DNA of 64,000 nucleotides from contig JAUXAU010000007.1 in NCBI GenBank assembly GCA_030619765.1, forward strand, positions 465 through 64,464. The letters run 5' to 3'. Positions 1 to 64,000 of the stretch are shown piece after piece. The stretch comes from Thermoplasmatota archaeon (lineage in GTDB: Archaea > Thermoplasmatota > E2 > DHVEG-1). How positions within the stretch are numbered: the stretch's first letter is position 1; every line of letters begins with the position of its first letter. A model generated the notes under the pieces. It had not been told where the DNA came from and did not search any database. It saw nothing but the letters and a program-made list of their open reading frames with translations. Made by a program: the position numbers and the translations under genes.

Positions 1-2
1 TG

Positions 3-311
3 AATCAAATGATGCGGAGACTTGGAATCAACATAAAAAATATTGATAATGTTGAAAAAGTAATCATTCAAACCGATTCAAAAGAATACGTTTTTGACGA
101 TGCTGAAGTAACAATTATGGATGCGCAAGGGCAAAAAACCTTTCAAATTTCAGGGAAACCTGTAATCAGGGATAGAACCGAGGACACTCTTAAAGATGAC
201 ATTAAACTAGTAGTAGATCAAACAGGAAAATCAGAGGGAGAAGCGCGAAAAGCTCTTGAGGAGACAAATGGTGATATCGCCGAGGCGATTCTAAAACTGA
301 GCGAGTCCTAA
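3..311 (+). CDS. nac: Nascent polypeptide-associated complex protein (archaeal NAC), 5' end cut by window edge
   Basis: The frame is open to position 1. A NAC-type beta segment (KVIIQTDSKEYVFDDAEVTIMDAQGQKTFQISG) is followed by a C-terminal UBA-like motif (GEARKALEETNGDIAEAILKL). Confidence 0.85.
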   Translation, partial: NQMMRRLGINIKNIDNVEKVIIQTDSKEYVFDDAEVTIMDAQGQKTFQISGKPVIRDRTEDTLKDDIKLVVDQTGKSEGEARKALEETNGDIAEAILKLSES

Positions 312-330
312 CTTCTTTTTTAGAGATACT

Positions 331-597
331 ATGAGAGATTGGGAAAATGCAGTAAGCCTGTCAAACAATGAAGTACGATTACAATTACATGTGATACCAG
401 GTTCTTCTCAATCTGTTTTTCCAGCTGGCTATAATACATGGCGCAACTCTATTGAAATAAAAGTAAAAGCCGGAGCAAAAGAAAATAAAGCAAATAGCGA
501 AGTGATAGATCAAATTGCAATGTATTTCAATATTTCACTAAAAGAGGTATGTATTATACATGGGCAAAAAAACAGGGAAAATGATAGTTGCAATTAA
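331..597 (+). CDS. DUF167/YggU-family protein, apparently frameshifted near the 3' end
   Basis: VRLQLHVIPGSSQSVF...IEIKVKAGAKENKANSEVI...IIHGQKNRE resembles DUF167. The family-typical C-terminus (K-MIVAIKNIQIEDVFKKIKG) continues in another frame from about 578 to a stop at 653-655. Confidence 0.65.
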   Translation: MRDWENAVSLSNNEVRLQLHVIPGSSQSVFPAGYNTWRNSIEIKVKAGAKENKANSEVIDQIAMYFNISLKEVCIIHGQKNRENDSCN

Positions 598-644
598 AAA
601 TATACAAATAGAAGACGTGTTTAAGAAAATAAAGGGGTCGTTAC

Positions 645-1031
645 GTGGAGTATGAGAAATCATTGGAAGAGTTAGAAAAGGCTCTCCAGGAACTGAGAGA
701 AGATAACAAAACAGTACCAATACTTGTAGAGGGAGAAAAAGACAGAGAAGCATTGCGAAAATTAGATGTAACTGGAAAGATAATTCGTTTCAATGTTGGA
801 ATGTCAATTTCCAATTTTTGTGATATGATAGCTCAGAAATACAAAAGCATTATACTACTTACAGATTGGGATAGGAAAGGTGGGTACCTCTGTACCATGA
901 TAAAGAAAAATCTAGAAAGTCGAGTAACGTGTAATACAAAATACAGAAAGATATTTGCAAAAAGATCTATGATCCGTACGATTGAAGGGTTACCAGCATG
1001 GATCAATACGTTAAAAAAGAAAGTTGATTAG
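645..1031 (+). CDS. Small Toprim-domain protein (UPF0292-like)
   Basis: GTG start. It has a Toprim Glu motif (PILVEGEKDREAL) and a DxD motif (ILLTDWDRKG). About 128 aa, as in archaeal stand-alone Toprim proteins. Confidence 0.65.
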   Translation: MEYEKSLEELEKALQELREDNKTVPILVEGEKDREALRKLDVTGKIIRFNVGMSISNFCDMIAQKYKSIILLTDWDRKGGYLCTMIKKNLESRVTCNTKYRKIFAKRSMIRTIEGLPAWINTLKKKVD

Positions 1032-1099
1032 ATTAAAAAGTATACTTTCAATCCTCCTACATAAAATATAAAAAACAAAGATTAAGATGGGGAAAAACG

Positions 1100-2365
1100 G
1101 TGCAAGATATTCAAAAAAAACTCTTACCTGTTGAGAGAAAAAACTCAACAAGCATATGTGCATTGTGCAGAGGCACTAAGTTTTTATGTGGTAAATCAAG
1201 ATGTCCAGTTATTGTACGATATCATTCAAAAATAAAGACAAAACCGTTGGTCAGTACGTTGAGACTTGGAGGTGCATCACCCCCAAGTGTTTTTGTAGGA
1301 AGAATGGGCTATCCTAAGGTATTGGTGGGTCCCATGATACCTCCAGTTATGGGAGATACTTCCATAATTGACACACCAGAACTTTGGTTAGATAAAAGCA
1401 TCGATGACATCGTTGATTTTCGCTCACAGCTTGTGAGAGGGAAATTTATGGTGGATGTTTCTGATGTTGAAAATCCTCACAGAGTTGTTGAATATACAAG
1501 AGAGCTTGCACTCTCGAAAAACTCTGTTTTCGCTGATGCATTATTTGAAAAAAAACCATATGGCAGAATTGCGTTTTATGATGAAATACAACCCCACGGT
1601 CCCTCAGCACCGTTAAAAAAGCTTGATATTACAAATCCAAAGTATGACCAGCATATTGAGAAAGCGTTTTATGATACAGACCTCAAATCAAAAGATGCAA
1701 TTTTGGATATTTACAAAAGTGGTGTTAGGGTTTCTAAGATTCAACGTGCATTTAGCGTTGGGGCTTTTGGTGTTAATAAGTATAGAAAGTTTGTCCCAAC
1801 ACGATGGAGCATTACCGCAGTTGACTCACTCATTGGTAAGGAGTTAATGAAAAAAACAAAGACATATCCGTACATCAACGAATTTAGAATGTATTATCTC
1901 AACCAGTTTGATAATCGCTGGATAGTACTAATGACACCAACTGAATGGCAGTATGAACTTATTGAGGCTTGGTATCCAAATACAACCTGGAACCCTTATG
2001 GTAAAACTATTTCGATCTTTAATAGCTACGAGTTTTATGACGGGAGAACAACCTATGCTGAGATTGGGGGTTGCTACTATGCAGCCCGACTTGCAGTGAA
2101 TGAATTGCTCAATAAAGAGAGACGTCAGGCTGGAATAGTGATCATGAGAGAAGCTCATCCTGGCTATATCATGCCAATAGGAGTATGGAATGTGAGAGAA
2201 AGTGTGAGAAATGCTTTAAGACAAGAATATAGGAAGTTTGACACATTAAATGAAGTTTTGTTGCATGTTCCAAAAATTATGGATATTCCTCTTCAGAGAT
2301 GGATAAAGAATAGTGCAGTTCTCAAAAATCAACTGTATCAGAAAAGACTCGAAGATTATCTGTGA
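1100..2365 (+). CDS. nreA: NreA-like archaeal DNA-repair protein (Nre family, DUF650/DUF651)
   Basis: N-terminal Cys cluster CALCRGTKFLCGKSRCP. The length and overall pattern fit the Nre family. The C-terminus QKRLEDYL fits the PIP-box consensus Qxx[LIM]xx[FY][FYLW]. Confidence 0.7.
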   Translation: MQDIQKKLLPVERKNSTSICALCRGTKFLCGKSRCPVIVRYHSKIKTKPLVSTLRLGGASPPSVFVGRMGYPKVLVGPMIPPVMGDTSIIDTPELWLDKSIDDIVDFRSQLVRGKFMVDVSDVENPHRVVEYTRELALSKNSVFADALFEKKPYGRIAFYDEIQPHGPSAPLKKLDITNPKYDQHIEKAFYDTDLKSKDAILDIYKSGVRVSKIQRAFSVGAFGVNKYRKFVPTRWSITAVDSLIGKELMKKTKTYPYINEFRMYYLNQFDNRWIVLMTPTEWQYELIEAWYPNTTWNPYGKTISIFNSYEFYDGRTTYAEIGGCYYAARLAVNELLNKERRQAGIVIMREAHPGYIMPIGVWNVRESVRNALRQEYRKFDTLNEVLLHVPKIMDIPLQRWIKNSAVLKNQLYQKRLEDYL

Positions 2366-2369
2366 TTAT

Positions 2370-3167
2370 ATGAAAATTAGACAGATTAATTGTAAAACAG
2401 CTTTATCTCCTTCTATGTTACCTGGACTAGATTACTCTCTGAACCCCTACAGAGGTTGCGAGCATAATTGTGCCTACTGTTATGCACCAAATGTATTGAA
2501 GATAAAAAGAGAAAATTGGGGAAATTTTATCGATGTGAAAGCAAATATTCCTTTGGTTCTTTCAAAAGAGATTAAAAACAAGGAGCGAGGTGTTGTTGGA
2601 ATCTCTACTGTCACAGACCCATATCAACCAATTGAGAAGAAGTATAAACTTACACTGTACTGTTTGGAGCAACTTCTGAAATATGATTTTCCAATTAGTA
2701 TTCAGACTAAATCTTCCCTAGTAGTAAGAGATATCAATATAGTATCAAAGTTTTCTAATGCTGAAGTGATAATGAGTATTACTACGCTTAATGATAATGA
2801 AAGAAAATTGCTCGAACCATACACATCATCTGTTGAAAAAAGGCTGGATGTTTTAAGAAAATATGCCGATGCAGGAATACAAACCAGCGTTTTCTTTGGT
2901 CCAATATATCCTTCAATTTCAACGGACGAAATTCCTGAAATAATTGATACTTTTATCACATATGGTGCTTCAAAGATATGGATTGACTCCTTGAATCTTA
3001 AACCAGGTGTTTGGAATAGTATCAAAAAAAACATTTTTCATAATCAGGAAATGTATAAAGCTTTTTCAAAAAATATATTTGAAAACAAGGAGTATCACAA
3101 TACATTAAGAAAAGAAATTTTTACGTTGGCTCAAAAAAGAAATGTAAAAATTGTCGACGCATTTTAA
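2370..3167 (+). CDS. Radical SAM protein, SplB/DNA-photolyase-like (COG1533 type)
   Basis: CEHNCAYCY is a CxxxCxxC radical-SAM cluster motif. I prefer the internal ATG at 2370, just after the NreA stop, over the track start at 2313. Confidence 0.75.
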   Translation: MKIRQINCKTALSPSMLPGLDYSLNPYRGCEHNCAYCYAPNVLKIKRENWGNFIDVKANIPLVLSKEIKNKERGVVGISTVTDPYQPIEKKYKLTLYCLEQLLKYDFPISIQTKSSLVVRDINIVSKFSNAEVIMSITTLNDNERKLLEPYTSSVEKRLDVLRKYADAGIQTSVFFGPIYPSISTDEIPEIIDTFITYGASKIWIDSLNLKPGVWNSIKKNIFHNQEMYKAFSKNIFENKEYHNTLRKEIFTLAQKRNVKIVDAF

Positions 3168-3289
3168 AATATTACTGATTTTGATATATACTTTCAGAAT
3201 TACTGTATCGCCAGTATATTTTAAGTATAGGAACTCCATTACTCAGAAAAATCTATTAATAAAACGAATTAAAAATTTAAGTGATATGT

Positions 3290-4186
3290 ATGGCAAAAGC
3301 ACGTGCAAGAACTGCAGCAAGGAAAGTCAAGGATAAATGGCGAGCGAAAAATTGGTATCAAATACTGGCACCAACTTTATTTGATAATGCTCCTATATCT
3401 GAAACTTTATCAGACAAACCAGACAATTTGATTGGTAGAGTTACTGAGGTATCTCTCCAAGATATAACAAACGATTTTAGAAAAGCTCATATTAAATTAT
3501 TTTTCAAAATTGAAAAGATTCAAGATGGAAATGCCCACACACAGTTTAATGGGCACACTCTTACATCTGATTATTTGAGGAGAATGATACGAAGAAGAAA
3601 ATCGCGTGTTGATGGCGTATATGATGTTGAAACGAGAGATGGCGCATATCTTAGAGTCAAACCTTTTGCCATTACCGAGAAACGTATACAGAATTCTCAA
3701 AAAAAGCTAATCCGGGGTGTCATGAAAGAAACTATTACAAAAGAAGGAAAAACAAAAACGCTCAACGAGTTTCTTATAGACATCTTAGATGGAAAAATAG
3801 GTAGCGAGATATATAAAAATTGTAAAAAATTCTATCCAGTAAAAAGAGTTGAAATATATAAGACGGAAATAAAAAGATCACCATCAATAGAAGTTGAAGA
3901 GAAAAAACCTCCAAAGGAAAAAGAAGCTGAAGAACCTAAAGAAACTGATAAAAAAGAGAAAAAAGAAAAACCTAAAAAAGAACCTAAAGCGAAAGAAGAA
4001 AAGAAAACCAAAAAACCAGCAACAAAGAAAGAAGATAAACCCAAAAAGGAACCTGAAGTAAAAAAAGAGAAAAATACAAAAAAACCTGCCAAAAGGAAAG
4101 AAGATAAATCTAAAAAAGAATTGAAATCTGCAAAAGAAAAAAAGGAAAAAACCAATTCGAAAAAACAGAAAAAAGAAGTAAAATAA
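3290..4186 (+). CDS. rps3ae: 30S ribosomal protein S3Ae (eS1) with a long Lys/Glu/Pro-rich C-terminal tail
   Basis: The N-terminus MAKARARTAARKVKDKWRAKNWYQILAP and the core are typical of S3Ae. About 100 extra residues of KKE/KKP repeats follow the conserved ...VKRVEIYKTEI end. Confidence 0.9.
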   Translation: MAKARARTAARKVKDKWRAKNWYQILAPTLFDNAPISETLSDKPDNLIGRVTEVSLQDITNDFRKAHIKLFFKIEKIQDGNAHTQFNGHTLTSDYLRRMIRRRKSRVDGVYDVETRDGAYLRVKPFAITEKRIQNSQKKLIRGVMKETITKEGKTKTLNEFLIDILDGKIGSEIYKNCKKFYPVKRVEIYKTEIKRSPSIEVEEKKPPKEKEAEEPKETDKKEKKEKPKKEPKAKEEKKTKKPATKKEDKPKKEPEVKKEKNTKKPAKRKEDKSKKELKSAKEKKEKTNSKKQKKEVK

Positions 4187-4257
4187 GCTTTTTAATAAAT
4201 AATTTTTTAGCAACAAGAACATATTTATATATTTTAGAATATATTATATGCTGTTGC

Positions 4258-6156
4258 ATGTCAAAACACAATAAGATAATCTATGTTATTTTCATTACAT
4301 TTCTTCTATCAAATGTCATTGTATCTCTAAGTGTAAAAAGTTGTAAGGATATTATAGCAGTTGGCGATGCAACAGACGGAGATTATAATCTGCTATTAAA
4401 GGTAAGAGATCCGAGTAGGCCAGGGCTGCAAGTTCTCTGTATAGTTCCTGAGGGATATGAATACACATATAATCATCCATGGACTGGAAAACCAATGGAG
4501 TTTAAAACAAAGCATAAATTCATAGGTGTCGCTACAAAAGGAGATACTATTCCAAATATTGTAAAAGCAGGGATGTCTCTTAGTGATGCGGGCATATCTT
4601 ATGGTGATGCTGATACAGGTTCGAATTGGAAGAATCCGACAAGGAACGCCTGGGATGACTTTGACTGGATACGATACGCTTGTGAAAAAGCAGATGATGA
4701 AGACGAAGCAGTTTTGTTAATGACTAAGGATTGTGTAGATCAACTGCATGCATCAGGAGTTTCTGAAAATCTTTTTATCGTAGGTCCAAAAAAAGCATTT
4801 GTGATAGAAGCAGATGCATTTCATTACAATGTTAAAGAAATAAACGATATTGTAGTAATGAGTAATTATCCAAAAGAACTGTGGAAAACTCAACGTCATA
4901 AAAAACTTCCAATTGCTGCTTCTTTTGATATGGAAAAAGAAAGTTATGTTAGAAAATGGAGAACGTTACGATTAAATTCGTTATATGGTGTTAAAATTGT
5001 TGGTATTGGTGAAGATTGGATAGTTGCTAGACAACATGTTCCATTTTTTAATCTCCTTAATAAAATGATTAAAATGACGGGTGGTGGGATCAAAATACAG
5101 CTTGGAGAAAGAAAAACTGTTGGAGATTACAGCGTAAAATTATTAGACATTGACGGTAAAAAAGCAAAGATTTCTGTAAGTTATGTTTTTAAAGCATGGG
5201 AAGACAAAATGTTACAACACATTGAATCAAGATATGGAGATATAACTTTAAAAGATATGATAAACTGGTCTCGTCTTCATCGCGAAGATCTTGAAGGTTT
5301 ACGGCCAATGTGTGAAGATTTAGCCACATATGAATCAGCAATGATATACAAGATTCCAAAGAAAAATTATAACGTTTTGAGTGGTGGCTGGTTTTCTGCA
5401 AACCGTGCATGTTCTTCAATTTACGTGCCAGTTCACATATCCAATTCAGATATTTATGAACCTTATAAAACTGGGCAAGCAGCAGAAATATCTATTGAAT
5501 TATTAGATCTTTACGGACATGATACGTTAACTCCTGTATTTATTAGAGTGGAAGACGTCTTTTTAAATGAAACTATGGAGCATGAAAAGATGGCAAATAC
5601 GCTGATAGAAAATGGCTCAGATGTATCTGAATTTTTAACTATTGTAGATACAAGTATACAAGAACAGGCATGGCTAACTGAGCAAATATGGTTAGAAGTG
5701 AGTAAAAGTTCCAATAATAAACAAGAAATTATTGAAATAATAGGCAATATCTGGGGAGAAAATTATTCTGTTTCATTGGATTTGATGGCCAGTGCAATTG
5801 ATTCACTTAGAGATATATCAGAATCAAGAATTACCGGCAAAATCACAGATATTGCACTCAATATTTGTGAATCAAGAATTAATGCAGCACAAACAATTGG
5901 AAAAAACATATCAACATCATATGAAGACTATAATAATGGAAAGAAACTAATTGAACAAGGTGACTATAGTTCAGGTTTTCAACTTATTAAAAATGCATTT
6001 CGTGCTACCGATATGCTGTTGAAAGGGAAATCGTTCTCAGAAAATATATCTCGAGAAGAAAATGAAGGAATTGAAATTCCATCAGAGATAGGTTTTATTG
6101 TAATTGTGTTTGCAACAGTAATTGTTTTTATTATTTACATGAAAAAAATGAGATAA
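4258..6156 (+). CDS. Secreted/anchored Ntn-hydrolase-like peptidase (C69/C45-like), C-terminal TM anchor
   Basis: A signal sequence is followed by SC-KDIIAVGDATDGDYNLLLKVRD (candidate nucleophile Cys at the processing site). ...ENLFIVGPKKAFVIEAD resembles C69/C45 Ntn hydrolases. The C-terminus has a hydrophobic helix IGFIVIVFATVIVFIIYMKK. Confidence 0.45.
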   Translation: MSKHNKIIYVIFITFLLSNVIVSLSVKSCKDIIAVGDATDGDYNLLLKVRDPSRPGLQVLCIVPEGYEYTYNHPWTGKPMEFKTKHKFIGVATKGDTIPNIVKAGMSLSDAGISYGDADTGSNWKNPTRNAWDDFDWIRYACEKADDEDEAVLLMTKDCVDQLHASGVSENLFIVGPKKAFVIEADAFHYNVKEINDIVVMSNYPKELWKTQRHKKLPIAASFDMEKESYVRKWRTLRLNSLYGVKIVGIGEDWIVARQHVPFFNLLNKMIKMTGGGIKIQLGERKTVGDYSVKLLDIDGKKAKISVSYVFKAWEDKMLQHIESRYGDITLKDMINWSRLHREDLEGLRPMCEDLATYESAMIYKIPKKNYNVLSGGWFSANRACSSIYVPVHISNSDIYEPYKTGQAAEISIELLDLYGHDTLTPVFIRVEDVFLNETMEHEKMANTLIENGSDVSEFLTIVDTSIQEQAWLTEQIWLEVSKSSNNKQEIIEIIGNIWGENYSVSLDLMASAIDSLRDISESRITGKITDIALNICESRINAAQTIGKNISTSYEDYNNGKKLIEQGDYSSGFQLIKNAFRATDMLLKGKSFSENISREENEGIEIPSEIGFIVIVFATVIVFIIYMKKMR

Positions 6157-6341
6157 TTTAACGTTTTTGTGAACACAATCACGTTAGTATGTAACACGAT
6201 TACTTTTAATATATAAACCTAATCCTCATATCGTGTTAATGTTTCTCAATTTTTAAAATATTGCACCATCGCTTCGATTGTTATCACCGTAGCCATGAAC
6301 ATATAACAGGACAGCTATTCCGAGTATTACAAGATGGTTAT

Positions 6342-6725
6342 TCATATATTACCTGGTTGCACATCTTCTGCCGCTTTTACTTTCGTTAGGGTGATATCTA
6401 TTATATCTCCATATTTCCACCCTCTTGTAAGAAAATCTATCTCTGATTCTACATGCAAAAAACGCCTTGGGTCTGAATCATCCTTTCGGCTAAAAGAAGG
6501 TATTGCACTCTTAAGCATAACAGATAACTGTTTTTGGAATTCAGGCGGAAATGGGGAACCGTTTGGTCCAGTTCCCATTATTTTAACCGGCATTTCATCT
6601 TTATCATCCTTGTCGTATTCTAGTTTATCAACTGGGACCATCGTTACTTCTACATAGCCCTTCTTTTTAGGGCATGGTCTTATTCCTTTTATTTCATATG
6701 GTATTGTTATTTTGTTTTCACTCAT
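6342..6725 (-). CDS. Hypothetical protein (127 aa)
   Basis: Long ORF in AT-rich DNA with a strong GGAGGAGG Shine-Dalgarno 4 nt upstream of the ATG. I recognise no family. Confidence 0.55.
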   Translation of the reverse strand: MSENKITIPYEIKGIRPCPKKKGYVEVTMVPVDKLEYDKDDKDEMPVKIMGTGPNGSPFPPEFQKQLSVMLKSAIPSFSRKDDSDPRRFLHVESEIDFLTRGWKYGDIIDITLTKVKAAEDVQPGNI

Positions 6726-6749
6726 TTTTCCTCCTCCAAAATTATAACC

Positions 6750-6932
6750 TTATTCCTTTGATTTCCATTCTACACACCAGTCATTATGTTGGACATATGG
6801 AAATTCATCAAGGCCTACATCTTGATCAAACCATGGGAATCTTACACAATTAAAAATAGACGTACTTTGTGTGCGACTTTTATCTATATCTTTTTTGCAA
6901 TAGTTACAATTCTCACAAGTTTCTTTTGTCAT
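6750..6932 (-). CDS. Small Cys-rich protein (about 60 aa)
   Basis: An internal ATG at 6932 is preceded by GGAGGAGG. N-terminal CxxCxxC (CENCNYC) plus two further Cys. Confidence 0.4.
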   Translation of the reverse strand: MTKETCENCNYCKKDIDKSRTQSTSIFNCVRFPWFDQDVGLDEFPYVQHNDWCVEWKSKE

Positions 6933-7214
6933 AACTTTGCCTCCTCCAAAATCGCAAATATACAACATCTCCTTAGTTAAAAATCTTTACTTCCCTACAA
7001 TATGCACGTTACCCCTAAATCTTTGCATCGAAAACCTATGATCCTAAGCAGAAACCTCCAAAATTATTTGAAAAATTTAATTTCAAACCACATTTCTTAC
7101 AGTTAGCCATGTTGCCCCCCTGGCCTATAATTTCATAACAACAACCACTCTATAATATAAAAGGGGCATATTCCATATTGCCAAATTATCTACAACAAGA
7201 ATTAATTATTATCT

Positions 7215-7373
7215 TTATTTTTTTGCATTAGATCGTTCATCATAATATTTGGAACGACATGAGAGAGAACAAAAGCTAAGATCATAGCTTTTAATTATCG
7301 TAGAAGATCTAGATTTACTAGAGCGGGATGCAAAAACTTGTTTATTACAATATACACAGAATGTTTTTTTCAT
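7215..7373 (-). CDS. Small zinc-finger protein, TRASH/FCS-like (about 52 aa, 3' end approximate)
   Basis: My translation from the ATG at 7373 is MKKTFCVYCNKQVFASRSS...DLSFCSLSCRSKYYDE. CxxC ... FCSxxC is the TRASH/FCS-type metal-binding pattern. The ORF is below the track length cutoff. Confidence 0.35.
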   Translation of the reverse strand: MKKTFCVYCNKQVFASRSSKSRSSTIIKSYDLSFCSLSCRSKYYDERSNAKK

Positions 7374-7660
7374 GTCTTACACATAATAATGTACTTAACG
7401 ATTATTTATATTTTGCTATATAAATATATCTGCAACACCAATTCTACTCACTAAAGGGATATTGTGAAAGGGGTCAAATTTGGGGAGGAAAGGTATGGAT
7501 AATCTCTTTCCAAAAGAAATGACCCCTTTTAATGGGTATTATAATCCTTTTGCTTAATAAAATTAACCTTTTTGTAAAATTGTACATCAATGTTAAAATA
7601 TACTCATATATGAGTTTTAACGCACTTTTGAGTAGATTAATGTATTATACCAAAAAAGAA

Positions 7661-7686
7661 AGAAAATACGTTAGAGAGCTTTATTT
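7661..7686 (+). repeat. Copy A of dispersed 26-nt motif AGAAAAT[AG]CGT[TC]A[GT]AG[AG]G..TTATTT
   Basis: AGAAAATACGTTAGAGAGCTTTATTT. Same orientation as copies B and C. Confidence 0.7.
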
Positions 7687-7692
7687 AACACA

Positions 7693-7947
7693 TTATTGCC
7701 AAAACCATACAACAAAGACAGCCAACATCATCATTATCAAAAACAATATTATTATTATAGCACCGAGGATCATTCCATAAGTCCCATATTTTTCGCCACG
7801 CTTTTTTGCCTTACGACCGAGAATAAACGACAATAACCCCAGAGGTAAACCGATAAACCAACCAAGTATAAAAAGAGAAGCTATACCCATTATCCCTAAA
7901 ATTAAAGATGCAATTCCTGAGTCCATATGTTTTGTTTTTTCTTCCAA
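7693..7947 (-). CDS. Small membrane protein, DUF4190-like
   Basis: Gly-rich hydrophobic helices flank a basic loop (GIASLILGIMGIASLF ... GRKAKKRGEKYG ... GMILGAIIIILFLI). Confidence 0.6.
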   Translation of the reverse strand: MEEKTKHMDSGIASLILGIMGIASLFILGWFIGLPLGLLSFILGRKAKKRGEKYGTYGMILGAIIIILFLIMMMLAVFVVWFWQ

Positions 7948-7990
7948 TCATTTCACCTTATCTTTTTCTATAATCATATGTGAGTTTAAA

Positions 7991-8015
7991 AGAAAATGCG
8001 TTAGAGGGTTATTTC
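7991..8015 (+). repeat. Copy B of dispersed motif
   Basis: AGAAAATGCGTTAGAGGGTTATTTC. Confidence 0.7.
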
Positions 8016-8345
8016 TACTTGTTTTTATACTGATTTCAATTGCACATTATTGACTAAAACTCCTTATCCCCTCTCTTTCTTTTTTAATATCTTTGAGGAA
8101 CGGAGGACTTTGGAAAGAAGGCGAAGATTTTCAGCTAAACATAACATTGGGGTTTAAGGAAAGGATTACGAGAGGAAGGAAGTTTTTGTTTGTAATCAAA
8201 ACAAAAACCCAATCTTATTAATCGAATAGTTGTCCCCCGTTGATTCTTTCCAAAGTACTACAATATTCACAGCCAAGATAGAGTATAAAAAAACTTTTAC
8301 AGAAATTTTGTACAAAACGATAAAATTTTCAATATCAATGTTGTT

Positions 8346-8492
8346 ATGTCCAAAATATCTGTTTTTCTGGAAAAAGAAAGAAAATGCGTCATAGGGGTAA
8401 TTTATGTCTTTATTGAAAAGTTTTCAATCCCTGCTATTTTTGAAATCTTTATAATGGATAAACTCTTTAATTATGCTGACTTAAACGTATAG
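8346..8492 (+). CDS. Candidate 48-aa small ORF immediately upstream of the ATP-grasp gene (contains motif copy C)
   Basis: My translation is MSKISVFLEKERKCVIGVIYVFIEKFSIPAIFEIFIMDKLFNYADLNV. The stop lies 10 nt before the ATP-grasp ATG on the same strand. There is no clear Shine-Dalgarno, so coding status is uncertain. Confidence 0.2.
   Translation: MSKISVFLEKERKCVIGVIYVFIEKFSIPAIFEIFIMDKLFNYADLNV
8379..8404 (+). repeat. Copy C of dispersed motif
   Basis: AGAAAATGCGTCATAGGGGTAATTTA. It shares the extended AAAAAGAAAGAAAAT prefix with copy A. Confidence 0.7.
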
Positions 8493-8502
8493 TTCGTTAT
8501 AG

Positions 8503-9708
8503 ATGGTGATAATACTGACAAAATCTAAAGACCTTGATAATCTAATCAAACAATCAGATAAGCCGATAGCATTTGTTCTAGGAAAATATATAACAACTGG
8601 TCTAGGTGTCATTAGGTGTCTTGGACGTTGTGGTGTTCCAGTAATATGGTTAGATTCTACCCAAAAACAATTTGGTTTTTCATCAAAGTATTGCGTTGGA
8701 ATAAATTGTCCAAATCCCAGATATAATGAAAAAGATTATGTAGATTTCCTCTTGCGCTTTGGAGAAAGATTGAATCATAAAGGAGTACTTTTTCCAATAG
8801 GAGATATTGAGGCTATATCGTTATTAAAAAACAAAAGTATGCTCGAAAAATTCTATCTATTTCCTATGGCGGACTTGGATGTCACAAGTAAACTTCTAAA
8901 TAAGCAACTTTTCTATAAACTTCTTAAAAAACTTAATATTGATCATCCAAAAACCTATTTTCCAAAAGACAAATCTGATTTAAAGTCAATTAGTACAAAG
9001 ATTACGTATCCATGTATTATCAAGCCGTCTTACTCTGCTTTGTTTGTAGTTGATTTTAAAACTAAACTGTTTTTTGCTCAAAACAGTAAGCAACTTATTC
9101 AGTTATGCGAAAGAGCCCATTCTAAGAAACATAATGTCATGATTCAGGAAATCATACCGGGCAGTGCAAAAAACATGCATGGATTTAATGCTTACTACGA
9201 TGGAAGCTTCAATCCAAATGGTGTTTTTATGTATAGGCGTATTAGAGAGTGGCCCTTCGCCAAAGGTAACGGATGTTTTATAGAAAGTGTAAAAATATCT
9301 ATGCTAGAAGATACCATAAATCAATTGATCAAGAAAATTAAGTACTTTGGTATTGTAGATGCTGAGATTAAGAAAGATCCAAGAGATAACAGATTTAAAT
9401 TGATAGAAATCAACCCACGTTGTTGGATGCAGATCAGCCTTCCCGCAAGATGTAGTGCAAATCTTCCTTATATTGCATATTTGGATGCAATTGGAAAGAA
9501 ATTTGAAAAACCAATTTCAGCTAGGGAGAATGTCAAATGGCTGAATATGACAGAGGATATTAGGTCATCTATGAAAAGTATCTTAAAAAGAGATTTATCT
9601 ATATTTGAATGGATTAAATCGTACAGGGGAGAAAAGGAATATGCCATCTTTGCGAAAGATGATCCTATGCCTTTTTTCCTTTCATTTTTGCCATTCTATT
9701 TTCAGTAA
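8503..9708 (+). CDS. ATP-grasp superfamily enzyme (COG3919-like carboxylate-amine ligase)
   Basis: N-terminal FVLGKYITTGLGVIRCLGRCGVPVIWLDS and a central ATP-grasp pattern (YPCIIKPSYS..., MIQEIIPG, LIEINPR). Confidence 0.75.
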   Translation: MVIILTKSKDLDNLIKQSDKPIAFVLGKYITTGLGVIRCLGRCGVPVIWLDSTQKQFGFSSKYCVGINCPNPRYNEKDYVDFLLRFGERLNHKGVLFPIGDIEAISLLKNKSMLEKFYLFPMADLDVTSKLLNKQLFYKLLKKLNIDHPKTYFPKDKSDLKSISTKITYPCIIKPSYSALFVVDFKTKLFFAQNSKQLIQLCERAHSKKHNVMIQEIIPGSAKNMHGFNAYYDGSFNPNGVFMYRRIREWPFAKGNGCFIESVKISMLEDTINQLIKKIKYFGIVDAEIKKDPRDNRFKLIEINPRCWMQISLPARCSANLPYIAYLDAIGKKFEKPISARENVKWLNMTEDIRSSMKSILKRDLSIFEWIKSYRGEKEYAIFAKDDPMPFFLSFLPFYFQ

Positions 9709-9761
9709 AAACAGTTTTATAAATAAAATATATACTCTAATATTGAAATTTGGGGGAGCAA

Positions 9762-11192
9762 ATGAAAGCTCTACTTATCGTACCAAATATTAAATCATTT
9801 GATGTCATGCCTTCTGTTTCAGTTGCATGTCTTAAGGGTTTTATCAACGAAAAGACAAGTCATGATGCTAAAATTATTGATTTCGTATTTCATAAGAAAG
9901 ATTGGAAAAATTATTTAACATTTCAAATTAATGAAGAAAAACCAGATCTAATTGGTTTTACAGTTTTAAGCTTTAATTTTCCAGATGCGCTAGAGATTGC
10001 ACGATACATTAAAACAAACTTTAACATTAAAATAATATTTGGAGGGGTTCATGTTATTTTGTCTCCTCAAGGGGTTATTGAAAATGATGAAGTAGATATT
10101 GTTTGTACTGGCGAAGGAGAATTTGTTTTAAAAGAACTTTTAGACAGATCTTTAGACTGCAAAAATATTAAGGGAATTTGGTATAAGCAAAACGGAAAAA
10201 TCATTAAGAATAAAAATCGCAGATTAATTGAAAATTTGGATGATCTTCCCTTTTCTGATTTCAAAGATTTTGAACTTACTAAATATTTTACACTGAACCA
10301 TAATCATCTCCCAATAATGGCGTCCAGGGGTTGTCCTTATAATTGTACTTTTTGTGGCAATCATGCCTTAAAGAAAAAACTTGAAGGGAAATATGTAAGA
10401 TTTAGAACTGTTGATAGCGTTATCGAAGAAATCGAACTAAGAGTTAAACAATTTTATAATAACGGTTTTAAATATCTCTATTTCTTTGACGATACATTTA
10501 TTCTCTATAAGAATTTTATTAATGAATTTTGTAAGAAGTTTAAGAAAAAGGGATTCCATAGAAATATCAAATGGACTGCTAATGTTCGAGCAAACCTGGT
10601 GACTGATGATATCATTAAAACGATGAAGGATGCAGGATGTTATGAAGTGAGAATGGGGGTAGAATCTGGAAATGACTACATTAGAAATAGCGTGTACAAT
10701 CGTAAAATGACTAATGAGCATCTTGTTAATGCGTTTAGAATAATTAAGAAGTATGATCTGGAACTACGATTAGATTTTATCATTGGCGCTCCATATGAGA
10801 CCATTGATATGATGAAAGAAAGTTTTAATTTGGCAAAACAATCAGGTGGAGATCAGGTTTTCTTTTCACGGTTGTATCCATTTCCGGGTACTATAATTAG
10901 GGATATGTGCAAAAAAGAACAGATGATAGAAGAAAATGCGCTTCTTGATGACAGAGGAATGCCACCAGTTGATAGAACACGATTTGTTACAAAAAAACAA
11001 ATACAGAGATTGTTTAGAAAAATAAATTGGTGGCAAGGACAAAAGTATTTTGATACGGGGTTTAAATTGAAAGGTTTTCGTTTTCTTTTAGATATATTGC
11101 TTTTTCTTATTTGTTACAAACATAAATATGAACTGGAGATGAATCAAATCTATCGATGGAATATTCAAAAATATAAACTTAGTAATTTATAA
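9762..11192 (+). CDS. B12-binding-domain radical SAM protein (class B)
   Basis: An N-terminal Rossmann-like B12-binding region (MKALLIVPN...DLIGFTVLSF...IIFGGVH) precedes SRGCPYNCTFC, a CxxxCxxC motif. I prefer the ATG at 9762, preceded by GGGGGAG. Confidence 0.85.
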   Translation: MKALLIVPNIKSFDVMPSVSVACLKGFINEKTSHDAKIIDFVFHKKDWKNYLTFQINEEKPDLIGFTVLSFNFPDALEIARYIKTNFNIKIIFGGVHVILSPQGVIENDEVDIVCTGEGEFVLKELLDRSLDCKNIKGIWYKQNGKIIKNKNRRLIENLDDLPFSDFKDFELTKYFTLNHNHLPIMASRGCPYNCTFCGNHALKKKLEGKYVRFRTVDSVIEEIELRVKQFYNNGFKYLYFFDDTFILYKNFINEFCKKFKKKGFHRNIKWTANVRANLVTDDIIKTMKDAGCYEVRMGVESGNDYIRNSVYNRKMTNEHLVNAFRIIKKYDLELRLDFIIGAPYETIDMMKESFNLAKQSGGDQVFFSRLYPFPGTIIRDMCKKEQMIEENALLDDRGMPPVDRTRFVTKKQIQRLFRKINWWQGQKYFDTGFKLKGFRFLLDILLFLICYKHKYELEMNQIYRWNIQKYKLSNL

Positions 11193-11274
11193 AATGTAGA
11201 TTTATTCCTCCATTCTAAAAACAAGTTCACTACGTCTACTGAAACCTAGATCAGTTGCCAATCTCTTAATAAAA

Positions 11275-12594
11275 TTATGAATTTTGAAATACTGCGATTG
11301 AGGCGAGGGCTGGTTCATCGGCTTTCTCAAATAACGCTTTCTCTATCTCCATTCTAGCGTCCTCTTCTTCTTCACGAATTAATTTTAAATGCATTAGGAA
11401 AAACGAGTTTTGATTCCAAAAGTAAGCAACACCAACTCTATCAGAATATCGCATTCTCATTACAGCGCGAGCACCTTGATGATTCCCACCATGACCACCA
11501 TATGTTTCACCATCAGAAAAATTTTTCAAATACCAACCTAACCCATGAAGAAAACCCTCATCATAACAACCGGGATATTGAAAACGATGCATCTCTTCCA
11601 CAGATTCTTCTCTAAGAATCCGAACGCCACCATAGACGCCACTACCAGTATGCATAATCAGATAATGCGATAAGTCCGATATGGTGGTTTTTAATCCCCC
11701 TCCCGCATATGATCGAGTCTGAATTCGCGGTAATTTAAAGTATATTCCCCCAACCCAGAAGTAAAGACAAGCGAGCTTGTCTTTGTTAAAATTAGAAAAG
11801 AAAAAACTGGTATTCTTCATTTGTAATGGTTCGAATATATGCTCTTGACAATAGTCTACAAATGATTGTTGCGTGATTTGCTCCACTAGATAACCTAAAA
11901 TCTCGAATCCGACTGTAGAATAGGTTACGTTTTCTCCTGGAGGATAATCATTCCAAACTCTTGGTTGATAAAATGCTCCACCGGGGAGGAGATAATCGCC
12001 TAATTGATCACATGGTACTTGAAGAAAAGAAAAATAAATCGTGAACCTAATAATCGTATCAGCCAGACTCGATTGATGTGCAAGCAACATGCGAAATGTA
12101 ATATTTACTCCGGGATATTTCGGATTTTTTAGATCAAAGGGTAAATATTCACTTACATTATCATCAAGTCCAATCAATCCTGTTTCATTGAGTTGCATGA
12201 TTGCCGTTGCCGTGATAGATTTAGAAATCGATGCAACAGGATAAATGATGTCTACTGTAGCATTTTTTTTCTCATAATAGTCATAAAATCCATAACCTTT
12301 GGACCATACCACCGTATTATTTTTGACGATACAAGCAACCAATGAAGGCATATGCCCCTGCTTCATTAAGTTTTCAATTTTTTCATCAAAATCGTCAGCA
12401 TAAGAAGCATTGCCTATTGCATTCTGAATACTCCTGTAGTTCCCTGGACCACTACCACCCATATACAAAATAGGACTATCCATGGTTGCCCTACATAATT
12501 CTTCCAATGACCCAGTTGATGATACAACACTAGCCCCTACAAACAAGATTATTATTCCTAAAGCTATTCCTTTCTCAACTATACTCATTTTCAT
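11275..12594 (-). CDS. Secreted serine hydrolase, beta-lactamase/PBP family (PF00144-like)
   Basis: N-terminal hydrophobic signal. SxxK motif in VASISKSITATAIMQL. The general class-C beta-lactamase-like layout is present. Confidence 0.8.
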   Translation of the reverse strand: MKMSIVEKGIALGIIILFVGASVVSSTGSLEELCRATMDSPILYMGGSGPGNYRSIQNAIGNASYADDFDEKIENLMKQGHMPSLVACIVKNNTVVWSKGYGFYDYYEKKNATVDIIYPVASISKSITATAIMQLNETGLIGLDDNVSEYLPFDLKNPKYPGVNITFRMLLAHQSSLADTIIRFTIYFSFLQVPCDQLGDYLLPGGAFYQPRVWNDYPPGENVTYSTVGFEILGYLVEQITQQSFVDYCQEHIFEPLQMKNTSFFFSNFNKDKLACLYFWVGGIYFKLPRIQTRSYAGGGLKTTISDLSHYLIMHTGSGVYGGVRILREESVEEMHRFQYPGCYDEGFLHGLGWYLKNFSDGETYGGHGGNHQGARAVMRMRYSDRVGVAYFWNQNSFFLMHLKLIREEEEDARMEIEKALFEKADEPALASIAVFQNS

Positions 12595-12774
12595 CCTTTT
12601 TGTTTCCCCGGAAAAATATCTAGTTAGAAGTTATATGTTAATTTAATTTAAATGTTTGGTTAAAAATAAAATAAGAAGCAAATATCACAGAAGATAAGGA
12701 ATTAAAAAAAGATAAGAATTTTCTATATCAAAAACATTAAAAAAACATGACCATTAGTCAGAAAGGGGTTTTCA

Positions 12775-14160
12775 GTGACTGGTGATAAGAAAATCGTTAT
12801 TATTGGATGTGGTGCTGGTGGTGGGACTGCTGCACAATTTGCAAGAAAGACAGATAAAAAAGCTGCAATAACAATATTTGAACAGAGTAAATATCCGCAA
12901 TATTCTAAATGTGGACTACCTTATGCAATATCTGGTGAAATTCCAGAGTTTAAAGATTTAATTGAATTTTCAGAAGATTGGTTTAAAAAAAATCGCATAG
13001 ACCTTTTTTTGGAGACGACTGTTGATGAAATTGATATAAAAAATCAGACTATCTCTGCTAAAAAAGGAAATGAGCAAATCAAAAAAGAATTTGATAGCTT
13101 GATACTTGCAACAGGCGCAAAACCATTTATTCCCCCAATACAACATATTCAGAAGAATGGTGCGTTAATAAAAGGGGTTCATGTTCTAAGAACAATTGAT
13201 GATGGAAAACAGATTTCTTCAGTTATAAAAAAGGGGAAAAAAGCAACGATAGTTGGAGCAGGGTTAATTGGCCTCGAGGTGGCAGATTCTTTCTATAAAA
13301 AAGGATTGGATGTTACGATAGTAGAGGCTCTCCAAAACATATTGGAAAATACTATAGATAATGATATGTGTGAACCAGTTCTTAAGAAATTACATGAGAA
13401 AATTAAACTATACACAAATCATATTGCAACGAAATTAGAAGAAAAAGATGGAAAAATAAACCAAGTTTTCATTAAGGATAACAAGACCAACGAGGAAAAA
13501 AAAGTGGAGACAGGCATTCTTGTGATTGCTACAGGAACAAAGCCAGACGTCACGTTAGCAAAAAGCATAGGATGTAAAATCGGAAAAACTGGCGGAATAA
13601 TTGTCAATGAAAAATCTGAATCGTCTGTGAAAAACGTTTATGCTGTCGGTGATTGCACAGAATACAAAGATTTTGTCAAAAAAGAATCTGTCTGTATCGG
13701 GCTGGGAAGTATCGTGGTAAGGCAAGCAATTACAGCCGGCTTAAATGCAACCAGTGGCAAATACAATCTCCCCAAAGGAGTTTTGCTGACACGCACTTCA
13801 GAGTTTTTTGGAATAGAGATAGCCGCAGTTGGTCCAGTAAAAAATGCTTTTCAAAACATTCCGGTTTTATACAGCAAATTCAAGGGTTCTTCACTCCCAG
13901 AATATTTTCCGGGTGGGAAACCCATATTAATGAAAGTAGGTGTTCATGAAGAAACAGGTAAAATAGTGTCTGCTCAGGCAGTTGGAAGTAATGCAGCACA
14001 ACGAATTAACACCTTTGCCTGTGCCATCCTTAATGAAACAAATGTTGAAGATTTTAAAAAATTGGAAACGGCATATGCGCCGCCTATTGCACCAACTCTA
14101 GATGCTTTGACTCTTGTTTGTGATGTTGCTTCTTTAAAACTTGCAAGAAAAAGAAGATAA
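12775..14160 (+). CDS. Pyridine nucleotide-disulfide oxidoreductase, CoA-disulfide reductase/NADH oxidase family
   Basis: GTG start. FAD motif IVIIGCGAGGGTAA, redox Cys in YSKCGLPYAISG, and a second dinucleotide motif ATIVGAGLIGLE. Confidence 0.8.
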   Translation: MTGDKKIVIIGCGAGGGTAAQFARKTDKKAAITIFEQSKYPQYSKCGLPYAISGEIPEFKDLIEFSEDWFKKNRIDLFLETTVDEIDIKNQTISAKKGNEQIKKEFDSLILATGAKPFIPPIQHIQKNGALIKGVHVLRTIDDGKQISSVIKKGKKATIVGAGLIGLEVADSFYKKGLDVTIVEALQNILENTIDNDMCEPVLKKLHEKIKLYTNHIATKLEEKDGKINQVFIKDNKTNEEKKVETGILVIATGTKPDVTLAKSIGCKIGKTGGIIVNEKSESSVKNVYAVGDCTEYKDFVKKESVCIGLGSIVVRQAITAGLNATSGKYNLPKGVLLTRTSEFFGIEIAAVGPVKNAFQNIPVLYSKFKGSSLPEYFPGGKPILMKVGVHEETGKIVSAQAVGSNAAQRINTFACAILNETNVEDFKKLETAYAPPIAPTLDALTLVCDVASLKLARKRR

Positions 14161-14161
14161 T

Positions 14162-15301
14162 ATGAAGATTTTACATGTTGCTGATACACACCTTGGCTAC
14201 TCTGCCTATCGTAAGGTAACAGAAGATGGAATAAATCAACGTGAAATAGATGCATATAATGCATTCAAACAATTTGTTGATTATGCGATTAAATCAAAAC
14301 CTGATTTGATTATTCACGCCGGTGATCTTTTTGATTCAGTAAGGCCTAATAACAGGGCAATAACTTTTGCAATAGATCAATTGATTCGCATTTCGGAATC
14401 AGGTATTCCTTTCGTGGTAATTGCTGGTAATCACGAACATCCAAAACTCAAAGAAACAGGACACATCTTCAGCATTTTTGACCATATTGACCATGTTTAT
14501 CCGGTTTATCATGCAAAATATGAAACTCTGTCGTTTAAGATAAATAACAAAAAAATAACAGTTCATGCAATTCCTCAATGTGAATTAAAAACTCAGTTTA
14601 ACGAAGAATTAAAAAAACTTAAACCTAACTCCGCTGCGGATTACAATATTTTTGTATCGCATGGTGCTGTAACTGGAATAAAAGAATTTTCTATGAATGA
14701 ATTTAACGAGTTGATTATTCCAACAAAAATTCTTGGCAAGGATTTTGACTATATCGCTCTTGGACATTATCATAGAGCTACTAAACTAACAAGTAACGCG
14801 TTTTATTCTGGTTCTACTGAGCATTTTACCTTCACAGATGCGCCCGATAAAAAAGGATTCATGAAGCTAGAGGCATCCAATGGAAAACTGAAACATAATT
14901 TTATTGAGCTAGAAAACAGACCAATGATTGATCCAAAACCAATCAAATGTTCAAATCTTAAATTAGATGAGGTAATGAAAAAAATCAAAGAAACCGTTAG
15001 GGAGATAGAACCAAGAGAGAAGACATTTCGAATAACACTAGATGATATACCTACCCATATTTATAGAGGACTTGATTTTGATGAAATTAGAAAGTTGAGC
15101 GGTGAAGCAATTCATTATGAATTAAAGGCAAACGTAGTCAAAGATGGAGAATCAAAGCCTAGCATAACATCTAAAATAGATGCTTTAACAAGTGAGTTTA
15201 AACAATTTCTTGAAAGTCAAGATTTGAAAGAAAAAGAAACAATCCTAGAGCTAGGTATAAGTTATATTGAAAAAATAGAGGCTAGAGACGAGGGTAAATG
15301 A
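14162..15301 (+). CDS. mre11: DNA double-strand-break repair nuclease Mre11
   Basis: Phosphoesterase motifs: MKILHVADTHLG, HAGDLFD, GNHE, SHG, GHYH. It overlaps rad50 by ATGA. Confidence 0.9.
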   Translation: MKILHVADTHLGYSAYRKVTEDGINQREIDAYNAFKQFVDYAIKSKPDLIIHAGDLFDSVRPNNRAITFAIDQLIRISESGIPFVVIAGNHEHPKLKETGHIFSIFDHIDHVYPVYHAKYETLSFKINNKKITVHAIPQCELKTQFNEELKKLKPNSAADYNIFVSHGAVTGIKEFSMNEFNELIIPTKILGKDFDYIALGHYHRATKLTSNAFYSGSTEHFTFTDAPDKKGFMKLEASNGKLKHNFIELENRPMIDPKPIKCSNLKLDEVMKKIKETVREIEPREKTFRITLDDIPTHIYRGLDFDEIRKLSGEAIHYELKANVVKDGESKPSITSKIDALTSEFKQFLESQDLKEKETILELGISYIEKIEARDEGK

Positions 15302-17403
15302 TAATCAAATCTTTAGTGCTAAAAAATTTTAGAAAATTCAAAAATGCAGCAGTTGAATTTCCAGATGGTGTAACAGGCGTAGTTGGATTAAACGGGGCCG
15401 GAAAATCAACTATTTTTGAAGCAATTGCATGGGTACTTTATGGTCCTGTAGCTGCTAGAACTTCAGCTGATGAAATAAAATATAATGGTGCAACACATTC
15501 AGATCCTTGTAGAGTAGAATTAGAGTTTGTCTTTGAAGATAATAGCTATAGAATTGTTCGTGAGATGTCTGGAAAAAATTTGATTGCTTCTGCAACTGCA
15601 ACTGTTAATGGAAATATTGCTGCAACCGGTGCTGAAGTTGTTAGTAAATATATCCAAAAGAAACTTGGGATGGATTTCAAATCTTTTTTTACTTCAATAT
15701 ATGCTAAACAAAAAGAGCTTAATGCTCTCTCTTCTATGATTGCAAGCGAGAGAAGACCATTAATTCTAAAAATGCTTGGAATAGCCTCACTTGATGATAC
15801 CATTAAAGAAATAAAATCTGATAAGAAAGACAAGGACATATTAATAGAAAGATTAAGTCAAGATCTTGTTGATGGGAGTGGAAAAGAAAAAATTGATATT
15901 TACAAAGATGAAATCAAAAATTCTGAAAAACAAAAAGAAGAAATTGATCGAATTATAAAACAGTCTAAAGAAAATATCCTAGCGGTTAAAAAAGAATTAA
16001 AAACCTTGGAAAAGAACTATCTTGATAGTAAAAAAGAATACGAGAAAATAAATGAGCGTAAAGAAAAACTAGCTGAGAAGAAAATTCTTTTTGAAAACAA
16101 AAAGAAACTGCGAGAGGAAATCAAAAATCTAAAAGAAAAAATTGTTGAAAGACAAAAAATTATTAGAGAAGAAAAGAAAAAATTTGATAGCTTTAGGAAT
16201 TTAGAAGATAACATTAAATCTACTGAAAAACGTCTAACTGACATAGATATTCAGGTAGAAAAAATAGTTAAAAAAATTGAGCAGAAAAAGACACTGGCTG
16301 TAAGATTTAAAAAAGATATTGCTGATATTGAGTCAAAGAAGAAAAATATTGAACAACTTGGCCCTAATGCTAGGTGCCCTACTTGCAATAGGTTACTTGG
16401 GGAGCAGCATGATAAACTTTTGAAAAACTTTGATAAAGACCAGTGTAAAAAAGAAAAAGAGATAGAGTCGTTTTTAAAAGATGTCAAAAAAGAGCAAGAA
16501 GAAAAAGATAAGTTTTCAAGGGAACAGCAGGCTCGTCTGAAAAAGAGGGGTTATCTTCTAACTCAGTTGAGAGAAAAAGAAAAGATTAATACCACAATAG
16601 AAAACGTTTCAGCTGAATTAAAACGTGAAAAGTCTGAGATGGAAAGCAGGAATAAAGAGCTTAAAAAGATAGGTGTTGTAGCTTTTGTTATTAAAGAATT
16701 TGAAACTGTTAAAAAACAGGTTGACGAATTTTATAAAAAATATCAGTCTTCACTTGATGTTTTTGGTGAAAAAAAGGATCTTTTAGCTGGGTTAAACTTG
16801 GATCTTGAGAAAAAAGAAGGTGAGAAAAAGCTTTTATCACAGGAGATTAAAAACTTGAAAGGAAAAATTTCTCAACTCGATGAGTTTAAAAAACAGATCA
16901 AGGATGAGAAAAAGGTTGTTCACTATTTAGGTATGCTTGGTGAGGTTATGGTTTCTTTTAGAACATATTTGATTTCAAGAATTCGGCCTACTTTATCTTC
17001 ATATTCCTCTGATTTCTTTGAACGTCTTACAGATGGTAAATATAGAGAACTTGAGCTTGACGAGAATTACAATCTTTTGGTTTATGACAATGGTAATGCT
17101 TATGGAATTGAGCGTTTCTCCGGTGGTGAGGAGGACTTAGCTAATCTTTGTCTGCGTTTAGCTATTTCTGAGGTTATCACTGATCGTGCTAGTGGTGTTT
17201 TTAATTTCATTATTCTTGATGAGATATTTGGTTCTCAGGATTTGTTCAGACGTCAGAACATTATGAAAGCACTTAATGGTTTATCATCTAAATTCAGACA
17301 AATATTTTTAATTACTCATGTTGATGATGTTAAAAACGATATGGAAAATATAATTACTGTCTTGGAAGAAGAAAACGGAGAAAGCAAAATAAAAATAGAA
17401 TGA
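15298..17403 (+). CDS. rad50: Rad50 ATPase (short coiled-coil version, 701 aa)
   Basis: Walker A GLNGAGKST, a long K/E coiled coil, zinc hook CPTC (ARCPTCNRLL), signature FSGGEE, and Walker B IILDE. Confidence 0.9.
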   Translation: MIIKSLVLKNFRKFKNAAVEFPDGVTGVVGLNGAGKSTIFEAIAWVLYGPVAARTSADEIKYNGATHSDPCRVELEFVFEDNSYRIVREMSGKNLIASATATVNGNIAATGAEVVSKYIQKKLGMDFKSFFTSIYAKQKELNALSSMIASERRPLILKMLGIASLDDTIKEIKSDKKDKDILIERLSQDLVDGSGKEKIDIYKDEIKNSEKQKEEIDRIIKQSKENILAVKKELKTLEKNYLDSKKEYEKINERKEKLAEKKILFENKKKLREEIKNLKEKIVERQKIIREEKKKFDSFRNLEDNIKSTEKRLTDIDIQVEKIVKKIEQKKTLAVRFKKDIADIESKKKNIEQLGPNARCPTCNRLLGEQHDKLLKNFDKDQCKKEKEIESFLKDVKKEQEEKDKFSREQQARLKKRGYLLTQLREKEKINTTIENVSAELKREKSEMESRNKELKKIGVVAFVIKEFETVKKQVDEFYKKYQSSLDVFGEKKDLLAGLNLDLEKKEGEKKLLSQEIKNLKGKISQLDEFKKQIKDEKKVVHYLGMLGEVMVSFRTYLISRIRPTLSSYSSDFFERLTDGKYRELELDENYNLLVYDNGNAYGIERFSGGEEDLANLCLRLAISEVITDRASGVFNFIILDEIFGSQDLFRRQNIMKALNGLSSKFRQIFLITHVDDVKNDMENIITVLEEENGESKIKIE

Positions 17404-17414
17404 AAAGAGGCGGT

Positions 17415-18368
17415 TTATTTTTTAAACCGTATTCTCCTCTTGGGTTTCTTTTTAACCTCTTTTTGTTCTGACTTTTTTGGAGGTTCTGTTGGTTCTACTG
17501 GTTTACTTTCAGGGATTTGACTTGTTTTTGTTTTACGTAAATGATCTACAGAACTGAATAATTTTGAGAAGAGTTCTTCGTTAGAATCAAACCAATCCTG
17601 CCACCCTTTTGCTTCTTCTTTCAACCTTTTATTTTCGCTCTCTGTTTCTTCATATAGTCTAAACAACTTTGTTAGTCTGTCCTTCTCTTTTTCATATTCT
17701 TCTGAGACTTCTTCAAATTTCGTTTTAAACTCTGCAAATTTTTCAAACGGTTTTAACTCTTCGACTTGAGCTTCAAGTGAATTTATTGTTTCATTTTTTG
17801 CATTTATTTCGCTCTGCAGATCTTGTATTGATTCTTCCATTCGATTTCGTATGCCATCAAATTCCTCGATCCTTTGTTTGGATTCTCCCAATTGTTGTAA
17901 TTCTTGTTCTTTCTCTTCTAATTTCTGGGCTAGGGTATCTATTCTAGCAGTGAAATCTTCTTCAAAATGTCTTTTAGATTGCTCGGTTTCTCTTAATTTT
18001 TCTTCCAATTCTGATGTTCTTTTATCTTGTGTAGATAGCTCTTCTTCCTGATTTTTGTATGCGTCCCAAAGTTTGACGAGTCTTTCTTTTTCTTTCTCTA
18101 GTTCTTCACTATATTTTCTGGCTCCTTCTGCTGCTTCTTCCCTCAGACGTTCTGCATCAGAAAGACGATCTTCAAAATTTTGAACCATGCTATTAAGTTT
18201 ATTTACGCCGTCCAAACTCAAAACATTTTGGATTTTAGCTAAATCTTCCATACCTTTAGAAAAAGAACTTTTAATGGAATCGATTTCATTTGAAGCTTGT
18301 TGTAATCTCTCCATAAAAGTGTTTGCATGTTCCTTTTCTTCTGGATCTTTATTATTTTCCTCAGCCAT
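17415..18368 (-). CDS. Glu/Lys-rich coiled-coil protein with basic C-terminus
   Basis: Continuous heptad-like E/K/L sequence ending in KKKPKRRIRFKK. Probable start is MAEENN at 18368. I recognise no family. Confidence 0.55.
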   Translation of the reverse strand: MAEENNKDPEEKEHANTFMERLQQASNEIDSIKSSFSKGMEDLAKIQNVLSLDGVNKLNSMVQNFEDRLSDAERLREEAAEGARKYSEELEKEKERLVKLWDAYKNQEEELSTQDKRTSELEEKLRETEQSKRHFEEDFTARIDTLAQKLEEKEQELQQLGESKQRIEEFDGIRNRMEESIQDLQSEINAKNETINSLEAQVEELKPFEKFAEFKTKFEEVSEEYEKEKDRLTKLFRLYEETESENKRLKEEAKGWQDWFDSNEELFSKLFSSVDHLRKTKTSQIPESKPVEPTEPPKKSEQKEVKKKPKRRIRFKK

Positions 18369-18419
18369 AATCATGCCTCCTCGCAAAATTTAATGTGAAG
18401 AGAATAAGCTTGTGTATAT

Positions 18420-19319
18420 TTAAGAGTTATTATTTATCTCACTGGTCTTTTTTTCATTTATTTTTTGGTCTTTATGTTCCCACACGGTCAAATAATTTTT
18501 AATATCTGCCTCTTCGATTCTATTATATTTCATAGTCGGCTTGAGGCTTGTATGCCCTGCCTGTAACTGTATTATCTTCGGGTCGTGGCATTCTTTCAGT
18601 TGCCGTGTGATGCTTGTACGCTTGATTAGGTAGTTTGTCGGTTTCTCGCCGTTTGGTGTTTCTATGTTTGAATACATCGAAACTTCTTTGATTATCCTTG
18701 TTAAAGGTCGTGGTGATTTTATCCTCCGTCCTTTGTGGCATCCGATGTCGACAAGTACGAGATGTTTGCTGTCCTCTTCTGTCTGTGGAAATGGTCGCAC
18801 TTTCAGGTAGTCGTCCCATGCTCTCATTAACCGTTCTGTCATTACGCACTGTTTTATCCCTCTTTTACCGTCGTATCGTAGTATGTGTCCGTACCTGTCC
18901 GAGAGTTTAAGTTTGCGTATTTCACTCGGTCTGCGTATCGTGTCGTATTCAAGGTAGAATACAAGGCGGTGTAGTGGTGATAATTCTTCGATAGTAGACA
19001 GTAACTTGTCTGTTTCCTCTTCGTTGAGTGCCTGTTTCCCTGCGTCCTTCGGCACAAGTTTCGGCACTATCAGGTCTTTCTTTCCGCACCATTCTAGGAA
19101 TTTCGCTATTGTGTAAAACCGTATCACGTTGCCGTTGTGTTTCTTGGTGTCGTAACAATATTGTACATATCGGTCTATGTCTGCCTGTGTAATCTGGTCT
19201 AATGGTTTCTGTAAGTACCGAAGCATTGTTTTTGGATGGTTTATATATGTTAGTCTTGTAGTTAGTTTGCTGTGTCTCCCCCAAACAAAATCCTTATACT
19301 CTTGTAGGATTTCGTTCAT
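18420..19319 (-). CDS. int: Tyrosine recombinase / phage-type integrase
   Basis: N-terminal SAM-like region, then a catalytic region with ...IRRPSEIRKLKLSD..., ...LIKRTSITRQL..., ...LQAGHTSLKPTMKYNRI (R, K/H-x-x-R, H, Y pattern). Confidence 0.85.
   Translation of the reverse strand: MNEILQEYKDFVWGRHSKLTTRLTYINHPKTMLRYLQKPLDQITQADIDRYVQYCYDTKKHNGNVIRFYTIAKFLEWCGKKDLIVPKLVPKDAGKQALNEEETDKLLSTIEELSPLHRLVFYLEYDTIRRPSEIRKLKLSDRYGHILRYDGKRGIKQCVMTERLMRAWDDYLKVRPFPQTEEDSKHLVLVDIGCHKGRRIKSPRPLTRIIKEVSMYSNIETPNGEKPTNYLIKRTSITRQLKECHDPKIIQLQAGHTSLKPTMKYNRIEEADIKNYLTVWEHKDQKINEKKTSEINNNS
18422..18439 (+). repeat. attL-like direct repeat
   Basis: AAGAGTTATTATTTATCT. It overlaps the last six codons and the first base of the stop codon of the integrase gene. 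Confidence 0.65.
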
Positions 19320-19525
19320 TGGTACATTACCTCCTCTTGTAAGATAATGTGTGTTTTTCTAGCGTGGGGTGTATCATCGAGTAGTCTTAAAATGATTTCC
19401 CTATCAATTCTTTTTTTAGGTGGCAAACCGTATTTTTCTAGGTGTTTGTTCTGCATTTCCAACAGTTGCTTATCAGTATATTTCTTGTTCTTATGCGACC
19501 ATTGGATTTGCTTCTTTTTTTCCAT
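19316..19525 (-). CDS. Small basic protein (69 aa), ATGA-coupled to int
   Basis: Its stop overlaps the int start (caATGAac), and a GAGGAGG lies within its 3' end. It may be an excisionase or DNA-binding protein, but I recognise no motif. Confidence 0.5.
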   Translation of the reverse strand: MEKKKQIQWSHKNKKYTDKQLLEMQNKHLEKYGLPPKKRIDREIILRLLDDTPHARKTHIILQEEVMYQ

Positions 19526-19557
19526 CTTTCATGTGTCCTACCCCTAGGCACATGAAA

Positions 19558-20154
19558 CTATATTTTAAATCCCTTGTTTTGTTCTTTAAGTGTTGTCTTA
19601 ACTTCTTTTAAATCTGGGAAGCATGAATCAATATATTTATCATGACAAACTTTTACGAAAAATCCATCCTTACTTACTAATAAATCACTCCCACTTTCTA
19701 AAGCTGTTGCCAAATGAATGGCATCTGGAGCGAATATATTTGATTCTGAGCAAATTTTAAGAGCGAAATCCCATCCGTCTTCTTTTAATCGAAATGGTGT
19801 AACATCAACAAGTAATGGCTTAATAAGAGCAACTAAAAGTTTATTTTTTTGTTTTTTAATTTGAATTTCTGTTAAATTTCTATTACCTCTCGAACTTCTA
19901 AAATCCTTCCAAGTCATTTTTTCTGTAATTATTTTTTGTATTGCAAATTCATTATCTTTTAAATTATCCAAAAGTTCCATAATACAAAAATAGGATGTTG
20001 AACAAAACCACTTTTCTTTTTTTATAAATTCTAAGAGTTTTATTATTCTTGAAAACCATTTTTCTTCTTCTATTATGTATGCAGTAATTACATTTGTATC
20101 TAAATAGATGTGAGGTACAGGAGTTTCTATTTTATCAGTAGCTTTTTCAACCAT
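19558..20154 (-). CDS. PIN-domain protein
   Basis: An N-terminal acidic motif IYLDTNVITAY and a C-terminal APDAIHLATALESGSDLLVSKDGFF match the PIN/VapC layout, with an inserted middle segment. Confidence 0.6.
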   Translation of the reverse strand: MVEKATDKIETPVPHIYLDTNVITAYIIEEEKWFSRIIKLLEFIKKEKWFCSTSYFCIMELLDNLKDNEFAIQKIITEKMTWKDFRSSRGNRNLTEIQIKKQKNKLLVALIKPLLVDVTPFRLKEDGWDFALKICSESNIFAPDAIHLATALESGSDLLVSKDGFFVKVCHDKYIDSCFPDLKEVKTTLKEQNKGFKI

Positions 20155-20162
20155 TTAAAAAC

Positions 20163-20630
20163 CTATTTTTTCTTCTTTTTTGGTTTTGTCCAATATTTAT
20201 CAGAAAAAATTTTTTCAAAATCAATCTTAACAGGTTCGACAAAATCAGTAGGTGAACTACTAACTGTTATCTGACTGCCTGATGGAACAATATATGTCTT
20301 ATATTTATCAATAGGTGGATGTTTCACCTTCCGATAATGAGGTTTTACAAAAGTAATTCCAGAAGGGATTTTTTTGTAATGCCCTTTTACTTTTGCAAAA
20401 TATGCTTTTTGTTCCTTTCTTGTTCTTTTTTTCAATGGAGTTTTTCTTGCCATTATCTTTTTTTCCCCAATATTTGAATCTTTTTCATCTGATTTATTAT
20501 TTTCCGTTAATTCTTTATTATCCAAAACATCTACCTCTAAAACCGATTGATAATTTTGAACGTGAATAGTTTTGGATTGACTGGGAGGTGTGCCTAGGGG
20601 ATTTAACATAATGTCCCTCCCAGCATCCAT
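20163..20630 (-). CDS. Hypothetical basic protein (155 aa, start uncertain)
   Basis: Lys/Arg-rich core (MARKTPLKKRTRKEQKAYFAKVKGHYKK...) and a KKKKK tail. I recognise no family. Confidence 0.45.
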   Translation of the reverse strand: MDAGRDIMLNPLGTPPSQSKTIHVQNYQSVLEVDVLDNKELTENNKSDEKDSNIGEKKIMARKTPLKKRTRKEQKAYFAKVKGHYKKIPSGITFVKPHYRKVKHPPIDKYKTYIVPSGSQITVSSSPTDFVEPVKIDFEKIFSDKYWTKPKKKKK

Positions 20631-21988
20631 ATATTCGTTGTCTCTTTATGATTAATGTTTGAAAAAAAACAGATAAGATACCATAAATTAAAGCGTATCG
20701 GTTGTTCCGAGAAAAGAGGTTTTGTTTTATAACCTCTTTCGTCTTGGAGAGAGGCAATAATATAGCTTCTATTATGATTGGCAAAAGAGAAAATAGGGAA
20801 AATATTATATGAGAAAATATATGGGAAAATATATGTAGTGGGAGAAAGTGTGTGTGCTGTGTGGAAACATTTATATTCTGATAAGTTGACGTTTGTTTTG
20901 GTTTGGAATTTTTGAAGAGGGAGGCAAAAATTCCAGACTTCCGTTCCAATAGTTTCTCTCTCTTTCTCTCTCTTTTCTCTATATTTATATCTTTTTTCTC
21001 CGTTGTCTGTGTATACATCTGTATATATTTTCTCGTCTCGCCACCAATTCTTTCTATATTTTCTCCTATTGGTGGTATGTAATTTCTCTCTTTTCTTTCC
21101 GCACCAATATTTTATTTTAGTGATAATATTTATATATGAGAAAGTTATTCTTATTATATCAATTAGAATAGGGGGCAGGCATATTTTATAAATATTAATT
21201 CCTATCTTTGTATGACCTCTTTCTCCTCCATGCCCCCTATTTGCCCCATTTGACCATTTAGTTTTATTATTTGTTTCTCTTAATTTTTTTCTCCTGTTGA
21301 TAGGTAAGAGGACTGTTTCATTAGAATAAGCAGAACATAGATAATGAGCAAATTCAATTGCAGAAACAGCCCCCAATTGTAAAATAATAAATTTGTTATT
21401 TTTAATAAATTTAAATGAAAAATAATACATATTTTTAAAGGGTTTAATGATATGTTTTATTAGAAACATAGATATTGAGTAAAGTTCCTGAACATGGGTT
21501 TCCAATATTTTCAACCTATGAGGTGGTGAGGATAAGATAGGAGAGGAACTTTGCTTGAATACACCACTAGAGGTTGAAAAAAATGGAAATACAGAATTGT
21601 TTGGATAGACAGATAGATTTTCTATATTTATTTTTTGAGAATTATTTTTTAGACTCACTTCTTTATTTAAAGGAGGTGGGAGGAGGTAAATAAAAGATGG
21701 ATATAATAAAAACTGTGATAACAGGCGGAACAGTAATATTCCTAATAATCGTCTTTGTTTGGATATATTCTGTTCTGTTTGATGCAATGTAGAGAAAGTA
21801 ATTGCTTTGGTTGTCCCACAATCAGCAATTACTCTCTCGCACTCTCTAAAATCGGATTGAAATACGGTATTTGGTAAATAGCATCCCAAAGCCCCTATTT
21901 CAATCTTCTTAATTTTTTTTGTACAATTGCCGATATTAAAAAAAGTAGAAGAGAAATTGAACGAAAAATTTGCATTGTCCTCGTCCAA
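20603..21988 (-). CDS. Long ORF of the element (461 codons, TTG start), coding status uncertain
   Basis: A very long open frame for AT-rich DNA. However, it spans purine-rich low-complexity sequence, iteron-like repeats and an inverted repeat, and I recognise no motifs. Confidence 0.3.
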   Translation of the reverse strand: MDEDNANFSFNFSSTFFNIGNCTKKIKKIEIGALGCYLPNTVFQSDFRECERVIADCGTTKAITFSTLHQTEQNISKQRRLLGILLFRLLSQFLLYPSFIYLLPPPLNKEVSLKNNSQKINIENLSVYPNNSVFPFFSTSSGVFKQSSSPILSSPPHRLKILETHVQELYSISMFLIKHIIKPFKNMYYFSFKFIKNNKFIILQLGAVSAIEFAHYLCSAYSNETVLLPINRRKKLRETNNKTKWSNGANRGHGGERGHTKIGINIYKICLPPILIDIIRITFSYINIITKIKYWCGKKREKLHTTNRRKYRKNWWRDEKIYTDVYTDNGEKRYKYREKREKERETIGTEVWNFCLPLQKFQTKTNVNLSEYKCFHTAHTLSPTTYIFPYIFSYNIFPIFSFANHNRSYIIASLQDERGYKTKPLFSEQPIRFNLWYLICFFSNINHKETTNIWMLGGTLC

Positions 21989-22041
21989 TTCCCCATCAAA
22001 GGTTTTAATATTCGCTGTTTGGGGGCGAATTTCATTCTCTA

Positions 22042-22059
22042 AAGAGTTATTATTTATCT
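22042..22059 (+). repeat. attR-like direct repeat
   Basis: AAGAGTTATTATTTATCT, identical to 18422-18439. Confidence 0.65.
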
Positions 22060-22200
22060 AAAAACACAAACAACTCATCTTATTAGAATGATTATTCTTG
22101 TAAGTTTAAGGGGTAATTTAAACGCGAACCACTAAGCTAATAAACCATAATTAATATACTATTTTCTAGATTTGACCTAGTTGCTAGGAGGAACAAAGGG

Positions 22201-22866
22201 ATGGGAATATTTAGTAGATTCAAGCGAGGGAAATTTTCACATATCATCCAAAAAATTTTTGGTAAAAAACATGCCAAGATTGGCATTTACGGTCCACCAA
22301 ATGTCGGAAAAACTACCTTAGCAAACCGGATTCTCAGAGAGTGGACTGGAGACATCATGGGGAGTGTATCAGATATTCCTCATGAAACAAGAAGGGCAAA
22401 ATGGAAAACCAATATAAAGATAGACAATGGCGGTTCATCTCTCGTTATGGATTTAGTAGATACCCCTGGAATAGCAACTAAAATAGATTATAAGGAGTTT
22501 ATGAACACATATGGGCTGAATAAAGAAGAATCGAGAATGCGGGCAAAAGAAGCAACCGAGGGAGTTATAGAGTCGATAAGATGGCTAGAGGATATAGATG
22601 GCGTAGTCTTAGTTATGGACTCTACTAAAGATCCTTTCACTCAAGTTAATGTTACCATCATAGGAAACTTAGAAGCAAGAGATCTGCCCATACTTATAGC
22701 GGCAAATAAAATAGATGCAGATGAAGCAAGTCCCGCCACATTAAAATCTGCATTTCCTCAGCATCCTGTTGTCCCCATTAGTGCATTAACTGGCTATAAT
22801 ACTGAAGATCTGTATAACAATATGGTAAAACATTTCGGAAAAAAAAGAATTAAAAAGAGGAGATGA
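22201..22866 (+). CDS. Small GTP-binding protein (archaeal GTPase of the GTPase/DUF2073/Zn-ribbon triad)
   Basis: G1 GPPNVGKTT, G3 DTPG, G4 NKID. Preceded by GGAGG. Confidence 0.85.
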   Translation: MGIFSRFKRGKFSHIIQKIFGKKHAKIGIYGPPNVGKTTLANRILREWTGDIMGSVSDIPHETRRAKWKTNIKIDNGGSSLVMDLVDTPGIATKIDYKEFMNTYGLNKEESRMRAKEATEGVIESIRWLEDIDGVVLVMDSTKDPFTQVNVTIIGNLEARDLPILIAANKIDADEASPATLKSAFPQHPVVPISALTGYNTEDLYNNMVKHFGKKRIKKRR

Positions 22867-23249
22867 AAGAAATGGTAAAAAAAGAAAAAGGAATTTCATT
22901 CAACCTTATCTCACGCCGGAAATTAAATGATCTTTCATCCTCAGAAAAACTGAAGTATATACTGAAAGAAGTCAGACAGGGAAGGATCTTGGTGCTTGAA
23001 CATGGTCTTACACCAACAGAACAAACAGCCCTTATAGAGAATACTATGAAAGAGATAGACCACGACACATTTATTGGTATCGAAATGGGAGGATATGAAG
23101 AAGAGAAAACTAGCTTCTTCCAAAGGGTTTTTGGCGTAATAAAAAAACCACGTATGACTGTAATAGGGCCTGCGCATCTTCTAAAAATGGTCCATAAAGA
23201 TCATGATAAAATAGAAACCACGATAATATCTGGTAAAGGAGTAAGCTAA
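22863..23249 (+). CDS. DUF2073-like archaeal protein
   Basis: ATGA-coupled to the GTPase gene. The size (128 aa) and the position between the GTPase and the Zn-ribbon protein match the conserved archaeal triad as I recall it. Confidence 0.6.
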   Translation: MKEMVKKEKGISFNLISRRKLNDLSSSEKLKYILKEVRQGRILVLEHGLTPTEQTALIENTMKEIDHDTFIGIEMGGYEEEKTSFFQRVFGVIKKPRMTVIGPAHLLKMVHKDHDKIETTIISGKGVS

Positions 23250-23788
23250 TGCCTCACCAGTGTCTTAAATGTGGACATGTATTCGAAGAAGGATCATCTC
23301 AGTTGTTAAAAGGATGTTCAGATTGCGGTGGAAATCGATTTTTCTTTACAAAACAACCGTTAGATGAAAACGAGAGAAATATTATTAGCAGCGAAGTAAA
23401 TAAAGACATAACCTCCAAAATAATGGAGACATTAATGGAGAAAAATAAAGACGGCATTGACAAATCAGGAAAATGGGTTACAATAAAACCAAAAGAAATT
23501 CGAAAGATAATCAATGAGAAAATAATCGAAAACGGAGATGAATTAAAAACAGAGAAACAAGAAACTATAGAGCCGATAGACGATGAAAGACGCAGGGCAA
23601 TCATTGAAAAAATCAAATCCGAAGTAGATGAAATTGATTCTCCAGAGACAATAGGCATTGAAAAACCTGGTAAATATAGTATAGACATAAAGGGCCTTTT
23701 AGAGGAAGAACCCATTATTATACAAAAAGATGGTTCGTATACCATCCATTTACCTTCTGTTTTTAAAATGATTGATAAAAAGAAATAA
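23249..23788 (+). CDS. Zn-ribbon-containing protein (DUF2072/COG3364-like)
   Basis: N-terminal CLKCGHVF...GCSDCGG zinc ribbon, then an acidic/charged region. Translationally coupled to the preceding gene. Confidence 0.65.
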   Translation: MPHQCLKCGHVFEEGSSQLLKGCSDCGGNRFFFTKQPLDENERNIISSEVNKDITSKIMETLMEKNKDGIDKSGKWVTIKPKEIRKIINEKIIENGDELKTEKQETIEPIDDERRRAIIEKIKSEVDEIDSPETIGIEKPGKYSIDIKGLLEEEPIIIQKDGSYTIHLPSVFKMIDKKK

Positions 23789-23858
23789 AAAGGTATTTTG
23801 TACAATTTTTATCGAATAGACAGAAACGGTCTTTAAATTGAGCGTCTGGGTTGTTTCC

Positions 23859-24287
23859 CTATAATTTTAATCTTCTGTAGAGTTTTACTACCGCCTCCAC
23901 AGCAGTTTTTGCCCGTTCTATCCTTTTTTCTGCTTGGAGTCTTGTCATACCGGGTCCAGAAATACCAAGACCGACGGGTTTATTATACTCTAGTGCGAGG
24001 TCAGCTATCTTCCGAGTTGCATGCTGAATAACAATGTCATCGTGCTCTGTTTCTCCTTCGATAACTGCCCCAAGCGTTACTACACCATCAATATCCTTTC
24101 GTTCCAGCAGCTTCTTTATCGCAAGACCCATGTCAAAAACACCAGGCACTTTAACAACCTGACTTATTTCAGCACCGAGAAACTGTGCGTGTTCCTTTGC
24201 TCGCTCAAGCATCATCATTGTTATGTCATAGTTAAACTCGGAAACAACAGCCCCAATTTTTATAGTTTCTTTTACCACTTTTATCAT
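23859..24287 (-). CDS. ribH: 6,7-dimethyl-8-ribityllumazine synthase
   Basis: [24 protein letters not shown]...[15 protein letters not shown]...[16 protein letters not shown] is typical of archaeal RibH. Confidence 0.9.
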
Positions 24288-24293
24288 ACCTCC

Positions 24294-25200
<907 letters not shown>

Positions 25201-25222
<22 letters not shown>

Positions 25223-25878
25223 GCCTTTACAATTTCTTTTCCTTCTAAAAAGACGAAATTGTTTTTTTCAGCATATCTCATAGTATCTTCCTTGGATAAA
25301 GCCTTGCCATTATTCCCCATGATTTCACATCCGCCTCCAGCAGAAACAAGACCTGCCATTTGCATGAGTGCGATGACAAACTCAGTATGACCTCTCCTTT
25401 CATTAAGAAGATTCTTAGAAGCTACACATATAGGGACATGCCCTGGAGATCTGAACTCCCTACCAAATTCTTTAATTGCCAAGTCACTATCAAGACTCTT
25501 GATTCTTTTAATTAATTCAGCAAATTTTTGCATAGTAAGACTTCTATCATGGTCAGTTATACCTGTAAACGTCTCCCTATGATTTATATAAAGAGAAAAG
25601 GAAGATTTTGTATCGTAAGGTATATCATCTGGGACAAGTTCTTTTAAAACAGGGTAGTTATCACTAATATCAGAATACAAATTAGCTAAAAATGGCATTT
25701 GTAATTGATCTGCGACTTCTTTTGAAGTCATAAGAAATATTAACCCGCCGCCATCTTGCCTCATTCTTTTTATTGATTCAGGTGTGACAAATTGAGAAGC
25801 TATAACAAAATCTGTTTCACCTTCTCTATTTTCACTGTCATACACTAAAACAAACTTACCATGTTGCAGATCAGTCAA
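25201..25878 (-). CDS. ribB: 3,4-dihydroxy-2-butanone-4-phosphate synthase
   Basis: VLVYDSENREGETDFVIASQFVTPESIKRMRQDGGGLI...RSPGHVP...GHTE. The track start is TTG at 25878. Conserved N-terminal residues (IEKINKV) continue upstream with no canonical start (see findings). Confidence 0.9.
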
Positions 25879-25948
25879 GACTTTATTGATTTTTTCTATA
25901 AACTCACCCTAATCAAAGATTTACCTTCATAAAATAAATTTTGGGTTA

Positions 25949-26170
25949 TTACTCAGAAATAGGTCGATTGTTTCTACCTTTGTTTCGAGAAGCTAAAATT
26001 CTAGTAATGTATCCGGCTATCTTATTTCTCATCAATTTGCTGCTAACCTCGACCAGTTCCTCAACTTTTTCTTTATTATGCTGAAAATCATCATGTTTAA
26101 ACTGATCTGGATATTCTTTCACTAGCTCTTTTGCAATGTTTTTTATATGAGTTTGTTTAATGTTTCCCAG
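25949..26170 (-). CDS. rps17e: 30S ribosomal protein S17e, apparently with a non-AUG (CTG) start
   Basis: My translation is (L/M)GNIKQTHIKNIAKELVKEYPDQFKHDDFQHNKEKVEELVEVSSKLMRNKIAGYITRILASRNKGRNNRPISE. The conserved MGNI position is encoded by CTG at 26170-26168, 3 nt after GGTGAT. A TATA-like CTTTATATAG lies about 45 nt upstream. The ORF is absent from the track. Confidence 0.8.
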   Translation of the reverse strand: MGNIKQTHIKNIAKELVKEYPDQFKHDDFQHNKEKVEELVEVSSKLMRNKIAGYITRILASRNKGRNNRPISE

Positions 26171-26540
26171 GTTATCACCTTTAATCGTAGGAAGTCGAAA
26201 TAGGGTTTTTCTATATAAAGGTTTTAGTAGTAAATATCTTGTGTAATTGTGTAATAATATGCCATTAACTGCTTACCCATATTTTGTTGTAACTTGGTTA
26301 TTCTATAGAGTTAAAAATAAAATCAATTAGCCCTCTACTTACAAAATCTTGTACTATATTGAGCTCAAAAGTCGTGATGGATTTGGAAAGAAAAATATTG
26401 GTGGTGTAATGGCTGAATTAGAAATGTAAACATCAAGGGAAAAATATATATTCACTAAATCTATTTTGAATTGAATTGATAAAGGTAATGTGTGCGTAAT
26501 GCACATTTTACTTTGAGTAATAACGGATAGGAAAAGGTGG

Positions 26541-29500
26541 ATGTGGATGCTATTCAAAAAAGAGTTTTTAGTAAATAGTAGATTAAAGAAGAAGCTTTTG
26601 AGCACATTGATTGTGACCGTGATGCTACTGATGTCGTTTGTTGGGATGTTATCTAGTTTTACAATAACTGTTGGTGCTAAAACTTTGACTGTTAAAACCG
26701 ATGGAAGTGGTAACTATACAAACATTCAGGATGCTATTGATAACGCATCCAACGGTGATACAGTTTACGTGTACAATGGAACATACTCGGGTGGTGGTTC
26801 TGACGCCGTTGTTTATATCAATAAAAGCATAACTCTTCAGGGTGAGAATGCTGGTAATACTATTATCAATGCGTCAGGTGTCTATTATGGTATCATGATT
26901 AACATTTCGGGAGCAATGGTATATAACTTTACCATTACTAAAGCAACAACTGATGGTATTTACCTAAATAATTCAGATAATATTGAAATAAGAAACTGTA
27001 CAATCTATAATAACAGCGACGGCATCCACCTGGAGTCTTCAAATAACAATACCATCATTGGGAACACCGCCAATTCGAATACCATTAACCACGGCATCTG
27101 GTTGTGGGAGTCGTGCAATAACACAGTTATAAATAACACTGCAAACTCGAACAACGAGGGGGGTATCTGTTTAGATTTTTCGAGCAATAACACCCTCACA
27201 AACAACACCGCAAATTCAAACAATCACAGCGGCATCGAGTTGTTCCAAGAATCACATAATAACACAGTTACAAACAGCACTGCTAACTTGAACAATGATA
27301 GTGGTATTTGCTTGCAAGATTCCAGTAATTATAATACCATTGCGGGCAACACCGTAAACTCAAACAACGCGAACGGTATCTTCTTAGATTCTTCAAACAA
27401 CACTCTCATCTACAACAACTACTTCAACAACACGAACAACGCTGGGGATAATGGAAACAACACGTGGAATATTAATAAAACATCAGGAACAAACATTATC
27501 GGTGGTTCGTATCTTGGTGGGAACTACTGGCATGACTACGCTGGAAGTGATACTAACGATGATGGCCTTGGTGATACACTAGTTCCCTATAACTGCTCTG
27601 ATAATATACCAAATGGTGGGGATTTCTTTCCCTTGGTTCTACCTGGTGGTGGACCAGGATCTGGTGGTGTGACCATGGTGCGTGGTAATGTGACAGATGG
27701 AGATGGCAGTCCGCTTTCTGATGTCTACCTTGAAATGTTTAAACAGGGTCCAGGAGATTGGTTTGAAAATAGTTCTCAATATACCAATTCTACTGGTGAA
27801 TATAGTTTTAATTTAAGCGTAGAAAATGCTGGTGCGGGAATGTACGACTTGAACGCATTTCTTGATGGGTATGTATCATACGGAAATTGGAGTGTTTTTG
27901 TGTCTGATGGTCAAACCATTTGGATTGATATCGAACTTCCTCAACTCTTTGTTAATTATTCTTATATCTATGGGAGAATAAATTCCAGTGATTCAGGCGA
28001 AATCTTGAATAATTCACAGATTGTCGTGCTAGACACTGATTTCACCCATATGATGGAAGGAATGGGGAAAGGAGATATGGAATATACAAACAATATGACA
28101 TATAACAATGAATCAGGATACTTCATGATACCGATTCTTTATAAATCGATTTATAATGTGATCGCGTTTAAAGACGGTTACTATGCCGCTTTTTCAAATC
28201 CCTCGATAAACGTCAGTAGTGAAGGGACAATATACTGGAACAACTTCAGCTTAAACCCTGCACAACCTGATAATCTGAGCATGGTTGTCGAATTTTCTGA
28301 TTTAGATGATGTCAAGATAACGGTGAATAGATCCATCGTTGCAGAGAGTCCGTTGATTCGTTTTGCTCTGGATTTCATGCCAGGCGTGGGAAACAACAAT
28401 CAAAATGTGAGTCAAACAGAAGTAGCAGGATATCTTCAGATGATGGGGAGTTATGGTCCGACAGTAAACGTCTCTCTCGATGAAGATTCCAGTGGAGGAG
28501 GAGGGGAAGAAGGCCCACCTGACTTCCTGCAGATATATGTCAGTCTCAAATTAGACGGTTCAAACCTCGACCTATATAAGTCAGGCACGTATAACGCAAA
28601 CCTTGATAACGTAGTTAATACTTCTGTTTCTTCTACAGAAACAATCTACTACAACGCCACTTTTTACCTTACCCTTGATGGCCCTATACTTAATCAGACA
28701 AACCATACGTTTAATGTCTCAAGTGAATACAAAAATCTTATAAATACCAACATCAACGTTACATTCGGTAATTTCTACAATGTCTCCCAGGTTGTAACAA
28801 ATCAAACTAATAATTCCGTAATAACGACTACATCGACTGCAATTATCAATCCAGGTAACGGAAGTGCTGATGAACTAGCTTACGCTTTACTCAGTCTCAT
28901 ATTAAATGCATCAACAGTGTCGCTTCCTATTTTTGAAGAGCCGACATGGCATACAACTGATGAATGGGAGCTAAATCAAACGGATAACAATGGGACGTCT
29001 ACAATCAAATACATTGTTGATGGAAAACCTCTGAAACAATGGGATCGTAATCAATACACCATTGGAGATTTATCTACATCGTATTTATGTTACTATATTG
29101 GAGAAGAAACTTCAACAACCTATGAAACGAAGTATGTAACATTAAACGATATTGATTGGATTGTTCTTAACGATCAAATGGAAATCGACTACCTAATTAA
29201 TGACCTAGAGTTCCCCCTATATAATTCGAAGACTTGGTCCACCCGGTCATGGTGGGGAGAGAATGTGACTGCTACGGTGATAGACTGTTATGAAGCGAAA
29301 ACAACACAGAAAGGGACGTTTTCGTGTGTAAAGGTCAACTATACAAACGCTTCAAGTTCGGTTGTTGGTCAGGAGTGGTATTCTCCAGATATTAACTTCT
29401 TAGTTAACAGAACAAGATATGACGATGCTGGAGTGGTTAGTATCCTCGATCTAAAAGAATATTCACTTGCGCCCTATATTCAAGCAGTCACTATTTATGC

Positions 29501-32500
29501 AAATGATTCAGATAGCAATAGTCTCTATAATTCAATTGATGTTAATCTGACAATCAACGCATCTGGTCTATCAAGTCCTGCCGACTTTATCTTAGAAGGA
29601 CCGTTCTATAAAGAAAGCAGCGGTTTTGAACCCCCAACAGATATCACCTGGACAGATAAAGAAATAAATGACATCAGTGGTATTCAAACAGTCACAGTAT
29701 CTTTTAGTGGAAGTCTTATCAACGCCAAGCAAGTCAATGGACCATATTCAGGTTGGCTTGAATTACGTGAACAAAGTGATTGGGGACCAGGTAGAAGTCT
29801 TGATTACGCTGAATTCCAAACTGCACAATACAGCTATACTGATTTCGAACTTCCAGTGGTCTCATTTAGTAATATTACTGATTATGGGAACGATACCAAC
29901 GTGAATGGACAATATGACTATTTAACTATCAATGTCACCGTGAATGTTACTCAGACGGGTAACTATTCACTTAATGGTGGACTCCATAAGGTCGTTTCCC
30001 ATGGGTACTGGGATGAATGGTATTGGATAACGGGAACAGGAACCGAAGTCTTCAATCTTGTCCAGGGAACCACCCCTACGCTTGTATTGAATTTCAAAGG
30101 AAGTGAGATCTATGAAAAGGGCTATGATGGGCAATTTAAATTCCATATAGAGATATTCGACAATGACAATTATGTACGGGTAAGTGAAAAGGAAAACAGT
30201 ACATCCAGGACCTATTACTATACTGAGTTTGAGACACCATCAGTATATTTCAACAAATCATGGATGAATCAAAGTGGGCTGCATGACTATATTAACAGTA
30301 GCACATACTTAACAATTAACGCCTCAATAGTCGTAGGAGAAGGTGCATTTGGTGGAGAAACAAGAACCTATGATATTCACGGAGGCCTCCATTTCACAGA
30401 AAATATTGGAGGTGATTTTGGAGATTTCATCACTGGAGCCGGGCAGGAAATTGAACTGAGCGAAGGAGAAAACATCATCCCATTGAACTTCAATATCGGA
30501 GACATATCTGCGGAGAATAGTTCATACAACGGTACCTTTGTTGTTGGAATAGGCTTTAGTGAAAGAATTGGAGGATGGATAGGTCCAGATATCGATAATT
30601 ATCATTATTATTCAGCGAGTTATAATGTCAGTTCTGATTTCCCCGATCCTCCGATATCAATGACAGTCATGAATGATAGCGTCATAAGTAATGGGGATTA
30701 CTTGAGAATTTTGGTAAATATTACAACTACTTCAGATGAATATGCAAATCATACCTATGATATCCATGGTGGTATCCACTACGTCGAGAATAACGATTGG
30801 TTCTTTATCGCAGGGATGGGACAACAAGTAACGCTCAACTATGGGACTAATCTTATCAATCTTGATTTCAGTGGAATGGAAATTGCAGCAAGTGGAAAAA
30901 ATGGGCCCTATTCATACTGGATAGGCTTGGATCGGCTTCCAAACTATGAGATGATTGCGAATAAGGAAGGACAAACCAGTAATTATACCACGGCTAATTT
31001 TACATCCCCAAGTATACAGTTTGGTAATTCACAAAACTTCACTGATTTCACAAATGAAACCGATTATCTGACAGTTCAAGTACAGGTGATCGTCAACCAA
31101 AATGGCACTTATCACATCGGCGGTGGTATCCACTGGATTGAATATCAAAATGGTTGGGACGACTGGCGGTTCATCACTGGTACAGGAAATGAATATACCC
31201 TTAGCCAAGGAACATACAATTTATCTATAAACTTCGATCAAGGTATGATACGCGACGCTCTTCAAGTAAACAATTACGCTGGTATTTTGAAAGTGCATAT
31301 TGGTATAGAGAACGCGTCGACCTGGCAACATATCGCGAATGCAGAGTATGATACAAGTCCATACAGTTACTCTAATTTCAGTGCATCTGCCGTGAGTGTC
31401 GTTTCAGCAACTGAACAAATAGATGTGAACGGCGATCTCATCGTGAATCTTACCTTAAACGTATCAACCTCTGACACGTATACGATCCATGGTGGGGTTC
31501 ATTGGGTTGAAACCACCAATGGGTGGGATAACTGGTGGTTTATCACAGGTACTTGGGATCAATATATATTAGGTTCCGGCGAAACAAATCAATTATTGAC
31601 GTTCAACGGCGGTGAAATATATAATAGCCTGCAAGATGGGCCATACAAGATATGGATTGGTGTCGAGAATACCACGACCTATCAGTTGGTTGCGTCTACT
31701 GAGTTAGAAACCTCCTCATATAATTATACGGATTTTGCTGCTGCAGCACCAGGAGTACGTATTGTTAGAGAAAACATGACTGATGGAACTGTTGATTATA
31801 TGAATGGATCTTATCTAACGGTGAATGTAAGTTTGCATGAGACAAGCAATGGAACCTATTGGTTGGATGGCGGATTACACAATAGTAACTGGAACTGGAT
31901 CACCGGTACTGGGGATCAAATCACTGTAGTTGAAGGAGATAATATTGTACCTTTGAATTTTAACGCTGGTGACATCTATTCAAGTGGATACGATGGACCG
32001 TACAAAGTCTGGATAGGGTTGAGAAATACCACAACTTGGTCTGATGTCGATCATTATGAGTATACTACTCAGAGTTACACTTCTAGTCAAGCACCTCCTC
32101 CACCAATTCAATTTGAATCAATGAGTGATGGACAATGTGACTATTTGAATTCTTCTTATATTACGATCAATGTGACATTAAATGTGTCTTCAGATTCCTA
32201 TGCAGATACTTATGATCTACATGGCGGTATAAACTATGTAGATTCCAATGGGTGGTGGCAGTTCCTAACGGGAGGAGGAAACTGGGTTTATCTTTCAAAC
32301 GGAACAAATAACATGTCTTTGAATTTTAATGCAGGTGAAATACGCTCAGGCTTACCAGATGGATACAATGATAATTTAGAAGTATGGATGGGATTAAGTG
32401 ATATCAATACTTGGAATGAAATCGGACACAAGGAATACACAACACAGCAATACAATAAGAACGATCTCCCTGGACCACAGATGACTATGTCGGTAACAGG

Positions 32501-34292
32501 AGATTACATCAATGAATCAGTGAACGGTTCTTATTTTACTGTTAATTTAACAATCAACGTTTCTTCAGGAAATTCTGGAACCTATGACGTCCATGGAGGA
32601 GTCCACTATATTGATACATCAAGAGGTTGGGACGAATGGATGTTTATCACCGGAACCGGATCTCCAAGAACGCTTTCTGAAGGAACTAATTCTATAGCTC
32701 TCAACTTCAATGCTGGAGAAATTTATAACATGTTACAACAAAAAAGTTACAATGGAAAACTCACTATCTGGACCGGTGTCCAAAATATTACAACATGGGA
32801 CCATATTGCCCATGCAGAATATACTACCTCTAGTGACTATTCAACAAACAGTTTCAGTCCACCTGGACTTACAATAGAATGTACAAGTGATTACAACAAC
32901 GCAACCGATTATCTGACAGTAAACGTTACTATCAATGCATCTTCAGCGTATCAAAATACTTCGCTAGATGTCCATGCAGGTCTCCACTATAAACAGGGAT
33001 GGGAATGGCGATTCATAACAGGTTTTGGAACCCAGATCAATTTAACAAATCAAACAACAACAATACCGATCAATTTCAACGGTGGAGCAATACGAAGTAG
33101 TGAACAATCTGGCCCTTATGACGTATGGGTTGGTATCAGTCAAGAAGGGCAATGGGATGACATCGCTCACGATGATAATACTACAAATAGCTATGATTAC
33201 ACTGATTTTGCAGCACCCCCTGTAAGAATAATTAATAACACTGATTATGCAAATGGTACTAGCTATTTAACAATAAATGTTACGCTAAATGCCTCACAAA
33301 CAGGAACCTACTTCCTTGAAGGAGGTCTCCACTGGATTGATGGCTACCAATGGAAATGGATAACATGGGAAGGAACAGACATCAACATAACCTCAACAGG
33401 GGAACAAACGTTCCCGCTAAACTTCGATGGAAAACAAATAGCGAATGCTCAAAATGACGGATGGAATGGAGAAACTCTTGTAGCCTGGATCTGCGTGATA
33501 AACACTACTACATGGAATGAAATCAATAGAGTTGATGAATATACAACTGGAAGCTACTCACCAAACGACTTCTCTGCATCACCAGTAACATTTAATGGAT
33601 CGATACAGGATTCCAGAGTCAACACATCAGGTGGAGGGACACCATATGATCAACTAAGAGTAATCGTACCTATCACTTTAAACTCTTCAGGTAACTACGA
33701 GATATTCGCCGGATTATTTGACGTTGGCAATAACACGCTCATCACCACCGCCTCAAAAACATTTACCAGTGGTATTAATGTAACACTCAACTTCACTGGA
33801 ACAAAAATCTATAGAAAACACTTCAATGGAACGTTTGAATTCAGAGCGAAAATATTCGACACTGATTCATGGTTCGAATGTGACAACATGATCAACACTA
33901 CAGGTTACCACAACTATACTGATTTTGAATCAGCAACACGAGAAGCAACAATTGCCGGTAGCTACAGCAACTACACCAATCAAAATGGAGATGTTGTAAT
34001 CAACGTATCCATAAATGTCACACAAAATGAAACCAAATATGAACTTTATGGGGATCTATTTAACGATTCAGGTGCAAAATATATTACTAACGCCAAGAAC
34101 ATCACCTATTTCGGCAATCAGACTGGAACAGTAACAGCTCAGCTTGTTTTCAATGGATCAACAATAACAAATTCTTCAGGTGAAGCACCATATAAACTTG
34201 CATATCTGAGACTTTCTATTTATAACACAGTAGAAACTATTTGGGAAGAACTAGATCAAAAGAATAACCCCTATGAGAATATCAATCCGTGA
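26541..34292 (+). CDS. Giant secreted surface protein (2583 aa): right-handed beta-helix (NosD/PbH1-like) N-terminal region, CarboxypepD_reg-like domains, then about 13 tandem beta-rich modules
   Basis: Signal/anchor LLSTLIVTVMLLMSFVGMLS. GNYTNIQDAIDNASNGDTVYVYNGTY and repeated NN[ST]...N[ST]ANSNN..GI turns indicate a parallel beta-helix. N-x-S/T sequons are extremely dense. The start could be the second ATG at 26547. Confidence 0.9.
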   Translation: MWMLFKKEFLVNSRLKKKLLSTLIVTVMLLMSFVGMLSSFTITVGAKTLTVKTDGSGNYTNIQDAIDNASNGDTVYVYNGTYSGGGSDAVVYINKSITLQGENAGNTIINASGVYYGIMINISGAMVYNFTITKATTDGIYLNNSDNIEIRNCTIYNNSDGIHLESSNNNTIIGNTANSNTINHGIWLWESCNNTVINNTANSNNEGGICLDFSSNNTLTNNTANSNNHSGIELFQESHNNTVTNSTANLNNDSGICLQDSSNYNTIAGNTVNSNNANGIFLDSSNNTLIYNNYFNNTNNAGDNGNNTWNINKTSGTNIIGGSYLGGNYWHDYAGSDTNDDGLGDTLVPYNCSDNIPNGGDFFPLVLPGGGPGSGGVTMVRGNVTDGDGSPLSDVYLEMFKQGPGDWFENSSQYTNSTGEYSFNLSVENAGAGMYDLNAFLDGYVSYGNWSVFVSDGQTIWIDIELPQLFVNYSYIYGRINSSDSGEILNNSQIVVLDTDFTHMMEGMGKGDMEYTNNMTYNNESGYFMIPILYKSIYNVIAFKDGYYAAFSNPSINVSSEGTIYWNNFSLNPAQPDNLSMVVEFSDLDDVKITVNRSIVAESPLIRFALDFMPGVGNNNQNVSQTEVAGYLQMMGSYGPTVNVSLDEDSSGGGGEEGPPDFLQIYVSLKLDGSNLDLYKSGTYNANLDNVVNTSVSSTETIYYNATFYLTLDGPILNQTNHTFNVSSEYKNLINTNINVTFGNFYNVSQVVTNQTNNSVITTTSTAIINPGNGSADELAYALLSLILNASTVSLPIFEEPTWHTTDEWELNQTDNNGTSTIKYIVDGKPLKQWDRNQYTIGDLSTSYLCYYIGEETSTTYETKYVTLNDIDWIVLNDQMEIDYLINDLEFPLYNSKTWSTRSWWGENVTATVIDCYEAKTTQKGTFSCVKVNYTNASSSVVGQEWYSPDINFLVNRTRYDDAGVVSILDLKEYSLAPYIQAVTIYANDSDSNSLYNSIDVNLTINASGLSSPADFILEGPFYKESSGFEPPTDITWTDKEINDISGIQTVTVSFSGSLINAKQVNGPYSGWLELREQSDWGPGRSLDYAEFQTAQYSYTDFELPVVSFSNITDYGNDTNVNGQYDYLTINVTVNVTQTGNYSLNGGLHKVVSHGYWDEWYWITGTGTEVFNLVQGTTPTLVLNFKGSEIYEKGYDGQFKFHIEIFDNDNYVRVSEKENSTSRTYYYTEFETPSVYFNKSWMNQSGLHDYINSSTYLTINASIVVGEGAFGGETRTYDIHGGLHFTENIGGDFGDFITGAGQEIELSEGENIIPLNFNIGDISAENSSYNGTFVVGIGFSERIGGWIGPDIDNYHYYSASYNVSSDFPDPPISMTVMNDSVISNGDYLRILVNITTTSDEYANHTYDIHGGIHYVENNDWFFIAGMGQQVTLNYGTNLINLDFSGMEIAASGKNGPYSYWIGLDRLPNYEMIANKEGQTSNYTTANFTSPSIQFGNSQNFTDFTNETDYLTVQVQVIVNQNGTYHIGGGIHWIEYQNGWDDWRFITGTGNEYTLSQGTYNLSINFDQGMIRDALQVNNYAGILKVHIGIENASTWQHIANAEYDTSPYSYSNFSASAVSVVSATEQIDVNGDLIVNLTLNVSTSDTYTIHGGVHWVETTNGWDNWWFITGTWDQYILGSGETNQLLTFNGGEIYNSLQDGPYKIWIGVENTTTYQLVASTELETSSYNYTDFAAAAPGVRIVRENMTDGTVDYMNGSYLTVNVSLHETSNGTYWLDGGLHNSNWNWITGTGDQITVVEGDNIVPLNFNAGDIYSSGYDGPYKVWIGLRNTTTWSDVDHYEYTTQSYTSSQAPPPPIQFESMSDGQCDYLNSSYITINVTLNVSSDSYADTYDLHGGINYVDSNGWWQFLTGGGNWVYLSNGTNNMSLNFNAGEIRSGLPDGYNDNLEVWMGLSDINTWNEIGHKEYTTQQYNKNDLPGPQMTMSVTGDYINESVNGSYFTVNLTINVSSGNSGTYDVHGGVHYIDTSRGWDEWMFITGTGSPRTLSEGTNSIALNFNAGEIYNMLQQKSYNGKLTIWTGVQNITTWDHIAHAEYTTSSDYSTNSFSPPGLTIECTSDYNNATDYLTVNVTINASSAYQNTSLDVHAGLHYKQGWEWRFITGFGTQINLTNQTTTIPINFNGGAIRSSEQSGPYDVWVGISQEGQWDDIAHDDNTTNSYDYTDFAAPPVRIINNTDYANGTSYLTINVTLNASQTGTYFLEGGLHWIDGYQWKWITWEGTDINITSTGEQTFPLNFDGKQIANAQNDGWNGETLVAWICVINTTTWNEINRVDEYTTGSYSPNDFSASPVTFNGSIQDSRVNTSGGGTPYDQLRVIVPITLNSSGNYEIFAGLFDVGNNTLITTASKTFTSGINVTLNFTGTKIYRKHFNGTFEFRAKIFDTDSWFECDNMINTTGYHNYTDFESATREATIAGSYSNYTNQNGDVVINVSINVTQNETKYELYGDLFNDSGAKYITNAKNITYFGNQTGTVTAQLVFNGSTITNSSGEAPYKLAYLRLSIYNTVETIWEELDQKNNPYENINP
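29470..34289 (+). repeat. Tandem array of about 13 divergent protein modules of about 125 aa inside the giant ORF
   Basis: Recurrent pattern: YLT[IV]NVT.NV...GTY...GG[LIV]H......W.[FW]ITG.G......G.N...LNFN[GA].EI......GPY.[VI]W[IV]G..N..TW......YTT..Y...DF..P. The repeat is visible only at protein level. Confidence 0.8.
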
Positions 34293-34302
34293 GGTGAAAA
34301 AC

Positions 34303-37300
34303 ATGAAAAGAAATCAAAAAACCTTGACCATAATATTGTCTTCTTTGTTAATATTGCACATTTTTATGGTAATACCAAGTATAGCAATAACCCCCAGTAG
34401 CTCGGACATCTCACCAAGCATCTTTAGCCCAGGAGATGGAAACGGGTTGAACGACACCACAACAATAACAATTACTTTCACTAGTAGTCAAACGTTGTAC
34501 GTCAACATATTTAATGATCAATCTGAACTGATCGCAGAAGACCGGGTAATGGCTGAAAGCCCAAGTGGTACTTATAAATATACATGGAACGGTAAAAACG
34601 AGAGCGATGGATACGTATCTGAAGGAACATATACAATTCGTGTATCAGATAACCCTGCTCAAAATGGAGATACTATCGGCACGGTTGAAGTAGATACTAC
34701 ACCACCAAGTTCACAATCTCTTTCTATCAACGGTGGTACAACCTATACAACATCACGATATGTAAATCTTACTATAGGTGCAACAGGCGCCACGAAAATG
34801 AAAGTAAGTAACTACCTAAATTTTTCAGGTGCAACATGGGAGACATATTCTACATCAAAAACGAACTGGGCGTTATCTTCATCTTCTGGTGATGGAGTGA
34901 CCCAAACAGTTTACATAAATTTTAGGGATGTTGCAGGTGCCAACGTCTCAACATATGATTCAATTGAGCTTGATACAGTGGCTCCCGATGCATCGTTGTC
35001 AATAAATAGTGGGAACAGTTCTACGAATGATCTAAACGTAACCTTGACTATTACTGCGTCTGATGCTACTCATATGAAAATTGATAATGACACCAATTTT
35101 TTCAATATGACTAGTTGGATAACTAAGGCGAATACCTATGATTTCACGTTACCATCTGGTGCTGACGGATCAAAAACAGTGTACCTCCGCGTTAAGGATA
35201 GTGCAAGTAACGTATACACTACATCGGATTCAATTACAGTTGATACCCAAGTACCTACAAATTTATCTCTTTCCGTAAATAACGGAGCTTCTTATACCAA
35301 CATTACCAATGTGACTCTTACACTCTCAGCAAGTGGTGGCCCATCAAAAGTATATATAAGCAACGATGGGAGTAATTGGACTCAATATAATTACACAACA
35401 TCGTTATCTTGGGTTCTGACCTCCTCTGAGGGTACTAAATATGTTTACTATAAAGCGGCAGATGGAGCGGGAAATAATGCAACTGCAATATCTGCAACAA
35501 TTGCACTTGATACTACTGCTCCATCAGCTGTTACTTTAAGTTCGCCAGCAGACGGTGCTACAGTTACCACGCAAACACCTACATTTAGCTGGTCAGATCC
35601 AAATACTCAAGGAACAAAGAATTTCTATATAACAATCTCACAATCTGGGAATGTTGTTGATAGCGGCACCCTAAATTCAAGCACAAAAACTTATACCTCA
35701 GGCACCCTTTCAGCTGGAACGTACTCCTGGAAAGTTAAAGTATTTGATATGGCAAACAACTCAGCAGTGACCAGCCAACGATCATTCACGATATCAGTAT
35801 CAGGTTTGGCAATACCTTCTCCTCAATATCCAACGAGTGAAGCATATGTCAATGATACTACACCGCGATTGCGATGGTCTCAAGTAACTGGAGCTGGTAC
35901 CATCAATTACGATTATAAGTATGGAAATTCTTCAACTAATCTTACAAATACAGGTTCAACAACAAGTCTGTATGCTGACACTGTAGATTACAACCATGGT
36001 GATACAGTCTACTGGTCAGTACGAGCACGAAATACAACCCATCAGTCAAATTATTCATCTGTCCGTTCATTTACAATAGATACACAACCCCCAACAAGCT
36101 TAAGCATTTCAGTAAACAGTGGCGCTTCTTATGCAACCTCAACATCAGTTACTTTAACATTAAGTGCCACGGGCGCTACATATATGATGATCAGCAACAA
36201 TACGAATTTCAGTGGTGCTAGTTGGGAGAGTTACGCTACAACAAAATCCTGGACACTTTCCTCAACCGATGATACAAAAACAGTCTATTTCAAAGCAAAA
36301 GATAACGCCGTTGGCGATCAAGGGTCGACAGCTTATGCCAATATTGCTAGTGCAGTCAGCGATACAATAATACTTGATACATCGGCTCCAACAGTAACGC
36401 CGCAATCACCTAGCTCTGGAAGCACAATTACCACAACAAATCCAACAATCAGAGCAACTTTAAGCGATACTGGCTCTGGCATTAATACTAGTGCTGTTAC
36501 AATGACTCTAGATGGCGCCTCAGTTACTCCAACAAATATAACAGAGGCGTTGGTTCGATATGTGTCATCTACGATCTCTACAGGACTACATAGCGTTTCT
36601 GTTGCAGCAACTGACTATGCTGGTTATACTGGATATGGTAACTGGACGTTTACTATTTCGAGCGGTGGGGGTGGTAGCCCATCTCCAGGAGGGACACCAG
36701 GTGTAATACCTGCGACTTATTCTTCAAGTATATCGGTATCTCATGAACCTACAACGATTACAAATTCAGACACCGTTAACATATCTGTAGTACTTAGTGC
36801 ATTTAGCGCCGATGTTATAAGTGTTGATTTGTTTTGGAATGATGGAATCGATCACTCAAAACAGATGACATTGCAAACTGGTACAACATATTCAGCAACA
36901 TTAGGCCCATTCCCAGAAGGCATAACAGTTACTTATTATGCTTTAGTGTTAGATAATGATTCACAAGAAACTTCCTCCAGTACATTCAGTTTTACTATAG
37001 AAGATTATAATGGCCCAACTATTTCCATCGTTTCACCTGCAGATGGCTCAAAAATTACAGATAGAACACCGACAATAAAGGCAACTTATTCAGATACCGG
37101 TGGTATAGATACAAGTAGTGTTAAATTAACTTTTAATGATGATGTCACATCAAATGCCATAATAACCGCAACAACAGTTACATACGTGCCATCTAATCCA
37201 TTATCATACTCGACTCACACGGTTACTTTAGAAGTTGCTGATAATTTAGGTAATACCGCGACAAAGACATGGTCATTCACAATATCTCCAGAGGAAATAG

Positions 37301-37872
37301 AAATTACTAAACTCATTGATGAAATCGTAAAAGGGGAAAGTGAAACAATATCTCTTAAGGATTACAATATTGTACTTGAAGAAATTAAAATAACAGCGGC
37401 AAACAACCTAGAAAACGTGACCCTTAATATCAAAACACTCGAAGAAAAACCAACCAATGCAATAGCACCAAGTAAAACAGTCTATATGTACATAGACATA
37501 GAAATCAATACTGAGGCAACTGACCTTTCTCTAGTGACAATTACATTCAAAGTCGAACAATCATGGTTTGAGGACAACCATATAGATAAAAAAACAGTCA
37601 TGTTACTGAGATATCATAATAATAGCTGGCAAGAGTTCACAACGACAAAGACTGATGAAGATGATCTCTATGTATATTATGAAGTAGAAATACCAGGATT
37701 CTCAACATTTGCTATCGTTGGAAGTGAAATTTCTGGAAAGGATATCGCAGAGGTTCCACTGACATGGGTCATCGCCATTGTAGGTATAATAGCAGTAATA
37801 ATCATATTTATCATTATTCTCTTCAAAAAAGGATATATTTATATCGAAGAAGAGCATAAAGATGAACCGTAG
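34303..37872 (+). CDS. Surface protein with FlgD-Ig-like domain, repeated Ig-like modules and a C-terminal PGF-pre-PGF domain plus TM anchor
   Basis: The ATG at 34303 is preceded by GAGGTGA. Signal peptide present. There are four modules of about 95 aa (DT..P..LS[IL]S[IV]N.G..YT....V.LT..A.GA..M..SN...FSGA.WE.Y). VYMYIDIEI...ITFKVEQSWFEDNHIDKKTVMLLRYHNNSWQEF...YYEVEIPGFSTFAIVG is the PGF-pre-PGF signature, followed by a TM helix. Confidence 0.85.
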   Translation: MKRNQKTLTIILSSLLILHIFMVIPSIAITPSSSDISPSIFSPGDGNGLNDTTTITITFTSSQTLYVNIFNDQSELIAEDRVMAESPSGTYKYTWNGKNESDGYVSEGTYTIRVSDNPAQNGDTIGTVEVDTTPPSSQSLSINGGTTYTTSRYVNLTIGATGATKMKVSNYLNFSGATWETYSTSKTNWALSSSSGDGVTQTVYINFRDVAGANVSTYDSIELDTVAPDASLSINSGNSSTNDLNVTLTITASDATHMKIDNDTNFFNMTSWITKANTYDFTLPSGADGSKTVYLRVKDSASNVYTTSDSITVDTQVPTNLSLSVNNGASYTNITNVTLTLSASGGPSKVYISNDGSNWTQYNYTTSLSWVLTSSEGTKYVYYKAADGAGNNATAISATIALDTTAPSAVTLSSPADGATVTTQTPTFSWSDPNTQGTKNFYITISQSGNVVDSGTLNSSTKTYTSGTLSAGTYSWKVKVFDMANNSAVTSQRSFTISVSGLAIPSPQYPTSEAYVNDTTPRLRWSQVTGAGTINYDYKYGNSSTNLTNTGSTTSLYADTVDYNHGDTVYWSVRARNTTHQSNYSSVRSFTIDTQPPTSLSISVNSGASYATSTSVTLTLSATGATYMMISNNTNFSGASWESYATTKSWTLSSTDDTKTVYFKAKDNAVGDQGSTAYANIASAVSDTIILDTSAPTVTPQSPSSGSTITTTNPTIRATLSDTGSGINTSAVTMTLDGASVTPTNITEALVRYVSSTISTGLHSVSVAATDYAGYTGYGNWTFTISSGGGGSPSPGGTPGVIPATYSSSISVSHEPTTITNSDTVNISVVLSAFSADVISVDLFWNDGIDHSKQMTLQTGTTYSATLGPFPEGITVTYYALVLDNDSQETSSSTFSFTIEDYNGPTISIVSPADGSKITDRTPTIKATYSDTGGIDTSSVKLTFNDDVTSNAIITATTVTYVPSNPLSYSTHTVTLEVADNLGNTATKTWSFTISPEEIEITKLIDEIVKGESETISLKDYNIVLEEIKITAANNLENVTLNIKTLEEKPTNAIAPSKTVYMYIDIEINTEATDLSLVTITFKVEQSWFEDNHIDKKTVMLLRYHNNSWQEFTTTKTDEDDLYVYYEVEIPGFSTFAIVGSEISGKDIAEVPLTWVIAIVGIIAVIIIFIIILFKKGYIYIEEEHKDEP

Positions 37873-38008
37873 AAAAAATCTAGGATAAAATAAATTCTTT
37901 TTCCCTTTTTTAATTAAAAAATACAAGAGTCGCCTCTTCACGTAACGAATTGCGTAGCTTTTTCCTCGAGGGGAAGAAAACGCCTGCAACATTTTAGCTT
38001 TAATCTCC

Positions 38009-39022
38009 ATGCAATTCATCCCACAACTTAAAGGTTGGGGATTTCTTGCTTGGATAATGTTTACAAAGTTCTTTTGGCCAATCTTAATTTATATATACCT
38101 AAAAGAGTATTTGACAAAATGGGGTAGTATAATAAGTTCTAAAAAACCATCCTTAAAAACCATTGCAAGAAAAAAATTTGATGAGATTGAAAAATATGCA
38201 ATTAAAAGCAATGCAGGACAAAAAATATTAACGGCGATATACCAATCTAACATTTACAAATATTTTACAAAAAAGATTAGCGAGTTTAGAGATTACAAAC
38301 TTATCGAAGAGATAAAACAGTTCCCTGTTCCAGAACATGTTGCTGTGATAATGGATGGAAATCGCCGGTTCGCAGAAAGTTTTGGCCTATCTCCAAAGGC
38401 GGGTCATCTTTTTGGAAGAGATAAAATAGAAGATATTTTAGATTGGTGCTTTGAATTAAAAATCAACATACTTACAGTCTATGCATTTTCTACAGAAAAT
38501 TTTAATAGGAGCACTGATGAAGTCACAATTTTGATGGATCTATGTAAAAAAGAATTAGATAGGGCTGCAAAAGATTCGCGAATTCATAAAAACAAGGTGA
38601 GAGTACGAATATTAGGTGATCTTGAATCTCTGCCAGAAGACATTAGGCAATCTGCAAATGAAATCGTTGACTCGACAAAAGAATATGACAACTATTTTTT
38701 CAACATCGCACTGGCATATGGCGGAAGGGAAGAAATTGTTGAGGCAATACAACAAATTGCTGATGATGTTAAAAAAGGCACACTAGAGTTAAAGGATATC
38801 TCTCAATCAACAGTGTCATCATACCTTTACACAGATGGCATACCAGATCCTGATCTCATACTGAGAACTTCTGGAGAAGAACGGATATCTAACTTTCTCC
38901 TCTGGCAACTTGCATACTCAGAACTCTATTTCTCGGATGTTTATTGGCCAGCATTTCAAAAAAGAGATTTTCTCAAGGCAATACGAACTTATCAGAATAG
39001 GAAAAGAAGATTTGGAAAATAA
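38009..39022 (+). CDS. uppS: cis-prenyltransferase (undecaprenyl/dolichyl-type diphosphate synthase UppS) with an N-terminal hydrophobic extension
   Basis: HVAVIMDGNRRFA, LTVYAFSTENFNRS, RTSGEERISNFLLWQLAYSELYF. About 100 residues precede the catalytic core, including a hydrophobic helix. The start is uncertain. Confidence 0.9.
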   Translation: MQFIPQLKGWGFLAWIMFTKFFWPILIYIYLKEYLTKWGSIISSKKPSLKTIARKKFDEIEKYAIKSNAGQKILTAIYQSNIYKYFTKKISEFRDYKLIEEIKQFPVPEHVAVIMDGNRRFAESFGLSPKAGHLFGRDKIEDILDWCFELKINILTVYAFSTENFNRSTDEVTILMDLCKKELDRAAKDSRIHKNKVRVRILGDLESLPEDIRQSANEIVDSTKEYDNYFFNIALAYGGREEIVEAIQQIADDVKKGTLELKDISQSTVSSYLYTDGIPDPDLILRTSGEERISNFLLWQLAYSELYFSDVYWPAFQKRDFLKAIRTYQNRKRRFGK

Positions 39023-39036
39023 ATTATCTTTTTTCT

Positions 39037-39333
39037 TTACTTATCACTTTTTTTAGGGTGTTCTGATTCATCTCCGTGTTCAATTTCATCTGCAATTTCT
39101 GCTAACTTTGCAAGTTGGCGATTGAAAAAAAATGCGATAATTCCTATCCCTAAAAGTAATATCGAGAAAGCAAGAATAATTCCCGATACATTTTCGTTAA
39201 TGGTAATCAAAGGAACTGTCCATTGAATAACATAAAAGATTAGAAGGATCAATCCTAAAAATAAAAAGAATTTACAAAAAAAACCTGTTTTGAAATCAGA
39301 GTATACAGATATGTTCCTCTTTTTTAACATCAA
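39037..39333 (-). CDS. Small two-TM membrane protein
   Basis: Two hydrophobic helices and an acidic tail. ATGA-coupled downstream of the prefoldin gene. Confidence 0.5.
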   Translation of the reverse strand: MMLKKRNISVYSDFKTGFFCKFFLFLGLILLIFYVIQWTVPLITINENVSGIILAFSILLLGIGIIAFFFNRQLAKLAEIADEIEHGDESEHPKKSDK

Positions 39334-39695
39334 GCTTCCTTGCCTGCAAGATTGAGAGCATTTTGAATCTTACTTTGTAATTCGTTTAATTTTTCCTGGC
39401 TTCTACCTTCCTGCTTTTCCAATGTAGTTTTTCTCAATTCTAGAGATTCTTTGTTTGACATCAACTCTTTTTTAATATCGCTTTTTGCTTTTGTTTTTAT
39501 AAGTATCGCACCTACGCTTTTATAGATAGGTGTTCCGGCAGCAGTTTTTTCCAATTCTTTCAATGCTTCTTCAGTTTCTCTTAACTGCAATTCAATTTGT
39601 TGACGTTGTTGTGCAATCATTTGGACTTGTGCTTTTAACTGTTGGAATCTGTTTATTTGATCCTGAAGTTGTGGGGACATTTCTTCTCCAACCAT
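39330..39695 (-). CDS. pfdB: Prefoldin beta subunit
   Basis: QLQDQINRFQQLKAQVQMIAQQRQQIELQLRETEEALKELEK...PIYKSVGAILIKT...: coiled coil, beta hairpin, coiled coil. Confidence 0.85.
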   Translation of the reverse strand: MVGEEMSPQLQDQINRFQQLKAQVQMIAQQRQQIELQLRETEEALKELEKTAAGTPIYKSVGAILIKTKAKSDIKKELMSNKESLELRKTTLEKQEGRSQEKLNELQSKIQNALNLAGKEA

Positions 39696-39929
39696 ATTTG
39701 TTTTCTCCTTTTTTTGTTGTAATGCAAGGTTTACTTTTTAAAAGTATTCCTAGTCTTTTTTTAAATTTTTGTGGAAATTTTCATTGATATGATAATATTT
39801 GTTTTTTAGTTTATATAGGAGAGAAAAAGCAATAGAACATTGCACTAGAAATTATATAATAGAAAATATTATATAGAAAGATACAAATATACTAGAATAG
39901 AAGCAACTACATTTATCTGGGGACAAATT

Positions 39930-42833
39930 ATGAATAAAAATGACAAATTAATAGTAGTAATTGGAGTTTTGGTATTTGTTATTGCATCGATTGGAATATA
40001 TACGTGGAAACCTATGGAAACAACGGTAAGTGCCTTGTCCACTGATGAATTTTTTAGTATTTCTGGTAGTCTTTCGTATGTACCTGATGCAATAGCTGTT
40101 TCAGATTCAGACCCGTTTTATGCATTGATAGCAACTCCACTAGCAGTTCATTATGACCAGGAGGGGAACCAAAAAATTATTCCACTTTATATTCAAAATT
40201 TTAGTACCCCTTCCCAAGCTGTTGAGAAGGCAATACATCAAATTGGAAGCGTTAATGAATTTATTGATACTTCTAAATCTGCAGAAGAATGGTCCTTAGA
40301 AATTGCAAAAAAGTACTGGGAGAGTAGTGATGCGGTTCTTCTAATAGAAGACAATGAATCTGGATATAACCTTGGAGTTGCAGCTAGTCCCATTGCCTCA
40401 TACTTAGGCATACCTATTATTGTTGTTGATGAACTTGACCTTGATGTAAAAGAAGTTCTTGAAGATCTTGGTGTTAAATATTCGCTTGTTTGTGGAGACA
40501 TAGAGGGGCATAGAAAAACTTTGAAATTTGATGATTTTGATGAAATCCTTAACGCTTCCATTGAGTTAGTTATGCAAAAATTTGGTGATGTTGAATATAT
40601 AACTCTCACAAACCCAAGGGATGCTTGGCCGCCAGAGGTTCTTGATGAAGAAATTGTCCTTTCTGAAAACGGAGAACTAACATCAACTGCTCTTTTTCCA
40701 TCAAATCTTCTTAACGCAATGAAAGGAATGTTGAAGCCAACAAGTTTTTCTGTTAAAATCCCTGAGGATTACAAATATGCCTTAGTCAAAATGGATTTCA
40801 GAAACCTTGAGAATCCTGAACACATTGAAAAATTTGGTGACAGTGTCATGTTTAGTGGTAGCTTAACAGGTTATCTGCGTACAACAGCTTATCCTGCAAA
40901 AAGAGATGCAAATGGAAACGTAGAAGAGGATAGATTATACTTTGAAACAGTAATCTATGATATGGGAGGAGAGGAATACGAAATAAGCCTTACAGGTATT
41001 TATAATGTTCTTGATTCTGCGGAATTTGAACTAACTATCACTGTTGAAGAACTTAGCAATCCATATTATCCGATGATGAAGCAATTCTCCTCAATTGCAC
41101 CTTATCTTACTGCTTATCACAAAGGCATTGTTTTTGCTAATCCAGAGTTTGCTTTTGCACCAACAGACGATGTGAAACTCAATGGTAAAACATTACCGGG
41201 TAATACACAGGTATTCTATAACCCAATGTTAATACCTGTTATAAATCAGCATGTTTATGAAAACATACATGTACCACTTAACAAACTTCTGGCAAAAATC
41301 ACAGATATCGATACCACTGAATCTGTTGAATATCTGAAAAAAGACTGCTATCAGGACCCGTTCTATATTGCACTTGCCGGCGATACAATTATGCTACCGC
41401 AGTATTATTATCGTAGCCCACATAATGATCCATTTGAACATCCTTCAAGAGGAGCATATGGTACTAATTGCCCAAGTGATTTTATTTATGGAAACATAGA
41501 TCCTGAAATATATTCTATTTTACCTTACGATTCAGATCATTTAGAAAATGATCTTTATTCAGAGTTCCCCGAGGTGGAAAACATAGTCGGACGAATAACT
41601 GGTTGGGATGTACAAGATGCCAGTGCTCTGATAGCGAGAACGATCTTTTACGATAAAGTAATCGATGAGTTAGATTCTTGGAAGGATAATGCAGCGGTTC
41701 TGGTTGGTGCTGGTACTGAGGTGCAGAGATTACCTGTTTTTAACACTATTCAAAAAATCCTGGGTCGGACTGATCCAATGAAGTTTCCAACTGGAGAAAA
41801 ACGTTTCCTTGTAAAACGAATAAAAAATAATTTTGAACAAGGTGGTTTTAATGCACAAAGTGCTGAGCGTGGGGCAGCACAGAGAGTAGGCCTTAGCGTT
41901 GAAGCACTCAGAGAACTTAATAAAGATGGGATTCTAAATCGTCTTTTCTTCCCATGGATGCGTGTAAAATTCCGACAAGGTATAGAAAACATAGAATCAT
42001 TCAAAGATCCTGAATGGTGGATAAAAACAATATTTGGTGATAGTTCAGAACTAGTAATAGGCGGAGAACTAGAACAGAACAGTAATTTAATCATTTCTGA
42101 TTCTCATGCCATATGGTTTGAAAAAGAATCCGGTGATATTTTGATGCATAGTCTTGGAGGACCATTTTATGAAATTTTCGCTCGTTACATTCCACTAATA
42201 CCAGGGTTTAGATCACCCCTTGATGGTCTTGGGGCATATACCGTAAGAGATGTACCTAATATGGATATGGGACCATCGGTTATGCTTATTGAAGGATGTG
42301 GATCTGGAAAAATTGACGGATTCCTGCCAATTAACTCTCTTGCTAATGCATATCTTCATGCTGGTGTAAATGCTTATATCTCTCCAACAACATTTTCAGC
42401 GTTTTATGGAGCTCTAGAACCACGTCCAAACTTCAATGGTGGAGTAGGATTTGGAATAGTTGGTTATCTCAAAGCCTGGTATGAATGGAAATTTAAAGGA
42501 GAATATCCACCAGTATGTTTTAACCAGGTCATCTTTGAACATACCATATTAGAAATGGCCAAGGACAATGTAAGCATTGGGACAGCCCTACGAGATGCAA
42601 AAAATATTTTTCTACCAGAAACGTTTTATGATGAATTCAGATGGAAACCCGTTCTATCAATTCCTTCCAATTTACCAGATTATTTAAGAGAAGATATACA
42701 AAATAGAATGAAAACAACAGCAAGCGGAGGATTGGATCATCATCCTGTGGAAAAATATTGCACTGTTTATCAGATAAATCTCCTAGGAGACCCAGCCTTC
42801 AACCCATATGAACCTATCAACGAAGGTAGGTAA
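39930..42833 (+). CDS. Membrane-anchored large protein with a C-terminal caspase-fold cysteine peptidase-like region (C25/gingipain-like)
   Basis: N-terminal TM anchor. Candidate catalytic dyad in beta-strand contexts: NLIISDSHAIW and SVMLIEGCGSGK. The assignment rests on pattern only. Confidence 0.4.
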   Translation: MNKNDKLIVVIGVLVFVIASIGIYTWKPMETTVSALSTDEFFSISGSLSYVPDAIAVSDSDPFYALIATPLAVHYDQEGNQKIIPLYIQNFSTPSQAVEKAIHQIGSVNEFIDTSKSAEEWSLEIAKKYWESSDAVLLIEDNESGYNLGVAASPIASYLGIPIIVVDELDLDVKEVLEDLGVKYSLVCGDIEGHRKTLKFDDFDEILNASIELVMQKFGDVEYITLTNPRDAWPPEVLDEEIVLSENGELTSTALFPSNLLNAMKGMLKPTSFSVKIPEDYKYALVKMDFRNLENPEHIEKFGDSVMFSGSLTGYLRTTAYPAKRDANGNVEEDRLYFETVIYDMGGEEYEISLTGIYNVLDSAEFELTITVEELSNPYYPMMKQFSSIAPYLTAYHKGIVFANPEFAFAPTDDVKLNGKTLPGNTQVFYNPMLIPVINQHVYENIHVPLNKLLAKITDIDTTESVEYLKKDCYQDPFYIALAGDTIMLPQYYYRSPHNDPFEHPSRGAYGTNCPSDFIYGNIDPEIYSILPYDSDHLENDLYSEFPEVENIVGRITGWDVQDASALIARTIFYDKVIDELDSWKDNAAVLVGAGTEVQRLPVFNTIQKILGRTDPMKFPTGEKRFLVKRIKNNFEQGGFNAQSAERGAAQRVGLSVEALRELNKDGILNRLFFPWMRVKFRQGIENIESFKDPEWWIKTIFGDSSELVIGGELEQNSNLIISDSHAIWFEKESGDILMHSLGGPFYEIFARYIPLIPGFRSPLDGLGAYTVRDVPNMDMGPSVMLIEGCGSGKIDGFLPINSLANAYLHAGVNAYISPTTFSAFYGALEPRPNFNGGVGFGIVGYLKAWYEWKFKGEYPPVCFNQVIFEHTILEMAKDNVSIGTALRDAKNIFLPETFYDEFRWKPVLSIPSNLPDYLREDIQNRMKTTASGGLDHHPVEKYCTVYQINLLGDPAFNPYEPINEGR

Positions 42834-42880
42834 CAACTTCTATAGGGACAAACCTTTAACTAGTCACCTACAAAATTACA

Positions 42881-43495
42881 TCATTTTTTATTCACTTTCT
42901 TCTTATAAAATAGAGCTCCAAGAATTAACAGAGTTATTACCGTAGCTGCTATAAAAATGTAATATATGTTATAATAATTTGAGTTGGGATTAGTATTAGG
43001 AAGGTTATTAATTGCCGTTTTATAGGGAGTATCTATATACACTCGAATTGCATATTCGTATTCAAAGACGCCTCCGTCAGTTTTATGTTCATCTAGTTGA
43101 AAGGTAACCCATGTTTCCCAATGTTGATCCAGTAGTTCTTCTTTTTTTGGGATACCCAGGTAGATATAAAACATTCCAGCACTTGCTGGTGGAATTACTA
43201 GCCATTTTGGTTCTAAATCAACCCAGGATAGATCAGGTATAAATGTTCTATGGGGTCTCAGATAGGAGTTAGGATTTGGATGTTCGAGATACCATGTTAC
43301 GTTAATACTGTAATCGTTGTTGTTTGTTATTGTTATCTTTTTTGAAGTGTTATCGAGTATGAACTCCTTATCCATCGTTATCGTTAGTTCTAGCGGATCA
43401 ACAGCTATAGTTGCATTGCCAAGCGTAGAAAAAAATAAGGACGTTAATAATAGTATGGGCAAAACAGATGTTTTTTTCATATAACATGTCTCCAT
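42881..43495 (-). CDS. Ig-like (PapD/DUF916-reminiscent) secreted protein with C-terminal TM anchor, paralog of 46132-46845
   Basis: Signal peptide. VDPLELTITMD...ITITNNNDYSINVTW...IPDLSWVDLEPKWLVIPPASAGMFYIYLGIPKKEELLDQHWETWVTFQ. C-terminal helix IFIAATVITLLILGALFYKKK. Confidence 0.6.
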   Translation of the reverse strand: METCYMKKTSVLPILLLTSLFFSTLGNATIAVDPLELTITMDKEFILDNTSKKITITNNNDYSINVTWYLEHPNPNSYLRPHRTFIPDLSWVDLEPKWLVIPPASAGMFYIYLGIPKKEELLDQHWETWVTFQLDEHKTDGGVFEYEYAIRVYIDTPYKTAINNLPNTNPNSNYYNIYYIFIAATVITLLILGALFYKKKVNKK

Positions 43496-43505
43496 GTTTC
43501 AGTTT

Positions 43506-45677
43506 TTATCCTTGTCTAGAGAGGAGTTCGTCTACCTGTTCTTCTATGTCGCCTATGTTTTTTAATTTACTCGTTTTTTCCCCGGGTGTTGTTGTTTCCT
43601 TCTCTCCTTCAATTACGGTGTATTCGATTTTATCTTCTATTTGACGGAGTTGTTCCATGTAAACTTCTACATCTTGTTGTATATTTTGTAGTAGGTTCTT
43701 CGTTTGACTGATCATTTCTACTGTATCTTTATCACTGACACGTGTTCTTAAGGATTCCCTAATCGATGGAGGTTTAATAATCTCTTCACGTTTTTTAAAT
43801 ATCTTATATTTCAAATAGTTATATCTTTTAAAGTATATGGAAATAATTAATATGATGAACAGTATCACTATGGTTATAGGTATCCAGATAATAAGTGGTA
43901 ATATTTCTTCTTCGTAAGGGGACATAGATCCATCTACTGTGTTGTAGATGTAATCCCATGTGCCATCTCCGTTTTTATCGATGAGATAGTGTTCATTGTG
44001 TTTTTCTACTGCTGTTGTGGTATCGCTTATGGGTTCGTAGAGGATGTCGTAGACGCCATCTTGGGTTACATCTACGAGATAGTATGTTTTTCCAGTGATG
44101 TAAACTTTTTTTGCATCCGATCCATTCTTTGGATTTGATCCAAGACGTGTTTCGTTTACATCTCTGAGGTTGTCATCATCGTCGTCTACATCTCCTGTGT
44201 ATTTTCCGGATGGTGCATCCTCATCTGGTATGTTATCGCCATCTGTATCAGTTGGGTAACTGTTCGGGTCCTTTGTATCTGTTTCATAGGATATTTCCAT
44301 GTCGTCGTTATAGCCGTCATTGTCATCATCGGTATCCGAAGAATCAGGTATGCGATCGTTATCTATGTCTAATGGATAGTTATCTAGGTCATTTGGATCG
44401 GTACCATATTGTTGTTCCTCTTCATCTGACCATCCATCTCCATCTGTGTCTATGAACATGGTGTCAATTGAGAATGTAACAGTGGCGTATCTGTTCGTTG
44501 TGTTGTCAGTGCCTAATGCTCTTACATAGAATGTGTGAACGCCATCTGAAATATTATTTGGTGATGTCCAGCTTGTTGTTTCGCCGACATATGTTTCTGA
44601 ACTATTGTCTATTTTGACATAGTATCCTTTCACGCCTTTGCTATATACTGAGGGACTCCAGGCAAATGAAGGCGTATCATCCCACATTGTGGTAACATGT
44701 CTTACATCGGCAGGTAATGTTATTTCATCTGGGAGTATCATAGAGGTTAGCGGATATCTATCAGTATTTTCCTCAGATATTGTATACGGTGTGTCCCCAA
44801 GTCCATCTCCATCTATATCTATACCTGAGTATTTGTCCCAATAGTTTCCTTTGAAGCCGTTATCCCATGTGTTGTTGCCTTGAGCGTTTGCGTCTACATC
44901 GTTTTTCCAGAAGTTGTTAAGATAGGCAAGATTATTATTTGAGTTTTGCCAGATATAGATACCTAAGTCATTAACATAAATATTACAATTAGATACTAGA
45001 TTGTCATATGATTCAATGCGAATGTCAACAGCAATTTCGTTGTTAAATATGTTACAGTTTATTATCTCATGGTCATGAGATCCTATTAGAACTAAAACAC
45101 CAACAGTGAATCCATATATGTTACAATCCTTAATTATATTGTTTTGTTCTTGCAACTCGATGCCAGTACCGGTTGAACCAATTCCGACAATGTCACAATT
45201 GGAAACAACGACAGAGGAAGCTCTTATGCGAATGCCAATATTTTTCTGGGCGGCTTCTATAATTACCTGAGAGATATTACACCAATCACTATCCGGTTTA
45301 ACATATATCGCATATTCCCCTGGATTGGTCAATTTAAGATTACGGATATCCACATTTGAACTATCTAAGATGAAGCCGTTATTGCCTCCGCAGTCGATTA
45401 TGGTACTGGCTTGGTTATCTCCGACTATAGTTAATTTTTTATGTATCTCTATGTTGTTTTCTCTATAGACGCCTTCTTTTATTCCAATAATGTCATTTGG
45501 GTTGGCGTTGTCGATAGCATCCTGAATGCTGGTGTAATCTCCATTTCCATTGATATCAACTATTAAAGTTGCTTGAGGTATAGGAGGAACGGATTGTACT
45601 GTGGATGAAAGAGTTGTGAATATGAATAAGAACGTTGCTAAGAGAGTAATTACTTGGACTCCTAGTTTCCTGTTCAT
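43506..45677 (-). CDS. Beta-helix adhesin-like protein with TSP3-like Ca-binding Asp repeats, TM helix and a cytoplasmic coiled-coil tail
   Basis: Signal peptide. GDYTSIQDAIDNANPNDIIGIKEGVY plus PbH1-like turns. DTDGDGWSDEEE / DIDNDRIPDSSDTDDDNDGYNDD / DTDGDNIPDED. TM LPLIIWIPITIVILFIILIISIYF, then about 100 charged residues. Confidence 0.8.
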   Translation of the reverse strand: MNRKLGVQVITLLATFLFIFTTLSSTVQSVPPIPQATLIVDINGNGDYTSIQDAIDNANPNDIIGIKEGVYRENNIEIHKKLTIVGDNQASTIIDCGGNNGFILDSSNVDIRNLKLTNPGEYAIYVKPDSDWCNISQVIIEAAQKNIGIRIRASSVVVSNCDIVGIGSTGTGIELQEQNNIIKDCNIYGFTVGVLVLIGSHDHEIINCNIFNNEIAVDIRIESYDNLVSNCNIYVNDLGIYIWQNSNNNLAYLNNFWKNDVDANAQGNNTWDNGFKGNYWDKYSGIDIDGDGLGDTPYTISEENTDRYPLTSMILPDEITLPADVRHVTTMWDDTPSFAWSPSVYSKGVKGYYVKIDNSSETYVGETTSWTSPNNISDGVHTFYVRALGTDNTTNRYATVTFSIDTMFIDTDGDGWSDEEEQQYGTDPNDLDNYPLDIDNDRIPDSSDTDDDNDGYNDDMEISYETDTKDPNSYPTDTDGDNIPDEDAPSGKYTGDVDDDDDNLRDVNETRLGSNPKNGSDAKKVYITGKTYYLVDVTQDGVYDILYEPISDTTTAVEKHNEHYLIDKNGDGTWDYIYNTVDGSMSPYEEEILPLIIWIPITIVILFIILIISIYFKRYNYLKYKIFKKREEIIKPPSIRESLRTRVSDKDTVEMISQTKNLLQNIQQDVEVYMEQLRQIEDKIEYTVIEGEKETTTPGEKTSKLKNIGDIEEQVDELLSRQG

Positions 45678-45862
45678 TTCTTCTCCCCCTCTTTTTTCTT
45701 TTTTGTTCCCATGGTCCTTAGGAGTCCTTTTTCAGTTAGGTAGATTAGGACCATGTTTTTGACTACTTCAGCCTCAGAGTTTCCTAGTACACCTACTTGT
45801 TGTTTTATTATATCCCGGATAATTGGGGGGAAACCGACAGGAAATCTCTGAATCTTGCCCAT
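45674..45862 (-). CDS. Ribbon-helix-helix (CopG/Arc-like) transcriptional regulator
   Basis: 62 aa. It has a beta-strand (RFPVGFP), helix 1 (PIIRDIIKQQVGVLG), helix 2 (SEAEVVKNMVLIYLTEKG) and a basic tail. It is ATGA-coupled to the adhesin gene, with a repeat array directly upstream. Confidence 0.6.
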   Translation of the reverse strand: MGKIQRFPVGFPPIIRDIIKQQVGVLGNSEAEVVKNMVLIYLTEKGLLRTMGTKKKKEGEKK

Positions 45863-45865
45863 GTG

Positions 45866-45943
45866 TGAATCACATATGAATCACTTATTTAAATATTTTT
45901 TTATCATATCTGAATCATATATGATTCATATATGATTCATATA
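45866..45943. promoter_or_regulatory. Operator-like array: five TGA[AT]TCA[CT] octamers at 11-bp phasing flanking an A/T-rich TATA-like segment
   Basis: TGAATCAC-ATA-TGAATCAC (45866-45884). TGAATCAT-ATA-TGATTCAT-ATA-TGATTCAT-ATA (45911-45943), including the perfect 18-bp palindrome TGAATCATATATGATTCA (45911-45928). Confidence 0.7.
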
Positions 45944-46131
45944 AGGAGAAAAATTTAAAATATAGAATCAAATAACATTATTGGGCAAAATTAAATCAAA
46001 ATCACAATAATCTTCTGCATTATAGTGTATGAAAAGATATGATTTGATAAAGTATTACATAATTTTAAAAAAAGACATATATTATGACGAATAATATATT
46101 TTATTACATGGAACATCTAAACCTGTTTTGT

Positions 46132-46845
46132 TCACAATTTATAGTGAGGCGGAAAAGGATTGTTTTTTTGAGATTCAAGTTTTTCTTTCTCAACGTTACT
46201 CTCTTTTTTCTTTTTAACATAAAAAATAGCTGATTTATCAGCCTTAATATTTCTTTTCTTTTTAACATACAAAAAAGCCGCAGATAATACCATCAAGCAT
46301 GTGATAATACCTAATATTGGGTACAGGATATGTGGTGCGGGTAGTGTCCACGATATCATTGTGCCCGTTGGAGTATGAATAAGGAGTCTTACAGCAAGCT
46401 GCAATTGAATTAATGTCCCTCCTCCAGAGAAATAAGAGAGTCTAGGTGTTACGATGACCCATACCTCCCAGCTTTCGTTATAATGCAACATTTTTTTATT
46501 TTCAGGTATATTTATAAACACTTCAAATTCTTTATAAGAGTTGGCAGGGATATCTAAAGTATCAGGCAATATTTCAATCCATGATAAATCTGGTATCATC
46601 GTATAATTCTCTTTCATATCATATGGGTGTATTACTTTTGAATATGCTGTGATATCCCAAGCAAAAGGATTAGTAACCTTGATTTTATACTGAATTTCTT
46701 TTTCAGGGTAATCCTCAATGGTAATAATTAATTCTGCTGGAGATACCTTTACTCCACTTTTTACACATGGAGAAATCAATAGAATAATGTTTCCAACTAA
46801 AAACAGAAAAAGTAGAAAAATCAGTGTTTGCTTTTTCACATCCAT
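46132..46845 (-). CDS. Ig-like secreted protein with C-terminal TM anchor and Lys-rich tail, paralog of 42881-43495
   Basis: VSPAELIITIEDYP...IKVTNPFAWDITAY...IPDLSWIEILPDTLDIPANSYKEFEVFINIPENKKMLHYNESWEVWVIVT aligns by eye with the 204-aa protein. Confidence 0.6.
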   Translation of the reverse strand: MDVKKQTLIFLLFLFLVGNIILLISPCVKSGVKVSPAELIITIEDYPEKEIQYKIKVTNPFAWDITAYSKVIHPYDMKENYTMIPDLSWIEILPDTLDIPANSYKEFEVFINIPENKKMLHYNESWEVWVIVTPRLSYFSGGGTLIQLQLAVRLLIHTPTGTMISWTLPAPHILYPILGIITCLMVLSAAFLYVKKKRNIKADKSAIFYVKKKKESNVEKEKLESQKNNPFPPHYKL

Positions 46846-47214
46846 CCTCCTTTACAAAGAACCAATTATCTAAAAAGAAGAAGGATTATTTGTTTTTAAA
46901 ATTTTCTAAAGTATGCATTCTCATAGGATTCTCTCATACTGTGAATGTACAGATCGTATGTGATATAGGGATTAATTGGAAAAATGAAAATCGTATCAAA
47001 TGGGTTCGCTGGAGTTTTTGATTCTCACTTAAGGATTCATTATTATTTTCCACATCAACATCATCAATTGTTACATGAACGTATTCTGGCTTTAAAAAAG
47101 ATATTTAGAATACTGAAAAGGTGTAAACCTTGTTTTTTAAAGTTTGAAAAAAAGAAAAAATATGATTTAAGGATGGAAGCTTCCTTTTTTAAAATCCATC
47201 ACTCATCATATTGC

Positions 47215-47727
47215 TTATGATAGTATTCCTGTTATATTTATTCTGGTTGTCTGCCAACCAAAATCTGAAGATCCGACTCCTAATTCCAAATTAATACCAA
47301 ATGTAAGAGTACCGCCACCGCCGACTAAGTCATTGGTCCAAGAGGTATTAGTGTTGGTGATCTGTTGAGCATTGCTCCCTGTAACATTTAGGCAAAACTG
47401 ATCTAGTCCAGGACTACCTGTATTTTCAAGGGTCAGGTCACCGTTATCTGTAGTAGTGTTACTAAAGATAAATATATCAGCTGTTACAGTGCCATTGTTG
47501 TAAAGCGTATAAGAGGTATCAGTACCTCCCTCGGTAGGCCAATTAGTTGAGGAGCTAAAAACGACCGTGCTAAAATTAGCTGTATCTGGAGTTACATCTA
47601 AGTCTATATCTCCAGAAGGATTAAAAGTTACTGTAATATAATCCTCAGATGCGCCAAGAACGACTGGTGTGATAGCCGTGATCAATATAGCTACAGTTAT
47701 TAAAACATATATTTTCTTAATTTCCAT
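47215..47727 (-). CDS. Small secreted beta-rich protein (170 aa), candidate fibre or matrix subunit
   Basis: Sec-type signal (ITPVVLG/ASEDY). The mature part is Thr/Asn/Gly-rich with alternating beta pattern (ITVTFNPSGDIDLDVTP...TLTFGINLELG...TTRINITGILS). No anchor. Confidence 0.6.
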   Translation of the reverse strand: MEIKKIYVLITVAILITAITPVVLGASEDYITVTFNPSGDIDLDVTPDTANFSTVVFSSSTNWPTEGGTDTSYTLYNNGTVTADIFIFSNTTTDNGDLTLENTGSPGLDQFCLNVTGSNAQQITNTNTSWTNDLVGGGGTLTFGINLELGVGSSDFGWQTTRINITGILS

Positions 47728-47887
47728 GTTTCCATCCCATCCTTTTTTTGCATCCCATACTACCGTTCTCTCCTACGGTTAAATATAAATACATCCTTGA
47801 GTGCAAAGGTAAAATGGAGATAGTAGTTTTTATAACTTTCGCCTTTTTAGTTTTGTTAAAATAAAAGAATGTAAATTATTTAACTAT

Positions 47888-50092
47888 TTATTTATGATTT
47901 GATAAAAGTTTATCGATTTTTTTATGTATATCATCGCTTTCTTTAACTTCAGTCTTTTTGCATAGTTTTTCAGTTAATTCGATCTCTACTTCTTCATCGT
48001 TTTTCTCTGACGTATCAACTTTTTCTTCTACCGTTAATGTAAATCTGTAACTTTTTGGATAAATAAATAATACTATTAATGTTACAACAAGAATCAAGAA
48101 CAAGAGTAGCAGGAATGACAATGGCAATTCTCTCTCTTTTTCAGGTTCTTCCTCTTTATCAATAATAACAACCTTCATTGAGGAGGCATTTGTAAAATTA
48201 TCATTATCTGTAACTTTAAGGGTTACTGTATGGTTACCTGGCTGAGCATATGAATGCACTGGATTTTCCAAATATGATTTATTGCCATCACCAAAGTCCC
48301 ATGTATAATTGATTATCGTTCCATCTGGATCATAGCTCCCATTACTGCTGAAGATAATATTTTCATTAATGTATCCAGAATATGGACCATTGATTTGTGG
48401 TATTGGCAAGTGTAGTGACGGTTCGAGCTGTATTATGATTAAATTGTGAGGCTCTGAAGTTGTTATTGCTTCATCGTCGTCCTTTACCTGTAATCTAACT
48501 GAGTAATTTCCAGGTGTTGAATAATTCCAAGTGATTTTTAAGTCTTCTAACCAGTTAGTATCATATACTCCATCGTTATTAAAATCCCAGCGGTATTTAG
48601 TAATGTATCCATCTGGATCATAACTGTAATATGCATAGAAAATGAGTGTTTCATTTACAAATCCAGTATTTGGACCTGTAATATTTGCTATTGGATGCTT
48701 GTTTGGCGGTGGTGTATATCCTCCACCACCTGGTGGAGGTTGAGAAGTTGGCTCTGGTTTAGTTGTAAAATAATAAGTTGCTGTTGTATTGTAAATGCCA
48801 TCATCTACAATTACTCGCCAGTAATATAAGGTAGAATACGAGCTAGCTTGTGAGTATGTCCAATAAACAGTTGAGTTTGCAGATATATTGGTGTCGTTTT
48901 GGCGTAGAATCCATGAGCCGGTTGAGTTTTCATACCAATAAACTGTAAGGTTATCACCCTCAATGTCATGAACGTCTACATGACATATAGGTTGTAAGTC
49001 AATATGTGTATTTCTATGAGGTGGATATTCATTTGATATCGTTGGAGCACCTTGTATAGCTGTTGTAAACAAAAATGTCTCATTAACCCAGGTGCCATTA
49101 CCATAATCAGTTGCATTGACATAAACTGTATAAGTTGTATTATATTGCAAACCAGATAATGGACAGGCTTTTTGTCCAGTTATATCATTATTTGCAGAGG
49201 CATTTCCAACATCAGGATGAGTTTCAATAGTCCAGTTAAATGTATCATTTTCAGGATCTTCAATTGTAATGTAATAATATGGTGTTGCTATCGATACGTC
49301 TGTTGATTGATTTGCCGGAATTGGATTAGATATTGTAAGTGGTTGATTATCTACTGTTGTAAAATGAAAAATTGCTGTTGTGTTTTGTATCGTATCGTTT
49401 ACGATTACTTTCCAATAATAAGTTTCTGAATAATTTGTTGCTTCAGTAAAAGTCCAATAATAAGTTCCATTTGGTACCGATGAATTAGTTTGTCTTAAAA
49501 CCCAGCATCCAGTTGAATTTTCAAACCAATAAATTGTCATGAGATCTTCATCTACATCACTGACCTCAATATGACAAGTGACATTAATTGCAATATTTAT
49601 AGAAGTATTTTGAGGGTATTCATTGTTATGTATAATTGATGGTTGATTTGGCCTTGTAGCAAATACCCATGTTTCTGATCTATTCTCATATTCTGAATCA
49701 TTAGCTATTGCATACCAATAGCAAAATCTCCCTTTTATTGCTTCATTCCATACAACCGAAGCTGTTGACCAATCTGAAGGAACGTTATTGTCAACTCCTA
49801 TAAGAGCATCGTTTGAAGCATTATAGAAATAAACATCTACGAAATCTCCAGTTTCATCAAAAACATTAACACTTAGAACTACAGGGACAGGAATATCTAC
49901 AGATTCATTTGGTGGATCTGGATTTATAGGTGCAGCTGGAGGTCGATTTGGTATAGGATTAAAGGAAATCGTTATCGAATCTTCTGTTTGGCCTTTCATC
50001 GTATCGATTAAAAAAGGTGAGGTAAATGGCGCTAATAATATTGTTAAAAATAAGAACAATGTAACTGCTCTGTATGGTTTTCTTCCTTCCAT
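47888..50092 (-). CDS. Surface protein with four Ig/fn3-like modules, two PKD domains, TM anchor and a cytoplasmic tail
   Basis: Signal peptide. Modules contain D[VI].[DE][DG][DE].[LM]T[IV]YW[FY]ENSTG[CS]W[IV]LRQ. PKD motifs YSYDPDGYITKYRWDFNNDG...YSVRLQVKDDD and GSYDPDGTIINYTWDFGDG...HTVTLKVTDND. TM LPLSFLLLLFLILVVTLIVLFIY. Confidence 0.85.
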   Translation of the reverse strand: MEGRKPYRAVTLFLFLTILLAPFTSPFLIDTMKGQTEDSITISFNPIPNRPPAAPINPDPPNESVDIPVPVVLSVNVFDETGDFVDVYFYNASNDALIGVDNNVPSDWSTASVVWNEAIKGRFCYWYAIANDSEYENRSETWVFATRPNQPSIIHNNEYPQNTSINIAINVTCHIEVSDVDEDLMTIYWFENSTGCWVLRQTNSSVPNGTYYWTFTEATNYSETYYWKVIVNDTIQNTTAIFHFTTVDNQPLTISNPIPANQSTDVSIATPYYYITIEDPENDTFNWTIETHPDVGNASANNDITGQKACPLSGLQYNTTYTVYVNATDYGNGTWVNETFLFTTAIQGAPTISNEYPPHRNTHIDLQPICHVDVHDIEGDNLTVYWYENSTGSWILRQNDTNISANSTVYWTYSQASSYSTLYYWRVIVDDGIYNTTATYYFTTKPEPTSQPPPGGGGYTPPPNKHPIANITGPNTGFVNETLIFYAYYSYDPDGYITKYRWDFNNDGVYDTNWLEDLKITWNYSTPGNYSVRLQVKDDDEAITTSEPHNLIIIQLEPSLHLPIPQINGPYSGYINENIIFSSNGSYDPDGTIINYTWDFGDGNKSYLENPVHSYAQPGNHTVTLKVTDNDNFTNASSMKVVIIDKEEEPEKERELPLSFLLLLFLILVVTLIVLFIYPKSYRFTLTVEEKVDTSEKNDEEVEIELTEKLCKKTEVKESDDIHKKIDKLLSNHK

Positions 50093-50295
50093 TTCGTTTC
50101 CTTCCGATTCCTTTTAATATATTGTTAATTGATAGCACGATGCATTCTATTACTAATTGTATTTAAAGCTAATCCGTTAAAATTGCAAAATGGAGGAATT
50201 TGCGTTCTGATGAAATGACAAACTGTAAAATCACCTAAGCAATCATAAATATATATAAAAAAATATTTATATCAAAATATTATTTAATAAATTAA

Positions 50296-50694
50296 ATGAA
50301 GGATGATGACAAACAAAAAATAAGATTACACATAGTACTTACCAGTTTTTTATTTTCCTGCATCGTTATCATTGCAACCACACCATTACACGAGGCCGCT
50401 CACTGGATCATGTCAGATATTGATCCATACAGTGAACCGGTTGAATTCCATCTTTTTGACGATTTATCCTTCCAAAATGAACAACATATTCTGTCATCAT
50501 CTTTAGGATGCGTCATAATAAAAGAAACCTATCCTGGCTCCTTTAAGGATAGACCCCTATGGATAGATCCAATTCAAGAAATAATATGCATTTCCATCCA
50601 AATCATACTAACCTGTATAATCGTTTCAAAAACACTTACATTATTAATGAGCAAATGGCCGAACTTACTGAAAACATCAATACCAAATTTTTAA
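50296..50694 (+). CDS. Small polytopic membrane protein with an HExxH motif (DUF3267-like putative zincin)
   Basis: PLHEAAHWIM (HEAAH at 50389-50403) lies at the end of the first hydrophobic helix, with a further hydrophobic helix at the C-terminus. Confidence 0.5.
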   Translation: MKDDDKQKIRLHIVLTSFLFSCIVIIATTPLHEAAHWIMSDIDPYSEPVEFHLFDDLSFQNEQHILSSSLGCVIIKETYPGSFKDRPLWIDPIQEIICISIQIILTCIIVSKTLTLLMSKWPNLLKTSIPNF

Positions 50695-50789
50695 TTTGAC
50701 GGTCAGGATAAAGACGTTGTTGCCATCAATACTGTGTATTTTGTGTTTATCTGACGTTTTTTCTCTTCTTACATATACATATCACATTT

Positions 50790-53700
50790 TTACGATACTA
50801 CAGATTTAAAGGTGACAACAAAGGACAACGGGTCAACTGTGGATGACGTGGTAGCCATGATCAAGTTCAAATCAAAAGTCTGCCAGGAACTTATGCTTAG
50901 GTTAGTGACAAAAGTATCATATGTAGTGTTGATGTTGGTCCAGCTGCCACCACCACTTTTATTATATTGAAGACTGAAATTATTAAAACCTGGAGTTGCA
51001 GTGAGATTCCATTGGAAACCAGTCGTAGAATTGGTAGCATTACTTGATTTGACTAGTATGTTTAGAGCAATGTTTCCCTCGTTTGTGAGGTTGAAATAGT
51101 AACCCGTTGTAGCGTTGGAGCTACCTATCCATACAGTTCCCTGGTTCCACTGTGATGGTGTAACATTTACGGAGATATCAATAACTGTCAAGCTATTCGA
51201 TTGTAGAGTAATTCCATCTTGATAACCGTCATTTGGAGTAACTTCACATTGCCACACATCATTAACTGAGGTTTCTTGTGATACAATTGTGTTTGTTTTG
51301 TTCTGAGACAGTGCAAGCACCTGCTCTGGAGAAAGTGCAAAATCATATATTCTGACTTCGTCTAAAGTACCATTGTAATACCTCTGTGCAGCTCCTGGAC
51401 GTCCGATGTGCATTTCATCCTGCCATGTTGAGGTATTGTATGGAAGATCGTCGCTTGTCAGGTCGTCCGAGTCAACCAAGGTACCATTTACATACATTTT
51501 CGTTATATTATTGTCAAAATCCCAGGTTACGACCACATGATACCATATATTTGGCGTTAGATTTCCTGAAAACAACCATGTGTAGTTGGCATCTGGGACG
51601 AGAGAAGGAAGCCCATCCTCATGGTCACCGTAAAAGAATGTGAAGCCCTTCAGCCCAAAACTAGTGTTGAAGTGCTGGATACTGAGATGGAATTCTTGAC
51701 CATCTGAGTCTGAATATCCGTTTTCACTGGAGCCACCTGCCCAGACAAGGAGTTGTGGCGTTGCAAATGAATCTGGCTTTGCCCATACTTCTATTGATCC
51801 TTCATTTCTGTTTATAGTTGAATTAGGAATGCCATGGATATAATCATCAATTCCATCAAATTGATATGCTCCTTTTCCATCGTAACCCATTGTTTTGTTC
51901 CAAGTAGCTCCTGATACCGTTCCATCATGTCCTTGTCCAGAATAATCTTTTGTATAGGTTGAACTACTCCCACCTTCAAATGGCATGTTCAATAACATTA
52001 TTGAAGAGCTATTTTTATACCAGTTGAAGATATTCTTTATAGGATCTCCATCGGGATCTGATGTTGACTGGTTATAACAAGTTAAATTTTCATTTGTAGA
52101 ATTTGTTCCATAAGTTGAATTAAGGATAGGTGTGGTATGTGTTGGTTTGTTGTTGATTTTTTTACATCTAGCATCAGCACTACTTGGCGGTGTTTCATCA
52201 GATGAACCAGATTTCTTCCCTATGCTATAAAACTCATAATAACCGGTATCATTTGGAAAGTCAAAGTTCCAGCTCCATGGTGAGCTGGTATCGGGGTTGT
52301 TTGCATCAGACCATATACTCCAGTTTGAACCTCCTCCCCATGTTAAGTTATCAGTCGAATATCGATACCATAACGTTACATTGTCCAAACTGGAATCTCC
52401 TGTAGCATTGATAGTCAGTGGTGATGATGTTACATTATATGGGGTGATGGTATCAACTGATGTGTTTATCGCTTCGGTCATAAAATGATACGTTTCATTG
52501 CACCAATTAGTGCCATCAGTAAGGTTTACACTCCAATAATACATAATACTGTAATTACTAAAGTTACTGTTGGTTTGTATTATGTTTACAGAACCACTAC
52601 TGGTATCAATGCTACTATTGGTTGCAAACAAAGTCCAGCTACCACTACTATTGCTATACCAGTATGCAGTAAGCGTATCGTCATCAGCATCGTCAACAGT
52701 CACATTCAATGTTGGAGTCGGGCTGATATCTGTGGAGCCATTACTTGGAAGCTCACCTGTTATTGTCGGAGCAGTATTCTGTTGCTCGCTGCTAAAATTA
52801 AGGAATGTACCGGGATTGTTTATCGTATTATAGCTTGTGTTTATCCAACTGCTGTTTCTTGCTGTGTTTGAGATGCGGACTTCATCGATTGTGCCCTTGA
52901 AAATTTCATCTGTTGATATGGACCCATTGTCCATGCTAGACCCAATTGAAAGTTTGGCTGTCCCGCTGTGGATGGTTGTTACAATAGCCTTCTCGCTATC
53001 CCATGCTCCATTGATATAAAGTATCCATTTTGATCCAGTAGATACTCCAACGAGGTAATACCATGTATTAGTGGCTAATTGTATCGCAGATATTAGTTCA
53101 TCTAAATATGTACCATCGGCTGAAATCATAATGCAAGGCTTTGTCCAGTCCATCAGATACAGAGAGTAAGATCTTTGTGGATTTGTACTATTCCAATCCC
53201 ATTTAGTCACTATTCCTGAGTACTGATTTTTAAAGTCTGTCGAGTATATCCACGCCTCGATTGTAACCGTATCAGTGATATCTAAACTCGCTGCATCAGG
53301 AGCTACTACGGCATCATCTGTACCGTCAAGAACATCAGCTCCGTTTACTTTGCCTGTTGCATTTTGATTTAAACCGCCATAAGGTGTGCCATCATTATTA
53401 TTTGCAGTTGCATCATAATGAGTTCCAGATGTCTCATTAAGGTGTTGCACCAACACATGATTAGAATCCCAAACACCAGTTATATTCTCCTGACTGCTGC
53501 ATGTAGAGTTGCCGTAATACATCCAAATCTTAGTATCACTACTACTGCTGAGGCTGGTTACATTTACCCATGCGACTAGCTCACCATTGGTGCTGTTAAA
53601 GAGCTCTATCTCATGGTTGAGCTGCGTACTATTATCAGAATATAAGACAAATGCGATATCATCACCATCATTCTGAGCATGCGATGCAAGATCAGAATCA

Positions 53701-55757
53701 GAAGAATTATACACTAATACTGGAAAGTTAATAAGATCAGCATCAACCTGTGACGAGTTGACGGTAATAAGCTTCCGGTAACCCCAATCAGAACTCCACC
53801 AAGTGCTCCCTTCAAAATCAAACACATCACTCCCATCATCAGGAGAAACTAGGTAACTAATCCGTCCTGAAGATGGTTTACAGCCACAGTCAATCTCCTC
53901 CCAACTTGGTGCCTTAAACCATATCCGTAATGTACAGGGGCTCTGTAATGTAAACGACTGAGAATAGGCAACTTGATCTAACTCTCTTAACTCAGATGGT
54001 AATTTCTTCCTTTGCATATCAATATTCTTTTCAATATGAGACACCGGCCTACCAGCACGATACACCCAGTAATTCAAAGAAACGTCATATCCTGTTGTTT
54101 TAACAACGCGTTTTTCATCATCTCCAGAATCATATAGAAGCTCAATTTTTTCACACACTAGAGCATCAGAAAACAACGGAGCAAAGATAACATCCGTTCC
54201 ATGAAGCCCATCAACAGTTCTTTCCACATAAAACCGAGTCCCAGGCACTACATCGATATGTTCTTCTTTTGGATCCACAATGGAAACAGTACTTTCATTT
54301 CCATAAATAAAAAACTGACTTATGGCAGATTTATTCTCATAACCAGGAGCAGCACACCACACCTTAAACTCATAAGTTCCACTAACATCAAACGATCTCC
54401 TGTAAACATAATAACCATTGCTGTAGTTCATACGCTTTGGCTCAGTCCAAGTTCCAACATTGAACGAAATAAGACATGTAGCATTCTCAATACTCTGATT
54501 GAAACTGCTATAATTCGCATAAAACGTAATCATATCTCCAACATATTTACTCACATTATCGGTATCATCCCAAACAAACAAATCAGATACATTCAAGGAA
54601 ACATTTCCCAAAGGTACATCTAAAACATCAAACATAAGTTCTTCTTCCACAGTCTCATTCAAATAAATAACAGTAACATTTACCACATAACTACCCGCAA
54701 CAATCGGAACAAACCGATATTCAAATAAGCCATCTGCCACATTTAAACCAACAGACAAATTAATATCAGAGCCGGCAATAAGAAGACCTGCAGATGTGTT
54801 TATCAACGAATTATTAAACGAGACAACGCCACTGATCAACACAGTTTCATTAATGACATGGACCAGCTTATCACTCTGCAAAGTAAGATTTAAACCAGTA
54901 GAAATAATTATTTCATTTTCCCCAGCAGATGTCTCATTTGTCCCTGTTTCTGAGGATTGATTTTCATCAGGGATCTCTTCAGGTAGAACACTCCATCTCA
55001 CCCCAGCAGAGTAAGGCGTGTTATTCACATCTAACCCTGTAATCGTAACAATATGCTCACCAGGCATAACGTCATAAACAAACCAAACCCCATGCCACAA
55101 ATGCAATGACGTAGTATTATCAACAAGCAACAAATCAATAATCTCAACACCTGCCATATCAGCAGATACAGAAGTAACAAAATACACATCAGGAATAGCA
55201 ACATTCACAAACATAGTATCATTATTATAGATATTTTCAGGGCTAAGAGAAATAGAAAGAACATCTATACTAGAACCACCTTGTGAAGAGAGTATAGATG
55301 CAGAGGTGATAGCGGCAAAGATCAAGAGAACCGATAACAATATAGATAGCACCTTTTTTACAGGTAATTTGATCAAACTCGAGGTTTTTTTCACCTCAAT
55401 ATTCATTAAAAAACGTTTTTTATCAGAAACTTGGCTAGAGACGGGAAGATTTTTTTTCTTTAATGTATTTTTTGAATAAGTAAAACCATTTGACTGGACA
55501 GTTAATTTCTTTGATGATGAAGCATTATTTAAAAATTGACTCCCATTATAATCTTCAGCCTTATCCTCAAGAGAAGAAACCTTTTTTTTAGCGAGAATGT
55601 AATCCACTAAATCATTGACGTTATAGCTATATTCAGCTTTTGTTTTAGCTGAAAAAAAACAATCTAAATTTTGATAGATATGGCTATCTAGTTTTTCTTT
55701 TTTATGTCTCTTATTACTCTTTATAAATTTCCCTGAGAGTGCTGAAATAATCCCCAT
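50790..55757 (-). CDS. Giant type-II-anchored surface protein (1655 aa): Ig-like region, DUF2341, two LamG/ConA-like domains and fn3-like modules
   Basis: GGAGGG sits 3 nt before the ATG. About 130 cytoplasmic residues precede the TM VLSILLSVLLIFAAITSASIL. WGYRKLITVNSSQVDADLINFPVLV...DGDDIAF...LNHEIE...VAWVNV...IWMYYGN matches DUF2341. LamG-type ends DEVRISNTARNSSWI and LDEVRIYDFALSPEQV. The module DDADDDTLTAYWYSNSSGSW is shared with the PKD protein. Confidence 0.85.
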   Translation of the reverse strand: MGIISALSGKFIKSNKRHKKEKLDSHIYQNLDCFFSAKTKAEYSYNVNDLVDYILAKKKVSSLEDKAEDYNGSQFLNNASSSKKLTVQSNGFTYSKNTLKKKNLPVSSQVSDKKRFLMNIEVKKTSSLIKLPVKKVLSILLSVLLIFAAITSASILSSQGGSSIDVLSISLSPENIYNNDTMFVNVAIPDVYFVTSVSADMAGVEIIDLLLVDNTTSLHLWHGVWFVYDVMPGEHIVTITGLDVNNTPYSAGVRWSVLPEEIPDENQSSETGTNETSAGENEIIISTGLNLTLQSDKLVHVINETVLISGVVSFNNSLINTSAGLLIAGSDINLSVGLNVADGLFEYRFVPIVAGSYVVNVTVIYLNETVEEELMFDVLDVPLGNVSLNVSDLFVWDDTDNVSKYVGDMITFYANYSSFNQSIENATCLISFNVGTWTEPKRMNYSNGYYVYRRSFDVSGTYEFKVWCAAPGYENKSAISQFFIYGNESTVSIVDPKEEHIDVVPGTRFYVERTVDGLHGTDVIFAPLFSDALVCEKIELLYDSGDDEKRVVKTTGYDVSLNYWVYRAGRPVSHIEKNIDMQRKKLPSELRELDQVAYSQSFTLQSPCTLRIWFKAPSWEEIDCGCKPSSGRISYLVSPDDGSDVFDFEGSTWWSSDWGYRKLITVNSSQVDADLINFPVLVYNSSDSDLASHAQNDGDDIAFVLYSDNSTQLNHEIELFNSTNGELVAWVNVTSLSSSSDTKIWMYYGNSTCSSQENITGVWDSNHVLVQHLNETSGTHYDATANNNDGTPYGGLNQNATGKVNGADVLDGTDDAVVAPDAASLDITDTVTIEAWIYSTDFKNQYSGIVTKWDWNSTNPQRSYSLYLMDWTKPCIMISADGTYLDELISAIQLATNTWYYLVGVSTGSKWILYINGAWDSEKAIVTTIHSGTAKLSIGSSMDNGSISTDEIFKGTIDEVRISNTARNSSWINTSYNTINNPGTFLNFSSEQQNTAPTITGELPSNGSTDISPTPTLNVTVDDADDDTLTAYWYSNSSGSWTLFATNSSIDTSSGSVNIIQTNSNFSNYSIMYYWSVNLTDGTNWCNETYHFMTEAINTSVDTITPYNVTSSPLTINATGDSSLDNVTLWYRYSTDNLTWGGGSNWSIWSDANNPDTSSPWSWNFDFPNDTGYYEFYSIGKKSGSSDETPPSSADARCKKINNKPTHTTPILNSTYGTNSTNENLTCYNQSTSDPDGDPIKNIFNWYKNSSSIMLLNMPFEGGSSSTYTKDYSGQGHDGTVSGATWNKTMGYDGKGAYQFDGIDDYIHGIPNSTINRNEGSIEVWAKPDSFATPQLLVWAGGSSENGYSDSDGQEFHLSIQHFNTSFGLKGFTFFYGDHEDGLPSLVPDANYTWLFSGNLTPNIWYHVVVTWDFDNNITKMYVNGTLVDSDDLTSDDLPYNTSTWQDEMHIGRPGAAQRYYNGTLDEVRIYDFALSPEQVLALSQNKTNTIVSQETSVNDVWQCEVTPNDGYQDGITLQSNSLTVIDISVNVTPSQWNQGTVWIGSSNATTGYYFNLTNEGNIALNILVKSSNATNSTTGFQWNLTATPGFNNFSLQYNKSGGGSWTNINTTYDTFVTNLSISSWQTFDLNLIMATTSSTVDPLSFVVTFKSVVS

Positions 55758-56002
55758 CTACCCTCCAGATGGTAGTTATAATAAAAAGTTTGTTTATAAA
55801 CGTTCCTTTACCTACAAGAATAAAATCTATAAAATTAACAAATTATAATAGCTGCTAAATGGTCGTATAGACGAAAAATTAAAAAAGATTAATAGTATGT
55901 TTGCACATTATTATCATACACTTCTCTAATAAAATTATCATGTATACCAGGGTTGAGGAGGGATACGTGGTATGTATTTCTTCCAAAAAGGAAGGTCGTA
56001 AA

Positions 56003-57502
56003 ATGGACGAGTTTAAAAATGATGAACTTGAAAAAAAAATAATTGAACTAAAAAATAGAGAATCAGAGTTGAAGAATAAAATACAGGAGATTGGCCAGAT
56101 ACATTTAGAGATGAATAATAAACAGGAGGAAATAGAATCATTGAATACAGATCTAGAGACAAGGAACAGGATAATTGAAGACCTTAAAGGACAGTTAGCA
56201 GAAAGACAAACAATGCTTGTAGAAACAACCGGAGCTGTCGAGAGAATACATACCGATCTAGAACAAAAACAAAAAGAGATAGAAGCAAAGAACGAAGAAT
56301 TACGATCAGCCAGATCAGAACTAGAAAACAAGCAAGAAGATTGTAACTCTTTGAACGCAGATATAGAAACAAGGAACAGGATAATTGAAGACCTTAAAGG
56401 ACAGTTAACAGAAAGACAAACAATGCTTGTAGAAACAACCGGAGCCTTCGAGAGACTACAAAAAGAGATGGAGAAAAAAAATAACGAGATTGACTGGACA
56501 AGAACCAATCTATCCGATAAAGAAAATGAATTTGAAAAAGCACAGCATAGTCTACAAATGACGGAGGAGGAACTGCACAATAAAGAAGAAATAAAAAGAT
56601 TAAAAGAGAATCTAGAAAACAAAAATAAAGAATTGAGCTTGATTAATCAACAACCTGAAAATAAAGAAATTGAAAAATCTCAGTTACCGATCGATCTAGA
56701 AAAAAGTAAGAAAGATTTAAGAAGATCCGAAGAAATAAAACTTGTAAAACAACAATTTAGAGACATACAAAATGAGACGGCTCGATTACAAACTGAACTT
56801 AAAACAATACTTGAAGGCATTGACATAAATAATATAGATACTGGGTCACAAGAAATAGAACACGAGGAATTGAAGAAAGAACTAAAGGCGAGTAAATCTG
56901 CATTAAATTGGTTTAACGCAGAGTTAGAAGCAAAACGAGATGAGATGAGATTAAAAGAAAATGAGCTCAGTATGTTAAAGAACCGATTAGAAAGTAGAAA
57001 CACTGAAATCAAACAGATGAAAACGGAGCAAATTCGAAGTCAACCTGAACTAGAAAAGGAGCAACAAGAGATAGAAACATTTAATGAAGCCCTAGACACA
57101 AAAAATGCGATAATAGCACAAATGAGTAAACAGATAACAGAAAAACAAGAAGTGATTTTAGAAAAGACAAAAACTGCTGAAGAAATGCAAAAACAGCTAG
57201 ATCAAAACAATCAAGAGCTAATTCAAAGGACGAACGACGTATCACAATTACAAAAAGAGTTAAAACAGGATCGTGAAAATCTAGAATCCATTACTAGCAC
57301 ACTTTGCAATAAAGATAATCTCTTGGAGCAATTACAACAACATCTGAAACAAAAAAATCAGGCGGAATCAGAATTCGGACAAGAAACTGATGGTGAAGAA
57401 AATATACCTTGGAAGGATAATCTGAGAATTTATAATGAAATCGATAAAAAGCTAGTAGACAATGATCTTAAAACAAAAAAATTAAAAGAAGAATTGGAAT
57501 AA
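56003..57502 (+). CDS. Long coiled-coil protein (SMC-arm-like, no ATPase motifs seen)
   Basis: I prefer the ATG at 56003 (MDEFKNDELEKK), preceded by AAGGAAGG. Uninterrupted E/K/Q/L heptad-like sequence with an internal 70-aa duplication. Confidence 0.65.
   Translation: MDEFKNDELEKKIIELKNRESELKNKIQEIGQIHLEMNNKQEEIESLNTDLETRNRIIEDLKGQLAERQTMLVETTGAVERIHTDLEQKQKEIEAKNEELRSARSELENKQEDCNSLNADIETRNRIIEDLKGQLTERQTMLVETTGAFERLQKEMEKKNNEIDWTRTNLSDKENEFEKAQHSLQMTEEELHNKEEIKRLKENLENKNKELSLINQQPENKEIEKSQLPIDLEKSKKDLRRSEEIKLVKQQFRDIQNETARLQTELKTILEGIDINNIDTGSQEIEHEELKKELKASKSALNWFNAELEAKRDEMRLKENELSMLKNRLESRNTEIKQMKTEQIRSQPELEKEQQEIETFNEALDTKNAIIAQMSKQITEKQEVILEKTKTAEEMQKQLDQNNQELIQRTNDVSQLQKELKQDRENLESITSTLCNKDNLLEQLQQHLKQKNQAESEFGQETDGEENIPWKDNLRIYNEIDKKLVDNDLKTKKLKEELE
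56154..56245 (+). repeat. Internal near-identical DNA repeat, copy 1
   Basis: 92 nt with 4 mismatches to 56364-56455. The offset is 210 nt (70 codons, in frame). Confidence 0.9.
56364..56455 (+). repeat. Internal near-identical DNA repeat, copy 2
   Basis: Encodes ETRNRIIEDLKGQL[AT]ERQTMLVETTGA[VF]ER, as does copy 1. Confidence 0.9.
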
Positions 57503-57508
57503 GCAGTG

Positions 57509-58132
57509 CTATTCAAGAGAAACTATTTGTTTCATAGGTAGCGGAGCATTCACCTTTATTGTTCTCGTTGTCCCTTTCCCTAGAAGGAAAGTTATAGTCA
57601 TGGTATTTCCTTTTTTCATAGCAAAATTTTCTGATAGCTTGATTATAATATATGTCATATCGGTACTATCATCTATAGTATTATAATCAACTAAAGATTT
57701 ATCTTTATCAAGAACTACAACAAAACTAAAGTTATCACAATTCATATTATTCCATATTGGATGTTCGAATAATGAATTTGTGCCGATAAATTCTGCTTGT
57801 TCACCATAATATAGCATTTTTATTTGTTCCCCGTTACATAGTTTTATAATTAATTCTGATACATTCATATCAATAGAAAAAAGAGGTTTTATCAATATGG
57901 CAATTTTTTGAATTCGTGATTCTTCTCCAGTAGAATAAAATTTACCCATTACATCTTTTATTTGTATGTATGTGGAGATCTCATCAACAATATCATCTAC
58001 CATCTTTTCTAAATCCTGTTCCGATATGTCACTTGAGTTGTCTGTCAAAACAGATGCAACAGTTGCAGCTATCAAGATAAAGCTAATTAGCAGTATAGCA
58101 GTTGCAATTCCTGTAGCTCCTTCTTTATTCAT
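57509..58132 (-). CDS. Archaellin-like/ArlF-G-like protein with a class III (type IV pilin-like) signal
   Basis: MNKEG/ATGIATAILLISFILIAATVASVL has the short charged leader, Gly and hydrophobic helix typical of prepilin-peptidase substrates. The remainder is beta-rich. Confidence 0.6.
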   Translation of the reverse strand: MNKEGATGIATAILLISFILIAATVASVLTDNSSDISEQDLEKMVDDIVDEISTYIQIKDVMGKFYSTGEESRIQKIAILIKPLFSIDMNVSELIIKLCNGEQIKMLYYGEQAEFIGTNSLFEHPIWNNMNCDNFSFVVVLDKDKSLVDYNTIDDSTDMTYIIIKLSENFAMKKGNTMTITFLLGKGTTRTIKVNAPLPMKQIVSLE

Positions 58133-58335
58133 CTTATCACTGTTAATTTCAATATTTACTTCATTAAGAATAATATATAAATCTTATTATACAACTGTTA
58201 CCTATTATATTTAAAAATCGGGAGAAAATCAACATCATTTTGATACAAAATTTTCATAGTTAAACGATGTCAGTCTGTTTTTTTGTAATTCAGTGTGTTT
58301 AGATATGATGTTATTTTTTTGAGTGAGAAAATGCC

Positions 58336-58466
58336 GTTTTGTAATTTTTACAGTTTGATTTTCTACCGGGCAAGTTTTATATAGTGTTACTTGAGAACAA
58401 TTTACATGAAAACTATTACCATGCTGTTAAATCGCATGGAAATGAATGAAATGAAGGTGGTAAAAA
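58336..58466 (+). promoter_or_regulatory. Promoter/5'UTR module upstream of the archaellin gene, homologous to 63867-63992 (minus strand)
   Basis: 58336-58408 matches the reverse complement of 63920-63992 at 61 of 73 positions. The match includes TTTTTACAGT[TC]TG, TACCG, a TTTATATA TATA box and CACTTGAGAACAAT. The UTRs share CGC..GGAAATGAA. An extra CAGTCTGTTTTTTT box lies at 58272-58285. Confidence 0.7.
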
Positions 58467-59354
58467 ATGGAAAAGAAATATTTGGAAAGGCTGATAGGAA
58501 AGTACTGTAAAGTCGTCACCAAAGAACCCGGAGAAGAAAGAGCTAGCGTTGTTACTGGCATCCTTGAAGATGTCGACTACAAAGATGGTTTTATTTTAAT
58601 TGATTCTAGTCAGGGATTGGGGTGCCTTAGAATAAGTACCGTCATTGCAATAAAACCAGGAAAGAAAAGAAGAGTGGAAAAAAGAAAAATTAAAGTTGAA
58701 GAAGAAGCAATGGTTGGTATAGGGACTCTTATCGTTTTCATCGCCATGGTTTTAATCGCAGCAGTTGCCGCGAGTGTACTGATTACTACCAGTGAAACAT
58801 TACAGTCAAGAGCGAGAACCGTGGGAACAGCAACCATTCGAGAAGTCTCGGCAGGGGTATCAATTGAATCAATAACAGGATACACAAATGTAAATAAAAC
58901 AAAAATTGAATATATCGCACTCACTGTACGGCCTCGAGCAGGTTCAAAAGATATCGATCTAGGCTTATGCACTTTATCAGTCCTATATGACGATCTAACG
59001 ATTCTCACCTTAAATGAATCTCTCGTACAAACTGTAAATACTGACAACAAAAGTGTCTTTGAGACACCGATAACATCAGGATCAAGCTACACGATATTAG
59101 ATAACACGAGCTCAATAAAATTTGGTGTCATCTCAATTCATGATCCAGATTCGTCAGTCACTACCACATGTGGTATGAACAGCGGAGATCGAATAATCAT
59201 TATTGTAAACCTTAGTGCCATCATAACTGGCCAGGGTGGATTACCACCAAGAGAATCGGTAGAAGGTACATTGACACCAGAAATAGGGATAATGGCCCAA
59301 TACGATACAACTGCACCTGCAGTGTTCTCAAAAAGAATTGTAAATCTATCGTAA
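58467..59354 (+). CDS. arlB: Archaellin (ArlB/FlaB family) with an unusual 81-aa N-terminal extension
   Basis: GIGTLIVFIAMVLIAAVAASVLITTSETLQSRARTVGTATIREVSAGV...GSKDIDL...VEGTLTPEIG is the canonical archaellin. The ORF starts 243 nt upstream at an ATG preceded by GGTGG, and that part encodes an Sm-like-looking domain. Confidence 0.85.
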   Translation: MEKKYLERLIGKYCKVVTKEPGEERASVVTGILEDVDYKDGFILIDSSQGLGCLRISTVIAIKPGKKRRVEKRKIKVEEEAMVGIGTLIVFIAMVLIAAVAASVLITTSETLQSRARTVGTATIREVSAGVSIESITGYTNVNKTKIEYIALTVRPRAGSKDIDLGLCTLSVLYDDLTILTLNESLVQTVNTDNKSVFETPITSGSSYTILDNTSSIKFGVISIHDPDSSVTTTCGMNSGDRIIIIVNLSAIITGQGGLPPRESVEGTLTPEIGIMAQYDTTAPAVFSKRIVNLS

Positions 59355-59383
59355 AAAATACGGCAAAATCCCTTTTTCTTTTT

Positions 59384-60535
59384 TTATTTATTTTTAAATT
59401 CTTTAATAATTGCAATCTCAGCTTTTTTACCGTTAAAAACAGTTGGCCTAGTACTAACCTCTACAACCAATTTATTGCTATCTTTAGTCAAAAACACAGC
59501 CTCATAACCAGAAGAATCAACGCCTTTTAATCTATCCAGATAATACTTCTCAATCTCAAGATAACATTCAGGAGTAATAAAATCAAACAAACTTTTACCA
59601 ATAACTTCATTTATATCATAACCTAGCAACTCAACAAAGGGACGATTTACCTGTTTTAAAATACCACGCTGTACAATGGCAACACAATCTTGAATATTAT
59701 CAATAAATATATAATGCTCACTGGTTTCTTTGCTCGTATTGACATCCAAAGCCAATCTATTATTGCTTTTAGAAGGTTTAACATGAATGTTTTCATCCAA
59801 TAGAGAAATAAAACGTCGTCTGAATAATCTTTCTTCCTGAACAAGATTCTTCCTTCTTTCTTCGATTTCTGCTCCAAGACGGTTTATTTTTCTAGTCTTT
59901 CTTTCAAGTTCTTCCATCATAGTCTTTGCTTGCTGTAAATCGTCATTGATCAATGTCCTAAGGTCAGATAGAGTTTCTTTATGCAGGGTTAATATTTCAT
60001 CAATACCCTCTATCCGGAGAGGTCTATCGACAACCGAAACCTTAGGAGCTTGAGGTTCAACTCTCGCAATGATAGATTTACCCCATGCAATTTTAGTCTT
60101 TAATGGCTCTTTTTTTGGAGTGGCAATAATCTCTGGAAACATCAAAATGTGTTTATGATCTATAACGACAATAACTAATAAACAACCAAATATCAGGTAA
60201 TGAAAAAAATTAGAAATAGCCATCTCTCTACTAGCAATCGCTAATCCTAAACCACCTAGCATTACGCCCGTCGGCAAGAATGAAAAAATGAGATTCTTTT
60301 TACTAACTTTTGCATGAAGATAGGAGTCAAGAACGACTACAATTAGAGATAATAGTATTAAATGCAAATTATTTACTCCAGACAGGACGTAAAAAGGTAT
60401 TAAATCAAATATAAACTCTGGTTCATAAGCTGCTCTAAAAAAGAAAATAAAAACAAATTTAACAAAGATGAATATAGTTATAAACACGAAAAAACAAAGC
60501 GGGAAGTACCAGAAGATATAATTAACCTTTTTCAT
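59384..60535 (-). CDS. Membrane protein with N-terminal TM helices, a coiled coil and a C-terminal PAS domain (no output domain)
   Basis: The first 140 aa carry hydrophobic helices. A coiled coil follows (DLQQAKTMMEELERKTRKINRLGAEIEERRKNL). PAS-like region: CVAIVQRGILKQVNRPFVELLGYDINEVIGKSLFDFITPE...EAVFLTKDSNKLVVEVSTRP. Confidence 0.7.
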   Translation of the reverse strand: MKKVNYIFWYFPLCFFVFITIFIFVKFVFIFFFRAAYEPEFIFDLIPFYVLSGVNNLHLILLSLIVVVLDSYLHAKVSKKNLIFSFLPTGVMLGGLGLAIASREMAISNFFHYLIFGCLLVIVVIDHKHILMFPEIIATPKKEPLKTKIAWGKSIIARVEPQAPKVSVVDRPLRIEGIDEILTLHKETLSDLRTLINDDLQQAKTMMEELERKTRKINRLGAEIEERRKNLVQEERLFRRRFISLLDENIHVKPSKSNNRLALDVNTSKETSEHYIFIDNIQDCVAIVQRGILKQVNRPFVELLGYDINEVIGKSLFDFITPECYLEIEKYYLDRLKGVDSSGYEAVFLTKDSNKLVVEVSTRPTVFNGKKAEIAIIKEFKNK

Positions 60536-61211
60536 AAACTGCTCTCATTATTTTTCCAATATCTGTCTTTTTGATAATATACCGGGTTCCAATTGCAGCT
60601 GCAAACAAGGCTATTAAATCCAAAAGATATGGAGGTATCTCTACAGCTATTGAATTATCTAACCCAGGAATTATAATAATAGTGCCACTTCTGATCAAAT
60701 CCTCAGTGGTGTAATCTAATTGCAATGTTGCTGTTGATCCTCCTCTATCGCTAGCGATAATATTCAAACGTGTGAACCAAGTGGTATGAAAGACAAACAA
60801 TATTTCAAGGTTACATCTGTCTTCTACTGTCTCCACTCCATCTGAATGATTATAGGAGCATTTTTTTGTCAATAGTAAATTATTTTCTTTTGATGTTTCG
60901 CTGAATTCATTTACTTTCTCATATGATGTTAAATCGGCATATTGTTTATAAAGAAATTCAGTTTTTTCCTCGCTAGCATCTTCTAAAACTACGCTAACTG
61001 AGCATATGTCCTCCCAAGAATTGTAATCGGAAATAGTGAGATATATTCTAATAAAATTGTCCTGTTGCACTAAACGTATCATGCTGTATTGTGGAGGAAC
61101 ATTCAGCACTCCTACACCTGCCTGACCAGCATTTGCATTGATAGAAGAAAACGTGATAAACAAGGTTGTTGTTAAAATGGCTAGTGAAAAAATTTTCCAT
61201 CCTTTCTTCAT
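60522..61211 (-). CDS. Secreted beta-rich protein with C-terminal TM anchor (229 aa)
   Basis: Signal peptide (SSINANA/GQ) and C-terminal helix LLDLIALFAAAIGTRYII. I recognise no family. Confidence 0.55.
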   Translation of the reverse strand: MKKGWKIFSLAILTTTLFITFSSINANAGQAGVGVLNVPPQYSMIRLVQQDNFIRIYLTISDYNSWEDICSVSVVLEDASEEKTEFLYKQYADLTSYEKVNEFSETSKENNLLLTKKCSYNHSDGVETVEDRCNLEILFVFHTTWFTRLNIIASDRGGSTATLQLDYTTEDLIRSGTIIIIPGLDNSIAVEIPPYLLDLIALFAAAIGTRYIIKKTDIGKIMRAVYEKG

Positions 61212-61220
61212 TTAGGTGTC

Positions 61221-62564
61221 TTACCTCCTGCGGTGTCTAATCTGAGCAGAAATCATGTATCCTACAACTAAAATAATACATAATGCTACAACGATTGCGG
61301 TAGTGGATATGTTTATCCCTCCAGATATTTCTCGTTGTAGAGGCGGACCTATGGTTATTGATGTAGTGTAAGTCTGTGTTGCTCCCTCTACTGTTAACTC
61401 GTAGGAAATGGTTCCAACCTTGTTTTCTCTAATTGCCTCGACTTTAATAGTCACAGCATATTCTGATATATTTGTAGAAGTGATTGTTAAGGGTGTTCCC
61501 TCTTGATCCTCACCAGAGACCTTCAGTACAGCCACATTTACTTCGTCCCCTGAGACGTCTAATATTGCCTTTCCTTCTCCAGAAATGTAAACAGTTAAAT
61601 ACTCGATATCTCCTTCATTCATTTCAAGACTTTCTTCGTATTGAAAGACAATACTTGTCCCCTGGATTGGTTGGATTTTATAGTTACTATGTCCCACGGA
61701 TATTTTCAGATCAGCTGCGTTAATTTCAATGAATGTTTCAAATGTGATCACAGCAGTGGTAATAATTAGAGAGCTTGGAATAGATCCACTTACACCTCCT
61801 GATACCTTTAATATTCCAGGTTGCCATGAACCTGAATGCAGTGTTATATTGTGGTTAAAAGTAGACGAAGGAGTAAGTTTTTCACTAGAATTAGTTACTT
61901 CAATTTGACTATTATATGTTCCATAATCAACTGCAATAAATAATGGAATATTGCCTACATTCTCAATTATGAATTCATCGTCTCCCGGAAGATCCATCTC
62001 TTCGAAGGGGTTTACTTTAAATCTAATTGTATCAGCATGGCTTCTTGCAAGCCCAACCATTGGTTTTTCCAATACCACATTTGCAGTATGTATTTGATCG
62101 GTGTCCCTGTAAATTTCTAACGTCCAGTTTTCATAATAACTTGTAATTTCAGGTAAAGTATCTTTTACGCCTAGGCAAAAGGAAAATGTGTTACCAGTCT
62201 TTTGACAGCTTGTATCTTTGATATAAGAGTATCCGTCATATTCTTTTATATCAGTCCATTCCTGGCTGTTTGCATTATATCTCCATTCATAATAGTTAGA
62301 TTCATTTCTTTCTCCTATAGAAGGCATAGAATCCCCTTTGTAGAATCTCAGGATTAATTCTTGGAAAACCTGGTCATCAAGTGTTACGTTTATGTAATGC
62401 CAAACACCAGCAACAATTACTGGGTTGCCAAAACGTGTCTTTGCTAGTTCACCTATCATATGTATCTCAACAGTAATGTCGTCAACAGCGGTAACAGTTG
62501 AAAATATTGGTAAAAAACTAATCATAAACAGTACAAAAAAAATCACATAATTTTTAATACCCAT
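61221..62564 (-). CDS. Secreted multi-domain beta-rich protein with C-terminal TM anchor (447 aa)
   Basis: Signal peptide. Ig-like segment IRFKVNPFEEMDLPGDDEFIIENVGNIPLFIAVDYG. C-terminal helix TAIVVALCIILVVGYMI followed by RHRRR. Confidence 0.55.
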   Translation of the reverse strand: MGIKNYVIFFVLFMISFLPIFSTVTAVDDITVEIHMIGELAKTRFGNPVIVAGVWHYINVTLDDQVFQELILRFYKGDSMPSIGERNESNYYEWRYNANSQEWTDIKEYDGYSYIKDTSCQKTGNTFSFCLGVKDTLPEITSYYENWTLEIYRDTDQIHTANVVLEKPMVGLARSHADTIRFKVNPFEEMDLPGDDEFIIENVGNIPLFIAVDYGTYNSQIEVTNSSEKLTPSSTFNHNITLHSGSWQPGILKVSGGVSGSIPSSLIITTAVITFETFIEINAADLKISVGHSNYKIQPIQGTSIVFQYEESLEMNEGDIEYLTVYISGEGKAILDVSGDEVNVAVLKVSGEDQEGTPLTITSTNISEYAVTIKVEAIRENKVGTISYELTVEGATQTYTTSITIGPPLQREISGGINISTTAIVVALCIILVVGYMISAQIRHRRR

Positions 62565-62705
62565 CCCGTCACCTCATAGTATTAAATTATAAAATATATC
62601 CAACTGTATTTCTTATCTTTTAAAGTCTATTAAAGTTTTTGTATTAACGGAAATTTACTATAGAAATGAAAAAATACCTTCAACTGGAATTTTTTATTGC
62701 TCCAT

Positions 62706-63866
62706 TTATGTTTGTGTTCTCAGATGGTAATAAATCGTTGCATTATACTCCCCTGGTAACTGAGCAAGCGGAATAGTACACCTGTACTCTACATCATTAG
62801 TTGTTAAGCTTGTATCATTGTTTTCTGCGCCTTGATAAGTTGGTCCGTCGGTTCCCCACAGATACAATGGTCCAGTTCCCGGGAATGGAGTTACTGAGGT
62901 TAGGTTTCCACCTCTCAATGAAACTGTTGTATTGGACATATTTGCAGTAGGATGTGATTTATGAAAGAATGTGTCCACATCAACTGATAAAGAGTATTTT
63001 ACATTTGACCGTGTATTAATAGTAATGTTAGAGTCCGCTGTTGCATTTTCACCAGGGAATCCTTGGATAGTTAGTATTCCAGCACTTACTATTTCTGTAT
63101 AAGAATTAACTCCAAACTCGTCAATTATTGATACTGTACTCGGTCCTGATGCATCTTCTCCACTGTCGGTAACTGATATTTTGAAATTCCAGGACCAAAT
63201 GTCATCGATAGCATTGGTTGTATTGTCCCAGACACCGTCTCCAGGTGCATATCTGAATTGATAACCAGGTATAAACGAAAATGTTAGGCGATGACATTCA
63301 GTGGAATCAGGACAATCATCTGGAACTGTTACATCTGTTTCGGTAAAGCTTCCCTTTGTTACTTCATCATCAGGAAACAACATAGTGTACTTTGCAGTTC
63401 CCGTGGTATTCTCATACCGCAAAAACATGTTTAAATTTCCACCTAGATTCCCGCTATTATTGTATGTCGTACTATCGTCGCCATTGTCAAGCCAGGCAGT
63501 GATATCTATATATTCTATATCATCCCATCCTTGATCACTTCTGATGCTGATGCAAAATTTATATTTCCGATTAACGTCGATTTGTGAATTCAACTTAGAA
63601 ACACCTGTTGCGGTTTGAAAATCATACCAATTAATTATCGGTTTAGTTTCCAAAACCGGTGGTCCTGGCCCTGGTCCAGGTCCTGGAGGTTCTGGTTCAG
63701 GTATCGGAGTTGTTATACTAAGGTATGAACTGCTATGATAGTATGACGTTATATCTCCTGCATTTGCGATTCTTACTATAGGGATCACAGCCATCAGACC
63801 TGTGGATAAAGTAGAAAACAATAGTAAAACTAATAAAAAAATAGTACAAATTTTTCTCTTTACCAT
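62706..63866 (-). CDS. Secreted protein (386 aa) with a PEPEPPGPGPGPGPP linker, no anchor
   Basis: Signal peptide, a Pro/Gly linker, then a beta-rich Asn/Thr/Asp-rich body. It is the first gene of a four-gene minus-strand operon. Confidence 0.55.
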   Translation of the reverse strand: MVKRKICTIFLLVLLLFSTLSTGLMAVIPIVRIANAGDITSYYHSSSYLSITTPIPEPEPPGPGPGPGPPVLETKPIINWYDFQTATGVSKLNSQIDVNRKYKFCISIRSDQGWDDIEYIDITAWLDNGDDSTTYNNSGNLGGNLNMFLRYENTTGTAKYTMLFPDDEVTKGSFTETDVTVPDDCPDSTECHRLTFSFIPGYQFRYAPGDGVWDNTTNAIDDIWSWNFKISVTDSGEDASGPSTVSIIDEFGVNSYTEIVSAGILTIQGFPGENATADSNITINTRSNVKYSLSVDVDTFFHKSHPTANMSNTTVSLRGGNLTSVTPFPGTGPLYLWGTDGPTYQGAENNDTSLTTNDVEYRCTIPLAQLPGEYNATIYYHLRTQT

Positions 63867-63992
63867 TGTTTTTCACATCTCTTCATTTCCCGCGGTTTCT
63901 TAGATACGACAAGTATTATCGTGTATATTGTTCTCAAGTGACAATATATAAATCTTTGGCGGTAAAAAAACAGACTGTAAAAATAACAAAAC
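63867..63992 (-). promoter_or_regulatory. Promoter/5'UTR module upstream of the 386-aa gene, homologous to 58336-58466
   Basis: See 58336-58466. The TATA box TTTATATA (reverse complement of 63945-63952) lies about 80 nt upstream of the ATG at 63866. Confidence 0.7.
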
Positions 63993-64000
63993 AACAAATT

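Follow-up and report, generated by a model that had tools for sequence, protein, structure and literature searches.

Does this archaeal locus encode a surface fibre, and if so, how might such a fibre be assembled? An earlier note on the window (the whole 64,000-nt stretch of DNA that was analysed) had proposed a strand-complementation fibre or surface-complex module with no named archaeal counterpart. A PapD-like fold, a pilin-like model and gene co-occurrence support this proposal, and we consider it probable that the products of the locus assemble, with the help of chaperones and without an usher, into a surface fibre joined by donor-strand exchange, or into a short tether that holds a giant adhesin. 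The conserved cluster belongs to uncultured Thermoplasmata archaea in which no filament has been observed. We found no description of an archaeal system of this kind in the literature, and no chaperone has so far been reported there for archaeal fibres of this type.

Gene content and linkage of the locus

An ORF check of the window confirmed seven ORFs spanning positions 42881–50694, and the ORFs, domains, shared motifs and ATGA overlap were all found where the earlier note had placed them. However, the module reaches further than this span, as the gene for a giant LamG adhesin also belongs to it. The features are listed below with their window coordinates and strand.

42881–43495, minus strand: second PapD-like, transmembrane (TM)-anchored paralog (204 aa), 10 nt downstream of the beta-helix gene
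43506–45677, minus strand: 723-aa membrane-anchored beta-helix (NosD-like)/TSP3 protein (Pfam Beta_helix/NosD, TSP3_bac)
45674–45862, minus strand: 62-aa putative ribbon-helix-helix (RHH) autoregulator
45866–45942, no strand assigned: operator array with the 18-bp palindrome TGAATCATATATGATTCA, further half-sites and a proximal GTGATTCATATGTGATTCA
46132–46845, minus strand: 237-aa candidate membrane-anchored chaperone (signal peptide, one PapD-like Ig domain, TM helix, basic cytoplasmic tail)
47215–47727, minus strand: 170-aa secreted pilin-like subunit (signal peptide, N-terminal extension, putative Ig-like acceptor domain to the C-terminus)
47617–47649, minus strand: N-terminal extension of the 170-aa protein, SEDYITVTFNP (residues 27–37), candidate donor strand
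47743–47758, minus strand: conserved upstream start ATGGGATGC (MGC...) followed by an A7 run
47888–50092, minus strand: 734-aa candidate membrane anchor or terminator (Pfam PKD_4/PKD)
49955–49987, minus strand: donor-strand-like motif of the PKD protein, TEDSITISFNP (residues 36–46), matching the mature N-terminus of the 170-aa protein
50296–50694, plus strand: 132-aa small membrane protein containing HEAAH (accessory, kept in close relatives only)
50790–55757, minus strand: 1655-aa LamG/DUF2341 giant adhesin (Pfam Laminin_G_3 and DUF2341)
50838–51179, minus strand: putative C-terminal acceptor (pilin-like) domain of the LamG adhesin, residues 1527–1640 (hmmsearch alignment)

The genes co-occur across related and distant genomes. 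In all informative loci, including those of deeply diverged Thermoplasmata, the pilin-like gene is directly followed by the gene for the PapD-like TM protein (237 aa in the window), and the distant loci L025 (A2 profile E 1e-48) and L027 (A2 profile E 2e-5) keep this order. This strict adjacency is retained across deep divergence while the flanks change. Paralogs of the 204-aa type are kept in L001, L003, L004 (relocated), L006, L015, L017, L021, L023, L024 and L025, and the beta-helix protein is conserved in L001, L003–L006, L017 and L022–L026. The 237-aa gene, called monocistronic in the earlier note, may be a single-gene transcript. The conserved ATGGGATGC start is out of frame with the 170-aa ORF in the window because of the A7 run; L001 carries A6 instead and reads in frame as MGCKKGWDRNMEIKK.

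Folds of the small proteins and a candidate donor strand

None of the small proteins of the locus fell into a characterised family in searches of Pfam, NCBIfam and further profiles, the 237-aa and 204-aa paralogs having no Pfam or NCBIfam family and the 170-aa family (254 cluster representatives) having no assignment. Profile searches of the locus proteins returned no match to the PapD_N, PapD_C, usher, fimbrial or Pam models, and no sequence-level link to any pilus family was found.

The earlier note had suggested comparing the paralogs with PapD-like chaperones, and this comparison revealed a PapD-like fold. The AlphaFold2 model of the 237-aa protein (pLDDT 82) corresponds to domain 1 of FaeE, FimC, Caf1M, PapD, CsuC and SafB (Foldseek E 1e-8 to 1e-6), with the top 30 matches at E 1e-8 to 5e-7, probability 1.0 and ~130 aligned columns. 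These PapD-like matches are specific and strong. The model contains a C-terminal TM helix, which is assigned to each paralog, and both paralogs have an N-terminal signal peptide. The F-G loop is modelled with low confidence and varies in length. The 204-aa and 237-aa proteins are 30% identical (BLASTP E 1e-18), share the motifs VxPxELxIT, IPDLSW and WE[TV]WV, and are further linked by the A2 profile, which matches the 204-aa protein with an E-value of 2e-53.

The mature 170-aa protein is rich in threonine (18.6%), glycine (11.7%) and asparagine (10.3%), contains six N-x-S/T sequons, and has neither lysine nor a TM helix. Its AlphaFold2 model (pLDDT 86) resembles donor-strand-exchange pilins, which make up 44 of the top 50 Foldseek matches, although the scores are weak (E 0.014–0.23, TM 0.4–0.5). 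These matches include TLP-1b, itself a donor-strand-exchange pilus (PMC11494351), CfaB, FimA/F/G/I, CsuA/B, SafA, Caf1, the pilin domains of PapG and FimH, and the Sulfolobus thread subunit Saci_0406 (rank 46).

The most conserved stretch of the 170-aa family is its N-terminal extension, with V33, F35 and G39 invariant. The extension is not a strand in the monomer model and is absent from versions of the domain that are fused to the C-terminus of other proteins. In eight loci (the window, L001, L003–L006, L022 and L024), the TM-anchored PKD protein begins with an isolated strand that matches the mature N-terminus of the 170-aa protein, DYITVTFNP, and the PKD version tracks that of the local pilin (FNP, FDP or FTP). 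In the 734-aa protein the strand follows the signal peptide and precedes a proline-rich linker, Ig-like repeats, two PKD domains, a TM helix and a charged cytoplasmic tail; in its homologues at other loci, the A1 profile aligns to nothing beyond the signal peptide and the strand. The strict motif [ILV][ST][ILV][ST][ILVF].P occurs only three times in 19.6 k residues of long ORFs, in each case directly behind a signal peptide in this locus. An N-terminal strand motif is missing from the beta-helix protein encoded here.

The 170-aa family combines strand and domain; the domain alone is found at the extreme C-terminus of large secreted proteins. In the LamG adhesin, positions 54–169 of the A1 profile align to residues 1527–1640 (E 8e-7), the N-terminal extension is lacking, and the protein ends 15 residues past the match; equivalent matches occur in L006 (E 3.6e-8) and L017 (E 5.6e-7). 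Large upstream proteins of L003/L014, L006, L017, L022 and L019 share this C-terminal domain, and P0163, P0200, x279 of L004 and a 258-aa protein of L025 also carry it without the strand. Whether fused to another protein or interrupted by insertions, the domain invariably forms the end of the polypeptide. A hydrophobic segment lies at the N-terminus of the LamG adhesin, which lacks a C-terminal TM helix; the adhesin also begins with a similar strand, which blurs a simple assignment of tip, shaft and anchor. In a coevolution analysis the best ladder paired the extension antiparallel to the start of the C-terminal strand, with rival ladders scoring about the same.

In the assembly that we propose, all components would be exported by Sec. 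The 170-aa protein would be the repeating subunit, its N-terminal extension inserting into a putative acceptor groove in the domain of another subunit to give a fibre, or possibly only a short tether. As the LamG protein has a C-terminal acceptor domain and no membrane anchor, it would be a distal adhesin held on the cell only through that domain. Growth would end when the PKD protein plugs the last acceptor domain with the strand on its proline-rich linker, anchoring the structure via its C-terminal TM helix. Until strand exchange, the TM-tethered 237-aa and 204-aa proteins may shield acceptor domains that are still empty and keep them stable at the membrane surface, and would stand in for both a soluble periplasmic chaperone and an usher. 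The parts would then be membrane-anchored PapD-like 'chaperones', a small pilin-like subunit, a strand-only membrane anchor and an acceptor-only giant adhesin.

Comparison with known systems and alternative explanations

Among known systems, the locus comes closest to the Pam pilus of CPR bacteria (PamA/B/E/T, PamC/D and PamR), described in a June 2026 preprint that reports Pam pilins as exclusive to these bacteria. The Pam pilus has no usher; PamC and PamD are PapD-like and TM-anchored, and the terminator PamR contains Ig-type domains and a TM helix, with an additional strand at its N-terminus (bioRxiv 10.64898/2026.03.03.709456). Neither system has an outer membrane or an usher. In both, two proteins resemble PapD/FimC and carry a TM helix at the C-terminus, the Sec-exported pilins have a truncated acceptor domain of Ig type (putative here), the presumed tip subunit has no donor strand, and a terminator or anchor combines Ig-type domains with a C-terminal TM helix and one more strand at its N-terminus. 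They differ in host (here an archaeon of the Thermoplasmata), in the putative chaperones (one domain here, two in Pam), in the pilin (a single domain with an N-terminal extension here; an N-terminal sandwich, linker strand and C-terminal domain in Pam) and in the distal component, here the 1655-aa LamG adhesin. By sequence, the locus proteins do not belong to the Pam families, the sole match being a faint one of the 734-aa protein to the NCBIfam model CPR_pilus_PamR (E 0.011).

With chaperone-usher pili (Fim, Pap, Caf, Csu and CFA/I) the locus shares the fold of chaperone domain 1, a pilin-like fold, an N-terminal extension in which hydrophobic residues alternate, an adhesin of two parts with a pilin-like C-terminal domain that is missing this extension, and an acceptor domain that runs to the C-terminus. 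In contrast to these pili, the usher and outer membrane are absent, a membrane-anchored terminator takes the place of PapH, and the chaperone-like protein is membrane-anchored and single-domain, without the cleft between two domains in which chaperone-usher systems hold the C-terminus of the pilin. Sequence homology is undetectable, with only ~5% probability in profile-profile comparisons (hhalign) against E. coli chaperones and pilins. This low probability, the single domain of the putative chaperone, the weak Foldseek scores of the 170-aa protein, the lack of PapD, usher, fimbrial and Pam matches, and a pilin gene in L017 with no adjoining PKD anchor all count against a chaperone-assisted fibre or tether.

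The earlier note had also drawn an analogy to Csc/WxL complexes, which is less well supported than that to chaperone-usher pili. A static complex of this type, in which the 237-aa and 204-aa TM Ig proteins would hold the small protein and the C-terminal domain of the adhesin through a donated hairpin strand and no polymer would form, is unlikely. The parts parallel the WxL loci of Firmicutes (WxL plus WxLIP, i.e., DUF916-DUF3324-TM), which have a small domain-only protein, a large protein with the same C-terminal domain, and an Ig protein with a C-terminal TM helix, predicted to complete the WxL sandwich with its hairpin (PMC10599100). In the 237-aa model, the F-G loop is as expected of an induced-fit hairpin, and two of 30 members of the 237-aa family have faint WxLIP_PGBD (DUF916) matches (best E 0.006). 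However, the WxL domain, WxL motifs, a DUF3324 second domain and an LPXTG partner were all absent from the locus, the paralogs have one Ig domain rather than two, and the host has no peptidoglycan. The conserved free N-terminal strand common to the small and PKD proteins, and missing in the fusions, has no WxL counterpart and would be left unexplained, and the 170-aa model is placed among polymerising pilins. We regard as very unlikely an island of independently acting adhesins with generic Ig folds, whose N-terminal motif would serve as a signal for processing, glycosylation or sorting. Giant surface proteins are abundant in the window, sequence-level links to pilus families are lacking, the motif of the LamG protein may be just strand A of an Ig domain, and Ig-like models easily match over-represented PDB families; but the gene adjacency despite deep divergence, the invariably terminal position of the 170-like domain, the beta-helix protein without the motif and the specific PapD-like matches speak against it.

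Sulfolobus threads, Pyrobaculum bundling pili, haloarchaeal tafi and Pyrodictium cannulae are built from small, beta-rich, Sec/Tat-exported subunits linked by N-terminal donor strands, and all are described without a chaperone (PMC9715654, PMC9245690, PMC12337348, PMC12518558). That the locus encodes such a self-assembling fibre of TasA/ABP/tafi type, with the 237-aa and 204-aa proteins as strand-accepting membrane anchors like TafF, is very unlikely. Tafi combine small pilins with the LamG protein TafC at the tip and the TM anchor TafF (PMC11821415), and the LamG adhesin has a sub-threshold match to TafC (E 4e-14), but this is confined to the LamG region. The locus has no match to TasA/Peptidase_M73, DUF1102 or Taf pilins, and no dedicated signal peptidase or DUF5305 gene. 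It has two PapD-like proteins, where none of the known archaeal fibres is described as having a chaperone, the 237-aa fold is that of chaperone domain 1 and not pilin-like, and the A1 and A2 profiles have no cross-matches. A separate strand-bearing TM anchor, the PKD protein, is already present, and the proposed polarity is reversed relative to tafi and TasA, as here the anchor would give the strand and the adhesin would accept it.

The regulator, its operator and an accessory gene

The locus had been described as RHH-controlled, which holds only for the operon of the regulator, beta-helix protein and 204-aa paralog, as operator sites are found only upstream of the regulator gene. The 62-aa protein, which has 29 invariant columns across nine loci, had no match in Pfam or PDB, including RHH models, so its assignment as a putative RHH protein is based on a beta-alpha-alpha sequence pattern and the palindromic operator array, which is conserved upstream of the gene in 9/10 loci. 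The proximal GTGATTCATATGTGATTCA lies between a TATA-like box and the ATG of the 62-aa gene, and the stop codon of this gene overlaps the start of the beta-helix gene as ATGA. The regulator would autoregulate this second operon.

The 132-aa protein, noted earlier as a HExxH membrane protein, does contain HEAAH but lies outside the conserved module. It has no family match in Pfam, NCBIfam or a further search and is absent from L004–L006; counterparts are present in L002 and L003, and the HEAAH directly follows the TM segment.

Organisation, conservation and regulation of the locus

All of the open reading frames that an earlier note had described between positions 42881 and 50694 of the window were recovered as described, and its beta-helix/TSP3 and PKD domain calls were borne out by Pfam. 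The genes are as follows.

Genes of the locus (coordinates, strand, product)
50296-50694, + strand: 132-aa HEAAH membrane protein, between the LamG and PKD genes
47888-50092, - strand: 734-aa protein with two PKD domains (Pfam), the PKD protein
47215-47727, - strand: 170-aa secreted pilin-like protein, no Pfam or NCBIfam family
46132-46845, - strand: 237-aa PapD-like protein, no Pfam or NCBIfam family
45674-45862, - strand: 62-aa putative ribbon-helix-helix (RHH) regulator, no Pfam or NCBIfam family
43506-45677, - strand: 723-aa protein with Beta_helix/NosD and TSP3 domains (Pfam), the beta-helix protein
42881-43495, - strand: 204-aa PapD-like protein, no Pfam or NCBIfam family

The four small proteins thus have no match in either database, and scans of their families and more distant relatives likewise gave nothing above threshold. 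The 62-aa and 723-aa genes are coupled as previously noted, the stop codon of the former overlapping the start codon of the latter as ATGA. The 204-aa and 237-aa proteins, which had been called Ig-like paralogs, are 30% identical (E 1e-18) and have the previously quoted motifs in common.

The window derives from a Thermoplasmatales MAG, and its nearest relatives are chromosomes CP070724 and CP070798. The gene order PKD, 170-aa, 237-aa, 62-aa, beta-helix, 204-aa is kept in both and in three metagenomic contigs, which have the same cluster order with differing flanks. A scan of species-representative genomes yielded 12 loci, 11 of them from Thermoplasmata or Thermoplasmatales MAGs and one (L024) from a MAG labelled 'Methanobacteriota archaeon'. 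A 170-like gene is followed directly by a 237-like gene in every locus with enough DNA, and the 204-like paralog lies ~3.5 kb beyond this pair. The co-occurrence in related genomes that the earlier note had proposed as a check is thus seen for the small-subunit and paralog genes. Two distant members of the 170-aa family, in L025 and L027, keep the linkage. L025 encodes a PKD protein, a 258-aa fusion, a 162-aa protein, a 243-aa protein (E 1e-48 against the profile of the 237-aa family), a beta-helix protein and a 194-aa protein (E 2e-35 against the same profile). In L027, a 162-aa gene is directly followed by one for a 190-aa protein with a signal peptide, an Ig domain and a TM helix (E 2e-5, again against that profile). 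An exhaustive profile search assigned 254 representative clusters, mostly of 155 to 200 aa, to the 170-aa family; the 237-aa family has at least 197 proteins. Members of both families are unnamed and lack precomputed Pfam domains throughout.

The junction between the giant adhesin and PKD genes tolerates insertions: in L006 (6170-8287) it contains a ParE/RHH toxin-antitoxin pair together with an AAA_14/DUF4143 gene. The HEAAH protein has a counterpart only in the closest relatives (L002 and L003) and no family match. A role for this HExxH protein as a core processing protease is unsupported, since its gene is kept only in close relatives.

The 62-aa protein is nearly invariant across loci. Upstream of its gene are arrays of TGAWTCATATATGAWTCA palindromes, the proximal site lying between a TATA-like box and the ATG, and this arrangement is kept in 9 of 10 loci. 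No operator sites beyond chance were found upstream of the 170-aa, 237-aa and PKD genes, so regulation appears confined to the 62-aa protein's own operon. The earlier description of the locus as RHH-controlled would thus apply to the 62-aa operon, with its conserved operator array, and was rejected for the locus as a whole. As judged from these sites, the 62-aa regulator most likely autoregulates an operon comprising itself, the beta-helix protein and the 204-aa paralog. An RHH fold for this protein is plausible; it has no match in Pfam or the PDB even at E 10.

PapD-like and pilin-like proteins

In both the 237-aa and the 204-aa protein, a PapD-like domain lies between a signal peptide and a TM helix. 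An AlphaFold2 model of the 237-aa protein (pLDDT 82) shows a single beta-sandwich, after which comes a long helix with TM and cytoplasmic parts. Comparison with PapD-like chaperones, as the earlier note had suggested, proved informative: the best PDB matches from Foldseek are almost all domain 1 of the chaperones FaeE, FimC, Caf1M, PapD, CsuC, SafB, SfaE and DraB (E 1e-8 to 1e-6, probability 1.0, ~130 aligned columns, rmsd 3.3-6 Å), followed by a few other PapD-like/ASH domains. The chaperones of chaperone-usher systems are two-domain periplasmic proteins (PapD_N and PapD_C) in which Arg8 and Lys112, both conserved, line the cleft between the domains. Neither PapD_N nor PapD_C matches the 237-aa family even at E up to 10, and hhalign of the family against seven E. 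coli chaperones gave a probability of 5.5%, with the Arg8 position aligned to a non-basic residue. The corresponding value for the 170-aa protein against eighteen E. coli pilins was 5.6%, and PDB sequence and profile searches with both families returned nothing. With probabilities of ~5% against E. coli K-12 chaperones and pilins, we do not claim that either family is homologous in sequence to chaperone-usher proteins.

The F-G loop of the 237-aa protein is variable across the family and modelled with low confidence, and the family's G strand is conserved and alternating (QLAV[KR]L[FL]IHTP); together they are the natural candidate for a capping strand. Members of the 237-aa family, and not of the 204-aa family, also carry a motif, [IMV][FY][FY].[KR].[KRN], ~15 residues past the TM helix in the cytoplasmic tail (encoded at 46132-46260 in the window), which points to a possible partner in the cytoplasm.

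Thr, Gly and Asn are abundant in the mature 170-aa protein, in line with the earlier description; it has no lysine and six N-glycosylation sequons. In its AlphaFold2 model (pLDDT 86), the N-terminal extension is unstructured and is followed by an all-beta domain running to the C-terminus. Among the 50 best Foldseek matches, 44 are donor-strand-exchange fibre subunits, all at weak scores (E 0.014-0.23, TM 0.4-0.5). The fold matches include the Sulfolobus thread subunit, a comparison that had been proposed previously, and TLP-1b, itself a donor-strand-exchange pilus (PMC11494351). The extension, SEDYITVTFNP, is the most conserved part of the family, alternating in pattern and unpaired in the monomer model. 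Mean-field DCA of 149 non-redundant members (effective number 136) was too noisy to position this strand; in its top ladder the extension pairs antiparallel with the beginning of the C-terminal strand, but this ladder does not stand out clearly from its rivals.

Ahead of the 170-aa ORF, a start at 47743-47758 (- strand), ATGGGATGC (MGC...), is conserved at the DNA level in all related loci. The window has an A7 run where CP070724 has A6, which puts this start out of frame and yields a 13-codon upstream ORF overlapping the MEIKK start. L003 has a short MGC upstream ORF too. This arrangement could reflect an assembly error in the homopolymer, a tract prone to slippage, or a leader peptide.

Distribution of strand and acceptor modules

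The PKD protein begins, right after its signal peptide, with the same strand (TEDSITISFNP), which stands isolated before a proline-rich linker, Ig/PKD domains and a TM helix. This PKD-borne strand is present in the window and in L001, L003, L004, L005, L006, L022 and L024, and usually tracks the local pilin's version (FNP, FDP or FTP). In the PKD proteins of the other loci, the profile of the 170-aa family matches only the signal peptide and strand; the strand shared in the window was identified by motif search.

The 1655-aa LamG/DUF2341 protein (50790-55757, - strand) has at its extreme C-terminus a 170-like domain without the strand (residues 1527-1640, E 8e-7). Such strand-less domains, which begin at profile position 52-56, also end the large upstream proteins of L003, L006, L017, L019 and L022, small two-domain proteins in L004 and L025, and unrelated fusions such as a papain-lectin protein. 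In every case the 170-like domain is the end of the polypeptide. Within 19.6 k residues of long ORFs there are three instances of the strict strand motif, each in this locus and directly behind a signal peptide. The third occurrence is the N-terminus of the LamG protein, where it may be a donor strand or strand A of the first Ig domain. No 170-like or 237-like domain was found in the window's other giant surface proteins. Two of these are encoded at 26541-37872 (+ strand): one of 2583 aa, which has NosD/beta-helix and CarboxypepD_reg domains, and one of 1199 aa, which has Ig-like domains.

Upstream of the L024 cluster (58-5330), three or four tandem partial ORFs each repeat a segment (LTLNLTTGAQEWQ...VSPKHK[IV]Y), and behind three of them comes a piece of the acceptor domain that ends the adhesin. 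They resemble spare cassettes for the C-terminus of the giant adhesin, or duplications of it that have decayed. Several secreted proteins of L027 (5766-10919) have another strand-like motif, [EY]FDLGVxVTL, at their start, in one to three copies with Pro/Glu-rich linkers between them, and end in a common motif, V[IV]IPNPxF...W, which may be a second, unrelated strand-and-acceptor code.

Proposed assembly and comparison with known systems

The earlier note had read the locus as assembling a fibre or surface complex by strand complementation, an interpretation that is supported and sharpened by the PapD-like fold, the modularity of strand and domain, and the gene linkage. We consider it reasonably probable that the general mechanism is an archaeal variant of usher-free, chaperone-assisted surface assembly by donor-strand exchange. 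The 170-aa protein would be a subunit with both strand and acceptor; the LamG protein, which has no membrane anchor, an acceptor-only adhesin; the PKD protein a strand-only membrane anchor or terminator; and the PapD-like pair of 237 and 204 aa would serve as caps, each tethered by its TM helix. We infer strand insertion, its polarity, the polymer length and the chaperone role from these features. A soluble chaperone would be lost by diffusion from an archaeon, which lacks a closed periplasm; a tethered chaperone would also hold the growing structure on the cell, making an usher unnecessary. More tentatively, Thermoplasmata could be building a surface fibre in this way, using single-domain membrane-tethered PapD-like proteins and a strand-only anchor, perhaps with an evolutionary link to chaperone-usher or CPR Pam chaperones.

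The closest counterpart of the locus is the Pam pilus of CPR bacteria, which has TM-anchored PapD-like proteins, PamC and PamD, and no usher (bioRxiv 10.64898/2026.03.03.709456). The 237-aa and 204-aa proteins likewise have a PapD-like domain held by a C-terminal TM helix and no usher, but are single-domain, unlike PamC and PamD. The Pam terminator, PamR, combines Ig-type domains with a TM helix and has an additional strand at its N-terminus (bioRxiv 10.64898/2026.03.03.709456), an architecture resembling that of the PKD protein, whose match to NCBIfam CPR_pilus_PamR is far below the cut-off (E 0.011). Neither the 237-aa family nor the locus proteins of the window belong to the NCBIfam Pam families. 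The 170-aa protein is single-domain, unlike the Pam pilin with its N-terminal sandwich, linker strand and C-terminal domain, and the host here is an archaeon, as is evident from prefoldin and archaellin-type genes in the window. Chaperone-usher pili have folds and logic in common with the locus, including the fold of chaperone domain 1 (Foldseek E 1e-8), but here a single domain is joined to a TM helix and the second chaperone domain and usher are absent; no usher family is among the Pfam/NCBIfam matches of any gene in or around the locus. The composition of a chaperone-usher tip adhesin (a receptor-binding part plus an extension-less pilin domain) is seen in the LamG and other large proteins, although the LamG N-terminus has a similar strand.

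The main rival, a static WxL-like complex, appears unlikely. WxL/Csc complexes have two Trp-x-Leu motifs, in a small and a large protein, and a WxLIP protein made of DUF916, DUF3324 and a TM helix. The locus is similar in having a small-domain protein, a large fusion and a TM-Ig protein, and strand donation is predicted for WxL/Csc as well (PMC10599100), but the defining domains are absent here. Neither the 170-aa family nor the LamG protein has a WxL family match, contrary to the previously proposed comparison, and the likeness to DUF916/CscA raised alongside it was reduced to faint WxLIP_PGBD/DUF916 matches in 2 of 30 members of the 237-aa family (best E 0.006), with one domain only and no DUF3324. 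Cep192 PapD-like domain matches are also faint, again in 2 of 30 members. In TasA/AbpA/tafi-type fibres the pilin is of the TasA-like (Peptidase_M73), DUF1102 or TafA kind, and a signal peptidase of its own, SipW or TafD, usually accompanies it. None of these pilin families was matched in Pfam or NCBIfam, and a signal peptidase gene is absent from the locus. The TasA-like identity once considered for the 170-aa protein was discarded on this basis and because its fold matches are chaperone-usher-type pilins. A LamG tip and TM anchor are features in common with tafi (PMC11821415), but the proposed polarity is opposite and tafi have a dedicated signal peptidase; the match of the LamG protein to TafC (E 4e-14, cut-off 410 bits) covers the LamG region only. 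All archaeal donor-strand fibres characterised to date (threads, bundling pili, tafi and cannulae) are reported to be chaperone-free (PMC9715654, PMC9245690, PMC12337348, PMC12518558).

If the proposed mechanism is correct, the locus would be the first archaeal case of a donor-strand pilus that depends on a chaperone, and an evolutionary link would mean that the chaperone principle is older than the split between Bacteria and Archaea, or has crossed it, and needs no usher. At stake is how unfilled subunits avoid misfolding or self-capping at the archaeal surface, and the locus offers a minimal candidate set of components: a subunit, an anchor with only the strand, an adhesin with only the acceptor, and a tethered PapD-like cap. 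It also provides a first functional hypothesis for two uncharacterised families, pilin-like and PapD-like, that are spread across uncultured Thermoplasmata, and suggests a way in which giant LamG, protease and lectin adhesins without a membrane anchor stay on these cells.

Convergent to the 204-aa gene is a gene for a 967-aa membrane protein with a Peptidase_C25 (gingipain-family) region (39930-42833, + strand). L001 and L003 have the same neighbour, and a C25 gene is also found close to the cluster of the distant L025. C25 proteases are required to prime strand exchange in the type V pili of Bacteroidetes. Just beyond the LamG gene are two Arch_flagellin-family genes (type IV pilin or archaellin-like; 57509-59354), from which it follows that the cell also has type IV-type filaments.

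Follow-up and report, generated by a model that had tools for sequence, protein, structure and literature searches.

A paralogous copy of the archaellin promoter precedes a secreted-protein gene in Thermoprofundales

The window, a stretch of 64,000 nucleotides from an uncultured sediment archaeon of the Thermoprofundales (MBG-D), carries the archaellin gene arlB, a 207-aa archaellin-like gene and a cluster of surface-protein genes (Table 1), the calls and lengths of which agree with the original prediction. Foldseek places the archaellin closest to the archaellum filaments 7ofq, 5z1l and 8rh5. Its N-terminus, residues 1 to about 65, forms a Sm/SH3-like leader domain (approximately 65-80 residues), followed by a basic linker and a class-III-type junction, EEEA/MVGIGTLIVF; this N-terminal domain is kept in all homologues. 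The 207-aa gene, first labelled pilin/ArlF-G-like, is instead a divergent archaellin-like gene, and relatives have separate ArlF and ArlG. As stated earlier, no ArlH/I/J gene lies in the window; tblastn and Pfam searches detect none of arlC-J within the 64 kb. In CP070724.1 (2.32 Mb), the closest complete genome, the surface-protein cluster is located between arlB and PAS-525/CBS/arlC, and relatives free of the cluster have the direct order arlB, PAS, arlC-J. The cluster has been inserted into the archaellum locus, separating arlB from PAS/arlC-J.

The 386-aa protein (p386) has ten N-glycosylation sequons and belongs to a family of 360 "hypothetical" proteins, all from MAGs whose names begin with Thermoplasmat. 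The next three genes encode p447 (signal peptide and C-terminal TM anchor), p229 (signal peptide and C-terminal hydrophobic anchor) and a 383-aa multi-TM protein with a coiled coil and a PAS domain, without output domain; this trio is also found in L001, L002, L008, L015 and L033. The four genes had been read as one operon with short gaps or overlaps. Such spacing holds for the last three (a 9-nt gap between p447 and p229, a 14-nt overlap between p229 and the PAS gene) but not for p386 and p447, which are 141 nt apart, and the four-gene operon is unsupported, since a conserved promoter of their own precedes the 447/229/PAS genes. Specifically, its BRE/TATA block is invariant in 6/6 loci, with an abrupt start approximately 85 nt upstream of the ATG. 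In L033, an IS240-family transposase gene separates p386 from the trio and the promoter block is kept downstream of it, and in CP070724.1 the corresponding gap is 484 nt. Additionally, the T5 run beyond p386 is a candidate archaeal intrinsic terminator, in line with the role of oligo-T in archaeal termination (PMC10665913). The promoter in front of p386 would serve p386 only, the trio using its own.

Table 1. Features of the arlB–p386 region, in window coordinates
Feature	Position	Strand	Description
207-aa archaellin-like gene, divergent	57509..58132	-	PF01917 E = 2.8e-15
Upstream box, archaellin copy	58345..58357	+	TTTTTACAGTTTG; consensus and module alignment
Proximal box, archaellin copy	58362..58369	+	TCTACCGG, adjoining BRE; archaellin-type consensus TCTAACGG
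BRE-like element and TATA box, archaellin copy	58370..58383	+	GCAAGT, then TTTATATA (58376-58383); from sequence
Core, archaellin copy	58385..58399	+	TGTTACTTGAGAACA; imperfect dyad, TGTT-N7-AACA
Initiator-like element, archaellin copy	58402..58409	+	TTTACATG; consensus TAyACrTG
5'UTR hairpin of archaellin mRNA	58419..58439	+	stem CCAUGCU / CGCAUGG, 7-nt loop
arlB, 295 aa	58467..59354	+	PF01917 E = 9.6e-29, residues 82-278
447/229/PAS trio	59384..62564	-	tightly packed
Separate 447/229/PAS promoter	62565..62650	-	AAAAAC and TTTAATAG (62640-62627), SD GAGGTGA
T5 run	62670..62674	-	32 nt past p386 stop codon
p386, 386 aa	62706..63866	-	Sec signal peptide, PGPG linker, two beta-sandwich domains
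Initiator-like element and leader, p386 copy	63867..63927	-	ATATACACG; leader of roughly 55 nt
Core, p386 copy	63929..63943	-	TGTCACTTGAGAACA
TATA box, p386 copy	63945..63952	-	TTTATATA; preceded by BRE-like CAAAGA
Proximal box, p386 copy	63959..63966	-	TTTACCGC
Upstream box, p386 copy	63971..63983	-	TTTTTACAGTCTG

The regions upstream of arlB and p386 are copies of one module. As predicted, 58336-58408 and the reverse complement of 63920-63992 are identical at 61 of 73 positions, and a repeat search returns 58336-58412/63916-63992 (77 nt, 83%) as the window's longest inverted repeat. The two upstream regions align locally with a score of 55, far beyond chance expectation, against 11.8 +/- 1.9 (maximum 22) in first-order Markov resamplings matched for dinucleotide frequency. 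The weaker similarity proposed for the UTRs is also found, at a modest level reached by 6 of 2000 shuffles, and the coding sequences are indeed unrelated (hhalign probability 0.1%). Within the window, neither the 22-nt upstream box nor the 13-nt post-TATA box occurs beyond the two module sites, to which a weight matrix derived from 95 unique modules of other loci assigns 88.4 and 81.7 bits; with no other window position above 12 bits, the scan returns no third copy. A further CAGTCTGTTTTTTT box is present as described, at 58271-58284, one base off its reported position, and conservation of this CAGTCTG(T)n box is limited to relatives of about 95% identity.

The module, approximately 130 nt long, makes up the promoter and 5' leader of arlB throughout the order. 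With the initial T of the TATA box set as 0, it comprises an upstream T-tract/TTTTTnCAnTYTG box at -31 to -19 (31-19 nt 5' of the TATA box; order-wide consensus TTTTTnCAnTTTG), a proximal box at -14 to -7, the BRE and TTTAWATA, the 15-nt core TGTYAMTTGASAACA at +9 to +23, an initiator TAyACryG and a leader of about 60 nt, with the consensus drawn from 72 unique archaellin-type and 12 unique p386-type modules. The offset of the proximal box from the TATA box is constant in all modules. In every archaellin locus retrieved via protein similarity, the BRE/TATA occupies the identical place and the core differs from the window core by at most one mismatch; the initiator C and G are invariant in 24/24 aligned modules and 70/70 UTRs. 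Transcription is predicted to start at about 58406-58408 for arlB and near 63920-63922 for p386, and the core would lie between the TATA box and the start site. The TATA-to-start distance is compatible with archaeal promoters.

The core anchors a 23-nt pattern, TTTAWATANTGTYAMTYGASAAC, whose matches are Thermoplasmat-named loci and chance hits alone. Among 185,579 species genomes, it finds 20 loci, 19 in such MAGs and one by chance. CP070724.1 has exactly two exact matches, one belonging to arlB and the other to the p386 orthologue, and CP070712.1 has one, at arlB; these are counts of exact matches to one degenerate pattern, and diverged copies such as that of L032 (5 mismatches) would be missed. 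In metagenomes, the pattern has 94 matches on 93 contigs, of which 78 lie upstream of archaellin genes, nine upstream of p386-family genes, two upstream of a gene for a 238-aa sequon-rich glycoprotein and one upstream of a C25 peptidase homologue, a gene that also bears the module in L029; one match is on a contig too short for classification and three are unexplained. The module is rare in front of the C25 protease and 238-aa glycoprotein genes. Besides the window, pattern scans find p386 homologues preceded by the module in 16 other contigs or genomes, and in L033 the archaellin gene adjoining p386 fits the pattern exactly. The pairing of an archaellin gene with a 386-aa-family gene repeats across species in which the 386-aa proteins are 47-73% identical. 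Standalone homologues are preceded by a diverged module (L032) or a more weakly similar region (L034), and the 376-aa paralogue in L001 has no recognisable module.

Purifying selection acts on the module. The archaellin copy of the window matches those of L008, L009 and L010 at 52, 53 and 48 of 68 positions, at four-fold-site identities of 45%, 43% and 40%, respectively; that is, the module is 71-78% identical where synonymous sites are down to 40-45%. Likewise, the p386 copy matches those of L001 and L033 at 67/68 and 60/68 positions (four-fold sites 83% and 56%). Because distant p386-type modules (L013, L026, L052 and L114) share the signature TTACCRCCAAA in addition to the elements common to both types, the p386 module is, judged from its sequence, an old paralogue of the archaellin module and no recent copy. 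Alternatively, recent duplication or gene conversion could have produced the similarity incidentally, or the module could be a repeat that is mobile or dispersed; in either case it would carry no regulatory meaning. Indeed, the archaellin copy of the window is closer to the p386 copy (56/68) than to its L001 orthologue (48/68), a hint that the window copies may have exchanged some sequence. However, complete genomes hold two copies, with no flanking terminal repeats and an always fixed distance to the start codon; the exactly two exact matches in CP070724.1, like the two window sites, argue against a dispersed repeat; and the module is kept, with its type-specific signature, ahead of strongly diverged p386 homologues and far above the conservation of synonymous sites. 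This explanation is largely refuted and very improbable.

A stronger competitor, though still unlikely, is that the cassette is a strong constitutive TBP/TFB/RNAP promoter without a dedicated regulator, copied ahead of genes for bulk products (filament subunit, secreted glycoproteins, protease) and conserved for strength alone through curvature from phased T-tracts, an optimal BRE/TATA and the initiation region. All downstream genes have products that are secreted or surface-located and plausibly made in abundance, and selection for their high expression could keep a good promoter without a specific regulator. In addition, T-runs are spaced approximately 10 nt apart upstream of the TATA box, and the module yielded no assignable transcription-factor site. 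The 207-aa gene, whose own promoter (minus-strand TATA near 58180-58187) is kept in relatives and lies outside the module family, has a BRE/TATA, AAGATTTATATATT, identical to that of the module, but departs from it after the TATA box. Against mere strength, the weight matrix finds the 15-nt core and upstream boxes in no other window promoter, those of other giant surface-protein genes included, and in a 2.3-Mb genome the core pattern is matched exactly just twice. Moreover, strength normally needs no approximately 45 near-invariant non-TATA positions across an order, and arlB is regulated in every archaeon studied (PMC5512572, PMC10665913, PMC6396743).

The archaellin leader contains a hairpin; downstream of it lie a purine-rich tract and, at 58456-58460, the SD GGTGG. 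In 70 archaellin leaders, 88% of the cells of its seven pairs are paired, compared with 19-38% in slid controls, and 56 double-change cells are observed against 16.9 in shuffles (0/500 as high), with G-U wobbles present. Counterparts are present in four p386-type leaders (L013, L026, L052 and L121) and in the C25-type leader of L029. In Bacillus subtilis, the structured 5'UTR of flagellin mRNA is the target of Hag-FliW-CsrA, a post-transcriptional homeostasis system coupled to subunit export. The archaellin resembles this bacterial system of unrelated proteins only by analogy, through a filament-subunit mRNA with a structured 5'UTR and the Sm-like leader domain. Conceivably, a common RNA-binding factor acts on the hairpin and purine-rich leader, controlling stability or translation of the archaellin, p386-family, C25 and 238-aa mRNAs, with the promoter similarity secondary; the factor might be the cleaved leader domain of archaellin, given its Sm/Hfq-like fold. 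We regard this as improbable. By folding, the p386 leaders of the window, L001, L015 and L033 have no hairpin (z-score -0.01 in the window, where GGTGG is also absent), yet the untranscribed part of their modules is almost perfectly kept; the best-conserved block, from TATA box to start site, is predicted to be untranscribed; and RNA binding by the Sm-like domain is conjectured from its fold. With the covarying hairpin lost from the p386 leader, shared control in this genome would be transcriptional.

For such transcriptional control, the upstream boxes lie where archaeal activators bind, and the obvious candidate is the EarA homologue of this lineage. That EarA activates archaellin promoters has been proven in Methanococcus and Pyrococcus (PMC5512572, PMC10665913). 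EarA (PF07381) has 1669 homologues. In L008 and L010, such a gene is found at 2.5-7 kb from arlB, and L032 has one at a distance of 1.5 kb from its standalone p386 gene; none is detected within the 64-kb window by tblastn and Pfam. As in the fla/arl promoters of M. maripaludis and Thermococcales (PMC5512572, PMC10665913), the module is a first-archaellin-gene promoter with a BRE/TATA and conserved elements immediately upstream, arlB being the most strongly expressed unit in those systems. Unlike them, it lacks the TACATA or A(C/G)(C/G)TACA(T/C) motifs 9 nt upstream of the BRE (PMC5512572, PMC10665913), having a single TACAG 16 nt upstream and an order-wide consensus of merely TnCAnT, and its best-conserved element is downstream of the TATA box. 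That core may be a repressor site at which recruitment of RNA polymerase is blocked, or a specialised initiation region. Additionally, arlB is monocistronic here, a convergent PAS gene separating it from arlC-J, and the cassette also precedes non-archaellum secreted-protein genes, which is undescribed for EarA.

Comparable extensions are found elsewhere. The arlB promoter of Sulfolobus acidocaldarius likewise has dedicated cis-boxes, and the Arn network regulators (ArnR, ArnR1) also act on other surface structures, but the phylum is different, the boxes are unrelated in sequence and the regulators are membrane-bound and unrelated (PMC6396743). CsmR of Haloferax volcanii is reported to tie archaellum genes to other cell-envelope traits, a regulon reaching past the arl genes, although it is a haloarchaeal factor of a lineage without EarA (PMC13286277).

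Taken together, the shared regulator of the original prediction is partly supported: for arlB and the 386-aa gene, common control is well supported, and we consider it probable that both are governed through paralogous copies of the archaellin promoter. The same cis-elements at both promoters would recruit the same trans-acting factors, and the recurrence of the pairing across divergent species makes a shared control system reasonable to infer. We therefore propose that the archaellum filament subunit and p386, carrying near-identical conserved promoters, are probably switched on and off together.

The promoter and 5' leader of the archaellin gene arlB recur, as a paralogous copy of the same module, before p386, the gene for a 386-aa secreted protein. 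Sequence comparison confirms this duplication: the identity first reported between the two copies, 61 of 73 positions, is exact, and the pair, extended to 77 nt (83%), is returned by a repeat finder as the longest inverted repeat of the window. When the two upstream regions are aligned locally, the score is 55, against 11.8 +/- 1.9 (maximum 22) in first-order Markov resamplings matched for dinucleotide frequency. The weaker similarity said to continue through the leaders up to both start codons is likewise above chance, 6 of 2000 shuffles scoring as high, and the coding sequences are indeed unrelated (protein-level hhalign probability 0.1%), on which ground a partial gene duplication that included coding sequence was rejected. 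Neither the 22-nt upstream box nor the 13-nt post-TATA box occurs a third time in the window. Additionally, a weight matrix built from 95 unique modules, all from loci other than the window, scores the two window sites at 88.4 and 81.7 bits and the rest of the window at 12 bits or less. The possibility, raised beforehand, that the module is a common dispersed repeat does not hold for the scanned genomes and the window, where the many copies typical of such a repeat or of a miniature mobile element are missing. A further CAGTCTGTTTTTTT box does exist, one base away from where it had been placed; as a conserved element, CAGTCTG(T)n was rejected, being seen only in relatives of ~95% identity.

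Alignment of 24 modules, with ungapped consensuses from 72 unique archaellin-type and 12 unique p386-type copies (those before archaellin and p386-family genes, respectively), reveals a layout that is fixed across the aligned copies (Table). Specifically, an 8-nt A/T-rich TATA box and a purine-rich BRE are present, as in archaeal TBP/TFB promoters, and the TATA box lies at the same place in every archaellin locus ascertained by protein. Archaeal transcription starts ~23-27 nt downstream of the TATA box. Because of this usual distance, transcription should start near the predicted positions in the Table, which would place the core at about -21 to -7 and the upstream boxes at about -61 to -37. 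Such positions are classical sites of archaeal repressors and activators (PMC5512572). Counts from a sigma-70 promoter/terminator scan were the same as in shuffles and were discarded, the scanner being not applicable to archaea.

Table. Coordinates of the module, its elements and other features of the window (offset 0 is the first T of the TATA box)
Feature	Window position	Offset	Remarks
Archaellin gene arlB	58467-59354 (+)		295-aa product
Pre-archaellin leader	58467-58715		residues 1-83
p386 gene	62706-63866 (-)
Duplicated module as first reported	58336-58408 and reverse complement of 63920-63992
Longest inverted repeat	58336-58412 / 63916-63992
Upstream box		-31 to -19	consensus TTTTTnCAnTTTG
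Proximal box		-14 to -7	TCTAACGG archaellin-type, TTACCACC p386-type
BRE-like and TATA consensus			AAGC, then TTTAWATA
TATA box TTTATATA	58376-58383 and 63952-63945		preceded by GCAAGT and CAAAGA, respectively
Post-TATA consensus		+8 to +23	nTGTyAmTTGAsAACA
Core TGTYAMTTGASAACA			15 nt, between TATA and predicted start
Initiator		+25 to +32	TAyACryG, conserved pyrimidine-purine
Predicted transcription starts	near 58406-58408 and 63920-63922
Archaellin leader hairpin	58419-58439		7 bp, 7-nt loop
Further CAGTCTGTTTTTTT box	58271-58284
Coiled-coil protein gene	55901-57502		533 aa; internal repeats of ~167 nt, 56117-56283 and 56327-56493
Tyrosine recombinase gene	18420-19319
GTPase, OapB and OapC genes	22201-23788
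Second-longest inverted repeat	26681-26746 / 45505-45570		66 nt, 76%
Opposed large ORFs	26541-34292 and 43506-45677		latter with beta-helix/NosD Pfam domains

The product of arlB is an archaellin by both domain (PF01917, E = 9.6e-29, residues 82-278) and fold, the best Foldseek matches of its model being the archaellum filaments 7ofq, 5z1l, 8rh5 and 5o4u (E = 1e-12 to 1e-17). Its 2079 homologues are headed by "Thermoplasmatales archaeon" SCGC AB-540-F20, SG8-52-1 and similar MAGs, which we take, in line with PMC9585477, to be Marine Benthic Group D, now Thermoprofundales. The divergent 207-aa gene, originally labelled ArlF/G-like, encodes instead a distant archaellin-like protein (PF01917, E = 2.8e-15). 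The 533-aa coiled-coil protein gene adjoins it, and a coiled-coil gene takes the same position in the related loci L001, L002, L010 and L033. Downstream of p386 lie the genes for 447-aa (p447), 229-aa (p229) and 383-aa proteins; p386, p447 and p229 have no Pfam or NCBIfam match, and the 383-aa protein has multiple TM segments and a PAS domain without an output domain. All 360 homologues of p386 are unnamed, and those with an organism name come from MAGs with Thermoplasmat- names. In the AlphaFold model of p386 (pLDDT 76), a signal peptide and a disordered PGPG linker are followed by two beta-sandwich domains; the fold matches of the model are pilin- or adhesin-like (CfaB pilin fusions, AgI/II, MSCRAMMs), and a specific function was not assigned from Foldseek, the matches being those of generic tandem beta-sandwiches (TM <=0.35). 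A tRNA scan of the window found none.

To define where else the module occurs, the pattern TTTAWATANTGTYAMTYGASAAC was scanned over one genome per species (185,579 species), yielding 20 loci, of which 19 belong to Thermoplasmat- MAGs and the other is a chance match in a Bacteroidota MAG. Archaellin genes lie downstream in most of these loci, and the module also precedes p386 homologues of 47-60% identity (L013, L015 and L026) and an 83%-identical orthologue in CP070724.1. In particular, this complete 2.32-Mb genome holds exactly two core-pattern matches, before its archaellin gene and its p386 orthologue, and the complete 1.82-Mb genome CP070712.1 a single one, before its archaellin gene. The start codon follows each copy by 84-110 nt, save for a few matches without flanking module similarity. 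Metagenomes gave 94 matches on 93 contigs, with archaellin (78), the p386 family (9), a 238-aa sequon-rich protein (2) or a C25 (gingipain-type) peptidase (1) downstream; one match is too short to classify and three are unexplained. The C25 peptidase is a homologue of the module-bearing protein of L029, which matches PF01364 at E = 6.7e-46. In L029 (5298, -) and L048 (8754, -), the full module and the leader hairpin described below precede a surface protein of 1213-1230 aa; in L029, this protein combines a C25 peptidase domain and the corresponding propeptide with PKD domains and an anchor at the C-terminus. The 238-aa protein has 15 N-glycosylation sequons and follows the module in L049 (237) and L110 (4646). 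The metagenomic contig L058 carries two archaellin genes ~4 kb apart (8080 and 12227), each with a full module, which indicates duplication of the entire promoter-gene unit.

Loci ascertained by protein give the same picture for archaellin: in all of them (L001, L002-7, L008, L009 and L010) the core is present and differs from the window's at no more than one position, and the archaellin gene of L033, which adjoins p386, fits the scan pattern exactly. Among p386 genes found in this way, the module is present in the window, L001 (382 aa) and L033, recognisable but degraded in L032 (five core mismatches), and only partly similar in the upstream region of L034; the second p386 paralogue of L001 is without it. 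The whole genome of L032, CP070798.1, has no match to the exact core pattern; its archaellin promoter is therefore diverged or absent.

Selection was assessed over 68 nt (-35 to +33) by comparison with four-fold degenerate sites. The archaellin module of the window is identical to those of L008, L009 and L010 at 52/68, 53/68 and 48/68 positions, with four-fold sites 45%, 43% and 40% identical, and its p386 module to those of L001 and L033 at 67/68 and 60/68 positions, with four-fold sites 83% and 56% identical. On top of the elements found in both types, p386-type copies of distant genomes have in common the signature TTACCRCCAAA, which argues that the duplication is old and that both copies are held under constraint. 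The two window copies agree with each other at 56/68 positions and the archaellin copy with its L001 orthologue at 48/68, and some sequence may have been exchanged between the window copies.

The original statement that the second module drives a four-gene operon is not supported. The last three genes form a tight group, with 9 nt between one pair and 14 nt of overlap in the next, and p386 lies 141 nt from them; p447 has a promoter block of its own, an invariant 85 nt with AAAAAC-TTTAATAG (BRE/TATA) and GAGGTGA in 6/6 loci that reach it, beyond which upstream similarity ends abruptly. Contiguity is broken as well: the gap between p386 and p447 is 484 nt in CP070724.1 (L001), an IS240-family transposase gene separates p386 from the p447 promoter block in L033, p386 homologues occur without the trio in L032 and L034, and in L013 and L026 the gene order differs, the module-bearing paralogue ending an array that begins with a PAS gene. 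Together with a T5 run (62674-62670) 3' of the p386 stop codon, these features argue that the module drives p386 and that the 447/229/PAS trio forms a unit of its own, although read-through may occur.

The absence of ArlH/I/J motor genes noted from the window extends to the whole of arlC-J, none of which was found in a search of it. In relatives without the surface-protein cluster (L009, L010, L020 and L024), the order is the archaellin-like 207-aa gene, arlB, a convergent PAS gene and then arlC, D/E, F, G, H, I, I2 and J, with arlC-J forming a separate divergent unit. In CP070724.1, arlC-J lies ~16 kb from arlB and the order is arlC, CBS, PAS-525, a 2127-aa LamG protein, p376, p382 (with the module), p446, p229, PAS-380 and arlB. 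Comparison of these gene orders thus points to the cluster being an insertion within the archaellum locus; the inserted block looks like ~14 kb, including the 2127-aa LamG/DUF2341 protein. The p386 clade has two PAS paralogues (L128, CP070724.1, 1-17087): PAS-525, which adjoins CBS/arlC, is equivalent to the one PAS gene that other relatives have, and PAS-380, at the end of the inserted cluster, to the window's 383-aa gene. The exact sequence of the window's p386 has no record in the contig index, and what lies beyond base 64000 is therefore inferred from CP070724.1, by analogy with which the motor genes should be found some 8-10 kb past the window end.

A shared regulator had been proposed for arlB and all four genes. 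Common control of arlB and p386 appears supported because of the uniqueness of the module, the selection on it and its recurrence across species; an operon that would extend this control to all four genes is not. EarA, a known archaeal activator of archaellin promoters, seems a reasonable candidate. No earA was found in the 64-kb window. The gene (PF07381) lies 7 kb (L008) and 2.5 kb (L010) from arlB and is also present in L129; in L032 (CP070798.1, 9800-13016), a standalone p386 homologue adjoins a two-component system, 1.5 kb upstream of earA. The family has 1669 homologues at E <= 1e-5, the best 120 of the 1669 all being at least 67% identical, and linkage, with a count of 3/128 fetched loci, says little because most of these loci are short. 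In Methanococcus, EarA activates archaellin promoters by way of TACATA sites directly 5' of the BRE (PMC5512572), and Thermococcales sites, A(C/G)(C/G)TACA(T/C), lie 9 nt upstream of it (PMC10665913). Unlike these promoters, with repeated sites ~9 nt upstream of the BRE, the modules have no TACATA upstream of the BRE, and the two window copies carry one TACAG apiece, 16 nt upstream of it, where the order-wide consensus is just TnCAnT. Nor does one EarA-type promoter cover arlB and arlC-J, the latter being a separate unit in relatives. Promoter cassettes that define a regulon are already known from archaellin genes; this architecture is new, as is its spread to lineage-specific secreted proteins within the arl locus of an uncultured order.

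The transcribed leader of arlB contains a hairpin, supported by our covariation count over 70 distinct archaellin leaders (alignment A5). Specifically, 88% of cells are paired compared with 19-38% in slid controls, and double-change cells number 56 compared with 16.9 in shuffles, with 0/500 shuffles as high; three pairs switch between A-U/G-C or C-G/U-A, and G-U wobbles indicate sense RNA. Rfam 15 at the gathering score gave no match anywhere in the window. The hairpin is a candidate for a new cis-regulatory or stabilising RNA element. It is present in p386-type leaders of L013, L026, L052 and L121 and in the C25-type leader of L029. The window's p386 leader is without such a structure (z = -0.01); what arlB and p386 would then share in this genome is essentially the untranscribed promoter.

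The archaellin itself begins with a leader of ~80 residues, in which a ~65-residue conserved domain and a basic linker precede the junction (D/E)(D/E)x(A/G)-xVGIGTLIVF (hyphen at the junction), with acidic residues ahead of the small residue. Unlike a class III signal peptide, which is short (~5-26 residues) and positively charged with a G end and K/R at -2, the leader contains a folded domain of one helix and five strands (pLDDT 82-85) that matches Hfq, LSm and Sm proteins in local Foldseek and, weakly in Pfam, the RimP C-terminal SH3. The domain is present in all homologues among those listed. An internal start at Met81 was rejected because this residue is not conserved, which makes the domain a genuine fusion. 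Oxyplasma has a 26-residue leader that has already been called unusually long (PMC12448462), and we found no reports of a folded archaellin leader domain in the literature. In a Guaymas Basin lineage (L022, 757-987; also L050, with L055 similar), the leader domain stands alone as a 76-aa ORF under a full archaellin-type module, followed by a phosphofructokinase-like gene in place of an archaellin domain; this ORF is either what is left of a deleted archaellin or a small protein in its own right.

A very improbable scheme would make the cassette a small transcriptional and post-transcriptional surface-protein regulon with the archaellin leader as feedback sensor. Prepilin peptidase processing of pre-archaellin would free the ~80-residue Sm/Hfq-like domain into the cytoplasm, where it might bind the 5'UTR hairpin of archaellin mRNA; the equivalent hairpin on p386, C25-protease and 238-aa mRNAs of many genomes would offer the same target, so that the cell would make the filament subunit and co-regulated adhesin- or protease-like proteins in step with export. 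If true, this would be an archaeal analogue, built from unrelated parts, of flagellin homeostasis by Hag-FliW-CsrA.

Elsewhere in the window, genes for a GTPase and, after it, the origin-associated proteins OapB and OapC suggest a nearby replication origin, and genes for a tyrosine recombinase and a PIN-domain protein lie just upstream of them. The second-longest inverted repeat lies near the 5' ends of two opposed large ORFs and is probably a shared N-terminal coding segment, not a regulatory element.

Among uncultured archaea in marine sediments, Thermoprofundales rank with the most abundant, gingipain-type proteases are thought to be the basis of their protein-degrading lifestyle, and we know of nothing reported on their gene regulation. 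The cassette provides a sequence-defined handle on their motility regulon, together with two unreported archaellin-gene features, the covarying hairpin of the 5'UTR and the folded, very long leader, and its compact, strongly conserved promoter and leader may be of use as a building block in heterologous expression. The cassette predicts common control of the filament subunit with a secreted Ig-like protein specific to the lineage and, in some genomes, with a gingipain-type protease, which, if true, would link swimming or attachment to feeding.

Follow-up and report, generated by a model that had tools for sequence, protein, structure and literature searches.

Very short leaders without distinctive features are the textbook picture for archaellins and type IV pilins, and prediction tools and reviews presume that the cleavage motif lies close to the N terminus. 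A partial likeness to the gene described here is offered by the type IVb and Flp/Tad pilins (e.g., TcpA, CofA, and BfpA), which also have longer cytoplasmic leaders than usual, of about 13 to 30 unstructured residues, cut by a dedicated prepilin peptidase before the helix. None of these leaders is known to include a folded domain or to have free-standing homologs. We also know of no prepilin peptidase that takes a substrate whose cleavage site is preceded by a folded domain of 64 residues and of no Sm-type protein fused to a secreted filament subunit. For archaellins, the published leader lengths are 5 (P. furiosus), 11 (S. acidocaldarius), and 11 to 12 residues (methanococci), and the 26-residue leader of O. 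meridianum has been termed "unusually long". The site of the peptidase ArlK/PibD is described in a review (PMC10117864) as charged residues and Gly, followed by Gly at +3.

The archaellin gene at 58467 to 59354 of the window, i.e., the whole stretch of 64,000 nucleotides that was analyzed, departs from the canonical leaders of 5 to 26 residues by an 81-residue pre-sequence (about 70 to 100 residues in homologs) that carries an independently folding, highly conserved domain. The parts of the gene are as follows.

58456 to 58460 (+): Shine-Dalgarno sequence GGTGG, 6 nt upstream of ATG 58467
58467 to 58658 (+): N-terminal domain, aa 1 to 64, predicted to be cytoplasmic; modeled by AlphaFold2 as a helix and five strands, an Sm/SH3-like small barrel
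58659 to 58709 (+): linker, aa 65 to 81, GKKRRVEKRKIKVEEEA, taken as an enlarged n-region belonging to the class III signal peptide
58710 to 58826 (+): mature N terminus and hydrophobic alpha-helix, aa 82 to 120, MVGIGTLIVFIAMVLIAAVAASVLI..., with predicted cleavage A81/M82 between 58709 and 58710
58827 to 59354 (+): globular beta-rich archaellin domain, aa 121 to 295, and stop codon, assigned by Pfam and PDB matches

No description of such a fused architecture was found for archaellum or type IV pilus subunits in the literature, the coverage of which was incomplete, and none is given in the relevant sections of PMC4858521, PMC10117864, PMC9585477, PMC12448462, and a 2026 TFF preprint.

Reading frame and translation start

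According to the ORF list and translation of the window, positions 58467 to 59354 of the forward strand form one ORF of 295 aa. The preliminary description had placed the archaellin core MVGIGTLIVFIAM behind an ATG at 58710, with the frame open for a further 243 nt (81 codons) up to the ATG at 58467, and had assigned a GGTGG Shine-Dalgarno sequence to this upstream ATG; the DNA reads exactly so. By chance, 81 stop-free codons are expected with P of about 0.002 at the 35% GC of the window. The upstream extension is taken as real coding sequence because homologs cover it at 72 to 97% identity, its pN/pS is 0.16, its predicted fold is confident, and it has stand-alone homologs.

A scan of species-representative genomes, in which 80 of the 111 matches were kept, yielded at least 76 fused ORFs (75 distinct proteins). 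GGTG or AGGTGA was located 5 to 9 nt upstream of the first ATG in 76 of the 76 homologs and upstream of the +1 codon, the first of the mature part, in none. The +1 codon is ATG in just 18 of the 76 and a non-start codon (GAT, GTA, GCN, TCA, TTA, GAG, ATT, TTT, or AAC) in the other 58, and 47 of the 76 lack any ATG, GTG, or TTG from the IKP motif to +2. Translation of the whole ORF from ATG 58467 as one fused protein is therefore regarded as almost certain.

Two other readings of the gene were weighed against it. The archaellin might be made mainly from ATG 58710, leaderless and already in its mature form, the upstream 243 nt being a separate functional unit that merely has no stop codon. The window gene and its closest relatives do have an ATG at +1, and a product starting at M82 would be identical to the predicted mature archaellin. 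Against this stand the strong Shine-Dalgarno sequence upstream of 58467, set against none upstream of 58710, and the loss, in a leaderless product, of the positive charges by which the helix is oriented; that a start at 58710 leaves no leader had been pointed out before and is agreed. With +1 ATG in so few homologs, a start at this position, the counter-reading named in the preliminary description, cannot hold generally, and given the non-start +1 codons and the linkers free of start codons, the family cannot rely on internal initiation, which makes this reading very improbable. Since no stop codon follows the N-terminal domain, a separate domain could arise only through proteolysis. In the other reading, a small upstream ORF or a noncoding leader was joined to the archaellin gene by an error of sequencing or assembly or by a frame left open by chance, and split versions do exist, as do runs of A in the linker, where single-base errors are common. 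The identical in-frame fusion in the 76 ORFs from independent assemblies and in all of the 120 metagenomic homologs listed, together with strong purifying selection and the confident fold, leads to the rejection of an artifact, the chance of which is negligible. The caution about a sequencing error is answered by the great majority of homologs, which have no stop codon or frameshift between extension and archaellin.

Fold and family of the N-terminal domain

AlphaFold2 predicted residues 1 to 64 as a helix followed by five strands (H3-8, E13-18, E27-37, E42-47, E50-55, and E59-64), with pLDDT of about 92 for residues 1 to 60 and 83 overall, and the full-length model gives the same fold. The predicted structure has the N-terminal helix and the antiparallel sheet of five strongly bent strands within some 60 to 70 residues that characterize the Sm fold. 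The top 50 Foldseek hits were mostly Hfq, SmAP, LSm, and Sm proteins (neighbors Hfq, SmAP1, LSm, Sm, and GerQ); the Hfq/Sm group reached target-normalized TM-scores (TMt) of up to 0.83 at E-values of 3e-3 to 6e-2, every Foldseek E-value being above 1e-3. Inspection by eye detected the patterns G-x-L-x-x-x-D ... h-h-L-h-D and L-R-I-x-x-h-h-A-I, which resemble Sm1 and Sm2. The proposal made from the letters alone, a small Sm-like beta-barrel with a basic stretch behind it, ahead of the archaellin cleavage site and helix, agrees with Pfam, AlphaFold2, and Foldseek. The suggested likeness to DUF2642 finds an echo in sub-threshold Pfam matches to RimP_C (16 of 18 members), DUF2642 (5 of 18), and DUF6897.

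The topology predicted here is that of the Sm/LSm/Hfq proteins (SmAP1 1LOJ, Hfq 1KQ1, and M. jannaschii Hfq 4X9C), which have about 60 to 65 residues; the RimP C-terminal domain (PF17384) and DUF2642 also show a similar small-barrel topology. Unlike Sm/LSm/Hfq, the barrel has no significant profile match: Pfam gave none to LSM (PF01423) or Hfq, NCBIfam gave none, and a profile run against the sequences of the PDB had no hit with E ≤ 10. It has a signature of its own, GKYCKIVTKEPG ... AIKP, with two conserved Cys, and is charge-neutral (10 K/R against 10 D/E). The models support membership in the Sm family at the level of the fold only, since no Sm/LSm profile matched and all Foldseek E-values exceeded 1e-3. 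The signature defines a new small Sm-fold family for which Pfam and NCBIfam hold no model.

Some stand-alone members of the family bear the name RimP in JGI. This identity was rejected, as the match is partial and C-terminal (19 bits, below the cutoff of 26.3), the RimP N-terminal domain is missing, and NCBIfam gave no match.

Linker, cleavage site, and archaellin part

The linker is rich in K and R (8 K/R and 4 E, pI 10.2), disordered in the AlphaFold2 model (pLDDT < 50), and ends in EEEA. Among the fused homologs its sequence varies, and its composition and the A or G at −1 are conserved (A in 65 and G in 11 of the 76 ORFs), with charged, often acidic residues at −2 to −4. The sequence EEEA/MVG followed by a hydrophobic helix corresponds to the class III cleavage motif; it lies 81 residues from the start, outside the range of about 3 to 30 residues of short leaders. 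In the homolog alignment, Gly at +3 (G84) and the helix GIGTLIVFIAM are invariant. The deposited chains of 7OFQ and 8RH5 begin at the residue that aligns with M82, and the Gly preceding AVGIGTL in 5O4U aligns with A81. The full-length model places a helix at residues 85 to 120, and TIGR02537 (arch_flag_Nterm) matches residues 79 to 109. Removal of the leader between A81 and M82 is considered very probable from these analyses.

The part that starts at residue 82 is an ordinary archaellin, like the canonical ArlB/FlaB proteins (7OFQ, Methanocaldococcus villosus ArlB1; 5O4U, Pyrococcus furiosus FlaB0; and 8RH5, Oxyplasma meridianum ArlB). PF01917 matches residues 82 to 278 with an E-value of 9.6e-29 (101 bits against a cutoff of 29.5), and the E-values of the PDB matches are 1.7e-32 for 7OFQ and 1.1e-31 for 5O4U. 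Shared with these proteins are the GIGTLIVFIAM helix, the +3 Gly, a small residue at −1, the preceding charges, the beta-rich domain, and sequons, of which there are six of the N-x-S/T type, all at or after residue 143 in the mature part. In contrast to the consensus in the review (PMC10117864), where −1 is Gly, this position is mostly Ala here, with −2 to −4 often acidic.

Promoter and 5′UTR

A promoter and a structured 5′UTR precede ATG 58467, and part of this module recurs in inverted orientation near the end of the window.

58375 to 58383 (+): TATA box TTTTATATA of the archaellin promoter, about 85 nt upstream of ATG 58467
58385 to 58399 (+): box TGTTACTTGAGAACA a short way behind the TATA box, a candidate initiator or operator, conserved across loci and present in the second copy at 63916 to 63992
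58419 to 58439 (+): 5′UTR hairpin with the arms CCATGC (58419 to 58424) and GCATGG (58434 to 58439) and a 9-nt loop, assigned by covariation over 61 loci
63916 to 63992 (−): second, inverted copy of the promoter and 5′ module, which precedes the minus-strand gene at 62706 to 63866 (inverted repeat I1)

In the alignment of 61 upstream regions, CTTTATATA/CTTTAAATA is the best-conserved block. Hairpin pairing was found in 85% of the cells of the 61 loci, compared to 25 to 45% in slid controls, and 37 cells were changed on both sides, compared to 13.3 ± 2.8 after shuffling, with none of 500 shuffles reaching 37. The hairpin and a GAAA-rich 5′UTR are common to these genes. Homology of the two modules had been claimed right up to ATG 58467. 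It holds for 58336 to 58412, which recurs inverted at 63916 to 63992 (77 nt, 83% identity) with an aligned TATA box and TGTCACTTGAGAACA box; beyond 58412 the similarity fades, so the claim is true in part only.

Conservation and history of the fusion

[quoted passage not shown] Constraint is strongest on the N-terminal domain (pN/pS 0.16), followed by the helix (0.25), the globular domain (0.54), and the linker (0.71), with pS of about 0.7, i.e., synonymous sites near saturation. Fusion is the dominant state, at least 76 fused ORFs compared to about 10 barrel-only species. Many genomes carry two tandem fused copies, and split variants have the barrel gene directly upstream of, or overlapping, the archaellin gene.

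The barrel-domain family comprises 92 clusters at 50% identity, mostly of 52 to 100 aa, and its distant members are located in housekeeping loci without archaellum genes. At locus L001, the barrel ORF is intact (86% nucleotide identity, no gaps) and the archaellin half is a pseudogene (71% nucleotide identity, gaps, and many stop codons). Eight barrel-only loci (L040, L052, L061, L065, L081, L082, L086, and L090) retain the archaellin promoter and UTR with the barrel gene; L086 has a remnant of about 30 codons of the archaellin helix downstream of the barrel, and the other seven have none. As the barrel-only genomes are incomplete MAGs and 80 of the 111 matches were kept, an intact fused copy may be present elsewhere in them. 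The close stand-alone genes are secondary: either the Lys-rich linker has been frameshifted, or the archaellin half has decayed or been lost by deletion. The idea that the stand-alone gene is the normal state and the window gene a fusion error was rejected on this ground. Judged from these sequences, the fusion arose long ago and is maintained by selection in a Thermoplasmata clade of the MBG-D type, the barrel derives from a stand-alone cytoplasmic protein family, and it has been retained by itself after loss of the archaellin half.

Genomic context

Within the window, which ends at 64000, the fused gene is adjoined only by a PAS protein and a second archaellin-like gene.

57509 to 58132 (−): divergent archaellin-like gene, 207 aa, with the short leader MNKEGA/TGIATAILL... 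and a PF01917 match at E 2.8e-15

The product of this gene matches flagellin in NCBIfam and, weakly, ArlG, and a syntenic gene of 207 to 208 aa is present at loci L003, L088, and L089, an indication that, in these genomes, the fused archaellin exists side by side with class III substrates that have short leaders. At L003 and L004, the fused genes are the sole archaellin-length PF01917 genes called and lie beside FlaC, FlaD/E, and short FlaF/G-like genes. The scanned ORFs of the 64-kb window included Nre, S3Ae, Mre11/Rad50-like proteins, OapB/C, riboflavin genes, large surface proteins, and a C25 peptidase, and none of them encodes an Arl motor protein or an A24 peptidase. No second, stand-alone copy of the barrel was found in the window, where two HMMs match the fused ORF only.

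Probable processing and possible roles of the N-terminal domain

The reading preferred here, with a probability of roughly 0.6, is that the barrel is a cytoplasmic pro-domain that a prepilin-type peptidase sets free and that then acts in trans. From the usual 5 to 26 residues, the class III signal peptide would have grown to 81, made up of the barrel (aa 1 to 64) and the disordered basic linker (aa 65 to 81). Going by what is established for type IV pilin-like proteins, the helix would be inserted N-in/C-out, leaving the barrel and the basic linker in the cytoplasm, a topology with which the 8 K/R of the linker and the placement of all six sequons in the mature part agree; an ArlK/PibD-type aspartyl peptidase would cut after A81 at the cytoplasmic face, and the mature archaellin from M82 onward would join the filament. 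Each processed subunit would thereby free one Sm-like protein of 9 kDa that carries a basic tail. The uncleaved barrel would be kept inactive by its tie to the membrane; once freed, it would probably be an oligomeric factor binding nucleic acid or protein that feeds the flux of archaellin back to expression, the conserved hairpin and the GAAA-rich 5′UTR being candidate targets. Taken separately, a trans-acting function of the released barrel is put forward tentatively, and RNA binding or autoregulation by it is doubtful, the neutral charge of the barrel counting against RNA binding.

The barrel may instead act in cis only, serving its own archaellin and being degraded after cleavage; it could be a holdase for the helix, a module for targeting to or docking at ArlJ/ArlI/ArlH/ArlCDE, or a brake that limits cutting to the assembled motor. 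The dominance of the fusion, the tandem fused copies, and the split variants that keep the barrel gene at the archaellin gene all fit such a role, and the 1:1 ratio to the subunit would suit a chaperone. Several observations speak against it. Loci that have lost the archaellin half through decay or deletion still have the barrel and its promoter intact, the family predates the fusion and occurs in loci unrelated to motility, purifying constraint is stronger on the barrel than on the archaellin, and the canonical archaellins of other archaea, with their leaders of 5 to 26 residues, do without such a domain. The persistence of the barrel without archaellin favors a role that can be exerted in trans, and action in cis only is judged rather unlikely. 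Much less probable still is an uncleaved membrane protein with a cytoplasmic Sm-like and an external archaellin-like domain, i.e., a sensor or anchor and no filament subunit. The Ala at −1 and the acidic residues at −2 and −3, unlike the methanogen ArlK consensus, and the lack of a peptidase gene in the window would be in line with this, whereas the full-length closeness of the mature part to filament-forming archaellins (E 1e-32 for 7OFQ and 5O4U), the invariant helix with its +3 Gly, and the position of the only archaellin-length genes of L003 and L004 beside FlaC and FlaD/E run counter to it. In solved archaellum structures, moreover, the filament core is tightly packed and would have no space for a 9-kDa N-terminal domain.

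In its most specific form, release of the barrel would make the class III signal peptidase a signaling protease, the freed Sm-like protein binding RNA at the hairpin and GAAA leader of the archaellin mRNA and at co-regulated genes such as that at 62706 to 63866; this version is considered unlikely. A likeness in logic only exists to FlgM/sigma-28, regulated intramembrane proteolysis, and PilA-PilS, in which cytoplasmic regulation is tied to filament flux or membrane cleavage. Unlike in these systems, to which there is no homology, the putative regulator would reside within the precursor of the subunit itself and be freed by the class III signal peptidase.

Significance for archaeal filament systems

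The MBG-D-type Thermoplasmata are uncultured and widespread in anoxic marine and lake sediments, so the arrangement would be common in nature, though missing from model organisms. Where an annotation pipeline assumes a short leader, it may call the start or the signal peptide wrongly in these genes. The fusion raises the questions of which range of substrates prepilin peptidases can accept, how hydrophobic filament subunits are handled before assembly, and whether subunit processing can be used as a signal. If the class III signal peptidase did act as a signaling protease, assembly flux would be coupled to post-transcriptional control; this would introduce a new principle of regulation in type IV filament systems and a biological role not seen before in an Sm-fold protein.

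Fused reading frame and predicted fold of its N-terminal domain

The 295-codon ORF at 58467-59354 (+) shows the signature of an archaellin, MVGIGTLIVFIAM, opened by the ATG at 58710; upstream of it, the same frame is free of stops for 81 codons to the ATG at 58467, with a chance probability of about 0.002 at the composition of the window (35% GC, 7.2% stop probability per codon). In Pfam, Arch_flagellin (PF01917) matched residues 82-278 (E 9.6e-29), and residues 1-81 gave only a sub-threshold match to the RimP C-terminal SH3 domain. The preliminary description of this ORF, with its 81-codon extension and a GGTGG ahead of ATG 58467, was accurate, and its interpretation as an Sm-like barrel preceding an archaellin was supported by the predicted fold, an Sm/SH3-type small barrel.

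The N-domain (residues 1-64) was modeled with AlphaFold2 from an alignment of 18 sequences, with pLDDT of 83 overall and about 92 for residues 1-60, and comprises a helix (3-8) and five strands (13-18, 27-37, 42-47, 50-55, and 59-64). Residues 65-81 were disordered in this model, and in the full-length model the linker had pLDDT below 50 and was followed by a long helix (85-120) and a beta-rich domain. The best 50 Foldseek matches in the PDB were mostly Hfq, archaeal SmAP1, LSm, and Sm proteins, with target-normalized TM-scores of up to 0.83 at E-values of only 3e-3 to 6e-2; other neighbors were GerQ, MnxE, and the C-terminal domains of biotin ligases. Pfam scans of single members returned RimP_C in 16 of 18, DUF2642 in 5, and DUF6897 in 5, all below threshold, and there was no match of the N-domain to NCBIfam or of its profile to PDB sequences. 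By predicted fold, the net-neutral N-domain is an Sm/SH3-type small barrel, a likeness to Sm/Hfq proteins that does not extend to their sequence profiles, and it falls outside every curated family, with sub-threshold matches in Pfam and none in NCBIfam.

Conservation and translation start

A search with the full protein (E ≤ 0.001) found 2,079 homologs, of which the best 120 covered 97-100% of the query at 72-97% identity, were 285-321 amino acids (aa) long, and came from Thermoplasmatales/Thermoplasmata metagenome bins, including SCGC AB-540-F20 and SG8-52-1. The source genomes presumably belong to Marine Benthic Group D/Thermoprofundales. The N-domain profile, run against a single genome for each GTDB species, picked up 111 relatives, every one from Thermoplasmata or Thermoplasmatota metagenome-assembled genomes (MAGs); 80 loci were kept and, together with earlier loci, yielded 76 fused ORFs (75 distinct proteins), with two tandem fused copies in many genomes. 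In a codon-level comparison of 1,500 pairs, the N-domain had the lowest pN/pS of the four regions, which makes it the part of the protein under the strongest constraint.

Constraint on the regions of the fused protein (pN/pS; pS of about 0.7, with synonymous sites close to saturation)
Residues 1-64 (N-domain): 0.16
Linker (65-81): 0.71
Hydrophobic helix: 0.25
Globular domain: 0.54

The GGTGG lies at 58456-58460, 6 nt ahead of ATG 58467. A GGTG/AGGTGA motif precedes the first ATG by 5-9 nt in 76/76 fused ORFs and the +1 codon, counted from the predicted cleavage between A81 and M82, in 0/76. Met occupies +1 in only 18 of the 76, the other residues being Asp, Val (GTA/GTC/GTT), Ala, Ser, Leu (TTA), Glu, Ile, Phe, and Asn, and in 47 there is no ATG, GTG, or TTG between the IKP motif ending the barrel and +2. 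Since +1 is rarely Met and these 47 lack a start codon in the linker, the archaellin can be made only within the fusion in most species. As a conserved start, ATG 58710 was ruled out; its Met is lineage-specific.

Linker and cleavage site

The linker, GKKRRVEKRKIKVEEEA, contains eight K/R residues (pI 10.2), and all six N-x-S/T sequons are located after residue 142. The junction consensus in homologs, with the slash marking the cut, is [charged]-[charged]-[A or G] / x-[V/I]-G-I-G-T-L-I-V-F-I-A-M, in which -1 is Ala in 65/76 or Gly in 11/76 and +3 Gly is invariant in the sequences aligned at the junction. M82 aligned with residue 1 of the deposited chains of Methanocaldococcus villosus ArlB1/B2 (7OFQ) and O. 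meridianum ArlB (8RH5), and A81 with the Gly before AVGIGTL of P. furiosus FlaB0. An archaellum review (PMC10117864) describes just this pattern, with charged residues preceding a small -1 residue and with Gly at +3, for sites of the class III signal peptidase ArlK/PibD and gives leaders of 11-12 residues with a minimum of 3-5; a 2025 structural paper terms the 26-residue leader of O. meridianum "unusually long."

From residue 82 onward, the protein has the features of the archaellin family, but the short N-terminal leader of that family is absent. The analyses show that the ORF is translated as a single polypeptide, in which a folded N-terminal barrel is followed by a basic, disordered linker, a conserved junction of class III type, and a canonical archaellin. 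Among enlarged leaders, the closest precedent is that of bacterial type IVb pilins, which is long (13-30 residues) but unstructured.

Promoter and 5' untranslated region

The following conserved elements were found upstream of ATG 58467.

58375-58383 (+), TATA box
58385-58399 (+), box TGTTACTTGAGAACA
58419-58439 (+), hairpin CCATGC-N9-GCATGG with a 6-bp stem and 9-nt loop
Between the hairpin and the Shine-Dalgarno (SD) sequence (+), GAAA-rich tract leading into the SD

Across 61 aligned loci, hairpin pairing was 85%, compared to 25-45% in slid controls, and 37 cells were altered on both sides, versus 13.3 ± 2.8 after shuffling (0/500 shuffles reached 37), with the covariants CCATGC/GCATGG, CCACG/CGTGG, CCGTG/CACGG, and CGTGCC/GGCGCG. 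The hairpin is a candidate translational control element.

The promoter/5' module (58336-58412; TATA box and TGTCACTTGAGAACA box) has an inverted second copy at 63916-63992, about 50 nt ahead of the gene at 62706-63866 (-), which encodes a secreted protein of 386 aa that has a PGPGPGPGP linker and matches nothing in Pfam. This gene is the first of three minus-strand genes (60522-63866) for secreted or membrane proteins, and this layout suggests coregulation with the archaellin.

Neighboring genes

18420-20154 (-), phage-integrase-family gene adjoining a PIN-domain gene
22863-23788, OapB and OapC (origin-associated proteins)
26541-37872, 39930-42833 (C25 peptidase), 43506-45677, and 47888-50092, further large surface proteins
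50790-55757 (-), 1,655-aa protein with DUF2341 and Laminin_G_3 domains
55901-57502 (+), 533-aa protein with weak Pfam coiled-coil matches and an internal repeat seen by eye
57509-58132 (-), 207-aa archaellin-like protein (PF01917, 2.8e-15; weak ArlG match), divergent from the fused ORF
59384-60535 (-), membrane protein with a coiled-coil region and C-terminal PAS domain, directly downstream of the archaellin and convergent

The product of 57509-58132, syntenic in loci L003, L088, and L089, probably serves as a minor archaellin or as a component of the ArlF/G kind. Its leader is an ordinary six residues (MNKEGA/TGIATAILL), so conventional class III substrates seem to occur in the same cell alongside the fused archaellin. 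The PAS protein, which could provide sensory input to motility, has a counterpart in matching position in L003 and L004, and these loci encode an unannotated 719-aa protein in the place equivalent to 55901-57502, upstream of the archaellin locus. Makarova et al. (2016, PMC4858521) associated DUF2341 with PilY-like adhesins at the tip of archaeal type IV pili. The integrase/PIN pair may mark an integrated element or its remnant, and OapB/OapC suggest a nearby replication origin.

Stand-alone barrel genes

Among 1.84 billion cluster representatives, searched exhaustively with the HMM, only 92 clusters reached E ≤ 1e-3, mostly of proteins of 52-100 aa with a few fusions of about 290-310 aa. The stand-alone genes are of two kinds. 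Distant members (25-55% identity) lie with genes for EMG1, a HAD hydrolase, and RadC, or for eIF-5A, DHH, and PFOR proteins; no archaellum genes were found in their loci, and their upstream DNA is unrelated to the archaellin-type region. They look like the ancestral cytoplasmic protein, and the complete genome CP070798 carries one (L002) plus a fused archaellin (L076).

Close members (70-88% identity) retain the archaellin-type promoter, hairpin, and SD and are secondary. The tandem pair of fused copies in L003, L004, and L005 has its first gene interrupted at an A9 run of the linker, one A short of the A10 that would keep the frame; the A9 allele (L003 3730-3760) is identical in three independent assemblies. 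Directly before the stop, this run makes up a slippery heptamer (A AAA AAA), and -1 ribosomal frameshifting or transcriptional slippage could still produce the fusion. The Lys-rich linker is naturally prone to fission of this kind, as L064 and L089 also show. The L089 gene is broken by a frameshift right behind AIKPG, and its archaellin half has degenerated; L001 keeps an intact, gap-free barrel ORF (86% nucleotide identity to fused relatives), whereas its archaellin half is a gapped pseudogene (71%) with many stops and frameshifts. A helix remnant of about 30 codons is all that is left of the archaellin in L086, and none was found behind the barrel gene in L040, L052, L061, L065, L081, L082, and L090. 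A PF07381 gene (EarA, archaellum regulator family) lies 0.2-2 kb from barrel-only or decayed archaellin loci (L001 8437-8769; L086 5745-6077).

The barrel was thus shown to have an independent evolutionary life, and its conservation as an intact gene after loss of the archaellin argues that it is useful on its own. The barrel-only genomes are incomplete MAGs, and 80 of the 111 hits were kept, so a further fused copy may lie elsewhere in them.

Proposed processing and function

From what is established about type IV pilin-like proteins (the families being archaellins and the ArlK/PibD GxGD aspartyl peptidases), the hydrophobic helix would act as an N-in signal anchor, so that the barrel and the positively charged linker would stay cytoplasmic and need no membrane crossing. 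The peptidase would cut after A81 at the cytoplasmic face, and the mature protein from M82 onward would be assembled into the filament. In solved structures, the archaellum filament core consists of tightly packed helices, with which an attached 9-kDa N-terminal domain would clash sterically; a functional subunit thus seems to require cleavage. With every subunit processed, one Sm-like protein of 81 residues would be set free.

Of the two functions proposed here, a holdase, docking, or timing domain that acts only in cis is the second choice, and the survival of barrel-only genes tips the balance toward a trans-acting factor, whose free level would report archaellin flux. A possible target of this released factor is its own mRNA, through the conserved hairpin and GAAA-rich leader; the gene 62706-63866 (-) is likewise preceded by the promoter/5' module. 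FlgM export and regulated intramembrane proteolysis offer analogies in logic only.

No description of an Sm-domain/archaellin fusion was found in the literature searched. The fused ORF encodes a precursor of archaellin whose pro-domain is folded, autonomous, and of Sm type, and this architecture is conserved across a large clade of uncultured archaea. For researchers who study archaeal motility or type IV filaments, such a pro-domain is surprising, and this reading gives directly testable predictions.
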